Shown here one piece after another: positions 1 to 64,000 of a stretch of DNA of 64,000 nt (position 1 is its first letter; the number at the start of each line of letters is the position of its first letter). Under the pieces are notes generated by a model, which was given only the letters and a program-made list of their open reading frames with translations, was not told the origin of the DNA and searched no databases. A program made the translations under genes and the position numbers. The stretch comes from Podarcis tiliguerta (Eukaryota): assembly GCA_965153285.1 (NCBI GenBank), contig OZ229112.1. One strand, given 5' to 3'.

Positions 1-29
1 AATTAAATACTTAACCTGAGGTACCACTG
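1..29 (+). mobile_element. Right end of a TA-flanked Tc1/mariner-Tigger-like MITE, cut by the window edge
   Basis: TTAACCTGAGGTACCACTG followed by TA; same terminus as the 9158-9397 copy. Confidence 0.7.
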
Positions 30-382
30 TATGTAGATCTGATGTTGCAAGTCAATGAATTTGAGGAAGGCTCAACAAACCTAAACGTCTCGTAATAATC
101 TTTAATAGATTCTGGATTATGAACTGATACAGAGTGAATTCCAGATCAGATATTTGAATGATTTTAAAAAATCAGTGAGTGAGCTTAACCTTTTATCAAA
201 TGATAGGGCAGGCTTCCTCAATCTGGTGGCCTCTAGATGATTTGTAACAATTCCTATTGGCCCAGTAACCCTGCTGACTGAGGCTTATGGAAGCTGCATG
301 CCAAAACATCTTGAGAGCACCAGGTTGGGAAAAGCTGTTGCAGGGTATTTTATGCTAACTATTTTTATTACTTAATTTGCAG

Positions 383-616
383 GACCTGGAAAAAGAGTTT
401 GAATGTACAAAAATGCAGTTGGAATCCACAGCACTTGATATTCAGTTCTTCATTTCTGAGCATGCCCAAGATCTTTCCCCAAACCAGAGCAAGCAGCTCT
501 TGAGGCTCTTGAATACCACACAGAAGCGCTTCCAGGAAATGCAAGAGACAATAAGATCCCAAGTCGACCATTTTGAAACTCTCTTACAGACAGAACAAGT
601 TCTTGTTGACCAGAAG
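383..616 (+). CDS. DST: Dystonin internal exon A1 (spectrin-repeat rod), DLEKEFE...VLVDQK
   Basis: ttgcag acceptor, AAG|gtttgc donor, 234 nt, phase 0-0; [13 protein letters not shown]...[10 protein letters not shown] matches recalled DST. Confidence 0.88.
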
Positions 617-1280
617 GTTTGCTTCTGTGTGTGATTGTGTGCTTAGCATGACACCGAACCCAAGTGGAGACGTGACAAAATGTTGAAGTGCAGAAATTGT
701 ACATTAGCTGGGATCGAAAGCAAAGGAATACAGTGTGCCTATCCTTCAGAATTCTAGAGCCACATGATAAATGTTTGAGGGAACCAGTTGCGTGCTTCCT
801 TCAACAGCAAGTTTTGTTTCAACAGCAATATATAGAAATGATAAAATGCTTTACCCAACAGTGGGTAATGATTTGACTTTTACTTTAAAGCTGAGTCATA
901 AATAAACTAATAAAGCTGAGGCAGCAGACCTAGGACTGCACATTAGACTTTGGGTATCTGTTGAAGAAGGATGCTTTGTCATCTAGTCTGTGCCAGGAAG
1001 CAACAATGGATGCTTTTGTGATTTGGGGAAATCACTCCGTGACTTGCGTGCTGCCCTTTTGTAGGTGAAATAGCCACAGGTGCTTGTTCTGCATCTTGAG
1101 GGCCTTCTAAGAGGTCTGATCACTCTAGCACAGGTGTGGGGACCTTTGGCCTACAGCAACATCTGGAGGGCCAAAGGTTCCTTCCCCACATCTGCTCGAG
1201 TGTATGGAAGGTAATGTACTCAAGAGCATTGGGAATTTGTCAGCAGTAGGGCTAACAGGGAAAAAGAAGCAGCAGAGTTC

Positions 1281-1460
1281 TACAGTAAGAGCTGTTTGAC
1301 AGTGGAACAAATGCCCTCGAGAGGTTGTGGACTCTCCTTCCTTGGAGGTTTTTAAACAGAGGTTGATTGGCTATCTGTCCCGAACACTTTATTTGAGATT
1401 CCTGCATTGCAGGGGGTAGGACTAGATGACCCTTGTGGTCCCTTCCAAACTCTATGATTT
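1281..1460 (+). mobile_element. CR1 LINE 3' end fragment
   Basis: gtggactctccttccttggaggtttttaaacagagg...gactagatgaccctt...cccttccaaactctatgatt is a typical sauropsid CR1 tail; ends approximate. Confidence 0.75.
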
Positions 1461-2045
1461 TATTAGTCTGCAAGCACCGAACAAGATTAACTTTGAAGGA
1501 CAATTTCTTTTTTAATCAGTTGAGGGAGAAGGGAGAGTCTTCAGCCCAGGAAATGCAGTATTTAAAAAATATGCTTAATAGGGATGAAAGTACCGTTAAG
1601 AACAATGAGTGCCATTGCATGTCTGCTTCTGTATTGCTTAAAACACAACAGCATTTTATATGCGGGTAATATTACATGTACCAACTGATCTAACACATAG
1701 TTTTCGACTAACCTTTGTTTTGCCATCCCCTTTTCAGAATTAATACCTGTCTGTTACAGGTTTCAAGCCATTCAGAGATTGGGATTTTCACACGCATAAT
1801 GCATGGCCAGACTTCTGCTGGGCGGTTCCATCCAAAACCTGGTCTCTTTACTTACAGCATTTGTGAGGTTTATCTCATACCTTCTCTATTCAGCTTCTTT
1901 AAACTGTGTGCAGTTGCTATCATGTTTACAGCATACTCTCAGAAATAGTGTCTGATGAAAGCTTTGATATTTGGTTGTTTGAACATTAACCTCTATGAGG
2001 AGCCTCTGAGCATTTCTATTCAGGTTTCTTCTTATTCTAAATTAG

Positions 2046-2198
2046 GACTTGGCAGACCAGCACCAGGATTTCACAGAAAAATTACAGGATATATGCGACC
2101 TTCTCACACAGACGGAAAACCAGCTGATCGGCCACAAAGAAGCACTTGCTATTGAAGATACCAAGGCAGAGTTGCAGCAATACCAGATCAAACAAGAG
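2046..2198 (+). CDS. DST: Dystonin exon A2, DLADQHQ...QIKQE
   Basis: attag acceptor, GAG|gtac donor, 153 nt, phase 0-0; EKLQDICDLLTQTEN. Confidence 0.9.
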
Positions 2199-2909
2199 GT
2201 ACAATGCTTGGCTAATCGGCAGCAGCAGAGCCGGGCTGCAGTCCTTATAAATCACATTGGAGTTACTTGTAAATATTTCTGAGTAAATGTGCTTGGGAGC
2301 ATTTTGCAAGCCCTGTAAACATATTTTGGACTAGCTGTTTGCACCTCGCCTGACGTCCAGTTGAGTTTATAGTGTGAAAGTTGGTAGGTCATCAATGAGG
2401 TGCTAGCAATATCCCTTGTGTAGCCTTCCAGCAGTGCCCCTTATGTAGCCTGCACAAGCATCTTGGAATGGCTCTCAGGAATGTGGGGTAAAATGAATCC
2501 ACTGAACAGCAATGCAGTAGAAGAGGAGAGCTAAAATCATCCCTAGTTTAGAGGTTTGTTAGTATGCTTATGCAAAATTGAAAACTCTACCCTCTGTATC
2601 TGCTGCTTGAAGCGACTGCCTCACATTGCCTCATGGTAGGGTTGGCCCCTGAGTGGTGGGTCAGTTAGCCTCTAATTATCAGGGAAGAAATTGTGTTTCA
2701 GGAAGTTCCACTCTTTTCCAGTATGGAGCAGAGGTCTCGATCTCAGTCTTGTAGAATTTTAGCAATTGTTACTCTCCTGTTGCCATTTTCATGAAACGTG
2801 AATGCAAATCCAGCGTGTACCTTAGAAAAGGGGCTTTCGAAGTGAAAAAATAAATGGATAACTCTTCCTTCTGATTTTTTTATTGTTGATTCCCCGCCCC
2901 CCTTTCCAG

Positions 2910-3143
2910 GAGCTACAGAAAGATATGCAAGCAAATACACAGGCACTGGCAGAAATTGTGAAAAATACGGAGATGTTTTTGAAAGAAAATGGAGAAAAGC
3001 TGCGACAAGAAGACAAGACTGCTCTTGAAAAGAAGCTTAATGAAGCCAAGACCAAGTGTTTGCTGCTTAGCCAGAAGGCAGAGGAGTCCAGGAAACAGCT
3101 GGATAAAGCCGTGACAACAGCTATTAAGCAAGAAACAGAAAAG
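2910..3143 (+). CDS. DST: Dystonin exon A3, ELQKDMQ...KQETEK
   Basis: tttccag acceptor, AAG|gttc donor, 234 nt, phase 0-0. Confidence 0.93.
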
Positions 3144-3894
3144 GTTCTTTGGCAACCATTTAATATTTATTTAAAAATGGCTCATTGCTATAATTTTTCC
3201 TTGCATGTGAATGCTGACCATCCCAGACAATGTCTGAATGTCTGACAATGTCTGGCAATGTTTGTGAATGTCTGAAAACTCAAGGAATTGATTGTCAGTA
3301 TTATTATTATTATTTCACTGTGTGTATTAAATGTAGGGAAATGCATCTATCTGTTTTCAGACATTCACCAAATGCATCTGGAATTGTCAGTATTTGCTTC
3401 CCAAAAGAAAGGAACATATAGAGCAATTCAGTGTAGCACTCAGGAGATAGTTGCTTCAGCATAAACAGTTCTGCTTGCCAGATGTATTCTGTTCTGAGGG
3501 TTATCCCAACTGCCCCTAGCCATTTTTTTCCTTTTTGGGGGGCAGAGTGCAGAGAAGGAAAGTCCCATTGCACTAGCTAAAATCCTTGTGCAGACTTTCA
3601 CTAATGTGAATGTGGCCTGTAAACATCTGGTTCCATAAGTCTTTCCTCCCAAGGGAGGATCCTTTAAACAATAGGAATAATAATTCATTTTAGTTTTTCC
3701 TCATTTTTCCTAAGCATACAGAAGTGCTGGCACACTGCATCATTCTGAAGATGTTTGCACATGACCAGTAGGAGAAAAAGTCCCACTAATCCCCCCCAAA
3801 TGTATTAGTATACCCTTGTTTGCAATATCACGAATATCTGCATTTGAACTTTTCATGACTGCGTAAGATTCGAGCTTGAACTTTAATTGTGCAG

Positions 3895-4179
3895 GTTGCA
3901 GCTAGAGAACAGCTAGAGGAGAGTAAAAGCACAATAGAGAACCTACTTGATTGGTTGTCAAAGGTCGACAAGGATGCTGAACATGGGGGCAAGAAAGGCA
4001 AGCCAGCAATTAAACAGAATGGCAACCATTTCCAAGAAGGAGAGGTGGAAGAGTTGGCTGGAGAAGACGATGAAGTCAATGGCAACTTGATGGAAATCCA
4101 ACAACAGAATGAAACTCACGTGGATGGACAACTGAAGCCCTCAGAAGATAATCTCAACATGCAATATCAGAAAGCCAAG
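3895..4179 (+). CDS. DST: Dystonin exon A4, VAAREQL...QYQKAK
   Basis: gtgcag acceptor, AAG|gtac donor, 285 nt, phase 0-0; IENLLDWLS, EDDEVNGNL. Confidence 0.93.
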
Positions 4180-4963
4180 GTACTACACATGTATAATACT
4201 AATTGCTTTATCAATTCACGCTTGTCCTGGAAAAGAAATGAGGGTTGATATAAACTCACCTCATGTGCCGTGGAGCCAGCATTGCCAGCTGTTGTGGTGG
4301 CCTTGAAACGTACAAAGCAAAAGCCAAGTGCAGCCAGGAGACATAATGTGGTCCACCCCTAGATCTCTGCTTTTCATACCAAGGAATCTCTAGAATGATT
4401 TCGTGGGAGGTGATTTCACCACCTCTCACTGCACTACAAGCCTCAGAGCATATTTATTTCCTAGCTCTTATCTAATGAACCAGTAGAGCATTTTCATCTT
4501 TATCTTCTGTGCTGAAAGTGCTCAAAGCTGTGGAAAATAAAGGCAGGCCAAAGTGGGAAGTATTGACAATTACACCCAAACAGCCCAGCCTTAGCACATC
4601 TTACATCCATCGGAATGCCAGTGGCCGCACACAGCTCTCTTTAAGCACAAGGTCTCTCTCAAAAGCCTCAGTGTTATGGGTAGCTCCATGCAGGCACATC
4701 CGTGCATAAATGGAACTACCCCTAACATGAAGCTATTGAGGAAGCCTTTGTGTGTGTATTGGGATATTTTAATGTAGGTGATTTGTTCTTGCGATTGGGA
4801 AGTAGGAATATAGTTGGTTGGTACATCTGCAGCACATAGCATTTTGATTTGTTTAATGTTTCTGAACCACCGTTAAGTACATTTCCTAAGAATCGGACAC
4901 ATTACAGATTACATTGCTAATTATATATGTACATTTTGATTCCCTGCCGCCTTCCCCACCCAG

Positions 4964-5509
4964 GCTCAGCATGAGAAAATTATTTCCCAGCAGCAAGCTG
5001 TCATAATAGCTACACAGTCAACCCAAGCCCTGCTTGAGAAGCAAGGACACCATCTTTCTCCAGAGGAAAAGGAGAAGATTCAAAGGAATATGAAGGAACT
5101 GAAGGTGCAGTATGAAACTGCCTTAGTGGAGTCGGAGCAGAAGCTGAAGTTGACCCGCTCTTTGCAGGAGGAGCTTGAGAAGTTTGATGCGGACTATGGC
5201 GAGTTTGAAAGCTGGCTCCAGCAGGGAGAGCAAGAACTTGATAACCTGGAAACAGGTGCCTCTGACTTTAATGGGATTATCATCAAACTGAAAAGGCAGA
5301 AGAGTTTTTCGGAAGATGTCATTTCTCACAAAGGGGACTTGCGGTACATCACCATTTCTGGACAGAGAGTATTGGATGCTGCTAAATCGTGTAATAAAAG
5401 AGAAGGTGTCAAATATGACAAGGAAGGTATTGATACTTCTTCAACTTACATTGAGGTACAGAATAAGCTGGATAGTGCAACTGGTCGCTTCAAATCTCTC
5501 TACTCTAAG
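4964..5509 (+). CDS. DST: Dystonin exon A5, AQHEKII...KSLYSK
   Basis: cccag acceptor, AAG|gtaaat donor, 546 nt, phase 0-0; [24 protein letters not shown] as in recalled DST. Confidence 0.95.
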
Positions 5510-5789
5510 GTAAATTGAGTCTGAATTCATGTGGAATGTGTATCCATGAGATAAACCTTTTAGTTCACCGAATTGTTGCATGAAATTAAAAGCAGAATGC
5601 TTTCTGTAGAGGAGGAGCCTGTCTAAGGCTATTTTTTTGCTGCATCTCTCTGTATCTTATGTTTTCCCTGTATCAGACAAAATGTATAACTGAATTGGGG
5701 AAGCAGGATTAGGGTTTAGGTTTCTCCCTTTCACTCTTAGTTTGTGAGTTTCTACAGTCTCTTGTTCCCACTTTTTATTGTTACTCACT

Positions 5790-5985
5790 TCATTTTTATC
5801 TTACGCTTTCTCCATGAGCTCAGGGTGGCAAGCATAGTCTCCACCCCCACCCAACCCCATTTTATTCTCACAAGCTGTAAAGTAGGTTAGGCTGTGAGTG
5901 AGTGGGACTGGCCCAGGGTCACCCACTGAGCTTCATGGCTAAGCAGGGATTTCAGCCAGATTCTCTCCTGTCCTAGCCTGACATT
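5790..5985 (-). mobile_element. Degenerate tRNA/CORE-type SINE (MIR/Squam3-like)
   Basis: gactggcccagggtcacccactgagcttcatggct...ggatttc is the reverse complement of the SINE core; a similar copy lies near 33350-33545. Confidence 0.6.
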
Positions 5986-6549
5986 CCCATGCATCACTTG
6001 TGAGCATTGACAAACCAATTTACAGTCGATCCAGATATGATCCTAAAATCACATTCAAAACCTGGATATAATCAGGGTTCTCACAATTACTGGTAATTTG
6101 TGAGCATAACTGCTGTCATGTTAATTAGGCTTGGAAGTATTCCTCATCATCCCTAAACCATGTTTAAATCTTGCAGCGCAATTCATTGCATGTTTCTTCA
6201 GAAGTAAGTCCCACTGTGTTTAATGGAACTTGCTCCCTAGTAAGATTGCTTAGGATTGCAGCTTTAATGTTAGTGTACTGGCTTTATTTAATGATATACG
6301 GTGGGGGGTGGTGTTATGTGAAATACTAAATTGCCCTATTCTGTATATTTTTCTGTATTGCACAATATTTGATCTTCTCAGGGAATCCCATTTGTTTTCT
6401 TACCATTTACTCCGAGGCTTTTAAACGTGTACTCTGAGACAACTTAGAACCGAATTTGGTCTCTGTAGCTATTTAAACAGCCCTTTTAGTGTGTTAAAAA
6501 GAGTGTCTTTAAGTGCCTGAACACATGAAAACAGAAAGTGGGTGGGAGC

Positions 6550-6553
<4 letters not shown>

Positions 6554-6583
<30 letters not shown>
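6554..6583. repeat. (CA)n microsatellite
   Basis: about 15 AC units. Confidence 0.95.
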
Positions 6584-6585
<2 letters not shown>

Positions 6586-7811
6586 CATCCCCAATGTCCT
6601 CAGTTGCTGAGCTTTCCCTGTGATGTGCTAAGCATTCTGCAGGTGACTTCCACTCACGTTCACTAGAATCCAAGTAGAACTCTTATAAAGAGTTGAACTC
6701 TAATAAAGCAGTGTCCTCAGTCGTGTGGAGGAGTCTTTTCGAGTGCAAGTGAGCAGAAGTAGAAGCCCCTGGCACACTTCTTCTGTGCAACGTGGAAGGC
6801 TAGGGACTGCAGTAGTGTGATGTATGTGAGGACATTGGGGAGTGGGGCTTGTGTGTTCACCCCTGTCCACACTTTTAACAGTCCACATGTTCAGGTGAAT
6901 GTCTGAACACCCCTAAGGCAGCAGTCTGATTGCTTTACTGTGTGCCCAAAGCACAGATCAAAGCTTTGCCTCTCAGGTGACATTCTGTGGTGGTGTAAGC
7001 AGAAATCTGGGTGATGCCATAAGATTACCACGTAGCCACAGGTTCAGCCATTGCCACAAGTCAGTGACTACGAAGAGGATCATGGCAATTGTCTCCCAGG
7101 CTGTGATAATCTATAAATTGACCAAATGTTCCATATGGCTGCCAGACATCAGCAGGCACCACTTTGATTACTGCTTTGCATTGTTCTGGGCTTCATATTT
7201 TAGCTAAAACACCACCATTGTACATATGGGGTGATGGAAGAGAGATAAAAACTGAGATACACACTAGCCAACACACAAAAGAAATTTATTCTGGGATTCT
7301 TACTTTGTTCATTTAACTCAAACTTCTAAAACTTAGGTCTTCTCAGGATATACAAACTTCCAAGTTATGATTTTGTGTGCAAATCCTACTTGTCTGGCTT
7401 TTCAAATTTGACCACTAGATGGAGCCAGTTGCAATAAAAAAACCTCACACATGAGTGTCAGAAGTTAGAAGTTAGTGAGGAGGGAAATTTAAACAAAAGC
7501 CTTGGTTCACGAAACACACTCTAAGCCAAACCTTCGCTTTGCTTGATGCAGTGTGGCAGAAAAAGGGTTTGGTTTAGGGTGTCAAACAAAGCAGGCTTGT
7601 GTGTGCTTTCCATGTTCAGCCGTTACTGGAGCAGTATGAAAAGGCATTGTTATTGCATAAATATCTTGCAGTATGAGCTAAGCAGAGTATTTGAATTACC
7701 ATTACAAGATGTTTTCAAATGGCCTAAGTCTTTTAGCTAGTAATATTATATACAAATGCTTCAAAGTATATATCCATTCTTGAACACCGTTTTCTCTCTG
7801 TGCACTTCTAG

Positions 7812-7988
7812 TGCAGTATCCTTGGAAATAACCTCAAAGATCTGGTAGATAAATACCAGAATTATGAGGACACCTCATCTGGGCTTCTGACGGGACTTCA
7901 AGCCTCTGAAGAAGCTGTGAATAAACAGTTGTCTGAGGCAGTTGCTGTAGATCCAAAAAATCTCCAGAGACAACTGGAAGAAACCAAG
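7812..7988 (+). CDS. DST: Dystonin exon A6, CSILGNNLK...QLEETK
   Basis: ttctag acceptor, AAG|gtaaac donor, 177 nt, phase 0-0; not in ORF track, translated by hand ([15 protein letters not shown]). Confidence 0.93.
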
Positions 7989-8652
7989 GTAAACCAAGTG
8001 AAAAAATATATCCAGAGCTGTTGTATTTCAAGAAAAAGCAGTTTATAGAATAAAGGAAGGCCATGTTCCCCTTTGGTGCATGTGTGTTTTTTTTTGGGGG
8101 GGGGTACATTAGTTGAACGTGTCAGACATAGAAAAAAAATAATGCTGATTGTTACAAGGGAAACCTGGAAGTGTCCTGTCAATGACACTTTTTTGATCAT
8201 TATCTCTTTGGCTTGTTCATGGGACCCCAAGTGCTTATTGAACGTTGTGGCTATATGTCAGGGGACCCGAACCATTTGAGCCTGGGCGCACATTTGGAAA
8301 GCTAAGGAACAGTTGTGGGCCGAACATCCATCTCACATGGTGGGGCGGGGGGACCCACCACTCACGCTTGGATCTGATCCAACCACCACACAAATAAAAC
8401 GGACAAAAAGTGTAAGCAATCCCCCCCCCAAAAAACCCCTCTCAACAAAACAAAACCCAGTAAATTTAGAAAGGACATTGAAAGGGCAAGTGGCCTCATC
8501 AGGGACCAACAGTGTCTGTCTAAGAGAACCAGAAGTAGAATCAGGACAGTGTATATGTTTTTTCTCCTTTTTATCCTCACCACACCCCTACAAGGTAGAT
8601 TATATTGAGAGATAACGACTCAATATAACCTAGAGAATATCATAGCTTAGCA

Positions 8653-9056
8653 CAGTGCTTTTTTCTAGACAAAAAGGTGTCAGAACGGACCTCCCTCAGA
8701 AGGCCCACCCCAGAGCCCAAAGAGGATCTCTTTGGACTTGTGGGGGGTGTCTCCTCATGAGCCAGAGGCTTGTTGAGGATGCTTATCGGAGGTGAGTCTT
8801 CCTCGCCTCAGCTGAGCAGCTTAATGTGTCCCCGCCCCCACCTCGCTGGCTCTCATGAGCTTTCCCACGTGTTAGTTGGCAGAGACTCAGCAAAGCACCT
8901 CTGTGCCTCCAGCTCACAAGAAACCCTCTCCGGAGCATGAAGAGGTGCAGCGGGGCTTTGCTGAAGTTGGTTGGGCTCCTCTCTGCACTTCCGGGGCCCA
9001 GTTGAGAGGTGCCAGAACAGCGTTCCAGAACGTTCTGACAGAAAAGAAATGTCCTA
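8653..9056. mobile_element. Probable degenerate hAT-type non-autonomous element
   Basis: imperfect termini CAGTGCTTTTTTCT ... AGAAAAGAAATGTCCT; subterminal ggtg(t/c)cagaac motifs at both ends. Confidence 0.4.
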
Positions 9057-9157
9057 GTTTAGAAGGGATTTGACTACAGTCTCCTCGGTCCAAGCCCAGC
9101 ACTCCGAGAGTCACTGCATCACCCTGGCAACTGGGGAAAAAAATCACAATTCAAGTA

Positions 9158-9397
9158 CAGTGGTACCTCGGGTTACAAACACTTCGGGTTACAATCACTT
9201 TGGGTTACAGACTCCGCTAACCCGGAAGTAGTACCTCAGGTTAAGAACTTTACCTCAGGATGAGAACAGAAATCACGCGGCAGCGGTGGCAGCAGCGGGA
9301 GGCCCCATTAGCTAAAGTGGTACCTCAGGTTAAGAACGGTTTCAGGTTAAGAACGGACCTCCAGAACTGATTAAGTTCTTAACCAGAGGTACCACTG
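9158..9397 (+). mobile_element. Tc1/mariner-Tigger-like MITE (240 bp)
   Basis: TIR CAGTGGTACCTC...GAGGTACCACTG, TA on both flanks, internal CAGGTTAAGAAC repeats; strand label is an arbitrary reference orientation. Confidence 0.88.
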
Positions 9398-10170
9398 TAT
9401 TTGTGTGGAGGGAGGAAACAACAACAACAACACGGACACTTCTTCATAAGAAGTTTTTTTGTTTTTGTTTTTTAAAAAAAGATAACTGGATTAAGGTAGA
9501 TGAAACATTCTCTTTATCTGGAGTTCTTTCCTCCAAATCCTCCTGGTTCCCGACAAATGTTATCTCTTGTGACATAAAGCAGAAGTAGTGCTATAGGCAG
9601 AACAGAGAGGGCTCTCCATCTGCAGCCTGCCCACTTAACCACCCCAAAGGCCGATTGACATCACAGATTGTGTTTTTAATAACAAAACTCTCTTCCCTTG
9701 GATGGGTAACTGCTTTTATGTGACAGGGAAGCTCTGTTTATGACAGTTGGTTAGGAGAGCCTGTTTTTTTTTTTTTTTTTTAATGAAATGCTTATCACGG
9801 TGGTAGCCAAGTTGCAATTTTAATGTATAGCATGAAAAGAATAGTCATTGCATAAGTCCCACTGTAGTAAGCGGGAGCTATGCAAAAAAAGGGCAGTAAG
9901 CAAAATATCTTGGGCTGCAAATTGCGCTTGCCCGTCAAGATAAGAAGTGCCTGTTCTGGATCAGCTCATGGTTTCATTTAGTGTAGCTTTCTATCATCCC
10001 GAGTAGCCAACTGGATTGTGCTCAGAAGTTCCCCAGCAGAGCAAGATGTGTATTGCCATCTGTAAGATGTTTAATGGTGTCTGCCAAACCGATCTTACTG
10101 TTATTGTGTGCCTGTGTGTACATACACAAGTTAGCAAGCAGTAGAATTGAAAAATTGTACATTTTTACAG

Positions 10171-10294
10171 GTGCTTCAGGGGCAGGTGTCCGGTCACCAG
10201 GTTGCTGTAGAGAAACTGAAAAAAGCTGCCGAAGTGCTTTTTGACACCAGGGGAGAGTTACTGCCAGACAAAGATGAAATCCAGAATACCCTGG
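10171..10294 (+). CDS. DST: Dystonin exon A7, VLQGQVS...IQNTL
   Basis: tttttacag acceptor, G|gtaaga donor, 124 nt, phase 0-1. Confidence 0.93.
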
Positions 10295-13200
10295 GTAAGA
10301 TGAGTAACTGTCTTCTCCATTTCCTTCTTCCATTGCTCATATTTGTAGACTGGAAAATCAGCAGGACTTAGTAGTGCTCAGGTTTGGCTGGGTCATGTCC
10401 CTACAATGTAGCGCCAAACCGTACGTGACAGTGACAGGCCCGTGTCTAAATGCAGGTCTGCTGCAGTCGCATGTTACAAATGGAATGAGGGAGCCATTTT
10501 CAAGGGCAAAAGGGTGGAGGGGAGATGTGTTGAAGTTGCTTATGTGAGACTCCCAGTAGCTTTTCCGTGAGGCACTGATCAGATTTCCACCTGCTTAGCT
10601 TCAATAGCTTCAGGTGATCCTAGGGCAGCATTGGGGTAGCTGGGCCCTCCAGGTGCTATCGAATTCCAGCTCCCATCAGTCCCACCCAGTGGTCAGGGAT
10701 GATGGGCATTGTGTTCCAGCAACATTTGGAGGACCACGGGTTCCCCATCTCTGTTTATGAAGCACTTGGGTTTATCAGAACTCAGACCACACGACAAATG
10801 GCTTGCAGAACTTTCCAAACCCATTAGTGACAAGTCATAGTGTTGGTGTCGGTGGTAGCGTGTCCTGCTGCTCCAAGGCAAAAAGTCACCTTGTGCACAT
10901 GGAAGCCCCAAAGTTATTGTGGAAAGAAGTTTCAACGTAACTACCGTAGCGCTAATCATATGTAAACATTTATAGTTAAGAAGAGTAGTATCACTTTCTA
11001 GTTCATCACATCTATATTTCTTTATACAAATGTTTATTTACCACTATACCATTTTTAAAAAAATCAAATTAGTTTACTCTCTCTCTATACACACACACAC
11101 ACACATATTAAAAAGTTAAGATCAGAGGCCATCAACTATCTATTATTCAAAGGCCAGCATAGGCATTAACTGTGCATGTTCAGAATTTGTTTTCCTGTTT
11201 CAAGCCGGAAAAGAATTAGGGGAAATGACACACAGTTCAGTGATATTTCTACTTGTAATAATAATCAAATATGCTGAAACAGAGAAACTGTTACCAAGAA
11301 GTGCAGAGGTAATGACGGGTTAAACTAAACTTTGGATTCAGGGGTGATCTTGTGGTTTCAGTGAGTTAAAAAGACACACATCCTAAGAGTCTGGAGAAGA
11401 GGATATCTGAGCTGATTGAGGTTTCTTTTAAAATTATAACTGTTCTGCCCTAGCAGCCATATGAGATTACTGGAATATGTATAAAGGCCTGCAAGAGAAA
11501 GCTGGCTATGCAGACTTAAGCCTTTAATTCCCTGGTTCCAACCGTCAAGTATGCGAAGTCCATCTGTTTAACATCCTGCTGTTACAAGTTAATGTATTAA
11601 AATATTGCAATACCTCTTTTCATACTCATGCCTGGCACTGCTTAACCTGCTAAATTTTTGGTGGTTTGTTTTTCAGTGCTCCGTCTGATATTTTTCTAGC
11701 TGCTTTTCTAGCTATTTGTGTTTGATATTTGATGACTAAAGAATGTGTCAAAAAAAAAAAGCGGGAAACCCGACACTACAGAATTTCTGGGGAACCCCCC
11801 CCCCCATTTCAGATCCCCTCACCAGCTACACCCGTTCTTCGCTTTGCACCCTTCTTGAGGATAGAAAAGAGTATGGGAGTGTGTGTAGAGACTAGCCTAT
11901 TGTACAAAGACAAAATTTACATTCATTACTCTGCTTGCTTTTGCCTCTGTTACAGCGCACCACTGGCATGTTGTCCCTGGAAACGTGCCCAGAAAATAAT
12001 GCTACCCACAGGCTGAAAAGGGTTCCCCATTGCTGCTGTAAAGAATAAAAGCCAGGTTGTATTTACCTGGCTTGGAGATGTAGGGTAGTTCTGAGCAACT
12101 GATAGAATTGTCCCCTTTATGAGACAGTGATATCAGTTGCTAAAATAATCAGCAGGAAGAACAGATGAAATCCTTCTTTTGTAGAATATTGCCCTTTGAC
12201 TTCGGGCCTCAGCAGTCTTTGGGGACATTTGCTTTTTATATAACCTCTTTCTTTTAGATATTTTGCAAATTGCCTTTTTAAAACCTGTGTCAAGCCACCT
12301 GAATCGATTAACTGTTCTATCCAACTGTTTTATCCACAAGGCCGTCTTCTGTGGGCATGCGCTTCAGGCATAGAAGGAATCACATGTTCCCAGCTCCCTT
12401 GTAAAAGGGAATCACGTATTCCCAACCCTTTGTTGTTCTCAGAGTCGAATATGTCTGACTCCACTCAGCGTACTGATGAAGAATCCATAGTACACTCTCA
12501 GAAAAAAATAACTTTTATCTATGGGTCCCCTATGCTGTGAATTTTTAAGGTTCAGTTTCTAAGGTACAGTTTCACTTGAGAGAACCTCAAGTAGAAAATT
12601 CTGCATCCTTCTGGGGCTACTCTGAGAGCCAAGCATTGTTCGCTACTGTGTGCGGCTTGTGTTAACTGGCCTCTTTCCTATATCGTGTGGTATGCTCCTT
12701 GTCACAGCTAGTTATTGGTCATATTGGCTAGCTGTTTGCAAATACTAAATTCTGAAGAATACTCCTTAGGCAAATCTTTAGGTGTGGATTGGGAAAGTGA
12801 GTTAGAAGAATTTTTTTGGGAGTGGGGACTGTTCCTTAAGAGAAGAGAGAGTGTGTTATTTCCCATGAGTGTTTCAGAATATGTGGGATACAGGCAGCTA
12901 CAGGGATTTAAAAAAAAAAAAGTTGAAAAGGGGGGGGGGGAGACACTCCCACCACTTTGTCTAGTTGCCTATCCTGCTCCAAAACTTAGGGAAAATTTCT
13001 TCTGCCTGTTTTCAAAGGGATTATGTTTTCAACTCTATCTTGTTCATGGTTGAAATAAGCTTGGCCAAAAATAGCGACCTAGCAATACTTTGAATGTGTG
13101 TTTTACATGCAAAGTATTGCTTTGCTGGTATTTTTGGCTAACCTTTCAGTGTTAAGGCTCTTGTAAAATTGACACTTGTGTAGATAAGAGAATATTGTCA

Positions 13201-13670
13201 GGTGCAGCTTTTCAAACTCCTGCCGCAGTGTGCCAAGGCAAGCTACACTTTACGGATTAACTTCTCTTCTTCCCCAGTAACTTGTTTAAGGTACAGGAGC
13301 TATCTTTGATGTATTACAAAATTTGAGGTTCAGTTCCATCGACTCCAGTCATAGGGTGTTAGGGAGCAGGATTGGCAAACACTTGTGCCTGAGACCTCAA
13401 AGTGCTGTTTCCAATTGCAGTAAATTATGTTGTGATAGCCCTGGGGTAGTGAACCTATGGCCCTCCAGATGTTGTTCGATTCCAATTTCAGCCCCCGTGG
13501 CCAATGGTACCAGGGTGATAGGAATTGTTGTCCAACCACATCTGGGTGGCTATGGGTTCCCCATCCCTTATTTAGCTGGACTATTAGCATAACTCTGCCA
13601 AAGGCAGTTGCTTGTATTCTAAAATGGTTATGAACTTATAAATTATCCTTTATCTACTTGTTTCTTTCAG

Positions 13671-13879
13671 ATACTATTGTGGATAAGTATAATCACTTAT
13701 CCAAAGCAGTGAATGACCGGAATGAGAAACTTCAGATCACTCTGACACGTTCATTAAGCGTCCAGGATGGATTGGATGAAATGCTTGATTGGATGAATGG
13801 TGTTGAGAAGAGTCTTGAGGAGCAAGGTCAAGTGCCTTTGAATTCTTCTGTAATTCAGGATGTCATTAGTAAAAGTATG
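13671..13879 (+). CDS. DST: Dystonin exon A8, (D)TIVDKY...ISKSM
   Basis: tttcag acceptor, ATG|gtgagt donor, 209 nt, phase 1-0; [25 protein letters not shown]. Confidence 0.95.
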
Positions 13880-14817
13880 GTGAGTTAGTTTTTAGCAGAG
13901 CAAATTTTCCTACTAATGCCAGGAACTTAAAGCTCAAAGTGGGGGCGGGGGAAATCAAGATACTGAAAATAAGTTTTCATTAATACATTCAGGTATCTGA
14001 AGAAAATTCAGTCTTAAAACAGTGTTTCATTAGAGTGCATCTAGACGGTGACTTTCTCTAGTGCGCATAGTGCATTTGTGGGTGAGATGCATGCTAATAT
14101 TGTATGTTAGTGTGCCAGAATAACATGTCAGCTGTCCCAGTCTCTGTGCAGACTGCCACAAATCCAGATATACTACCAGGGTCGGCACAGGGGGCTGCAC
14201 AAAACCATTGGTCGTCACTTCTGCAGCTATTGAGTAATGACTACCTTTTCTAAGAGTAGCAATAAACAAATCTGTCTCTTTTAGTTTCTTCTTTTTCCAA
14301 TCTTAAGTTCTGTTTGCCACATTTCTGCATCAGTTCAAATTTTTTTTAAAGAAGTCATCGCAACAATTCATTAGCATTTTTGTGTGCCTTTCTCCTAAAT
14401 GTACACATAGATGTGTGCAATTTTGCCCGATATACACATTTTTGCAACAATTTTTGCCTGTTATGCAGTTTTGTGTGCTACATTCATTGAATTTTTATAA
14501 ATATTTCATGCTAATATACAGTTGTGTATAGATTTTTTTAGTTTGAGAACTGCATTGGTAAATTTGGAGACGTGCAAAGGATAGCTGTGCTTTTGCTTCA
14601 CATATTCTTTCATGCTCACCTTTAAATGCAATTCAAATTTCTTCCGCATCTTTATCTTTGGGGTTCTCCTCATTGCCACTTCTTGTTTGTGGATTCCATT
14701 GCTTTAGAAACTGACTACAGGAAGTGCAGTTATTTACATCAGCTTGCAATCACTTCATTCACATAGAGATGCACCCATGAGTATGGCTGTCTTCTCAGAC
14801 TTATCTATTTATCCCAG

Positions 14818-15135
14818 GCTCTAGAACAAGACATTGTGGGTCGGCAAAGTAGCCTAAATGCCATGAAAGAAAAGTTGAACAAATTCATGGAAACAACAGA
14901 CCCATCCACGGCATCCTCTTTACAAGCTAAAATGAACGAACTTTCTCAGCGGTTTTGTGAAGCAAATAATAAACACAGGAAAAAACTTGAAAAGTTGGAG
15001 GGATTGAAGACCAAAGTGGAGCTGTTTGAGTGCCTCACTGATAAACTCCAGTCATTCTTGGACAAGAAAACTCAGGCTCTTGGCGAGGCTGACATCCCAG
15101 GAAAAGACGTTACTGAGATGTCCTTATATGTGCAG
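14818..15135 (+). CDS. DST: Dystonin exon A9, ALEQDIVGR...SLYVQ
   Basis: cccag acceptor, CAG|gtact donor, 318 nt, phase 0-0; [17 protein letters not shown]. Confidence 0.94.
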
Positions 15136-15311
15136 GTACTGTAGATTTTTACTTTTGTGAGCCCTACATTGCCTCTTACTGAGCAGTACAATGGCTGGCG
15201 TAACTATGCCACCCACAATTATAAGAGAACCTGCTGAGTCCAAGGAATAAATTTTGAACACCGTGCAGTGTGTTCAGGTGTGAAGCAATTACTTTCTTGT
15301 CCATTTTAAAG

Positions 15312-15478
15312 GAAACCAACACTGAACTGATGGAGCAGAAAAAAGATCTTGAAAATTTGCAACACCTCATTGAAGAACTCTCTCCTCATGCTCTTCCTGG
15401 AGACAGGTCATTAGTGTTAGAAAAAGTAAATGCCTTGTCAAAGAAATTCAAGGAAATGGAAGAGACTATACGAGAAAA
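15312..15478 (+). CDS. DST: Dystonin exon A10, ETNTELM...TIRE(K)
   Basis: ttttaaag acceptor, AA|gtgagt donor, 167 nt, phase 0-2. Confidence 0.92.
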
Positions 15479-16648
15479 GTGAGTACAATAATCAAATTTT
15501 AGAATAGTGTGTGCTGATGGTGGTGGTGGTGATGAAAATAATCAGGGTTGTCAATGAGTAAATAATTTCTGCTGATTATCTGTCTTGTGATTGATTTATT
15601 TTTACCTAATTACAATAATTTCCATGTGCATATTTCAAACACTTCATTATAGGTGCCTTTTTGAGGTAACTTAGAATTTGATAAATAAAATATCCCACTC
15701 AATACTAGAAGTTAATCTTTAATATTCCCCCCATAGTGTACAGCAGAATCAAAATAGGCTCAGCAAAGCATGCCTTGAACTTGTAATCTTGCCAGTTCAT
15801 CAGTCAACCAACCAACCAACCAACCAACCAACTAAAGGGTTACCAATTACACATATTAAATGCTGCAACTATAAAAGTGAGAGTTCCAAATAATGTGATG
15901 CACAGACCTATAAGACGGTTGTGGTGTGTTTTTGCAGTTTCATAAAGTGAAGGAGAAGTTACTGGCTTGTAACAATATTGCAGAATTAAGAAAGACTCGT
16001 CATGCTAAGCCAAACCATAGCTTTGCATAGATGCACAAGTGTATGGGTTCTTCTCTCTAGGAGTCCACACAGTATGATAAGCAAATATGTGGCTCAGCAT
16101 GGTGCAAGCAGCAAAAGAACTAGAAATGCTGAGCTGAGCCATAGTTTGGTGCGGCATGTTTTCTGGAGAAAACTAAATCATGAGTCCAATTCTAGATGAT
16201 ATGATAAGCAAATATGTGGCTTAGCTCAGCATGGCACAGGGAGGAGTGAAGTGGCTGGGATTTCATCTCCAGGAACTTGTGTGCACCAACCAGACAACAG
16301 TAAAAATACAGTAATAATATATAAGGAAATGCCACTAGTTGGGCTGAGATCTAAAGGGCCGGGTGTGATGGTTTGCATGTACACTGTGACAAGCCCCTGT
16401 TAGTCCATCAAGACTCTCACTTTGGAGCAGCATTTGAAATGTGAGATGTGGTATGAGGGGCTGTAGTCTGAAAGGAACACTTGCAACCCTTCTGTGCATA
16501 AATAGGAATGCTTTCAGTCCCGGCTATACATACTGGTTGTTAATACAGCCCATATTATAGTTTTACCTAGAAGAAGGATTTGCCTACAATATTCCGAGAA
16601 CAAAGAGACTATCTCTCCCGTATCCCTTCCTTGTTTTCAATTGTGCAG

Positions 16649-16805
16649 AGAAGAGGATGTGTCCTCTTGCCAGAAGCAGATGGATGAGTTCAATCTTCAT
16701 GTAGAATCTTTGAAGAAATGGCTAGATGAGATGACGGAAAGAATCCCAGCTACCCAGCCCTCTTTGAATGTGGAGAATTTAAATAAACATTTGCAGAACA
16801 CCAAG
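16649..16805 (+). CDS. DST: Dystonin exon A11, EEDVSSCQ...LQNTK
   Basis: gtgcag acceptor, AAG|gtgaga donor, 157 nt, phase 2-0. Confidence 0.92.
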
Positions 16806-16844
16806 GTGAGAGACTTCTTATCATTTCTGACAATAATTTCATTA

Positions 16845-17060
16845 CAGTGGTACCTCAGGTTAAGAACTTAATTCGTTCTGGAAGTCTGTTCTTAACCTGA
16901 AACTGTTCTTAACCTGAAGCACCACTTTAGCCAATGCTGCCACTGTGCCGCCGCTGCAAAATTTCTGTTCTCATCCTAAAGCAAAGTTCTTAACCCAAGG
17001 TAATATTTTTGGGTTAGTGGAGTCTGTAACCTGAAGCGCATGTAACCCGAGGTATCACTG
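16845..17060 (-). mobile_element. Second copy of the same MITE, opposite orientation (216 bp)
   Basis: TA-CAGTGGTACCTC...GAGGTATCACTG-TA; its reverse complement aligns along the 9158-9397 copy. Confidence 0.88.
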
Positions 17061-17816
17061 TATTTGGATTTGTATGACAGTTGATTTGTCAACTGATGGT
17101 GTCCTTTTGGTTTCAAAGAATTAAGTAGGAACACTGTAGATCTTTTGAATGATATCTTTCGTTGGTATTCAACTGGGTTTTACTCAGTGTAGATCCATGG
17201 AAATTAATTACTAAGTTAGGTCCGTTATTTCAATGGGTGTACACCTAGTAAGACTTAGTTGACTACTGACCATAATGACACAGCTCCAAGGGACAGACGA
17301 TGCACTTGCAAGAACTTACCAACTCACTTCAAAGCAAAAGACACCTCTGTGTGTGCAAAAGGATGTATGTTGTGCAGCTGCACACATTAGTGAATAGGGA
17401 AATTCTTGCAAGTGTGGAGAACTTGGCTTGCAACTAATTGCTAGACTGAGACAGACACATTTTGTCCCATTTTTAGCTATGTTTCAACACAAACTATTGC
17501 TGCATATGATTCATTTTTATAATAAGAAACTGGGCATGGTTTAAATATGAGTAAAGTACTTGCAGTATTTTGGTACCAGTACATCTTCCCAGCCCTATTT
17601 CATTTGAGAGTTCTGCTATCTCACTTTTTAAAAAATGTTCACTCCAGTTTTTGGGTCACAAATGAGAAATGGCAGGGCACAGTTTGATGATGGAGCAAGT
17701 GGGATGTGTGACATGATGAGATAATTTCTGGCCATGTCCAGCCCATCTAGAGTGGAATGCTTTTTGTCACACAAATATAGTCAGTAGTTGAAAATAACAT
17801 CTTGTTCATTTCTTAG

Positions 17817-17940
17817 CATTTGGAGGAGGAATGGAGTTCGAAGGCACCTGACATTCAGAAAATGATTAGCAGAGGAACAGCATTATGCAACCTAATTAGT
17901 GCTGTGACTTCCCCTGTAAGGTCAAGGGGAGTAAAATCAG
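17817..17940 (+). CDS. DST: Dystonin exon A12, HLEEEWSSK...RGVKS
   Basis: ttcttag acceptor, G|gtatgt donor, 124 nt, phase 0-1; LCNLISAVTSP. Confidence 0.9.
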
Positions 17941-18147
17941 GTATGTTCAATGGACATTTCTACGTATTTAAAAGTACACATGAATGAAATTAAATAGCTA
18001 ACACAGAATACACACACACACATATGATGTCTTTATTAGCTCCCTAGATCAATCCTGTGTGGTTGGGGAAATTTTATGGCAGATTGCTTGATAGACATGA
18101 ATTTTAAGGTACATTAGGTCACAGGTGGTATAAGAAAAGCCTGAGCC

Positions 18148-18216
18148 ATTGGTACATAGCTTGAACCCATGACCCTGAGATTCAGAGTTTCATGCTGTAC
18201 CGACTGAGCTATTTCA
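18148..18216 (-). pseudogene. Degenerate tRNA-Lys(CTT)-derived sequence (probable SINE head)
   Basis: reverse complement reads TAGCTCAGTCGGTACAGCATGAAACTCTGAATCTCAGGGTCATGGGTTCAAGC; anticodon mutated, acceptor stem absent. Confidence 0.65.
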
Positions 18217-18229
18217 GTTTAGAAAAATA

Positions 18230-19520
18230 CTTCTCTCTGTCACTCAATAGCATTTTTCTGTCTTCTTCACACAAGGACCCTATTACTTGATTGTTCTTCT
18301 TGCTTCGAACATAGCTGAAGAAGCTTTTAAAGTTATTTTTAACCTCTCTTGCAAACCTGACTTCATTCTGAGCTTTGGCCTGCCTGACCTTCTCCTTGCA
18401 ACTGTTGGATACTTGTATCTACCCTTCCTTTGTGCTTTCTCCTCTCTTCCATTTATAATACATTCCCTTCTTACATCTCAGCTAATCCATCAGCTCCTTA
18501 TGCAGCCACACCAGTTTCTTTAGCTACCTCCTGCTTTTCTTTCTTGTTGGAATTGTTGGCATTTGGGCCTTTAATATTTCACCTATAATAAACTCCCATC
18601 TATCTGGGGCTCACTTAGTTTTTGAGTATTTCTGACCATGGGATTTCTCCCAGTAGCTCCTTAAACTTTTAGAAATTGAGCTTCTTAAAGTCCAGAGTGC
18701 ATCTCTTGACTACACTCAGCTTTCCCTTCTCCTCTGTATCATGAAACCAGGAGGGCATTATCACTTCCTCTCAAGTTTCTGAGTATTTCCACCTTGTCGA
18801 TCAGTTCCTTCCTGTTGGTGAGGACCAGGTCCAATATAGATGACCCCCTTGTTGCTTCTTCTACCTTTTGGGAAATGAAATCATCAGAGAGCCAATTGTG
18901 GGATTTGTTGGACGTTAAATTCTTGGCAGAGTTTGAGTTCCAACAGATATTGGGGTAGTTGAAGTCTCCCATGACTACTATATCTTTCCTTTTTGAATGG
19001 TTGATAATCTGCTCTAGGAAGGCTTCATTCAAGTCTTCAGTCCAAAGTCACTGTTGTTCCTTCTCCTACCATTTTTACCCATATAGTCTCATGGATCTCT
19101 TCACAAGTGTACACATCTTTTACATGTAATGCTATTTCTCCCCCCTTCCTGTTTGATCTATTCATTTTGAATGAGTCATACCCCTCAATTCCTTCATTCC
19201 AGTCTCATTCCACCAGGTTCCAGTAATGCCTATTAGATAATATTTGCCATCCTGTATTCAGAGCTCAAGTTTTTCTTGCTTGTTTCCCGTACTCTGTGCA
19301 TTTTTATAGAGACAACTGAAGCCATGAGTCATTTTTCGGCACACTACTGCCTCTGTCCTCTGTAGAAAGTCACCTGCTACCACCACACATCTCCCCCTTC
19401 TTTGGGGAGGAGCATGAATTGTTTTGTACGCTGTGCCTTCTACTACCACCTCAGTGTGATCTGAGGTCTGCAGCCACTGTACTTGCTCCTCTGGCTGAGA
19501 ATTTCCAAACCTCTTCATCT
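18230..19520 (-). mobile_element. Decayed CR1 LINE 5' part (ORF1 remnant plus ORF2 AP-endonuclease)
   Basis: minus-strand peptides VVMGDFNYPNICW, EEATRGSSILDLVLTN, CLYKNAQSTGNKQEKLEL and VVVAGDFLQRTEAVVC; frameshifts and stops; ends approximate. Confidence 0.85.
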
Positions 19521-22077
19521 TATGATGAAAATTCTGTCTCCAGTCCCATTTTAGAGTGTTCCCAGATGCTAGCTTTCCATGCTCCTGACTCAGGTGTCAA
19601 TGCACAGTTCAGAGTTCAGGCAGTGTGCTGTGAAAACGCAGGTAGCATGAGTACCATATGACCCATGCAGGTTGTGCCACTTCCTGCTAGCTGTATGGGT
19701 TATCGGAACAGCGTAGACTGAAAACCTAGGTTTGTGTGCACTTTGGAGATCAGATCCTCTTTTTCAAAAAGAAGTGTAGCTTATCCTCCTAAATCAGAGC
19801 AATTTCCATTTTTTAGTATGGACTAATGAATCCAGCAGTAAAGGGCAAGTAACTTCAGAGAAAGTACTGCTCTAATTTAGAAAATTTATATGCTGCTTGT
19901 TCAGAAAAATCAAAAATCAAATCATGTGTCTGGAGAGCCTTGCTACAACAGAAAAGTTTTCAGTAGGTATATAAAACAGTATTGTGAAGGAACCTGCTTA
20001 ATGCCAACAGACAGGGAGTTTCAGAAGACAGGTGCTGCTATGCTAAAGGAATTATTTCTCTTAAATGTCGAATGAACATTGTGTGGCACTTGTAAATGTG
20101 AAGTAAGCAAATAGGCACATTTGGGGTAGGGCAATTCTTTAAGTATATTGGTCCCAAGTTGTTAAGCTGCAGTCAGTAATTTTTAGTATTTGTACCAACA
20201 GAACTTTGTGTACTTGAAATAATGTTAAGAACTTGCTTACTAAATGTGTTAATCATTTCTTTATTGAGTTCGTTATGAGTGAGTGCAAGTACCCTGAGTT
20301 TTGTGCCAATGATAAATGTTTCCCTCATGGGAAATATGGAAAAGTCTCGATATCTTAGTATGTGACCATCTCACTTACTTGGCTGACTTACTTGCTCTCA
20401 CCATTTCCCAGCTGCCTTTAGGCTAGCACTCACTTTCCAGCTGGTGGTGAGGGGTGAATGCTTGGCCTTCTCCAAGGCAACCATTAATTCTACTCCATTA
20501 AATAATCATCTTCAGGCTCTCTACTTACATAGACATACAGTAGATTCTACTTAGCGCTCTTATTCCCTTCATAAATAATGGGTACTCATGAAATTGCCTG
20601 TGGAACAGCTAAAAGGGGGGCAGGGTTTCTGAAGTTAATTTCACAGAGTGGAAAATCTGTAAACAGAAAACAAAGTTTTACACCAAAATTTAACTTTGGA
20701 AACCTCTCATTCCGCATTTTGTCTGTTCTAAATCAGTGTACCACAAATGTTTTGGGGTCCTTGTTCCACAATGCATGGAATCACAGAACTGCAACTACAT
20801 GAAATATTGTGAACTGCTGACTTAAGGCACGTTTCATTCAAGATTTTAGACATGGCTACAGATAACAGCTCAGAACAAGTTCTGTTTATACCAATTCAGT
20901 TATGCTGGGCACAAATATGTATTATATTTTGCTTTAAAATGTTTAGAACGGGCAATCTGCTATCAGAGAGTGATTGGGCTCCAAATTCCAAGCTGCAAAT
21001 AATGGATACATGTGCCTTTCACAATTAGTCTGCAGCAGTGTTATTTTATGCTTAGGGCAGCTTCTCACAAAAGGCTTTGTACACAAGTATTTCTGCCAAA
21101 GTTATAATGTCATAATGATATTAGCATGTATCTTTATGTTTACAGTTATGACAGCACTTCGGTTGAGCTGATTTGGGACTGATTTTGTAAAAATATCCTA
21201 AAAATTTTGTTGTTATGAAGATCCCACGTACAACTAGTCTACTCTTAAACCACTAAGACCAGTGTGACACACATGACAGTCTTAGACCTTGGTTTTACGT
21301 TTTTATTGTTGTAAATCTCCCTCTCTCACTCACACACAAATGTGCAGTATACAAATATTTTTATAAATAAAAATAAAAGAAAGAATTGGCTTCAACACAC
21401 TGCTCATCCATTGACTCACTGGGTGCTTTAGGCAAGTCATGCTATGACTGCATTCACATGTCACACTAAACCATAATTTACCATAACATAAATGATCCTA
21501 GGTGAGCCTTGTTCTCACATGCTCCCCTTTCCCCACAATTCATTGTATTGTCTGGACCTAAACATTTAGCATTAACTATAGGTGATGGTATCTGAACATT
21601 ACCCCTCATGGAGCAAATAGCAGCTTCGATGGGGGTGATTTTCATGGGGGAAATGGCACTGGGGAAAGGGTTAAACCATTACTTCCTAGCACCATGATTC
21701 CAGTCAGACACACACACATCTCCGAGGCTGTTCTTCTAAAATGCAATGGAAGAGCTTTTCACCTGCCTATGCCACATCTAGTTTGGCCCTTAAATTGGTT
21801 TGAAAAGGGATCAAATACTTCCATAGTGCCTGAACAATGACAGAAGAACCCAACATTGCATTATGGTGATTGTTCCATCAGGGCAAGCTTGCCAGATGGA
21901 ATGATCCCTCCTCTCCCCTGTTTACTGTTCCAGGGGTTCTCTTGACCTGCCCTGAGCCAGTTGGGGAACATGTGTGGGGGAGACTCCATAGTACAAATGG
22001 AAGTCCTTGCTCAGGGCTTCTGCTGACTGAATTCATTAGTTGAATCCTGCTCTAAATCTCTAATCTCTCTCTTTCAG

Positions 22078-22146
22078 CTGTAAGTGGAACAGTATTAAAT
22101 GGTGAAGGAGCAGCTACAGGTACCCAGGGGTTCCTAACAAACAAAG
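22078..22146 (+). CDS. DST: Dystonin small linker exon A13, (A)VSGTVLNGEGAATGTQGFLTNK
   Basis: long pyrimidine tract plus cag acceptor, G|gtgact donor, 69 nt, phase 1-1; resembles recalled human GAVLNGEGTATNTEEFWANK. Confidence 0.85.
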
Positions 22147-23418
22147 GTGACTAATAATGGCTCACTTAATACATAAATCTTATAAGCAAGCATAAGATGT
22201 TTATAATTTGTCCCATTTTAATAGAATTTTCTAAGTAACAGTCAAGACCCCCTATTTAGCTGGGGTCTTCTACACTTTGACATATATATGTCTATGTCTA
22301 TGTATATGCATGCATCCGGTTAATTCAACTTCTGTCCGGTTTCAGTGGGTGAACCAATGATTGTGGTTAATTGAGAGCCAAGACAAGATAAGGAGTTATT
22401 TCCTGGCTTTTTAATCCATTAAGAAGTAATCATGAGTAGCAACAGTAGCAAGGTTGTTATCTCTAGTAGGTGGAGTTCACTGCTTTTAAGAAGTGACTTG
22501 ACTATCAAGTGATCCAAGATAACATATGAATATAAGAAGCTGCTTATACTGGAGAGCCAAAGTAGATGTGACATTGGAGATATGTGGAGTCTCTCACACC
22601 ATTCATTTGAACTTTACTTCATCTAAAAGGGAGGAGGGAAGCAACTGGGGCAGCGGGGGGTGATGTTCATTGAAAAAAGACAGATCCCCCTTTTCCCACT
22701 AACTACTCCAGTCCAATTTGGAGTTCCACAGCTGCCCTTAAGGGGAAAATAAAATTAGAAGACACTCCATGTATCTCCCATTTTGCCTCTACTTTGGCCT
22801 TGAGTTAGAACATTGGAACCATCCAAATAGGGGTGGAATTCAGAAAGGCCCCAGACAGACTAACCTCTTATATTATTGTGTTTGGCCTGCCTAGCTGTTA
22901 TTATCCTGAGCCTCATTCTTGAATCTTTTGCATGTGTTAACAGAAAACAATGGAAGTATATATTTAAAATTAACAGGCATGGTTTTTAAGGTGTGTTTTA
23001 ATAAAAATTAACATGCACACATCGTACTATAACAGGCTCTGGAACACCTCAGTTTTCCTAAGAAATCAGATGTTGAAATTAGGATGGTGATAACTAGCTG
23101 TGTTCCAAAACCCTTAAATTAGAAACCAAAATAATGCTTGTCTTCATGCAGGATTTTCTTTCAGAAGTCCTTATACAATACAGTATTTCTGTACAAAAAA
23201 AATAAATAAATCCACTGTCATCAGCCTGGTGACTGGTTCATTCTTTCTTAATCTACTAATATTGGGCTATCAACTTTGTAGGAAAGAAATGACTGTAACC
23301 AATTATTCTAGTTATTATTTCATGGAAGGATTAAAAACTTTTAATGTATAATATTTGCATCTTTTCTTGCTGTCATGACTAGAATCAAAATAATAATGTA
23401 TGTCCACCTCTCTTGCAG

Positions 23419-23654
23419 AAGTGACCACTGTCCAACACAACATGTCAACTGTAAGCCATAGTTATGATGATTTGGGAGCTGTACTGAAGGAAAAAAGATC
23501 AGAACTGGAATCCACTCTTTCAAATATGCAAAACATTCAAAGAGAATCAAATTCAATGATGGAATGGTTACAGAATATGGACACTGCTGCAGCCAAATGG
23601 GAAGCAACTCTTATTGACAGTGAGGCTGTTAAAGAGCAAGTCGATCAACACAAG
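23419..23654 (+). CDS. DST: Dystonin exon A14, (E)VTTVQH...VDQHK
   Basis: cttgcag acceptor, AAG|gtagtt donor, 236 nt, phase 1-0. Confidence 0.92.
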
Positions 23655-23981
23655 GTAGTTTCTGTCTCCCCCTCTGTTCAAAACTATCAATTAAGCATAA
23701 TTAATTTTTAAAGTGAGCTTCCTGTTCATATTAATGGACAGGGTCTGTTTAATAATGTATGTAACAGTGCAACCATATATTAGCACTTTGTACTGACGCC
23801 TTATGGAAATACAATAAAAAACGTCTTATCAGGCATAGGATCAGAAGTCAGATTGCATACCTGTGATAAAATGTATCAGAGCTACCTAAACAGATTAAGA
23901 GATCATCTCAATGAAACACTGCTTCTGCCAAACACTTTGTTTTTTATGTATTCTCAAGTCTAACATGTTCATTCTTCATAG

Positions 23982-24111
23982 CTATTTGAAACAGAATTGA
24001 AACAGAATGAGAATAAAGTGCAAGAACTGAAGGATAGAGTGACAGAGCTATTGGAGAAGAACCCAGACTCTCCTGAGGCACCAAAATGGAAACAGATGTT
24101 GGATAAAATAG
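23982..24111 (+). CDS. DST: Dystonin exon A15, LFETELKQN...MLDKI
   Basis: ttcatag acceptor, G|gtatgg donor, 130 nt, phase 0-1; [14 protein letters not shown]. Confidence 0.92.
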
Positions 24112-24861
24112 GTATGGCAGGTTTTATTTTGCAGTGTAGGAGAGGGTCAATGATCTAACATTTGGCAAAACAAACCATAGATTGAATGTCTGTGAGCTTT
24201 GGAGAGAAGGATTGCACCTCATCCACATGACATACTAGAAAACTCTTCTGGACATGCTTTTGTTCATACATGACTACTGGATTATGAGGTTTGGTCTATC
24301 CTATCAGATCTTATATTTTAAAAGGCATTGGCCACAGCCACATGTCAGGATAAAACAGCTCATGGGAACTATCATCCATGGCTTAACGTTGCATCCAACC
24401 CAGGGATTTTGGTTTGCTTAACTCAAACAAACCACAATTCGGAAGTCAAGCATAAACCTTGGCTTTTCATTGTGGTTTGTTTGGACTGAAACAAACGCAC
24501 CATCCCTGGTTTTTATATAATATTAAGCCAGGGCTTGTGGTTTGTTCCTCCCACTTGCGAAATCAGAATCCCCAGCTTGGCATTTGAAAAAAAGCTCTGC
24601 TGTTTGTTTGCCAAAGCTTGTTCTTGGTTTCTTGATTGTGGCCTATGTGAGCAAACCAAACCAAGACCCCCAGGTTGGGTGTAAAGCTAAGCCCAGGGAT
24701 CATGGTTTGTTCCTCCCCCTTGTTCTAGTAGAGAAGTACAGCGGGAACCATCTGCATGTCTACAGCAAAGCACTGCCATTCTTTATTTGTTTGACTATTT
24801 CATATGAAATTACTACGATTATCATGCAGTTTTACAAAATATTCCATTCATTTTTTCACAG

Positions 24862-25061
24862 ATTCCAAATGGAGGGAACTCAGCCAGGTAACAGCTGACA
24901 GACAGAAAAAACTGGAAGAGTCATCAAATTACCTGACCCAGTTCCAGGCAACCGAGGCTCAGTTAAAACAGTGGCTTGTAGAAAAAGAATTAATGGTCAG
25001 CGTGCTTGGACCACTGTCAATCGACCCAAATATGTTGAACACGCAGAAGCAGCAAGTTCAG
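24862..25061 (+). CDS. DST: Dystonin exon A16, (D)SKWREL...QQVQ
   Basis: ttttcacag acceptor, CAG|gtgagc donor, 200 nt, phase 1-0; [23 protein letters not shown]. Confidence 0.95.
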
Positions 25062-26412
25062 GTGAGCATTTGGTCCCATTGCATATTATTTGTAGAAAGA
25101 TGCTTGTGCTTCCTGGATTGAAAACACTGCTTTGTGGACCCATCACCAATTTGGTTTATCCTTTTTTTGGCGGAGTGTAGTTCTGAAAACAAATATGAAG
25201 GCACCAAACAACAATCAGTTTTCTAAAAAAAAAAAAATGGAACTAATAATGTTAATAATGACAAAAAAGGGCTTCTGTGTGGTGAGAGAAGTGCAGCTAG
25301 AGGTTAAAGTTTTTAGCAGAGGAAAATGAATGGCAGCACCTTTCTTCTATGACCCTGTGCATATATAAGCAAGTATTAATCACACGTGATATACAAAATA
25401 TTACACACTCACGACCAGTATAGATATTGGAAAGGAAATATGGGGTCTCACTGTTGTCTTTTCTTCCTAATGCTGTTGCATGGTATGTGATGACACTTGG
25501 AAGTGCAGTAGGAGGTGCTTAATCTTTTGGCCACTCACTGATTCTTCCTTCCAAATACTCCCACATATAATTTCCCCCTTCAGCACACACACAGGCTTCC
25601 AAAATCAGGAGTGAGCTTTGACTGGGGGGAAAAACAACCTGGATTTGTTTGGTTTTTGCAGGGGAGAATGAGGACATGTGGGAGAGGTTGAGCACCCCTA
25701 TCCACCACTCCTCCCCACCAAGTACCCACCCCTACCCACTTCCCATTATTTTGACAGACATGCGACTGGAAGCACTCATTTGATGGTCTTCTGCTCTTAG
25801 AACTGTCTTCTAAGAAGTTTTCTTCCGCTTTTAGAAGTCAAGCGGGAAAGCTAATGACTAGACATAGTAAAGCCTTGGAGCAGTGGGCTGTAGGGGCTTG
25901 TTTGGCCCTCAGCATTCATGGTTCCACAAACTGCAGTGAAATGAACATGTGCACTTTAATTGAGAAGTATTGTTTGAGATGATGTCTGATGTGATAAAAA
26001 CCATGGTATTTGATCTGTGGAGACTGCTTCATCCACATGTGTCAATGCTCAGGTTGATTGATTTAACATGTGTCTCAAAGCAGGAGATTAGGTCATGCAA
26101 ATCAGATGTTTTCCAAGGTGCCTCTTTATCCTTAGTGATAGTATATGCATGGTGGAGTTGACACAGGGTGCACCTGCTCTTCCACATCATGGGTTGCAGT
26201 ACTGGATCAGCAGGTTGTCTGAACCAGACGTAAGGGATAAATATGAGTATATTAACCTACCTTAAAGTGATACTGGCAGAATGCCGTTTATTTTTACGAC
26301 CAAGAGCTATTTCATGTACATGTACTAGGATGCTACACTAGGTAAACGGCTAGTACAGTTTGTGATATCTGTTTTTTCCTTACACTTTCCTGAAATTATT
26401 TTCTCTCATCAG

Positions 26413-26908
26413 ATTCTGCTCAATGAGTTTGACACTCGAAAACCCCAATATGAGCAGCTGAATACAGCAGGACAAGGGATAATGAAGAGACCAGGTGAAC
26501 ACCCACCATCTCACGAAATGGTGAAGCAGCAACTGGCTGCTGTGGCGCAGAAATGGGATGGCTTAACCGGACAGCTGAGTGACCGATGCAACCGAATCGA
26601 CCAAGCCATTGTCAAAAGCACAGAATATCAAAGCTGCCTGAAAAGCCTTTCTGAGAAGCTTAGTGTCTTGGATGATAAACTCAACAGCAGCCTGGCTATA
26701 AGTACAGACCCTGATTCTGTGAAACGGCAACTGGAAGTGGCCAGAGAAGTGAAAGAAGAAATTGAACGGGAAATGCCAAAGAGAAAGGCTGCTCAAGTTC
26801 TGTGCGAGGAATTGTCCGCACTGGTGGCAGAAGATTACTTGAAAGCTGAACTAGCTAGGCAATTGGATGGCATCTTAAAACCCTTTCACGATATGGAACA
26901 AAAAGCAG
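26413..26908 (+). CDS. DST: Dystonin exon A17, [10 protein letters not shown]...MEQKA
   Basis: catcag acceptor, G|gttcgt donor, 496 nt, phase 0-1. Confidence 0.94.
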
Positions 26909-27309
26909 GTTCGTTAACATCATCATCATCATTTTTATTTGTATGCCACCTTTCCACAGTTAAAAAACCAATGCTCAAGGCGGCTTACAGCATGACAAGA
27001 TTTACATAATTACAAAAGTCATAAACAATAAATAAACCACATCAAATGAGATGAGATGATATTGAGGGCCTAGATTCTATGAATGGGTGGGTGAGAATAG
27101 CTGCATATTTATAGACTATGCCAGTTATTTGAATTTTTTAAGATATCAAATGCCATGTGATTGACAGTAGATTGTGTATGTGTTTACCAGTGAGTGATTC
27201 ACACGTTGTAAATTAATGCTTCTGTGTGAAATTTATGTAGGGAAAATACATATATTTCTCCAACCTTTGTGTATTTTTCTTGACCGTGCCACAGTTTCAG
27301 ACAGGCTTA

Positions 27310-27565
27310 GGGTTCACCCACACTTCTATATGCCCTGCTGCTTTCCCCTGGAGAAATTGGCAGTTTAGTGCTGAAACAGAACAAACGGCAAAACCTGATT
27401 GCCATTTGTTCCATTTAGCACTAAAGGGTGGGTTTTCCAGGGGAAAGTGACAGGGCAAAGCTGCTTGGATCCATGCTTTCCAGGCATGGAAACTGAATTA
27501 GCTAGGCAAGCAGATAACTGCTTGGACCCGTGCTTTCTAGGCACAGGACAAGTATGGATGAGCCC
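27310..27565. mobile_element. PIF/Harbinger-like MITE (256 bp) with internal palindrome
   Basis: TTA on both flanks; TIR GGGTTCACCCACACT / AGTATGGATGAGCCC (12 of 15 match); a related right end lies near 47790-47840. Confidence 0.7.
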
Positions 27566-28073
27566 TTACTTTGGGGGGGGGGTTGTTTCAGACTCAACAA
27601 GAGAGTCCCAACAGGAGTTCTGTAAAGTTGTAAAAGGACTGGCAGTGATCTTTGGAAGCATTTTATCTCAATGACTGTTGAGGGATTACTGCAAGCTTTA
27701 CTTTTCATAGTGCATGTCGTTTATGTTTGTGATGTTTATAGTGGCACTAGTGATCATACTATCCTGGTTACCTGTTTAGTTCTCCACCCTCAAGAATCCC
27801 TTGTTGTCAAGGGATTATTATTATTATCAAGGGGTTATTATTTTAGGCTGCAATACTATTATTTTCCAAGCTGGTGGTCTTCAATAAACTCATCAGCTAA
27901 CAAGCTCCAGTGAAGAATAATGTTTAATAAAACATCTCAAATTGCAATAGGGTCCATTTTCCTATAACATAATGTTTCTCCTTGATTGAAATAACATCAA
28001 CCAAAATCCTAGTTAGAAGCCACTCAAAGACACGGATTTTAATAACTTTTGTTTGTTTGTTTGTCTTCTGCAG

Positions 28074-29548
28074 GCAATCACATTGAGCAACTTCAGTCAA
28101 CTTATGTTAGTTCCCATCAGTTCCAGCAAATGTCTAAGGACTTTCAGGCCTGGTTGGACAAAAAGAAGGAAGAACAGAATCAGCCTTGTCCCATCTCTAC
28201 CAAGCTGGAGTCTCTGTGGACATTAATTGATGATCAGAAAGAGTTCAAGGCTGTCCTGACTGACCAGACTGGTTCTTATGAAAAAATCATCACAGAAGGC
28301 GAAAGTTTACTCCAAAAGACTCAGGGAGCAGAGAAGGCTGAGCTGCAGGCCCAGCTGAACTTGCTCAGAGGTAACTGGGATGAAATGAACAAGCAAGTTA
28401 AAGAAAGGCAAGATAAATTAAATGATTGTTTGGAAAAAGCCCTTAGATACAGAGAGCATGTAGAAAACCTACAACCCTGGATAGCGAAATGCCAAAGCAA
28501 TATCTCTCAAATAGAAATGAGCATAGATCCTGCTCGGCTGGAGAATTCCATCGCTCAGGTGAAGAGCTGGCAGAAGGACCTAGACAAACACCAAGGGTTG
28601 GTGGAGCTATTAAGTAATGCAGCTGAGACATTACTCAGTGCCTGTCAAACAGACAAAGACATTATTGAAGAAGAGAAGACACTGCTGATCCAGAACATGG
28701 ATATAGTCACAGAACAACTGCATGCTAAGAGAGATGGTCTGGAAAAGATGTCTCAGAGACTGAAAGAGTTTCAAGAGTCATCAAAGGATGTTGAAGAGCA
28801 GCTGAAGAATGCCAGGGAACAGCTGGAAACACACGATTCTCTCAAACCCCAGACTTACAGTAACAAACACTTGACGATTATGCAGGCTCAGCAGAAAACA
28901 CTCCAGGCCGTGAAGGCTCAAGTGGACCTTACAAAAAAGCTTGCCCAAGAATTGGTGGCAGATGCTTCAGATTCATCAGGTGTCTCTGACCTCTTGTTGC
29001 AGGCAGAAACGTTAGAAGAAGAATTCAGCACCATCAGTCAGCAGGTTGAAGATAAATGTTCATTCCTGGAGACTAAACTCCAGGGAATCGGCCATTTCCA
29101 AAACAGCATCCGAGAGATGTTTTCTCAGTTTGCAGAGTTTGACGATGAATTGGACAGCATGGATTCTGTGGGTAGGGATCTTGTCACACTGCAGTCACAG
29201 CAAAAGGATATAAAAACTTTCCTGAAAAAGTTGGAGGAACTCATAACCAGTAATGAAAATGCAAATAATACCTGCAAAATGATGCTAGCAAATGAAGCTG
29301 AAGCTTCTCCAGATCTTGCAGGTATAAAAAGGGACTTGGAGGCTTTAAATAAGCAGTGCAACAAGTTGCTAGACAGAGCAAAAGCCAGAGATGAACAGAT
29401 TGAAGGGACTATTAGTCGCGTTGAAGAGTTCTACAGTAAACTAAAGGAGTTTTCTAAACTGCTTGGGGAAGTTGAAGAGCATGAAGAGTCACAGGGTTCT
29501 GTTGGAATGGAAATTGAGACGATAAATCAGCAGCTGAACGTATTTAAG
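28074..29548 (+). CDS. DST: Dystonin large exon A18, (G)NHIEQL...QLNVFK
   Basis: ttctgcag acceptor, AAG|gtaaga donor, 1475 nt, phase 1-0; [34 protein letters not shown] as in recalled DST. Confidence 0.96.
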
Positions 29549-30367
29549 GTAAGAAGGACCTTTCTGAGTTTTTAGAATTCTGTATTGTAAAATGAAAACT
29601 AACTGTAAGAATATTGTGACGTGAGCTCCTTAGTAGTCTAGACCCCCAAGGAAAAGTGATTGGGTTGGCCCTCCTTTTTCAGCTTATAGATCATGTGTTG
29701 TAAGCCAGTCAGTTTCTTAAGAATTGTGTTCAAAGTCATTTTTCATGTTTCCCAACAGAGGGTGCTTTTTGCCTATTTTAAGACGAGTGAGATCTAATAT
29801 AACATACATCCCACCCAATGCATTCCCGTCTTGAGATCTAAAGCTTTATTAATAAGCAAGTTTTGTTTGTTTGTTTATGAATTCCAATGCTTCCTCTAAT
29901 TTCAACGGAGAAACGTAATTGCTGCAAAATAGTTACATCATAACATTTTTATTTGCCTTGTAATGAATAAGACTTGAGTTGTCCAACAGGAAGTGATATC
30001 ACATGCTCCTTTGGTTTGGGGGTCCTTGGAATTTACAAGTAATTTGAGGGTTGTGGTCTGAAGTTGTATGAAGTGTTCTCAGCTCAGCGTTCTCATGAAG
30101 CAATTTAGAAACTGAGAAGATGGTCTTCTCTTTGGTCAAAAGTTATTAGAGAAGCATTCTTAAGTTGTTTTAAAACAGAATGTCCTGCATTTTGCTTTGA
30201 AGATCTCCAGCAAAGCTGAGCTTCTTCGGTTCTCCTCTCTTCTCCTCTCCCACAGCTGCCATGATTAATGGTAATTTTTAAATGGTAATTTAGTGCAAAT
30301 ACACTAAATCATGCTTCCATTCAAGCACGCAGAAGGGTTGTCAACTGCAGCTTTTGTTATTCAGAGC

Positions 30368-30502
30368 AAACTTTTCCAAACTTGGATCTCCAGCTATTGT
30401 TAAACTACAATTCCTATCATCCCTGACCACCAATCCTGCTAGCTAGAGATGATGGGAATTATAGTCCAACAACAGCCAGAGACCCAAGTTTGGGAAACAC
30501 TG
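30368..30502. mobile_element. Short palindromic hAT-like MITE; related copies near 210-337, 1130-1192, 10630-10750, 13440-13565, 53945-54063, 56503-56628
   Basis: ttccaaacttggatctc...gagacccaagtttgggaa inverted ends; ctacaattcctatcatc/gatgatgggaattatag core shared by the dispersed copies. Confidence 0.65.
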
Positions 30503-33500
30503 CCCTAGAGCTTAACTAACACAGTTCAATTTACTAAAAAAGTTGGGATTCTTTAAGAATCTTTACATTTCCTTTGCTTCCCATTGTTACTATACTGCCT
30601 GGCTGAGAAGGCTCAGTGCTTCTGTGGCAAGAGAGCCTTCTCATGAACAGATTGCTGAATGATGGGATAGAATGAGGGCAGAAGCAGCCCTGAACTTTCC
30701 CCACCTCCACACCCATTCAGAATATAGCCATAATCTTTCCCTGAGAGCAAGACAAAGCACAATGAACACAGCCTCCAGCATCCCACGCCCCAGAGGCATT
30801 GCACAGGCATGCAGGAAGAAATAGATCCTGCTCTGAGTAGTGTGTTCATATCAAACAATTCCAAATAAAAGACAATGGGGAGAGGAACTGAAGAAGCAGC
30901 AATTCAACTGTCCTCTCTGACAGCTGGTGCTTATATATGTATTTGCGGCAGATATTTATTTCAGTTACTACGTGCACCATATGAAGAGCCAGCCCTCCTG
31001 TGACAGAGTTAAGGTGAGGTCAAACAGAGTCCTGGGCGAGGTCCAAAAAGATTAGCTTTCATTCCTGGGGATTGTCCCAAGAGTCATGACATGGGATCAT
31101 GCCAGGCATTATGCAGCCAAGAGGTTTCATCCAAACCTGGTTCTCAGGATCAAGAAAAGTACTGATCAATTAGTCAGGGCAAAACAAAGAAGTGTGGAGG
31201 TGAGCTAAGGCAAAGGCAACAGGCCATTGGCTGTGCATTTGTTCTGCTGAAGCATAGTTCTGGTTTCTGTCTTGTAACCCCGGCCCTCATCCAAGAAAGC
31301 TGTCTGGCAGAATTTATTTTAATATCCAGTGTGCCTAAGATAAACTCAGTGGCTGAAAGCAAAAGAAACAATCCTGCCTTGGGCACTAGGTGCTAACTTC
31401 CATTCCATAATGAACTTTCATCTCCTAAGATGGCACAGAAGGGAAGCACACCACTAGGTCCTCTTGCCTGCTAAACACCAGAATCAGTAGAGTAAAGGCA
31501 TATAAAGGCCTGAGCAAATGAAACATTATTTACCTGGCATACAAAAAATAACAGAAGGAGCCCTTCTGAACCAAAGATGGGGCTCCCCTGATGAAAAAGC
31601 CCTGTTTCAGGTTATCAGACAATAGTACCTGAAGAGATATAACAGTGGGCAGTGGAAGCAATCACTTTTTAAGGTACACTTGCTTCCAAGATGGGTTTTT
31701 TAAACTTGAAAATCATAAAAAGTACTTAAAGGATTGCTTTCTCCTATGTATTTCTTTCAGTGATCAATCAACGTCAGAGGTCTTGCTTTGCATCTCCCCA
31801 ACAGCACATATGCAGTGGGTGAGAACAATGAACAGGGCAATATCAGTTAAGGCACCAGTGCTCTGGACTGCCCTGCCCAGGAAAGCTTGTCTGGACCCAC
31901 CATTGTGTACATTTCACAAGCTCTTTAAGGGCTCTTTTGCAAACCCTTTGACTGAAGGTAGCTGATGGCTGTTAGCAGATCTCTCTGCTACTGTGATGAT
32001 AGTGGTTGTGCTACTACCATTTGTTTTTCTGTATTGTTTTACTGGCTTTTCTTTTTAAAAAGAAATGTGACAGGCTTTCCTTGCCATATAACAATGCAAG
32101 GTATCCCCCAGATAAATATGGGATGAACAGACGTTTGAGAATTTCCTCTGTCTTTCTCCACCACATCCTTGAAAGGGGATCAATGATATCCCTGAGGAGC
32201 TGTAGTCTGTGCAATCTACTGGCCCGTTCAGGCTTTCTTTTTGTAATTTGCAGTAAGAATTGGAACAATTCTGTAATTTGTAATTCTGTATTTGTAATTA
32301 TTACTTCATTTTATAATGTATATGGAACAGTTAGAACAAGAGACAAAAAATAAAAGGATGAAAAACAAAACTATAAAATAGGAATGTAGAATGAGTTAAA
32401 ATAACAAAGTAAAGACTTTCAACTTCACCAGATAATCTGTAGTTGCAGATTTGCCAGGCATGTGACAAAGGTTGTCTTGAAAATTATGGTGCCGCTATAT
32501 ATGTCATAAAGCAATGCCAAATCGTATCAAAAGTGTAAGATTTGGGCTGTTTTCTATTGAGTTGCAATTACTATTCATGCTGTCAAGATCATATATAAAA
32601 CTAGTTCTTTTGACAATATATATTTACATTGGTATCATCAAAAATATTCAGTAACATTAATTTTGGACAACAAACAATATTTTCTTTAGTGATATTTATC
32701 ATTTCTCTCAAAATTAAATTAAATTTTGCACCAACTGACATTCCCGCTATAAATGATAATATGTGCCAAGTTTATTGCAAACCCTCTAACAGTCAGGTGA
32801 TATAGAATAAAATATTTTTGACATTTGCAAAGGCTTGCAACGCCATCTGTGTAACATTTTTAAGTTTTCCCTAAGGAAACCAGAAACAGATTTTTAGGGT
32901 CATGATGCCCAAGTTTTATTCCAGTCCTTGGGAATAATTTGTGTGCCAATATCCAGTTCCCATATCTTTTTAAGGGGTGGCATAGATCCATAAGTTACAT
33001 TGAGCAATGTAGAGTACAGTTTAGAAACTAACCCTTTCTCCCCTCTACCCATTGTGCTTAATAATTTTTCAGATGGTGTTAAGGGTCTTAGAGCTTGTGT
33101 TTTTACATGTTCTTTTTAAAATAAAACTATGAATTTAATTAAAATAAATCCAGTTTGTGTTAAGTTAAGCCTTCTTTCTCTATGACAGTTTTCACATTTT
33201 TTTCTTAATTTCGCAAGTAAACGCTGCACTTTTTTGGTTTGGACTGCAACAAGCTCTTTCTGTGTCTGATTGTGTTTTGGGAACGTCTGACTTGGAGAAC
33301 TGGTGTTTCAATACGTTTGTGTGTATTGGGGTACTGTATATTTATTTATTATTTATTACATTGTATATCCCACCTTGCCTCTAAAGAGATCAAGGCAGCA
33401 TAAAGCTTCCCCCCTCTCCATTACCCTCACAACAGCCCCATAGGCTAGGCTGAGAATTGGTGACTAGCCCATAGTCACCCAGTGAGCTTCATGACCAAGT

Positions 33501-33628
33501 GGGAATTTGAAGCTTGTTCTCCCATGTCCTAGCATGACACTCTGATTTATTTATTTGTTTATTTATGAAAACACTCAGCATGTTCATTCCATGTACATTT
33601 TATCTAGAGCATCTTTGGGTTGTATTCA

Positions 33629-33727
33629 CTTAGTCATGCTTAGAGTAGACCCACTGGAAATGAACAGGACTTAAATCATTTCTAAAGCCCTGTTGATTTC
33701 AATGGATCTACTCTAAGCACGACTAAG
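33629..33727. repeat. Palindromic MITE-like repeat (hairpin); relative near 17160-17265
   Basis: cttagtcatgcttagagtagacccactggaaatgaacagg pairs with cctgttgatttcaatggatctactctaagcacgactaag. Confidence 0.7.
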
Positions 33728-36700
33728 TCTGGATCCAATTTGCTTGGCAGAATGTGTTCATCACATGCAACAATGCATTTTGGCAACAGTCGCACACAAA
33801 GCTTCACAAATCCCTGTTGTTGGACTACAAAGATTAGTCTCTTTCTTTGTCTTTAGCATCCGATTCAGGTTATGTGAGGGCAACGTGAATGGGTTTAATA
33901 GCACACTTCTGAAGGTCCTTTCGGAAGGACCTCTCTTTTTCTTGAAGATATGCACCTATGTTTGCAATAAGAAGAAAAACAGAGCTTTGTATTATTATTT
34001 CTATGAACCATTCTATGAATGGTTACAATTGGGTGGGGGTGGGAACCAATGGCTAAAATGTTTAGATTTGAAAGATAGTTAAATTGATCTTTTAATCTGC
34101 TCCTTGATGATACCTGATGGGTATTTTTATATGTTTTATTACAAATACTGTGTGTTTTAAATTTTGTTTTCCCTCTCTGATTCTTTGGGGGACGTTAGCG
34201 GGTTATTCTTGTGTTTATTTTGATTATGTATTTTATGTTTTTATGTTTTATGTTTTTGTGTTTATTTTGATTATGTATTTTATGTATTTTATGTATTTTA
34301 TGACCTGTGGGTATAAGGCGGTATATTAATTAATTAATTAATTAATTAATTATATTATATTATTCCTGATAATCCGTATTATCTGTTTTTATATATTTAA
34401 ATGCATTTTAAACCATGCTTCATTTACAAATAGGAATATGAAAAGTGGTTCGCATTATCCACTTTATCCAATAATAAGTCAACAGTCAACCGCAAAATTG
34501 TAAATTTTTCTCACAGTATATGCCTTTTGAGATGATGGTGTGGGCTTCTTTCAGACAGTGACCTGGTTTTCATGCCACACTAAGACAAACAATCTCTTAG
34601 TGCAAGTGTGCTGTTCCCAGAGAGGAGATAATGGTCATCTTGCTGCTCCTCAGTTGTTTTGCTGCTACACCAGACTGAGCTAAGCCATGGTTTGACTTAG
34701 CCTGTCATCTTAACTTGGGCTTGTGGCATGTCTCTCTCCACCATAATCATGATCTGTAACCAAGGTGTTTCCTGTGGATGACCACCATTTGAGGCAGAGA
34801 CCTAGCTTTTTGGTCTCCGTTCCTTGTTTTAGCAGTAAGCTACGGTGAGGGGTTGAGGGTATGTGTGTTGCTATTGTCCATAACTGCACCATCTCCTTTA
34901 CTAGCAAATCTCTTGATCCTGGGACAGGCTATCAGAGGGTCTGTACCTGGTGCTTGACCAAAGAAGCAGACTAGGGATGCTGCTGGTCGATCAATTACCC
35001 TGTTGCCCAGCAGCATGCTTGATCAAGCTGGTCAAGGTAGTCTCTGGACTATTTCAATATCCATTAGAGGCTGCCACTGTATTGGCTGAGCTCAAGACTT
35101 AAGGCCTTCATTACAACCATGCAGCTCTCTCAAATGGTCATTGGTCCAACACATCATTTAGGAGACACCCTTGATGTAGTCTTTGCCCCAAATGACATGA
35201 GGGATGGACTGAGGTTGGGTGTGGAAGTTCACTGCTTTGTCATGGTCCAATCATTACATGGTATAGTTTAGATTGGTAGCAACAATTTCCTGACTGGGAG
35301 CTGCCATTAGAAGTTTTGCGGCCAGGTACCATCAGTATGCTGGTGTCACTCAGCCATAACATCTGAATTAGGAGCAATTGTGCATGCCTTGGAACAGTGT
35401 CTGGACCCAGTTTTTAGCTTATTGATGTTTTTACTTGTTTTGAATGTTATAAATACTTATTTTTAGTGATTTTTTTTTCTGTTATTGTTACTGGATTATT
35501 CTTTTTGTAAACCGCTTTGAGGTTTTATTATAATCAATGGTATATAAATGTTGTGAAATAAACAAACGAATATACATGACGTGCAAAGCAGACTACTAAG
35601 TAATAGTAAAGTAATAAAGTTCAAGTGGTAGTCCCAAGCTCATTGGAGGAAGGGAATAGCAAATTGGAATTGCGACTAGTGACTCTTCTTTGAAATCATT
35701 ACCAAGAACGATGGTCCATAGGCATATATTTTTACAATTAACAGTAGTCAGTCCACTTTTAACGAGTATTGCTTTTGGGTAGCTGAGAAGAAGATTGTCT
35801 GCTTGTGGTTCTTATATCTTATCTATCGGTATTTACATAGAGAAAAGAGGATTTTGTTTTGTGTTCAGAAATCCTACCCAAGAACAAATCTTCCAGTGTT
35901 TCCAATCAAAGCTCCATTTTCAGTTACTTACAGTAGCTGGCATATTGTATTTCATGGTGTTTCTCTTTCATTCTCTCACTTTCATTCAGTTTTATTGTAG
36001 ACCTTTGTGCTTTAAAGAAAGTACGCATTGAATGAACGTGGGCAAAAGAAAAAATCAGCAGATGAACTTGCTTTACTTGGGTTACACCATGCCCATTTCC
36101 TCACAAAGAGCCAACCAGCTAAGATGATCCTGAAAAACAAAAGCCCTTGTTTAGTTTGTATTTTGCTGAACATTTTAATGAGCTACTTCATGCTAGGGTG
36201 GGGTTGTGGGGAAGCAGCGTTCAATCTCTGCCACGTAATTACAATCCTTGAAATGTCTGCAAAATATTTCAGCCATAAACCTGCCACACTCTTTATTCAT
36301 TCTTTTATTTATTAAAGCACATGGATTTATGTCAGTTTCTATCACTGAATGGCTCATTAAATCCCCTCACCCATTTAGACCATTACTAGATGCGGAAAGG
36401 GTCGTTTCAGTATATTTCCAGTGTTCAGATGTATGTCAAGAGGTGCCTTCTAATTGCACTTCATAGGAGATCTGGGCCCGGATGAATATTCCAGTTGATG
36501 AGCTTGAACTAATATTTAAATTGGTTTAGGTCGGTGTCGTAGATGGTGGCCTCTTACCTTGTTGATTGAATCAGTGCAATGTGTTAACTCTTCCCTGAAG
36601 TACATGGTTACTTTTCACAGGCGCCTTCAACTTCAATATTTGCATCTGTTTTGCAGCTTAAATATAAAATGAAAAAAAGAATAATAATTTATTATCACTA

Positions 36701-38994
36701 CATTAAAGAAAAAACTCAACATACATTTGGGGTGGCTACCTGCATACAGACCTTATCCTTTGTCCAGAGCCTTCTGTATATTCTAATGCTCACATGGAGC
36801 TCCTTTACAGATGGTCTTCCCCATTCATTTAAATGGAAGGAGTAGCTGCGTGTGTCAGTTCAGGTGCTGCCTTGGACATGTACAGTGCCTGTTCAACAAA
36901 TCCATGCTCAGCTGACTATAAATACATTCTGGGTTGGGAGTGACAGACTTCCTTTAAAGGAAGGTCTTAAGATTCATTGTCATTCCAGTACTGACCCATT
37001 TTGCTGCTTGAAGCAGAGCCCAAATAGTGTCTCCTGCCCCCTATCCAGGGCCACTGTTTTGAAAACACTTGCTGCACTTTATTTGGGAATAACCTTTGTG
37101 GCACACAATAAGATTTAGTTTGGAGTAGTGAATATGTATGGCAATGGACTGCCAGAAACTTCATTCCTGTCTGCAACTATCCCTTCTTATAGTGCTGCCT
37201 TCCCAAGGGAGGGGAACTTTTTCCGCTGTAGTTTTTGTATATGGTTTGTTGTGACTGCAGCTTGTGGTATGAAACATTGTCTTTTTAGTGGGTCATGATT
37301 GTTGTTAACAACGTGGGCATTTTTATATGTAGATATGCTGGTATACATATGGCAAATAAATTAACAATCCACCAGCCTTTAGAAATGAGCTGCTCTCCTT
37401 GCTCTGTATTATTTTTACTCTCCTTAGTGCTTTAGCTCTTTATTTTATTAAAAATATAATATGCCTTCCATCTAAATAGATCCAGAAACAAATAAGTAAA
37501 ACTACTCATGCTATTACCTCAATATAGTGTGGTTTTTAGGAGTACTGTACTGGGTGAGATTTTTGAAAAGTTGCAGCACTTCTTTGCATGTTGGGATTTG
37601 CAGTTGTCTGAGAGCCAGGAAGTGTAAAAAAATATCAAGCAAATCCCTTTTCATTGGATTAACTGGATTGTGAATGAAGAATGCATTCTGTAGTCATTCA
37701 GAGAGACCAATTTGCCGGCTAAATCCCTAATTATAGAATATAATGTACATGTGTTACAAATATAGAGCAAAGGATGCAATCCTATGGAGATTTTTCATGG
37801 GGCTTGCTCAGAAGTAAGATCTGGCTGTTAATTAAAATTGATTTATGGTGATGGTGGAAAGTAATTCAATTTGATTGAATTCTTATTATACAGCTGGTTA
37901 GTTTAGTTTATAATGCTACATACCATTAAAAGTGACCATCCACTATATTCAGATTCCTGTTACACTGCATAATTTGTAAGTACTGGATTATTATTTTTGT
38001 TATGAAGCAGAATAAGTGCAGTTTGTCAGTGTTTTAGAAGGGTCCTGGGTAGTCTGGTCCATATTTGTATGGTGTCAGGTTACCCGGTTAAGCAATATGT
38101 AGTACATTTTTGACATTTTGAACTAATTAGCACCGGTTTTTCCATTCTGCTTGTGAGCCACCACCCACCCACCCTCTTTTCCTCCAGAATTACAGAGCAC
38201 AGACTCCGATATGCAGGAGTGCTGCAGACAGGAACTTGCTCCTTTGTGCACCTCCCCCTGAAAAGGCTCAGCCTCATTCAGAGACAAGACAAACAGTAAA
38301 AGTGAAAGATGGCTAAGTAAAGTCATGTGGGGCAGGAAGCGTAAGGGGGAAGAGCTAAGAGGTCAGGCACCTCCTAATGCTCGGTTGGAATAATACTCAG
38401 GGAACGAATGCGATAGGAGCAGATGTTGCCTAAAGAATAGCAAAGGGCGTTTCTTTTAAGCTCACTATTGGGAGGGATGCCTGTCAGACCATAAGAAACC
38501 AGGGAGAGCCGGAAAGCTTATCAGCTGCGCTGGGCAGGACATGTGAGCGTTTATTGTTGTGAGCTCTTTTTAATGCCTTCTTCGCTACAGCTGCGCTTCA
38601 AGACGGAGATGAAAACAGTGACCACGCTCTTGTAGCCACCGTTTATGCAAAAAAAAAAGTCCTGCTGAATTTAAACAGAATGTGAATCTGTTGTGCCTTT
38701 GTGCCGGAGTGGAGGAAGAAATGCTCTAGTTTCCTGCTGTGTTGCCTTAAAACAGGGCAACAACTTTCAAGGAATGTGTTCTGCGAGAGAAACTGGGGGG
38801 AAAGTTTCTTTTTCTACTAATTCTGTTCCGTTGCTTTTTTGTATTATTATTATTTCATTGGTCTGGCTCCTCAGAAAACTGTTGTGTTTCCCATGGAACT
38901 TCTGAACTCACCACAGAGAAGCTTTAAGGAAGCAAGGAATAAACTGCCTTTTGAATCGAGGTTATTTATAGCTGCTGCCAAAAAAGGGGGAAAG

Positions 38995-39033
38995 CTTCTT
39001 CTTCTTCTTTTATTATTATTATTATTATTATTA
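38995..39033. repeat. Compound (CTT)n(ATT)n microsatellite
   Basis: read directly from the sequence. Confidence 0.9.
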
Positions 39034-39736
39034 CAACTCTGGATGTACCTTTGTTTTTCCTGAAGCCTTTCTCTGTGCCTTGGTCTCCACAGTCCACAGC
39101 TCTTCTGGTTTGTTTTTCTTCAAAAGCGTCCACAACATGGCTTATTTATAAAGGAGATGGAATTCTGCAAGCCATTTAAATGGATTACAGTTAATCTGTC
39201 ACCTCCTGAATATAGCGTGCTGCCTGCTATAATGCTGATTCATTTTGAAGACTTAATCTGGAGATTTAAGACACACATTTTGACCTAAAAATCGAAATGA
39301 AATGCTATGTGGGAAGTTCTGAGTCTTTTGAGCCACTTAAAGATTTTCCTGGGGTTTGGGGGTTTGTACATTTTGTTGGTGTCTTTGTGCGTTGAGTTAG
39401 TATTTTAAAATATTAAAAGGTGTGGGGGTTTTTTTTGTTTCCCCTCTCCCCACCCACCCCCTTCAGCTCAAGCACTTTATATTTTAGGGGCAGGGGGAGA
39501 AATGTTTTAAATCACAGCCAGGTAAACTTACACAGATGCACTGATTACGACCTTAACCGCCTCATAAATTATTTCCTGTGTTTTAGTATGTAAGCATCTT
39601 TCTGCTGAGGGCAAGTTTACTGTACTTTTTAAAAACTGCTTTTCTATTACTTTATTTTAATTTTTACTTTATGTGTGTTGCGTGTCTCCAATAAGGTAGC
39701 CTAGCAGCAGTGCTAGATCTGTTAATTCCTGCAGAA

Positions 39737-41035
39737 ATGGGGAAGCCGCTGAGCAGGCCAGACTGTTTACGCCAGAATCCTCCTTGTGTAGGAAAAGGTG
39801 ATGAAGAAGAAGAAGATATAAATATTGAGGACTGTTATGTTCCCCAGAGGTCAATCTATGACACAGTGCGGCTGAATGAACAGATTGACTCAGGTTCTAA
39901 AGGCAGCCTCTCCTCCAGGCATTTCTCAGATCGGACTTTGCCGTATAGTCATAGAACACTGGACCTTAGTACATTGTGCTCCAATGGTGCCCTCTCCTCC
40001 TCTAGTGTCTTTGAACTCAGAGGACGGGAAGCCAATAAGCTAGATGAAAAAATGATCTTTGATGCCCTTAAGCTGAACAGTGACATCATTCGAACAGCTG
40101 GCTTGCCCAAGGCAAAGTATCACACAGAAAAGAAAGAACATAGGAGATCCTGGAGGATGCTTGTCCCACCAAATTTTGCAGACTATGCAAATAAAAGTGA
40201 GTGCTCACTTGATGGGACTGTTGATGTGTCTGACTTAGCAGCAACAGGCCAGGTCAGATGTGGGACTAGTTCTCTAACTTCCGAAGAAGATGACTCTGGT
40301 CTGTGCAGTCCTCCAGCAGAAAGAGAAGAAAAACAAGATGTGCTAGAAGGGGAACAAACTCAATTTAGGAGCATATCTTCCATAGACGATAATCAGTTTG
40401 TGGGTAAATTTGGATCATTTTCTCCTACCATTTCTAGTAGTGAACATCAAATTTCATTGCTTACCTCCAGAAGTGCCCCTACCAGTGGACACTGTCGAGT
40501 AAAATTGCAGAATGCTTCACATATAGAGCAAGAACCTTTCTGGAACTATGAGGGCAACCAAGGGGAAGGAGATGGACATTGCAGTCCACTGACATATTTG
40601 AAAGAAGACCTCTTAGCACATCCCCAATGGCTCCAGGATGGTGAGAGGGAACATGATTTCACTTTAGACAAAGAGGAAGTGAGGAACAGCGCTGAAGTTA
40701 ATGAGCCATTAGACACCCAAGACAGGATGATTGAAAAGGACCTCCTGGATATTTCAACTCAGGATATAGATATTTATGATGATGATGATGATGATGATGC
40801 AGCTTTACATGCTAGTGATACGGACTTAGTAAAATATGTGATTTTGCATGAAACTGAGGAAAGTAATATGGCCCATACAAGTGCAATAGAATTGTCCTGT
40901 CAGGCTTTAGAGGCTAATAATACCACATGCTGTCAAAAAGCAAATCCAATCAGCGCTGAATTCAGCTTTTGGACTACAGGCATGCAAATAGAACAAACCT
41001 TGGATACAGTGTGCAATGGCATGTTGTCTTATAAG
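39737..41035 (+). CDS. Intronic 433-codon ORF: putative alternative first coding exon of a short DST isoform (KIAA0754-like)
   Basis: Uninterrupted ORF; strong Kozak (GAAATGG); phase-0 donor AAG|gtaatt compatible with exon A19; N-terminal motifs MGKPLSRPDCLR, IEDCYVPQRSIYDT, LDEKMIFDALKL, RRSW...PPNF resemble MACF1-nested KIAA0754 as recalled; not spectrin-like and not TE-like. Confidence 0.8.
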
Positions 41036-42412
41036 GTAATTCCAAACTTAAATGCATTCTTTTCATGCTGCAGGGTGGGTTATTTTTTATTTTATTTTTT
41101 TTCTTCTGTGATTGCATCATGAATGCTTCTGTTTAGATTTTGCTAATCTACCCAAAGAGTTCCTTTAGAATCATTTGCCCAACAAGTTATTAGAAGTCAG
41201 AAATTGGCGAGATGGTCACTTCAGTAAATTGATTAAGGGCAGTTTGTGACAGGGTTGATTGCTTCCAGCTGTTTGGTTGCATGGCTATTTATTGTCCAGA
41301 TGGTGCCTGTTACCCTTTATTTGGAATGCTTCCACTAGGCATTGATGTTCAGCACCCCCTCCTCCCCTCCCCTCAAATTATGTTTCAAGCAGCCAATGCC
41401 ATTCAAGGGCAGATAGGCCTTCCCTATTCAGATTTAACCAGATTTCAGCTGCAGCCATATACTGTACACACTTTCATGGGAGTAAGGCCCATTAAACCCA
41501 ATGGGCATGCTTCTTCTGAGTTGACACGTATAGGGTTGCACCGTTCATCATAAAGGTATACACAACGATGCTCAGATTGCTGCGGTTTCCAAAGTACACA
41601 GATTAAAGGCTTGTTGCACGTACTGAAATTATTTCCTTGCATCTTCATGCCAAAAAGTAGTCCTAAAGTTGTAGGGGATTTTTTTACAAGGGATCTTGTA
41701 ACATTTACTGAGCGGTGAATGAAGTAAGGAAGTAGAAAACAGCTTTGTAATAAGCATGGGGAGCTTGTGAAGTCTTTAATTTAATTTTGTTCTTTTTGTT
41801 TTTGGTCCCTCTGATCTGGTTGTGTCTTGAGTTATTTTAGGACTTGTTGCTAAGCTGTTCTGGCAAACTCTAGCCTCAATTCCTACTTTTGTGAGTGGGT
41901 ATGTGTATCTAAACAACAAATCAAGGGGAACAACTCGGTTTGGATTGTTATGGAATTGTCTTAAAAATATATGAACATCTGAAATAGAAGAGAGTTGGAT
42001 TGAAGGACTGCATTACTAGTTCCATGGGCCTAAACTGGAGCAGGACTTGTGTTTCTCACACAGCAACCTCAAACACAGGAAGCTTCTTTTGAAAGAGAGG
42101 GGAATTTCAAAAGTAGTTTATGGAACCTGGGGTGTGTACATGTGCCTGCCTGTTTGATTGCCAAAGATACTACTGAGCTAACACTTGGGGATGTGTAAAT
42201 TAGCTTTTGCATCCCAGCCCTTGTTTATTTCTCTAAAGTAAAGAGAACTTGCCCATATTATATATTATTTTGTGGGAAAGGTAAGACCTGTTTGCTGTTT
42301 TCAACTACTTGGTTCCTCAGAACTCTGCTTTATAATGCCCCCCCCCCTTTAACAAATCCCACAATGTCCTGCAAATAGTGCTATTGAGTGCAGCAAAACC
42401 AGCATAAACAGC

Positions 42413-42415
<3 letters not shown>

Positions 42416-42442
<27 letters not shown>
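42416..42442. repeat. (TG)n microsatellite
   Basis: about 13 TG units. Confidence 0.95.
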
Positions 42443-42444
<2 letters not shown>

Positions 42445-43874
42445 CCTGGTTGCTACTATGTAACACACCACCGTGTCTGAGGATTATTGCATGTAGTCTC
42501 AAACGTGTGTGAGCTGTCCATGTTCGGACTTAAGTTTCTCGCTGCCTCTGCAAAACCCCCTTCTCCCAGTTATTTGTGTGGAATCAAGGCCTGTCCTGTG
42601 TGTCAAATGTGCTTGCTGTGTGTTGAATTGCTGGCTGCTGTTATGACGTAAACTTAGGTGTGAAAATGTGCTGTTTGCAGACTATCATAGAAAATCTGGG
42701 TTTCTTACACTATGTACATAGCAAGTTTCTGCTTTCCTACTAGTGTTGTGCTTGACCATTTTGGTGTACGATTTATGTATCCCATCTTGGGGAGGCTTCT
42801 TACAATTTTTGTTTTCAATTATGTGAGCATAAAATATTGAGGTACATTAACTGTAAGCATGCTTTATTTTCAGACTGTTCTAGGAATTTGGGTGTCCTGG
42901 GCTACTTGAATGTCTAGCTTCATAGGTTCTGAGGAATAACTTTAGCCATACTGAGGTACACTTGTAGTATCCCCATAACATTGCTTGTATTAAGGGCATG
43001 ATGTTACTAGTGTCAGCTGAAATATATATTCAGGATGTGAGCCATATTTGCTAGTAACGCTATAATAATAAAGCTCAGTACAGTATTACAGTACAATGGC
43101 TTCACAATATTTTGCCGACTATAGTGAAATTGCTGCCAAGGGACAGTGTCTGTAGTAGTAGTAGAAGAAGAAGAAGAAAAAGAAGATGGGGGGAAGGGGG
43201 GGACTACTTCAAAGGTAAGAAGCTTTAAGACCACAGTTTGAATAGCCTGGGCTCATAATACCACCAACAGTATTTGATGCCTGTGGAATATTTTCTGTCA
43301 CTAGCCTTTGCAAGTCCTCAAATGAACATCACTTAGGTTGGTGGGTTGAGTTAACCTGCATTAGGATATCATTGTGTGAAGCGTGCTTGAATTTCTTGCC
43401 AATGAAGACCACCTGGGAAATAAAGGGAGAAGATCCCCAAGGTTTTTCAGTATCTTCTAAAACAATATAACCATTACTAGTCTTATCTAGAAGGTGAATG
43501 CTGGTGTAGTTCCTTAGTCACATGATCAGCTCATTCTCCCAGGCCATTCCTGAGGTCCAGGCTCACCATGCTATAGTGGCCCCCAAATCATTGGATAGCA
43601 CTTGCATTTCTCCACTGTGCAGTTAGGTCCCTTCCTGCATGTGCCCAGCATCTCATTGCTCACTTGGTCTGTAGGAGCCACACTGTCCAACACCAGCTCC
43701 TCCCATTAGAACTAAGAGCACTGCATCACCTTTAAATGGCTATGCAAATCATTATGCACCACAGAAACATATGCTGAGCATATTCAGACGATTGATTAAT
43801 TTCTTCACCAAACTTTAAGCATTTCCCTTGTCCACCGTTGCTACTCATACTTTCAAACTCTACTATAGAGACTC

Positions 43875-44525
43875 TGGGCACTGTGTATTTGGTCTTTCAG
43901 AAAGGGTTTGACAAAGTACTTCACCACAGACTCCTTAGTAAGCTTAATCATGGAATAAAAGGAGAGGTCCTCCTACTGTTCTGCAACTAATTAAGGAACA
44001 GGAAGCAGACAGTAGGAATAAATGGGCAGTTCTCCCAATTAAGGGATTAGCATTGGGATATGGGCTTGATTATAAATTATAAAAGTGAGCAGTTGTTCAG
44101 GGTGGTTAAAACAAAAAGAGACTGCAAGGAGATCCAAAGTGATCTATCCAAATTGGCTGAATCGTACTAGAACCCAGGACCATTGTATGAAGCTAAATGT
44201 TGGAAGATTCAGGACAGAACTGAAGAAAGAACTACTTCATGCAGTAAATAGTTTTAACTTTGACAAAGAAGAAGTGGTGACCATTACTGTGATTGGCTTC
44301 AAAAAAGAATTAGACAAATTCACCGAAGATAGAGCTGTCAATGGCTGCTAGCTATGATGGCTATGCACTCTGTTGGAGGAAGTATGCTTCTGTACGTCAG
44401 AGTCACAAGTCCTTTTTGCACTCTGCTTTCAGGCTTCCCACAGGCATCTGGTTGGCCACTGTGAGAACAAGATGTTGGTCTAGATGGGCATTTGGTATGA
44501 TCCATCAGGGCTCTTATGTTTTTAT
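43875..44525 (+). mobile_element. Internally deleted CR1 LINE (reverse-transcriptase fragment plus 3' end)
   Basis: gtgtatttggtctttcagaaagggtttgacaaagta (VYLdFQKaFDKV-like), NRKQ.VGINGQFS-like segment, 3' tail ggcatctggttggccactgtgagaac...ctcttatgtt. Confidence 0.8.
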
Positions 44526-45014
44526 GGGCTACTTGTGTCTGCTGGCCATACGCAAAGGATAACTGTTTGCACAGAGCTGCATAGCCCCAAGAAGAATGGG
44601 CTATTGTGAACAGATATCTGAACAATTACTACCCACAATATGTCATCCTCTTCAGTTTGACATAGGTGTCCACAACGTGTACCTTTTGCTTTAAATATTG
44701 TTTGAGCATCTATATTAGGAAGATTCAGTATGGAGCACTATGTTTGTCTTTTCCTTTTAAATACAGTGGGGTTTTTTTTTAATGTAATAGCAGTTTCTTA
44801 ACTCCTCTTTGGGTTAATGTGTATATAATTTACTCTGAGTTGTTTTGTGTTTACAACATTAAGAGCAATTTTATATGTACACTCTGTAGCTAAATACTGT
44901 CTTTCAACACTGTGTTCATGACATGCTGTGTGATTTTACTACTGATATCTGCTCTAGTCGTTACTTATGCTCAGCATGTTCCAAACTTAATAATCTAAAT
45001 GTGCCTTTGCCTGC

Positions 45015-45015
<1 letters not shown>

Positions 45016-45052
<37 letters not shown>
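45016..45052. repeat. (TTTC)n microsatellite forming the polypyrimidine tract of exon A19
   Basis: about 9 units ending roughly 18 nt upstream of the AG acceptor. Confidence 0.9.
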
Positions 45053-45053
<1 letters not shown>

Positions 45054-45070
45054 TTCCTTTTGATCTGAAG

Positions 45071-45232
45071 GTATTTGAGAAGGAAAAGATTGAACCACTG
45101 CAGGTTAAGCAACAGGAGGTAAATTGGTTGGGTCAAGGCCTTATTCAGAGTGCTGCTAAAAATGCTAGTACTGATAACCTTGAGCGTGATCTTGAGGATG
45201 TTAACACAAGATGGAAAACTCTCAACAAAAAG
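45071..45232 (+). CDS. DST: Dystonin exon A19, [11 protein letters not shown]...TLNKK
   Basis: (TTTC)n tract plus gaag acceptor, AAG|gtatgt donor, 162 nt, phase 0-0. Confidence 0.95.
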
Positions 45233-45559
45233 GTATGTTAGTTGTATTTGCACTGTTGTTTAGTTTGCTGTTGTTTTTGTATTGCTCTTATTTCTGATTT
45301 TCACTACAAAGTAGTACTACACATTATTGTAATAGACTGCATAACAAAATGCACAAAAGCCCCAGTCCAGAACTCCATTTGTGCTCTGGTGCTCATGTAG
45401 AGCTCCTATAGAAGCAGACTACTCTTTGTCACATGGGTACCCTGTCATTTTAATGTCCATGGAAAGAAACCTGTAGAAAGTCAAAAGCCTAAAAGAAATA
45501 GAGGATTGCAAAACATAATTCATGCTGCTTTCTGTGTCATGCTGATTGAAGCAAAATGC

Positions 45560-46003
45560 CTACTCAACTGTCTTCAGCCCTATTTAGGGAAGATTTTAAT
45601 AACTGATGTTTTAATGTATTTTAATCTTTAGAGAGAGCCAGTGTGGTGTAGTGGTTAAGAGCGGTAGTCTCGTAATCTGGGGAACCGGGTTCGCGTCTCC
45701 GCTCCTCCACATGCAGCTGCTGGGTGACCTTGGGCTAGTCACACTTCTCTGAAGTCTCTCAGCCCCACTCACCTCACAGAGTGTTTGTTGTGGAGGAGGA
45801 AGGGAAAGGAGAATGTTAGCCGTTTTTAGACTCCTTCGGGTAGTGATAAAGCGGGATATCAAATCCAAACTCCTCTTCTTCTTCTTTTGTTGGAAGCTGT
45901 CCAGAGTGGCTGGGGAAACCCAGCCAGATGGGCGGGATATAAATAATAAATTTATATTATATTATATTATATTATATTATATTATATTATATTATATTAT
46001 ATT
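45560..46003 (+). mobile_element. LINE (L2-like) 3' end, split by a SINE, with (ATTAT)n tail at 45952-46003
   Basis: ...tttagggaagattttaat...ttttaatcttt[SINE]tgttggaagctgtccagagtggctggggaaacccagccagatgggcgggatataaataataaa followed by a pentanucleotide tail; left end approximate. Confidence 0.6.
45633..45886 (+). mobile_element. Full-length tRNA-derived SINE (Squam3-type, CTT tail)
   Basis: A box TGGTGTAGTGG, B-box-like GGTTCGCGTCT, core gggtgaccttgggctagtcac, (CTT)n tail; family name from memory. Confidence 0.82.
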
Positions 46004-46051
46004 AATGTCCAAATAAAGATGCATGCATGCATTCAAGAGGCACATGAAGTA

Positions 46052-46802
46052 CCGTATTTTTCACCCCATAGGACGAAACCCAAAACCAGGTCGGGGAAAC
46101 CGAACCAGGTCGAGGAACAGCGGGATGGCGGCGCTGCGCCTCCTTGCTGTCCCCCGAGCTTGTGGGGCTGGCCGATGTCTGTCCGGCGAGCGGGGCGCTC
46201 TGCTTCAGGGCGCCCCTCGCGCTGGGCGGCAGACTGCTATCCGCAGTGTGGGGAGCCCTGCGGGGGACTCCCCAGGGCTCCAACACGCTGCAGATGTCTG
46301 CCCGGCGCGAGGGGCGCTGTGCTTCAGGGCGCTCCTCGCGCCGGGCGGCAGGCTGCTATCCGCAGCGTGGGGAGCCCTGCGGGGGACTCCCCAGGGCTCC
46401 AACATGCTGCGGATGTCTGTCCGGCGGGCGGGGCACTCTGCTTCAGGGTGCCCTTTGCGCCGAGCGTCAGGCTGCTATCCGCAGCGTGGGGAGCCCTGCG
46501 GGAACTCCCGCGGGGCTGCCTAGGCTGCGGATGTGTTCCCGAAGCACTGGGCGCTCTGCTTTCAGCGCGCCCGGCACTCTGGGAAGCAGGCTGCTATCCG
46601 CAGCCTAGACAGCTGCCTAGGCTGCGGATGTGTTCCTGAACTCCCGCAGGGCTGCCTAGGCTGCGGATGTGTTCCTGAAGCCTGGAGAGCAAGAGGGGTC
46701 GGTGGGCACAGCGAAAGCCTGCATTCGCCCCATAGGACGCATCCAGATTTCCCCTTCATTTTTGGAGGGGGAAAAGTGCGTCCTATAGGGCGAAAAATAC
46801 GG
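46052..46802. mobile_element. Tc2/pogo-like non-autonomous DNA transposon (751 bp) with GC-rich internal minisatellite
   Basis: 24-bp TIR CCGTATTTTTCACCCCATAGGACG vs CCGTATTTTTCGCCCTATAGGACG, TA flanks; repeat units start at 46174, 46293, 46412, 46530. Confidence 0.88.
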
Positions 46803-47110
46803 TACTTAGGCTTCCCTGGGGATTATCCCTAGGCAGGTCTACCTCACACTTTATGCACCTATGACCTACTGGTACAAAATGTATTGTTCATATCTATATT
46901 AAGACAATTTTAAATATTTGCCGAAGTGCACAGAATGTCACTCGAGTCAGTGAAGAGCTTCATAGTTTAGGAGTTGCTAGCCTTAAATTGTTCCTCCTTC
47001 TAACGTTTCTTATTTTCGCTAGGGGTTGTTTGATTGACTGGAAAGATGGAAAGAGGTATCGTGGGAAGAGGATAATATTTACAATGTTTTTTTATTTGTT
47101 TGTTTGTTAG

Positions 47111-47281
47111 GTTGCTCAAAGAGCAGCCCAGTTGCAAGAGGCACTGCTCCACTGTGGGAGGTTTCAAGATGCTGTCGAATCTATCCTTAGCTGGCTTATT
47201 GACACAGAAGACCTTGTGGCTAATCAGAAGCCTCCATCTGCTGAGTTCAAAGTTGTGAAGGCACAAATACAGGAACAGAAA
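47111..47281 (+). CDS. DST: Dystonin exon A20, VAQRAAQLQ...IQEQK
   Basis: tgttag acceptor, AAA|gtgagt donor, 171 nt, phase 0-0; [20 protein letters not shown]. Confidence 0.96.
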
Positions 47282-49736
47282 GTGAGTGGAAGTTATTTAT
47301 CTATCTTTAGATTAATTATATTTTCTCTGTCACCTGCTCAGTTGGGTATTTTAAACTGTTTTTAAAGCTGTGTGTTAATGTTATAACCCACCCGGGGCCT
47401 TAGGATGAATAGTGGGTAATTAATAACAGTAATAACATGTGGCCTACTGGATAACAGTGTGGCTGAGTGTGTATTAGACGTGTGCTATAAGAGGTGCAGT
47501 TGCAAAAGAGCCTGGAAAAAATACCTTTCCATAGTTTCTGTGATCCCATCACTTAGGATGGTTGTCATGGATGCTTCTGTGGGGGATGTGTTTGGCTTTT
47601 TTCAGGGGAAGGGCAAATTTTGTCAGCCCAATCTGTGAAATTCTCTTTAAAGATTTGCCCTTTGATGCTTTCATTTTGGAATTCTCCACTCATTTTAGCA
47701 GAGGCATCCAGACTGTAGCATAGTAGTGGGACAGGATCTGTTAGTCCTGCCTTTTACTTGTACGGCTCGGATTCAGTGATAGACAGCAGGTTTTCCTGGG
47801 GGAAAGTGGCTAGGCAAGCGGAAGTGTGGGATGAGCCCTAAATTGCTTTGGTTCATTCAATGAGAAAAGTGACCAAGAAATATAACAAATAGTTGGTATG
47901 TAAATTTATATCCAGTTCTTCTTTCACCATGGAACTCAATGGATTTCCCAGGCAGCCTCCCATCCAGGCATTGATTGCATCCTTTGTCCGGAGAAATGTG
48001 GTTTTCTTCACTTCTTTGGGAAATGTGGGGAGCTGGTGCAGAATGGGGGGGGGGCAGAGGCCATGTATAGCACAGAGTAAACAATCATTTCATTGGACCA
48101 GCTTTCTGTATGTATTGCAAGGAAAACTCTGGAATATCTGTGCTGGTTCTTGGCATCATTTCATGCACGTGTACATTTCACTGGATGCACATCAAAAACA
48201 ATTATTTCAAGGATCAAAAGCAATCGGATGTTTGAAAAGACATCACTGATATTGTGAAAAGGGGCAGGCGGAAGAACATTGTAGAGCTACTCCCTTGAGT
48301 TGAAATAAAGTTCAAAATTTTGTCAGGGCTTCAATCCTCCTTCATCATTTTGACAACCCTCCACCCCACCCCTTCTCAGCTAATCTCTTCTTCCCATATA
48401 TGCCATTCAGTGTGGACATATACGAGTTGCCTATACATATGGGTTAGTAAGGGATGAAATCTGTGCCTGGTGTCAGCTTCTGCTCCACCCCTTACTTCCT
48501 GACTTCCGTCTCTAGAGTTTTGTAGAATCTGTTTTGATTTAGGGTAACATCTTGGTGTGCCTGTATCTTCAGTTAATAACGTCAAACACCCCTGCTTCAG
48601 ATTTTTCAACAATTGTTTGTAACACAGTTGCTGATGGATTGTTAGACCCTCACTTAAAAAAGGGGGGGAGGGGGAGAAATTTCGTATTAAATACTGAATT
48701 GGCAGTTGTGGAGTAAATACAGCACATCAAACTCTGTAACCAGATCCATAATTACTTTCCTGTTCAAAATAAATGTGTGAGCAAGGAAAGAGCAGGTCAC
48801 AGCATGCACAGCATCAGAGAGAAGTTGTGCTCTCTGAGCAGTCTTAACAAAAGGCAGTAGGAGAGAGGAGGGGGGATTTTTGGCTGAAACATAGAAGGCA
48901 ACCCCCAGGGAAGAGCACTGCATGAAGCTTAGTGAATCAAGTCCTCAGGTTGCCTGGCCAAAGTGAGTATCCAAAGTTGCAGCTGCGCGCAACATAATAA
49001 TCTCCAAAATGATCATATGTTTGTACTGAAAATTTGGGACGCAATCCAGAGAAAGTTATAACATGTTTGATTCCCCATTAAAATAATTTGGTCTTAGGAA
49101 CATCATTAAGCCCTGAATTGTGTTCATCTTACTGAATGCGACCACAAGTGTTTTGAAAGGTGAGCACTATATAAACAAACGGATATTTCTCTGGATTGCA
49201 GTGGATCATTGCAAACATCACCAGCGTATTGAAAACATGGGGAGGGTTCGTATGTGAAGCGGAAAATTTCCCATCTTTTCTTTTTCTGAAATGGAAAAGC
49301 TTCCCCAAAAGTTCCCAACACTGTCATGTGTTATAAAATGTCCCACTGTGATTCCCCCCTCTTCCCGCACATGTCAACATCATACCTCATATAAGGCATA
49401 TATATCTGTAGCCCTTCTAGAGCTTCCAGTATAGCATTGAAAAGAAATCTGAATGAAAACATTTGGAAGGATGCTAGACCTTTACAACCGATGCTAAGAT
49501 TGGCAGAGTTTTCTCGCTCTCATAATGAAATTACTTATTTATGCAATATATGGCACTTGCATTGTAATACTGCTGGCACCCTCACAATTTCCTGCCATCT
49601 CAGAAAATTGTTCCCTTAAGCCTGCCTCTTTTTGCCAGTAAACAAGACCTTGAAGAATCTGCCTCTTAATCTTTTTACAGCCTTGTAGTGAACAGTCATT
49701 TCCTGGCAATTTGATTTTTGATTATTTTGTCTCCAG

Positions 49737-49903
49737 CTTCTCCAGAGATTGCTGGATGACCGCAGACCCACTGTTGAACTAATCAAGCGTGAAGGGGAAA
49801 AAATTGCAGAGTCAGCAGAGCCCGCTGATAAAGAGAAGATCTTGAAACAGCTGAGCCTCCTGGATAGCAGATGGGATGCACTGCTTGATAAAGCAGAAAC
49901 AAG
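49737..49903 (+). CDS. DST: Dystonin exon A21, LLQRLLDDR...KAET(R)
   Basis: ctccag acceptor, AG|gtacct donor, 167 nt, phase 0-2. Confidence 0.94.
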
Positions 49904-50316
49904 GTACCTGAAATGTTTGCATTCACTTAGGGGTACAGTAGGGTGTACTCCTTGATACAGCATTAGAAACTAATTTGAAACTATAGCAACATTTTCATCC
50001 AGTTAGCTGTTAGATTCACATTTGAAGCTAAATGAGAAAATATCTCTGAGTATATTATAAGTTTTATTTTTAGAAATTTCAGTGAAATAGTATGGGGAAA
50101 TCAGTATCACATAATCACCCGTTCTTGTAGTAAAGTGGATGTCTCCCATAATCTTCCAATTATGGGAACTACTTTTAGGTGTAGTTCAGAGATTTTCGAA
50201 GTAATTCATTGAACGTAATTAAACCGAAGTAGTTCTTTCCAAGCGCTGGTTTTAAATTTTTAGTATTTCATACATCCCTCATCCCACAAAATGTGCTTTG
50301 TTTTCACATATTGTAG

Positions 50317-50476
50317 GAATCGTCAGTTGGAAGGTATCTCAGCTGTAGCACAGCAATTCCATGAAACTTTAGAACCACTGGTTGAGTGGCTAACCATCAC
50401 TGAAAAGAGGCTTTCAAATTCAGAACCCATTGGAACACAGGCTTCCAAACTACAACAGCAGATTTCTCAACATAAA
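50317..50476 (+). CDS. DST: Dystonin exon A22, NRQLEGIS...ISQHK
   Basis: ttgtag acceptor, AAA|gtaaga donor, 160 nt, phase 2-0. Confidence 0.94.
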
Positions 50477-50700
50477 GTAAGATCTTAATGTGCCTTTAAT
50501 TGCGGCAATTATTTTATGATTTGTAAATCAAAAGTGGAGTATTCCCCCCAACACATTTTTTTTATTATTTATATGCTTCTTTTACCATCAAAGTTATATT
50601 CTTTTGGTTGTTCTTGAGTTGTTTTCATATTTGGTTTTATGTTTTTTTTGTTTGCTTGTTTTTCTTTTCTTTTTCTTACTACTTTGAAAACTTCATTTAG

Positions 50701-51027
50701 GCCTTTGAGGAAGACATCGCCACTCGCAACAAAAATTTGGAGCAAGCTATTAATATTGGTCAGGCTTTAAAGGCATTGAGCTCCAAGGAAGATAAGGAAA
50801 TGGTGCAGGAGAAACTAGATTCTTCAGAAGCCCAATACATTGAGATTCGAGAGAAAAGTGGCAGTAGGGCTCAGCTTCTACAGCAAGCCTATTGCAATGC
50901 TCAGATTTTTGGAGAGGATGAAGTTGAATTGATGAATTGGCTGAATGAAGTACACGAGAAACTGAGCAAACTGGCAGTCCAAGACTACAATACTGACTTG
51001 CTTGTGAAGCAACAAACTGAAATGCTG
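50701..51027 (+). CDS. DST: Dystonin exon A23, AFEEDIATR...QTEML
   Basis: catttag acceptor after long T tract, CTG|gtattt donor, 327 nt, phase 0-0; IFGEDEVELMNWLNEVH. Confidence 0.92.
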
Positions 51028-51272
51028 GTATTTCCATTTATTTTCTGTTGATTTTATTTTACCATTTTAAGCACTATTTCATATTACTTCTCATTTTTTT
51101 TATTATAGTTATTTAATTCTGTATCCTGATCATTTATTTTTAAGCCTTTATCCTCCCCACACCCTGCTCCAATTCTCACTCTGAGAGAATAAGTGGCTGC
51201 TTATAGACTTTCGGCTTTATAGATTTTAAATGATGACTTCTCTGATGATAAAAGCATTCTAAAATTTTCTAG

Positions 51273-51357
51273 GCTCTCCAAGATGAGATTCTGCTCAGAA
51301 AGCAAAATGTTGATCAGGCTATACAAAATGGTTTGGAGCTTCTCAAACAAACAACAG
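51273..51357 (+). CDS. DST: Dystonin exon A24, [10 protein letters not shown]...KQTT
   Basis: ttttctag acceptor, G|gtgaga donor, 85 nt, phase 0-1. Confidence 0.93.
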
Positions 51358-51611
51358 GTGAGAAAGCCATGAGGAAATTAATGATTTATGACAACGAAGA
51401 CAAGTAAAGTAGAAACCTTTGGGGGCTCACTGACTCCTACTGGAACCTTTTTAAAGCTCATTTTAAAAAAACTTTTTTGTTCATAAGTAATGGGATAAGT
51501 TTAAAATTATGGGTGCAGTGTGTAATAAAGTTTCACAGTGTAATACTATACCTGTCTGCTCAGAGCTCAGCAGAGCTTACTCCCAGGTATGTGAAAAGAA
51601 AGCAGTAATGA

Positions 51612-51735
51612 GAGTTGGTGTAGCATAGTGGTTGAGAGCATGAGCTGGGAGTCTTCAGTTCAAATTTACCCACAGCCATGAACTTCCTAGGTGACATTAG
51701 GCAAACCATTAACTCAGCCTCAGCCTTCCTGCTGT
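51612..51735 (+). mobile_element. Degenerate MIR/CORE-type SINE
   Basis: tagcatagtggttgagagc...agttcaaatt...ggtgacattaggcaaacc. Confidence 0.55.
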
Positions 51736-52595
51736 AATATTCTACTGGTCTACTGTGCAGAGCTATTGGGGAAATTTAGGGCTGATAGGAAATTTCTCAG
51801 AAGAGAATTTCTTAACATATGTTTGAACAGTTGGAGAATTTCACTCTACTGCTGGGGAATATATGGTGAAATAGCCTTCCAGATTTCATCCTCTTTGAAT
51901 TTTGAGCATACACTGGATCCAGTTTTAATATTGTTGTGGGGAGCAATAGACTTGGCCTCTGCTCCTTCCCATTCTCCTTTCTTAGTCCATTTGCCTCCTT
52001 GATCAGCCGAGAGGCCATGGGGTAAGGTGATGTTATGAGCCAGCACAAGTGGTTAGCTGCTACTGTTCTGGAGTGGAGCGTATTCAAATTCCCGGGGCAA
52101 TACTTCAGGTACTGACCCAGTGTTTCTTGGCATGAGCTCAGGACTATGGCTGGTGAACCCGCAGTGAAGGTAAGAGTTGTTGTCCCATAGAACAGAAACT
52201 TCAATTTGGGAAAGGGAGAGACAGTGAAAAAATGCTACCAGCCCTTGACAGAGCAAATTTTCCTGCTGAAAATAGTGACTACAAATCCCAGAATGCCTGA
52301 CAGGAAACTAACTTTCCATGTGTCGTTTCTGTCAGGGAGAGGGAAGGCCTTATCCTTTATGGAAATAGCATATAGATCATTTCTTTGCCTCTGGAAATTA
52401 TTTCTCTTATTCACATTCCAGGTCTCATCACAAAATGTTGTTCTGCTAGGGACAAGACCCCCAAATTTTGGAGAGTCTTAGGGTTCAGGGATTTGTAAAT
52501 GAAGTACAGTGGAGGGTGGTAAAGAAGCTTCTTAAAATTTTGAACTTAACACTAAAAGCGGCTTGAGACTTTTTTTATAGTACAGTATTCAGTTG

Positions 52596-52937
52596 GCGCT
52601 GTGGGTTAAACCACAGAGCCTAGGACTTGCTGATCAGAAGGTCGGTGGTTCGAATCCCTGTGACGGGGTGAGCTCCCGTTGCTCAATCCCTGCTCCTGCC
52701 AACCTAGCAGTTCGAAAGCACATCAAAGTGCAAGTAGATAAATAGGTACCACTCTGGCTGGAAGGTAAACAGCGTTTCCTTGCGCTGCTCTGGTTCGCCA
52801 GAAGCGGCTTAGTCATGCTGGCCACATGACCCGGAAGCTGTATGCTGGCTCCCTCGGCCAATAAAGCAAGATGAGCGCCACAACCCCAGAGTCGGTCACG
52901 ACTGGACCTAATGGTCAGGGGTCCCTTTACCTTTACC
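52596..52937 (+). mobile_element. Sauria SINE, near full length, with 10-bp target-site duplication
   Basis: GGCGCTGTGGGTTAAACC...GGTTCGAATCC...AACCTAGCAGTTCGAAAGC...GACTGGACCTAATGGTCAGGGGTCCCTTTACCTTTACC; TATTCAGTTG at 52586-52595 and 52938-52947. Confidence 0.92.
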
Positions 52938-54312
52938 TATTCAGTTGAAACTCTTGAAAACAAGAGTAGGATCACTCACCCCTAACTTGAATATTCATGG
53001 TTCTGGAAGAATTTGATTATAGTTTGAATAGTTCCTTATTTTATGATTTTTGAGTAGCACTTCAGCATTTTAAAGCAGTTTGTAATGTGTGGTATCATGA
53101 TGCATGTCCATTTGGATCTCAGCCAATAGATGTAAGGAAGGAGTAAATAGACTGCTTAAACAGCTATATAGAAGAATGTTGTAGTAAATGTTAAAAAAAG
53201 AGTTTTTTTAAAAATGGACTGAGTAATTAGTCTACCTATTGCTGTGAGAGAGGCTGCTTCCCCCACAGTGGACCTAGTACTGTGGGAAAGTTGCATTCCA
53301 ATTGCACACAGCATGTCTGGCTTGTAGACCAACATCTTCTAAATTTTCCAGTCTCTAACTCCATGAACTCTCCAAGATATACATAGTTTGGGGCTGGGAA
53401 GAAGGGAGGGATGAGAGAAGGAGAAGAATTACAGAATTAGAACCTGAATTGTTCACTGAAAGGTAAACATATAGTATAACGAACAGTGCAGTTTCAATTC
53501 TGACTTTCATTCTCTGTATAATGGCAATTGCATGGACATAGCCACTCAAAGAGGAAAATGTTCTTAATTGTAATTAGCGCTGTCAGTTGATTCATTACCG
53601 GCCTTATTTTAATGGATTAAATTTAATTACTGTACATACCACAAAATCTCAATATTTGTGTAATTTCATGTATATTGGAGAAAAGACATAGTTGGTTGTT
53701 TTTTTAAAGATATAGTCAAATAAAGTTGCCATGCGGTAGAAGGAAAGGCCATCCATCTGCTCCTTAGCTTGGAATGCTATGTTATTCCCATATTCAGAGA
53801 GACTGATTCTGAACTTCAGAGCAGGCAAAACCCTGAGCCATGAATACTGAGCTCTGCCTACCATACTGCCTGTCACCTACTCAGAAATCATTAGGGCTCC
53901 AGGCTTGTACTGATGATTTAATTGGTGTGAGCCAGTGCATAGAACAGGGATAGGGAGTCCAGATGTTGTTGGACTCCATCTCCCATCAGAGCCGACCAAT
54001 AATCATGCAAAGATGGGAGTTGTAGTCCAGCAACATCTGGATGACCATAGGTTCCTCGTCCCTAACTTGGAGAATCCTGATTGGCTGAGGCTTGACCTAG
54101 ATTTATTTTGGTGGAGCCCAATCTAAAATAAGACAGGGATGGGGTGGGGTGGGCTAAAGTTGCATGTGCACAGTGAAGCTTCCATGCTTAGAAGAAAAAC
54201 TAGCTTGATCAGGATGAAATATTTGTTCTATTTTCACCTGTGGATTTAAACACTAAAAACATACTGGTCGCTTTAGATGATTAGTGTGTTAAATACCCCT
54301 TTCGCATTGCAG

Positions 54313-54554
54313 GTGATGAAGTTGTCATAATTCAAGATAAATTGGAAGGCATTAAAACAAGGTACAAGGACATAACGAAGCTGAGTTCTGATGTGTCCAA
54401 GACTTTAGAACAAGCTCTACAGCTTTCCGGTCAGCTTCTGTCAGCTCATGAGAAACTCTGCACTTGGCTGGATAAAGTTGAGGTGGAATTACAGTCGTAC
54501 GAAGCGCAGGTCCCGAAAGGTGAAGAGTTAAGTCAAGCGCAAGAAAGACAAAAG
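54313..54554 (+). CDS. DST: Dystonin exon A25, (G)DEVVII...QERQK
   Basis: ttgcag acceptor, AAG|gtgagc donor, 242 nt, phase 1-0. Confidence 0.94.
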
Positions 54555-55150
54555 GTGAGCGTAAAGTGCTGTGTTTGCTTGTGGACAGCGTTCCGGGGGC
54601 CACATGCCAGCAGCAAAAGTGGGTGGAGCAACAGGCGTGACACTTCCCTTTGTACAGCTACACAGAAGTTGGGACGTTTTTGCATATATTCACACCTCAT
54701 GCACATCCCTTCATCCGGCTAAGCAAGAAGCGTTATCGTATTTCAAGAATGCATTTCAGAGTAGGGGAGGGAGGTGGAGAGAGAGAGGTGGGGTGTTGTT
54801 CTTTTGCACTATCATCTTTTATTAGTTTAGAGGTTTGTGTCAGCATCATGTAGGTAGGTCCTTTGTTTGTTTGTTTGTTTGTTTATATTGATAGTGTGAG
54901 AGGTTAGGGGGTCCCAAGCGTGCTTGTAACAAAAGCAAAGGTAGCCAAGTTGAAAAGAGCGATATTTATAGCTTTGGCTTGCAGCTGTAGCATTTCAGCT
55001 ATGTACTCTTAAACTCAATAAAAAAAAACTGAAGATGGGAGAAGGAGAAAACCAAAAAAGCCCCATGGGTGGAACCTTTGAGCTGTGCAGATTTTGTTTC
55101 TGCGCCAATGTGTTATTTTTAATTTGTTTACCTTAAATATTCCTTTTTAG

Positions 55151-55357
55151 GCACTGAAAAAAGAAGCAAAAGATAATAAAAGTTTACTGGACACTCTTAA
55201 CGAAGTCAGCAGTGCTTTGCTTGAACTGGTGCCATGGAGAGCAAGGGAAGGGATAGACAAAATGATCACAGAAGACAACGAACGGTACAGATTAGTGAGC
55301 GACACTATAACTCAGAAAGTGGAAGAAATTGATGCTGCCATTTTCAGATCGCAGCAG
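55151..55357 (+). CDS. DST: Dystonin exon A26, ALKKEAK...FRSQQ
   Basis: tttttag acceptor, CAG|gtaaaa donor, 207 nt, phase 0-0; [19 protein letters not shown]. Confidence 0.95.
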
Positions 55358-58300
55358 GTAAAAATGACCATAATTCTCATTTCAGTCTATGCGTGATAGG
55401 GAAAAAAATATGTATATTTATCTGTTCTAGGAATACATCCAGGTGTGTATCTGGGAATCCCTACCAAAAGAAAAGGCTGCTGTTCATATTTATTGGCACA
55501 TGCATGCTAAGTCTTTGCAAGAACTGGGGCCAAACTTGAAAAGAGCTTGGTCATAGTTGCCAGACATGAGTCCTAGACCAAAGCAAATCCAGTCATTGTT
55601 GTAGCCATCTGTCTTCTAGTTGACACAGAAATTACAGATCAGTCTCATACTGAGAGGCATTACGAGTAGCATCATGCAGTGATCTCAGTGGGAATTTCAG
55701 TACAGAAAGAATTGTAAACTCAAACCCTGTAACTTATTATTTATGCTGCTATGTAGGTCATATATCAGCTTGTGTAAATGAATGGTTGAAGTAAAGATGT
55801 GTACAGTAGCCACTGGATGCAGTTTTGCAGGAAATATAAACATTATTTGCAGTTGTGGGCAGTATTAAAATGGGCTTAATATAAACATCAGTGTTTTGTT
55901 CGAAGGTTTTCTTTTTTAGAGCTTTTAATTTGTTGGCCCTTTAATTTAGTATGACTCAGTTTATATGCCTCTCTTTCAAAACAGAATGTTCAGGCCAAAA
56001 GTACCTTCTCTGATTATAAATGTGAGATGACAGCAAATGTTTGTGGCTTGTTTCAAATAGATTAAACAGCGTGATAAAGAATTACTCATGAAAAACATGG
56101 AGAAACCTCAGCCCACGTAACTTGCTTTTCAGTCATGATTCATAATTAAAGAATAAGATATGACAGCTTATCCATTAAATTTCACCTTCAGTTGGAAGTG
56201 ACTCTGTCACCACAAACATGTAAATTATCAACTTTCTCAAGCAGCTTAATAGGATTATTTCTTTTTCAACCAGCATATGTTGAAAGCATCAGACATAATG
56301 AAGAATTTTGATGACCTCTAAAGGTCGCATGTGCTCCCACCATCATGAGTGGGTCCAATAAAAGTTATCCACCTTATCAGTTTCTCTACCGCTTTCTTTT
56401 AGGAACATGATTCACATTGAAACTTGTTGTGTATATTTATTTGTCTGCTTAAACTAGACCATTCAAGTATTGTGCTTCACGAGCATACCAATTGCTCTAC
56501 AATAGCCTTCTCCAACTTGGTGCCCTCAATATAATTTGGACTCTAGATCACAACAGCCCTAGTCAGTATGGCCAGTGATGGAAACTGTATTTCAAAGCAT
56601 TTGGAAAGAACCAGGATGGGGGAGGCTCTCAAAGTTCTCCAAAGCTCTCGAGTTCAGTTGAGAACTGGTCTGGTGAGCCCAAGGGAAGAAACAAAGTTGA
56701 GGATGGAACATTTGCATATGACAGCAGTGCCTAGTGGGATAACAGACCCTGGCTTCCCTTCCCCTGCGCCATCCGCATGTTGAAGGGGAAGGTCTCAAAT
56801 GAGGAGTCTGCTTTGTGTGTAGGCTCTGCCTCTGCCAGAACCCTTTGTGATCAGGGTGCTAATCTAGGTTCATACAGCGGGCTCTCCCTTCTTTAGAACC
56901 TTCCCCCAGAGTGTGGAAGTCAGGGTACCACCAGTAGTATTGTCATGGTGGGGGGAAGCTCAGTGGGCACGAACTTGCTCTCTTCTCCCATGCATGTTTG
57001 GAAAATGACATTTGAAAGAAATCCACTAGTGGTCTCTGAAAGGATAAGATTTTCGGGGGGGGGGGGGAATATGTGTATGCTATAGATACTCATGACTTCC
57101 GTTCGCACAACTGGACTGTCAACTTCTACCAAGAAGCAATTCCTATTTTGCTGCCCATTGATTTTAATGCCATTGATCTAGCCTAACTAAAAAATAATCT
57201 CTCTATTGAGGCAGGGAAATAATCTTAAAGATGGACAAGAGCAAAAGATGTTTAAAGAAAAGCAAGTATTAATATTACCTTTGATGTTTGTGAGAATTTT
57301 GACAGAGAATTCTGGTTGAAGTATAAAGTATAATGTGGCTCTGACATTTCCTGCTTCCTCTTTGTAACACTTCTGAAATAAGCTGATTTTGATATACTCC
57401 TCAATGTCACAGAGAGCCCTAGAATTTATTAAAATAAGAATAAACTGTGTGGGTATTATAAGAAGCTGCATTATATTCAATCACAGCAACGAGCCACCTA
57501 GCCTCACACTCTTAACTACTAGCACTGATTCCAGGATGCTGTGCTGCTGACCTGAAAGTCATTATTCTTCAACAAAATAACTTCAAAGGGAAACTTTAGC
57601 CAGCAGCTGCTGAACAAAAATTCATCAGCAAGCTTGAAGCTACTTGTTTCAATTTCATGCAAGGCAAAGTTTTTTTCTCTCATCACAGCAAAGGGAGGAA
57701 AATTATATCGTTGCAAATTAGTGCTGTTGTGAATGATCACTGTGTTTATTTCGTATACTTTTGAGCTTTGCACAGAGACATCACACTTGCTGTTCAATGA
57801 TATTTGGCCCACTGCTTACAATCTTTACCTTTCTGACTCTGTATGTTTGACAAATGCCACTGAAGCATGTTGCACTATTCTGCCTTGCCTTACCTGTCCC
57901 TTTAAGAATACCCAGATTTCTCTCATCCTCCATCATATCTCTTAAGTGAAGAGGCCACATCTCCTCTGCCAGGTCTAAATGCACAAACTGTGGAAAGCTT
58001 ATGGTCTAGCAGGGAAGTTAACAGGCACTATCTTGTTGCCATTGACACCTTAATCGCTTCATCCTCTATCCCCTCCTAAAGGTGTTGCAACACACTTTCT
58101 TAGCTATGTGCAACTCCCTTAGCATTGCAGCTTAAAATACCCACCATTCTAGAACTGGCCTAGAGGCAGCTTTGCAATTTAGGGTTTTACTGGTTCTGAT
58201 ATCCAAAATATAAACAGGTTCTCATAAACTTGGGGCTGTGTAAATGTAACCAGTGCAGTCTTACCACTGAGCTATGATCCCCACCTCTCAATCTTATCAA

Positions 58301-58401
58301 ATGTCTTTTCTGAAATATCTTTTCCATTTTAAACCCTCTACCCATCCAGTTGGAGTTTTTTTTTATAAATTGCTATTTTAATTTTTCTGTGCTTTCTTTA
58401 G

Positions 58402-58521
58402 TTTGATCAAGCAGCCGACACTGAATTAGCCTGGGTTGAGGAAACAGAAAATAAACTGATGTCTCTGGGTGACATTAGGCTTGAACGTGACCAGACCATT
58501 GCTCAGCTACAAGTTCAAAAG
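58402..58521 (+). CDS. DST: Dystonin exon A27, FDQAADTEL...LQVQK
   Basis: ctttag acceptor, AAG|gtgaac donor, 120 nt, phase 0-0. Confidence 0.93.
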
Positions 58522-58666
58522 GTGAACAAATGTGATTCCATCTGTAATGCAATAATTAATGCCCATTACTTTTTCTGCCATGATTTAATTTTCAAACCAT
58601 TATAGTGCAGGCTTTTGCTCTATGTCCTCATATTCCTAATACCAGAATATTGTATTATGTAATTAG

Positions 58667-58774
58667 GCATTTACCATGGAGATTTTGAAACACAAGGATA
58701 CAATAGAAGAGCTTGTTGCATCTGGGGATGAGATTATGAAGACATGCACAGAAGAGGACAAACAAACCATGAAG
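58667..58774 (+). CDS. DST: Dystonin exon A28, [10 protein letters not shown]...QTMK
   Basis: aattag acceptor, AAG|gtaatg donor, 108 nt, phase 0-0. Confidence 0.92.
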
Positions 58775-58944
58775 GTAATGGAGCATGATTTGCACTTGAA
58801 AATCTGCATGCGTAAGGGATTCCCAAGCCATGTTGCTGGAGCCCACTAAGATTATGTAAGGGGGGCTGAAATGTGCCTTGAAAGCTTAAGGTGCCTCAAG
58901 TTGGCTGCATCATGCCGCGCTTGGTTAAACTATGGAACTTGCAG

Positions 58945-59212
58945 GAGGCAGTGATGGCCTCTAACTTGCATGGCTTCAAAAGAGGATTAGACAAATTCAT
59001 AGAGGATAAAGCTCTCAATGGCTGTTAGCCATAATGGGTATGCTCTGCGCAGTTGGAGGCAGTGATGCTTCTGAATACCAGTTGCTGGAAACCAGAGGAG
59101 GGGAAAGTGCTCTTGTGCTTGAATCTTGCATGCTGGTTTTCCACAGGTCATTGTGAGAACAGGATGGGGGACTAGATGGACCATTGGCCTGATCCAGCAG
59201 GTTCATCTTATC
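58945..59212 (+). mobile_element. CR1 LINE 3' end fragment
   Basis: ggcttcaaaagaggattagacaaattcatagaggataaag...ggactagatggaccattggcctgatccagcagg. Confidence 0.8.
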
Positions 59213-59507
59213 TCCTTAAAATTTACTTGAAATGCCTGTTGAAATTTAAAAAGGCCTTCAGTAGACACTCGAAATTCAACAGGAAAGAGGGCCTTCCTCA
59301 TATCAACCAGTAAGGAGTTCCATAGAATTGGACCCAGAATGCTGAATCCACGACTCCTTGGTGGATATGCCTTCCCCAAGCACCTGCCTACTTGCCCCCT
59401 AAGGAGCTAAAAGATTGCCCACCCTGTTATATAGCAAGACTAGTCACCTGTCACAATGTAAATTTCTCCAACCAAATGCTGGTGTTTGTTGGTAATTTCT
59501 TTAATAG

Positions 59508-59726
59508 AAGAAGCTGGAAGACCTCTTGCAGAAGTATAATACACTCTGTCAAATGAACTCTAAGAGGAACCTGCAGCTAGAAAGAGCTCAGTCTCTAGCC
59601 AGTCAATTCTGGGAGACTTATGAAGAGATTTGGCCATGGCTAACGGAAACAAAAACAGTAATATCACAGCTTCCAGCACCAGCTCTTGAATATGAAACCC
59701 TAAAGCAACAACAAGAAGAGCACCGG
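59508..59726 (+). CDS. DST: Dystonin exon A29, KKLEDLLQK...QEEHR
   Basis: taatag acceptor, CGG|gtaagt donor, 219 nt, phase 0-0; [16 protein letters not shown]. Confidence 0.94.
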
Positions 59727-61249
59727 GTAAGTTTGCAGTCGTCTTACAAAGTGCTGTTAATTCCAAAGGTCAACAGAAGTGCAGCCCTCTCTTTAGCATG
59801 TCACATTCACCAAACCAACCAATATCAGATTTTACATATTTTTTACTCTCTGTTAACAACAACAACAACGCAAAATCCATTTTTTTATGAAACAAAATCT
59901 TACTATTTTAATATAACCACAAGTTTAAGACTATTCTCAAGGCAGAGTGGTCATTGTGAAAAGCGGATTAGTGAATTAATTCACTAATTAATTCTGTTGT
60001 TTATTTATTTATTTATTTATTTATTTATATAATTATTAATTATTTACATTTTTTTAAAGGAATGAAAATGTTCAACAGTATCCAAAATAGTTGGAATGCA
60101 AAGCAAGCTGTGGTGTTCCCTAAGGAAAAAAAAAATCAAAAATCCACAGTTGGGAAACACCACAGTTTTGGACCAGCCAAAATATCACAATCTTTTGAGT
60201 TCTCCAGAACTCTTAATCAGTCAGGATGTTATGCAAAGCATAGGATAGGGAAAAGGGGGTGGGGGACAGCAACAAAAAACAAAAATGGTTGTGGCCACTA
60301 CATCTGCATTTAGATTCAGTTTTAAGAGAGATTGCAGGCTGGATTGGATTAGGTGCTGCAGACTCAGTTTGTACCCAGGATTTTGGGGAAAGGAGTGATG
60401 GCTGACCCCCAATTTTGGAAACATAAAGTCCAGCAGTTACTCAGTTCTGCCTCCAGCCTTAACAAAAGACAGAGGTTCCTGATTAGGCAGAGTGCAGCAA
60501 TAAAGAGAAACATGGCTGTCTTCATATTAGCAAAGTTGGAGATTAATTATAGAGAGTGTTCTGGGTAGAAAAATCAGCTAAAGCCTCATTGAGTAGTAGT
60601 GAAGGCACACTGAATACAACAGAAACTGGAGGCAAACAAAAGAAAAAGTACCCAGAAGCACTTTCTAAAAGTGAACTTTAAAACTATAACAGTTTGTTCC
60701 ATTAAGTTATGCTTTAAAAGGAGCTGAACAAAGTGCAACAGTGTGTTGCTTCCATTTTAAAGCACAGCATTTTCTGCAAGTCTCAAAAATATTGGATGAT
60801 CTTAATATGATTCCTTGATGTAACCTTGGAGGTTTGATTTGCTTGCTTTTGTTACAGCACTCCAGCACTAGCGAGCTATTTATAATCATATTTAAACAAT
60901 TTGGCATCTTCTGGAATGCCATTACTTAATAAATCATTTAGAGTGCCGGACAACTGGCTGAATACTTTTGACTAGTTATATTGTTTTGCTTCCCAGATTC
61001 TGTTCTTTTAAATATCTTGGTTGACTAAAATGCTGTTTTTCTAGTATAAAGGAAACGTTATATGCTTAGAGCTGAAAACACAACAATAAGGCTAAATGGA
61101 TATATCCCGTATGAGTTATACTTTGTCTTAGCATGCAGATGGGATTGTTTATTTAGACCACCTTGCCAGCTGAACGTGTTGGACGCACAGACAGCTGGAA
61201 TGTGGCGATGTAAGGGTTAGATACTGATAAGTGTTTTGCTTTGCTATAG

Positions 61250-61453
61250 CAACTGCGAGAGTTGATTGCTGAACACAAGCCTCATATAGATAAGATGAAT
61301 AAAACTGGACCTCAGCTTCTGGAGCTGAGCCCGCGAGAAGGTTTTTCAATCCAAGAGAAGTATGTAGCAGCTGATGCCCTTTATAGTCAAATTAAAGAAG
61401 ATGTCAAAAAGCGAGCTCAGGCACTGGACGAAGCCATTTCTCAGTCTACCCAG
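61250..61453 (+). CDS. DST: Dystonin exon A30, [10 protein letters not shown]...SQSTQ
   Basis: ctatag acceptor, CAG|gtaaca donor, 204 nt, phase 0-0. Confidence 0.95.
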
Positions 61454-62474
61454 GTAACATTATTTATTAGAAGAGCAATTAGATTCCAACTGCAGGATGT
61501 TGTTATCTTAAATCAATAGACTTTAGGTACATAGTGGACTTGCCAAGACACTACGTCACCAAATATGTGAATACGCCCATCATTGCACATAAATTTGCTC
61601 TTCCTATCTGTTAAAGAATTAAGGGCATTGTATTGTCGTGAATCAAACCTTCCCCGTGTGCCATCAAGTTCCTTGAAGGAAAGGCATGATTAAAAAATGG
61701 AAATATTCTTATCCAATTACAAAATTGTTTTTCCCTGAATAATAAGGCCAGTATCCTACATAATAGTGATTTGTTCTTGCATGCACACAATCAAAGAGGC
61801 TAATTGGTGTCAAGACAGCCCAGGGTTTCTCCTGGTGTCTTTGCCAAAAATAGTGGTGGTGGGACAGTGACTGACTGTCGGTCAGACTTGGCATGAAGCA
61901 ACTTCCAACTTTCCAATGTAATGCTACTGCATTATAGTTTTCTGACCCGACCTACCTAGGAGCTAGATGCTTACGTTCATACCATGTCTATTAATCACTG
62001 CCACATAATGTTAACAGTAATTAACCAATGCAGTAGGATATTTATTAGAAAAAACTTATTGTGAATTGCTGACATTTTTTAAACGACATAACACATTGTG
62101 GCTAAGGATAGGTGAAAAAAAATGTGTTATTCCCTCTGTGTTATAAAACCATGTTCAGGAAACTGTTAATACATGGTATTAATACATGGTGATGATGAGA
62201 CAGTTAACAATTGGTCTGTACTGTAAAGCTTCCTAGTTCACTAACAAGCAGATATGATTTGGACACCTTGATTGGGAAGCATAAATTTTGCTTAAACTAA
62301 GATCATAAATCTGTTGAGAAAGACAAAAAATGTCACAAAAATAGTTAAGGATGCTTTAAGCATGTTCATTCAGCTATAACTGGGGTTTTTCCTGGTTTGA
62401 CCCAATTCCTTTTAAATGTTGCTAATCTGTCACTCACCCAGTCTTCTCTCCCTCCTCCCCATTTGTCTGCATAG

Positions 62475-62706
62475 TTCCATGACAAGATAGATTCGACCAC
62501 TGAGAGCCTAGAACGCATTGTTGAACGTTTGAGGCAACCGCCTTCCATCTCAGCTGAGGTTGAGAAGATTAAAGAACAGATCGGTGAAAATAAGAACGTG
62601 TCTGTTGACCTTGAAAAACTTCAGCCAGTCTATGAAACCCTCAAGCAGCGTGGGGAGGAGATGATTGCCCGTTCAGAAGGCGCTGATAAGGACATATCTG
62701 CTAAAG
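62475..62706 (+). CDS. DST: Dystonin exon A31, FHDKIDST...DISAK
   Basis: gcatag acceptor, G|gtagac donor, 232 nt, phase 0-1. Confidence 0.95.
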
Positions 62707-62815
62707 GTAGACTTCAAAATTTTACATTTCAAAATAAATGCATGAAAAAGTTTCCACAAGCACCTATTAAGAAGCAGAACTTTATATACCTGCCCATGTA
62801 TATTTTGCTTCCTAG

Positions 62816-63042
62816 TGGTCCAGGATAAGTTGGATCAAATGGTCTTTATGTGGGAAGACATCCATACCCTGGCTGAGGAAAGGGAGGCCAAATTGCTTGA
62901 TGCAATGGAATTAGCAGAGAAGTTCTGGTGTGATCACATGGCTCTCATAGCCACTATTAAGGATACTCAGGATTTTATCAGAGAACTAGAAGGAGCTGGA
63001 ATTGATCCTTCAGTGGTAAAGCAACAGCAAGAAGCAGCAGAG
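62816..63042 (+). CDS. DST: Dystonin exon A32, (V)VQDKLDQ...QEAAE
   Basis: ttcctag acceptor, GAG|gtaggt donor, 227 nt, phase 1-0. Confidence 0.95.
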
Positions 63043-63574
63043 GTAGGTGAAATGTAACTGTTGGGCTTAGACTACTGTCCTGCTCCCATATATTTCTTAG
63101 CAATCGTGTATAAGCGTGTTAGTGGTTTGGACTATATTGTTATGCTATGTTTAGTAGAAATTCCTTTACAAATCATGGCTGGTTCAGATATAATAGGAAA
63201 CCATTGTTTCCAGCTCTGTGAATGAGCCACACTGAGCCGCCTCCTCCCGTCTCGAGTGCAAGGTTCTCCACAGCTCATTCACATTGTGGGAACTCCTAAT
63301 TACCCATTATATATGGACAGGACTGGATATAGAGTCCAGCACCATCTGTGTGGATTTATTTTGCTTCTTTAAGAAACAAAAATCCCTGTGTGTAACAAAT
63401 GCATAACTACAGGTAATCATGGCCGGCATTTTTTTTTTTTGCCTTCCTGCACTAGTCAGTAATGCCCTTTTTTTCTCTTCAGAGTCTATGCACTGCTAAA
63501 GGAAAAGACTTGCATGGGGGGAAATGCATTTGAAGTAATAATGAAAGGTGATGGCTGTGTTCTACCTCCAAATG

Positions 63575-63725
63575 TCAAAGGCAGTTTGCCTCTGAATATC
63601 AGCTCCTGTGAATCACAAGTGCTGTTGTGCACAGGTCCTTGTGGGCATCTGGTTGACCACTGTGAGAACATGATGCAGAACTAGATAAGCCTTTGGCCTC
63701 AACCCAGCAGGACTCAACGTTCTTT
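63575..63725 (+). mobile_element. CR1 LINE 3' end fragment, degenerate
   Basis: gggcatctggttgaccactgtgagaacatgatgcagaactagataagcctttggcct. Confidence 0.6.
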
Positions 63726-64000
63726 CTGATGACTGTTGTGTCCTTATAAGCCATCTAATGATGATTCAAGCATGGGGCTGGATTCAGTTAACCCATTTTG
63801 CTAATGGAAGTCAGCACAAGAACTTCTACTAGCTCAATAGAGATTCACCCCTCTTCTCCCCCTTCACCTCTGGAGGGTCAGGGGAACCCCCAGAACAGCA
63901 TGGAGAGGGAGGAAAAGGGAGATAGTTGCATCTGACAAGCAGAAATGCCTTTGCTGATGGAATATTGGCATAGTGTGATGTTGAATTCCACCCATTGAGT

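Follow-up and report, generated by a model that had tools for sequence, protein, structure and literature searches.

A probable ancient alternative first coding exon in a large DST intron of Podarcis tiliguerta, and the short headless dystonin that it would encode

We analysed 64,000 nucleotides of Podarcis tiliguerta DNA (contig OZ229112.1 of assembly GCA_965153285.1; hereafter the window) and found that a large intron of the dystonin gene (DST) contains a 433-codon open reading frame. Very probably it is the squamate orthologue of an exon of ancient origin that serves DST as an alternative first coding exon and gives a short isoform lacking the head of the protein. An earlier note on the same DNA had proposed such an exon from the letters alone, and all parts of its interpretation that could be checked stood up to closer analysis. 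It had also called the exon hidden; this description must be abandoned, since many models in RefSeq, Ensembl and GenBank already include the exon, and the Fig. 1 legend of Voelzmann et al. 2017 (bioRxiv 10.1101/122010) mentions "an additional exon conserved between dystonin and MACF1". Judged by that description in the part of the text available, the additional exon is most likely the one described here. Both the exon and the short isoform are known already, from many gene models and one review, and it is the functional work that is missing.

On its plus strand the window contains part of a spectraplakin gene with spectrin-repeat exons; the ORFs 26362-27006 and 28049-29572, together with the exon starting at 45071, match Pfam Spectrin. 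The upstream exon ends in phase 0 at the donor TTTAAG/gtaaga (29548/29549; a slash marks the exon boundary throughout), and the intron coordinates proposed earlier, 29549-45070 with the acceptor directly before 45071, are therefore correct and define an intron of 15.5 kb. Inside this intron, an ATG at 39737-39739, flanked by G at -3 and G at +4, opens a frame that runs for 433 codons without a stop until it reaches AAG/GTAATT at 41035/41036, and the sequence confirms that this phase-0 donor fits the acceptor at 45071. Because an in-frame taa is located upstream at 39692, the ATG at 39737 is the earliest possible start, and reading past the donor the first stop is the tga at 41120-41122. Open frames of at least 476 codons are expected by chance only about 5e-9 times per window (assuming a stop probability of 0.063 per codon), and the only other ORF of comparable length in the window, 28049-29575, is a real spectrin exon. 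The frame 39737-41035 thus ends at a GT donor whose phase suits the constitutive exon that comes next, as an alternative first exon should. The exon at 45071 itself ends at 45232 (AAG/gtatgt), and the first 18 residues read from 45071 match the residues that follow the junction in orthologous short models. The features are collected in Table 1.

Table 1. Features in and around the module exon (positions in the window).
Feature	Position	Strand	Evidence
Upstream spectrin-repeat exon, open frame from 28049; joins acceptor 45071 in full-length DST	28049..29548	+	Pfam Spectrin E 1e-25
Candidate acceptor (ttaattcctgcag/), 2 nt 5' of ATG	39722..39734	+	Sequence only
Probable alternative first coding exon of DST, KIAA0754-type N-terminal module	39737..41035	+	ORF; 48 homologous clusters; lizard identities
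Lipidation-type N-terminal motif Met1-Gly2-Lys-Pro-Leu-Ser6, Cys10, Cys17, Lys20	39737..39796	+	Alignment A1
Conserved block, residues 30-51, predicted helix 40-51	39824..39889	+	Alignment; AlphaFold2 block pLDDT ~78
Conserved block, residues 102-113 (LDEK.IFDALKL), predicted helix 104-113	40040..40075	+	Alignment; block pLDDT ~79
Conserved basic motif, residues 136-144 (RRSW..x.P)	40142..40168	+	Alignment
Fast-evolving, predicted disordered linker, residues 166-426	40232..41014	+	pLDDT <50; low identity
Splice donor gtaatt, phase 0	41036..41041	+	Sequence; collapse of lizard similarity; orthologous models splice here
Read-through tail to first stop, not conserved	41036..41122	+	Sequence; unrelated Elgaria tail
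Polypyrimidine tract with (CTTT)10, acceptor ctgaag/	45015..45070	+	Sequence
Next exon, 54 codons, spectrin repeat, common with full-length DST; proposed splice target	45071..45232	+	Phase 0; Pfam Spectrin

With regard to the region upstream of 39737, no promoter signature in the form of a CpG island or a clear TATA was evident. The candidate acceptor there, which reads cctgcag/ at 39734/39735, makes a non-coding exon further upstream possible. As a separate observation, mammal-like ORFs from Logan contigs stay open for 13 codons upstream of their Met-Gly start, which also hints at a non-coding upstream exon. Several repeats were encountered on the downstream side. The polypyrimidine tract of acceptor 45071 includes a perfect (CTTT)10 microsatellite at 45015-45054, and changes in its length could alter the strength of this acceptor for the canonical and the short-isoform splice alike. 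Simple repeats, (TG)14 at 42415-42443 and (TTATA)10 at 45952-46004, lie in the introns on either side of exon 45071. The intron after exon 45071 also has a GC-rich minisatellite at 46174-46604 (119-bp unit, 3.6 copies, 83% matches, no Pfam match), which explains three overlapping ORFs at 46019-46639 as well as a local GC peak of 0.51.

The encoded N-terminal module (below, the module) has a wide set of vertebrate relatives. A Pfam search with the ORF 39737-41035 returned no family, and the ORF showed neither a repeat nor a transposon signal, in keeping with the earlier statement that it is not spectrin-like or TE-like. An exhaustive phmmer search of 1.84 billion representatives gave 48 related clusters, 43 of them at E <=1e-10, and in nearly all of them the match begins at residue 1 of the hit. 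The closest relatives are lizard proteins: identity is 81% across all 433 residues for the Elgaria 'uncharacterized protein LOC134397954' and 74-76% over the whole exon for a Phrynosoma dystonin model, and residues 1-60 are 98-100% identical to lizards of other families. Further named matches were a whale shark protein (LOC125483062), hypothetical proteins of 420-440 aa from sturgeon and carp, a Latimeria 'MACF1 isoforms 6/7-like' protein, fish MACF1 models of 1.9-3.3 kaa, one hagfish protein and a Hyaena 'KIAA0754 homolog' (P0014), the last with E 8e-41 for residues 1-255 against 1-248. The likeness to KIAA0754 that the earlier note had suggested for the first ~150 residues is hence real, as the named matches include both a KIAA0754 homologue and MACF1 models. 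KIAA0754, the ORF nested in MACF1, we take to be human NM_015038 / O94854. No invertebrate match to the module was found by phmmer or in the follow-up protein searches.

To what the exon is joined could be read from longer proteins. A second protein search, which took residues 1-160 of a long model from fish as its query and admitted long candidates, found 72 long spectraplakin models of 1.9-3.4 kaa, many of them automated predictions that may copy one another, and nearly all start with Met-Gly-Lys-Pro-Leu-Ser. Those labelled as DST measure 2.1-2.75 kaa, most of them 2.4-2.75 kaa, and come from mammals (Suricata, Plecturocebus, Rhinolophus, Sus, Balaenoptera, Castor, Pipistrellus and Ursus) and from non-mammals (Haliaeetus, two turtles, Pseudonaja, the lizard Phrynosoma and many teleosts). 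In the DST-type models the module ends in ...LDTVCNGxxxx(K/Q) and is followed directly by VF(E/Q)KEEIEPLQ.KQQ.VN. The exact junction predicted earlier is present in Phrynosoma, Haliaeetus, turtles, the snake Pseudonaja, six mammals and three Logan contigs, and a partial model from the bank vole (P0009) carries the same DST junction. In the Phrynosoma dystonin (P0117) it reads ...CNGMLSDK/VFEKEEIEPLQ, which differs from the predicted sequence by one residue. The Phrynosoma model also follows the order of the window. In a comparison run with 45125-45161 masked (N), residues 1-431 of the model fall on 39737-41041 and residues 484-1243 on ten downstream exons at 47111-63021 with 84-98% identity.

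The Logan contigs add evidence at the level of transcripts. They are 9,093, 10,073 and 9,814 nt long and encode 2,636, 2,690 and 2,690 aa, respectively (P0118, P0120 and P0131). Since each contains an uninterrupted 8-kb ORF while the exons of the gene are kilobases apart, they represent spliced mRNA. They are transcript evidence for the spliced form, though from other species; the three proteins look mammalian, as do the Logan proteins P0002 and P0003. For Podarcis, the index of sequencing runs held no run recorded as RNA that contains the stretch around the exon; runs X1-X14 (80-150 million letters), flagged 'RNA? may be DNA', contain 0.42-0.65 of the words of this stretch and could be RNA or exon-capture libraries.

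The same arrangement is seen in the paralogue. MACF1-type models begin with a first exon of ~1,000-1,130 aa and then continue with xFQKEQVDPLQLKLQQVN, the homologue of the DST exon, so the MACF1 copy precedes the homologous exon as had been anticipated. The length that follows the junction is nearly constant, being 2,258 aa in Haliaeetus DST, 2,258 aa in Vombatus MACF1 and 2,264 aa in Xenopus MACF1, and a partial hagfish model makes the corresponding join (AFQKGKVEALQ) at residue 608. Because the MACF1 and hagfish copies join the homologous exon, with ~2,250 aa remaining in both paralogues and in the partial hagfish model, the internal start predates the DST/MACF1 duplication, which upholds the age that the earlier note had assigned to it. 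In a maximum-likelihood tree of the first ~200 residues, the DST-side modules formed one clade (99/99) that follows the species tree from shark through ray-finned fishes to mammals and sauropsids, with Podarcis among the squamates. The MACF1-side modules lie across the tree from this clade, and hagfish is a long branch whose placement is unsure. These results show that the module was duplicated together with its host gene. Judged by the sequences retrieved, the internal start looks vertebrate-specific.

Two further groups of teleost sequences carry the module. The protein 'si:ch73-305o9.3' (P0041, P0043, P0044 and P0047) is the product of a free-standing gene, 660-990 aa long, with a diverged N-terminal module in which Gly or Cys replaces Asp9; the tree places it with the teleost MACF1 modules. 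Four 'MACF1-like' proteins, among them ones from Arapaima and Paramormyrops (P0034, P0056, P0114 and P0115), consist of the module and then a rod that is only 22-25% identical to the post-junction part of DST. Early-branching teleosts may thus possess a divergent spectraplakin paralogue in addition to DST and MACF1, which would be the third.

Sequence constraint is distributed very unevenly along the module. Residues 1-60 are 95-100% identical across amniotes and 87-90% identical to teleosts, residues 61-165 are 76-95% identical across amniotes, and identity outside squamates drops to 20-34% for residues 261-400. The length of the DST-side exon is nevertheless kept at 412-434 aa across jawed vertebrates, the exception being one snake model of 367 aa. 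When the lizard is compared with mammals or bird, 8-12 indel events are counted, every one of them in frame, and the reading frame of the C-terminal LDTVCNG motif is preserved throughout. A run of GAT repeats at ~40778-40800 encodes seven consecutive Asp inside the module; as this run is missing in Elgaria, it is a lineage-specific in-frame expansion. At the other end of the exon, the similarity between Podarcis and Elgaria ends right after K/VI, in which VI is the translated GTAAT, and the Elgaria RefSeq model P0001 reads through into a 53-aa tail unrelated to the Podarcis tail. Since similarity stops at this point and the read-through tails are unrelated, coding constraint ends at the donor; the Podarcis tail would be usable in an unspliced transcript only. 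In both paralogues, fish and mammals alike retain the end of the exon and the phase.

At the N-terminus, alignment A1 shows M1, G2, K3, P4, L5, S6, P8, C10, R12 and C17 to be invariant, and most of the homologues fetched open with the motif or have it close to residue 1. Neither the two paralogues nor hagfish show any change at G2, S6, C10 and C17. The general consensus for N-myristoylated proteins has Met1-Gly2 with a hydroxyl or other small residue at position 6, and cysteines close by are typical palmitoylation sites. Gly2, Ser6 and the nearby Cys10 and Cys17 fit this consensus for N-myristoylation or dual lipidation, and the N-terminus of the module is accordingly a putative lipidation site as far as a consensus motif can indicate one. 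The available part of a human myristoylome study has neither KIAA0754 nor this DST N-terminus among its entries; its MACF1 entry is an unrelated Gly5087 exposed by caspase. Further into the module, D32, Y34 and P36-I40 of the first conserved block are invariant and Y41-T43 and N47-D51 nearly so, as are L102, D103, E104, D109, L111 and K112 in the second block and R136, S138 and P144 of the basic motif, the last three in both paralogues. AlphaFold2, run with a 22-row alignment, gave a mean pLDDT of 47 and two short helices that coincide with the conserved blocks, and the module is predicted to be mostly disordered. A PDB sequence search with the module produced no match at E <=1, and the best ESM Atlas score, 0.78, was inside the noise range (an AMER3 row scored 0.75).

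The reading that deserves most attention beside an alternative DST exon is that of a stand-alone nested gene, whose unspliced transcript ends within the intron and encodes a protein of ~460 aa without any spectraplakin part; in that case the spliced models would represent either minor forms or errors of gene prediction. RefSeq indeed gives the orthologue a gene entry of its own, without splicing, in Elgaria (LOC134397954, 487 aa) and in whale shark (LOC125483062, 430 aa), in the same way as KIAA0754 is kept in mammals, and the Hyaena protein is likewise named as a KIAA0754 homolog. Moreover, teleosts do have a free-standing relative in si:ch73-305o9.3, and Voelzmann et al. 2017 (bioRxiv 10.1101/122010) leave both options open in the part of their text available. 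Against this, conservation ends exactly at the GT donor with unrelated read-through tails in two lizards, this boundary and its phase are retained between fish and mammals in both paralogues, and mRNA-sized contigs encode the spliced form of 2,636-2,690 aa. In addition, there is no AATAAA within 1.5 kb past the read-through stop, where only two ATTAAA variants occur. We therefore regard a stand-alone gene as unlikely to be the main explanation, although the separate RefSeq models mean that a stand-alone product may coexist with the spliced one.

The remaining readings fare worse. That the ORF is a conserved but silent or decaying relic in Podarcis, or an untranslated frame that arose by chance or from a transposon, might be suggested by the two thirds of the module that evolve fast and are predicted to be disordered, and by the lack of any RNA-labelled run containing the stretch in the index. 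It is very improbable given a frame intact over 433 codons with a chance expectation of ~5e-9, identities of 81% and 74-76% to lizards of other families that rise to 98-100% over residues 1-60, an intact donor and acceptor, and the lack of any repeat or transposon signal or Pfam match. We can give hardly any credence to an internal cassette exon of full-length DST. The candidate acceptor cctgcag/ situated 2 nt before the ATG would allow for it; however, there is an in-frame stop at 39692, and the module stands at residue 1 in nearly all models. The direct coding join was also tried on the sequence, and the sequence excludes it: the module is unable to serve as an internal coding exon because phase-0 position 29548 joined to 39735 meets a stop after 5 codons.

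With the alternative first coding exon of DST as the preferred reading, the following course of expression can be proposed. Transcription would start inside the 15.5-kb intron, presumably from an internal promoter, translation would begin at ATG 39737, and splicing would join position 41035 to exon 45071. The product would be ~2,600-2,700 aa long and carry the 433-aa, mostly disordered module at its N-terminus, followed by ~15 spectrin repeats, two EF-hands, the microtubule-binding GAS2/GAR domain and a C-terminal tail, and it would be devoid of the CH actin-binding and plakin domains. This domain content is read from orthologous models, as the window ends before the C-terminal exons. Pfam analysis of P0117, P0127 and P0120 gave 11-15 Spectrin matches, EF-hand pairs, one GAS2 and nothing else notable, and the precomputed domain lists of all DST-type models comprise Spectrin, EF-hand and GAS2 with no CH or plakin family. 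The composition foreseen for the short product in the earlier note is thereby matched in its orthologues, and 'headless' is a fair description of it. On the basis of the consensus, Gly2 would be N-myristoylated and Cys10 and Cys17 possibly palmitoylated, which would anchor the N-terminus in a membrane. With its C-terminus bound to microtubules, such a protein would act as a membrane-to-microtubule tether unable to bind actin. As far as the gene models indicate, the same device is carried by MACF1, whose exon is catalogued separately as KIAA0754.

A broader proposal can be attached to this, namely that both vertebrate spectraplakins have kept, ever since before the DST/MACF1 split, a never-studied, lipid-anchored headless isoform that links membranes to microtubules without binding actin. 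We put it forward tentatively, with somewhat more doubt than confidence. No functional study of the DST form was found in the literature, consistent with what the earlier note had stated, and we found no description of an internal-promoter or headless isoform of a vertebrate spectraplakin. The KIAA0754 literature retrieved consists of gene lists or variant tables only, and none of it pairs KIAA0754 with dystonin or with myristoylation. The disease genetics of dystonin and MACF1 is interpreted through three isoform classes, a, b and e. To these a headless isoform, conserved over ~half a billion years and beginning with an invariant N-terminus of lipidation type, would add a fourth, and only mutations in the distal half of the gene would affect it. 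If the proposal is true, every C-terminal disease mutation in DST or MACF1 hits the headless isoform and N-terminal ones spare it, a vulnerability that could explain part of the isoform-dependent spread of phenotypes in HSAN-VI and dystonia musculorum. For the annotation of the Podarcis genome, the exon should be entered as an alternative DST first exon and not as an orphan LOC gene. As the exon is already found in gene models and one review, the value of the present analysis is that it documents well, and draws attention to, an isoform that is deeply conserved but unstudied.

The closest known counterparts are the annotated short dystonin models of Phrynosoma platyrhinos (P0117), Haliaeetus ('dystonin-like', P0127), Rhinolophus (P0128) and Sus scrofa (A0A480TTF5, P0130), which are orthologues sharing the first exon, the junction and the downstream exons. 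Nothing essential distinguishes Podarcis from them, apart from the poly-Asp expansion and ordinary divergence of the linker. Voelzmann et al. 2017 (bioRxiv 10.1101/122010) offer, in the part of the text available, no analysis of function or lipidation and no comparative dating like that given here. The same source cites putative myristoylation or palmitoylation sites in the N-terminus of DST-a3/b3 (type 3; their reference 50), likewise a proposed lipid-anchoring leader on a spectraplakin. That leader, however, is a separate exon at the 5' end of the gene, before CH2, and its isoforms retain the plakin domain and the whole rod.

KIAA0754 is homologous to the module over its first ~250 residues, with the same invariant N-terminus and conserved blocks. 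Its place is equivalent as well: it lies in the intron that precedes the homologous spectrin-repeat exon, and MACF1 models show it joined to this exon by splicing. The two differ in that the MACF1-side exon encodes ~1,000-1,130 aa as opposed to 412-434 aa on the DST side, the modules are not alignable past residue ~165 and certainly not past 250, and they fall on opposite sides of a branch with 99/99 support. Among other giant proteins of the spectrin superfamily, short isoforms from internal promoters are known from dystrophin (Dp260, Dp140, Dp116 and Dp71) and from the short nesprins. Their first exons are unrelated to the present one, and they are experimentally established, whereas the DST form is so far a prediction from gene models and mRNA-sized contigs; the logic is nonetheless the same, in that a unique first exon in a long intron is joined to the distal rod to give a headless C-terminal isoform.
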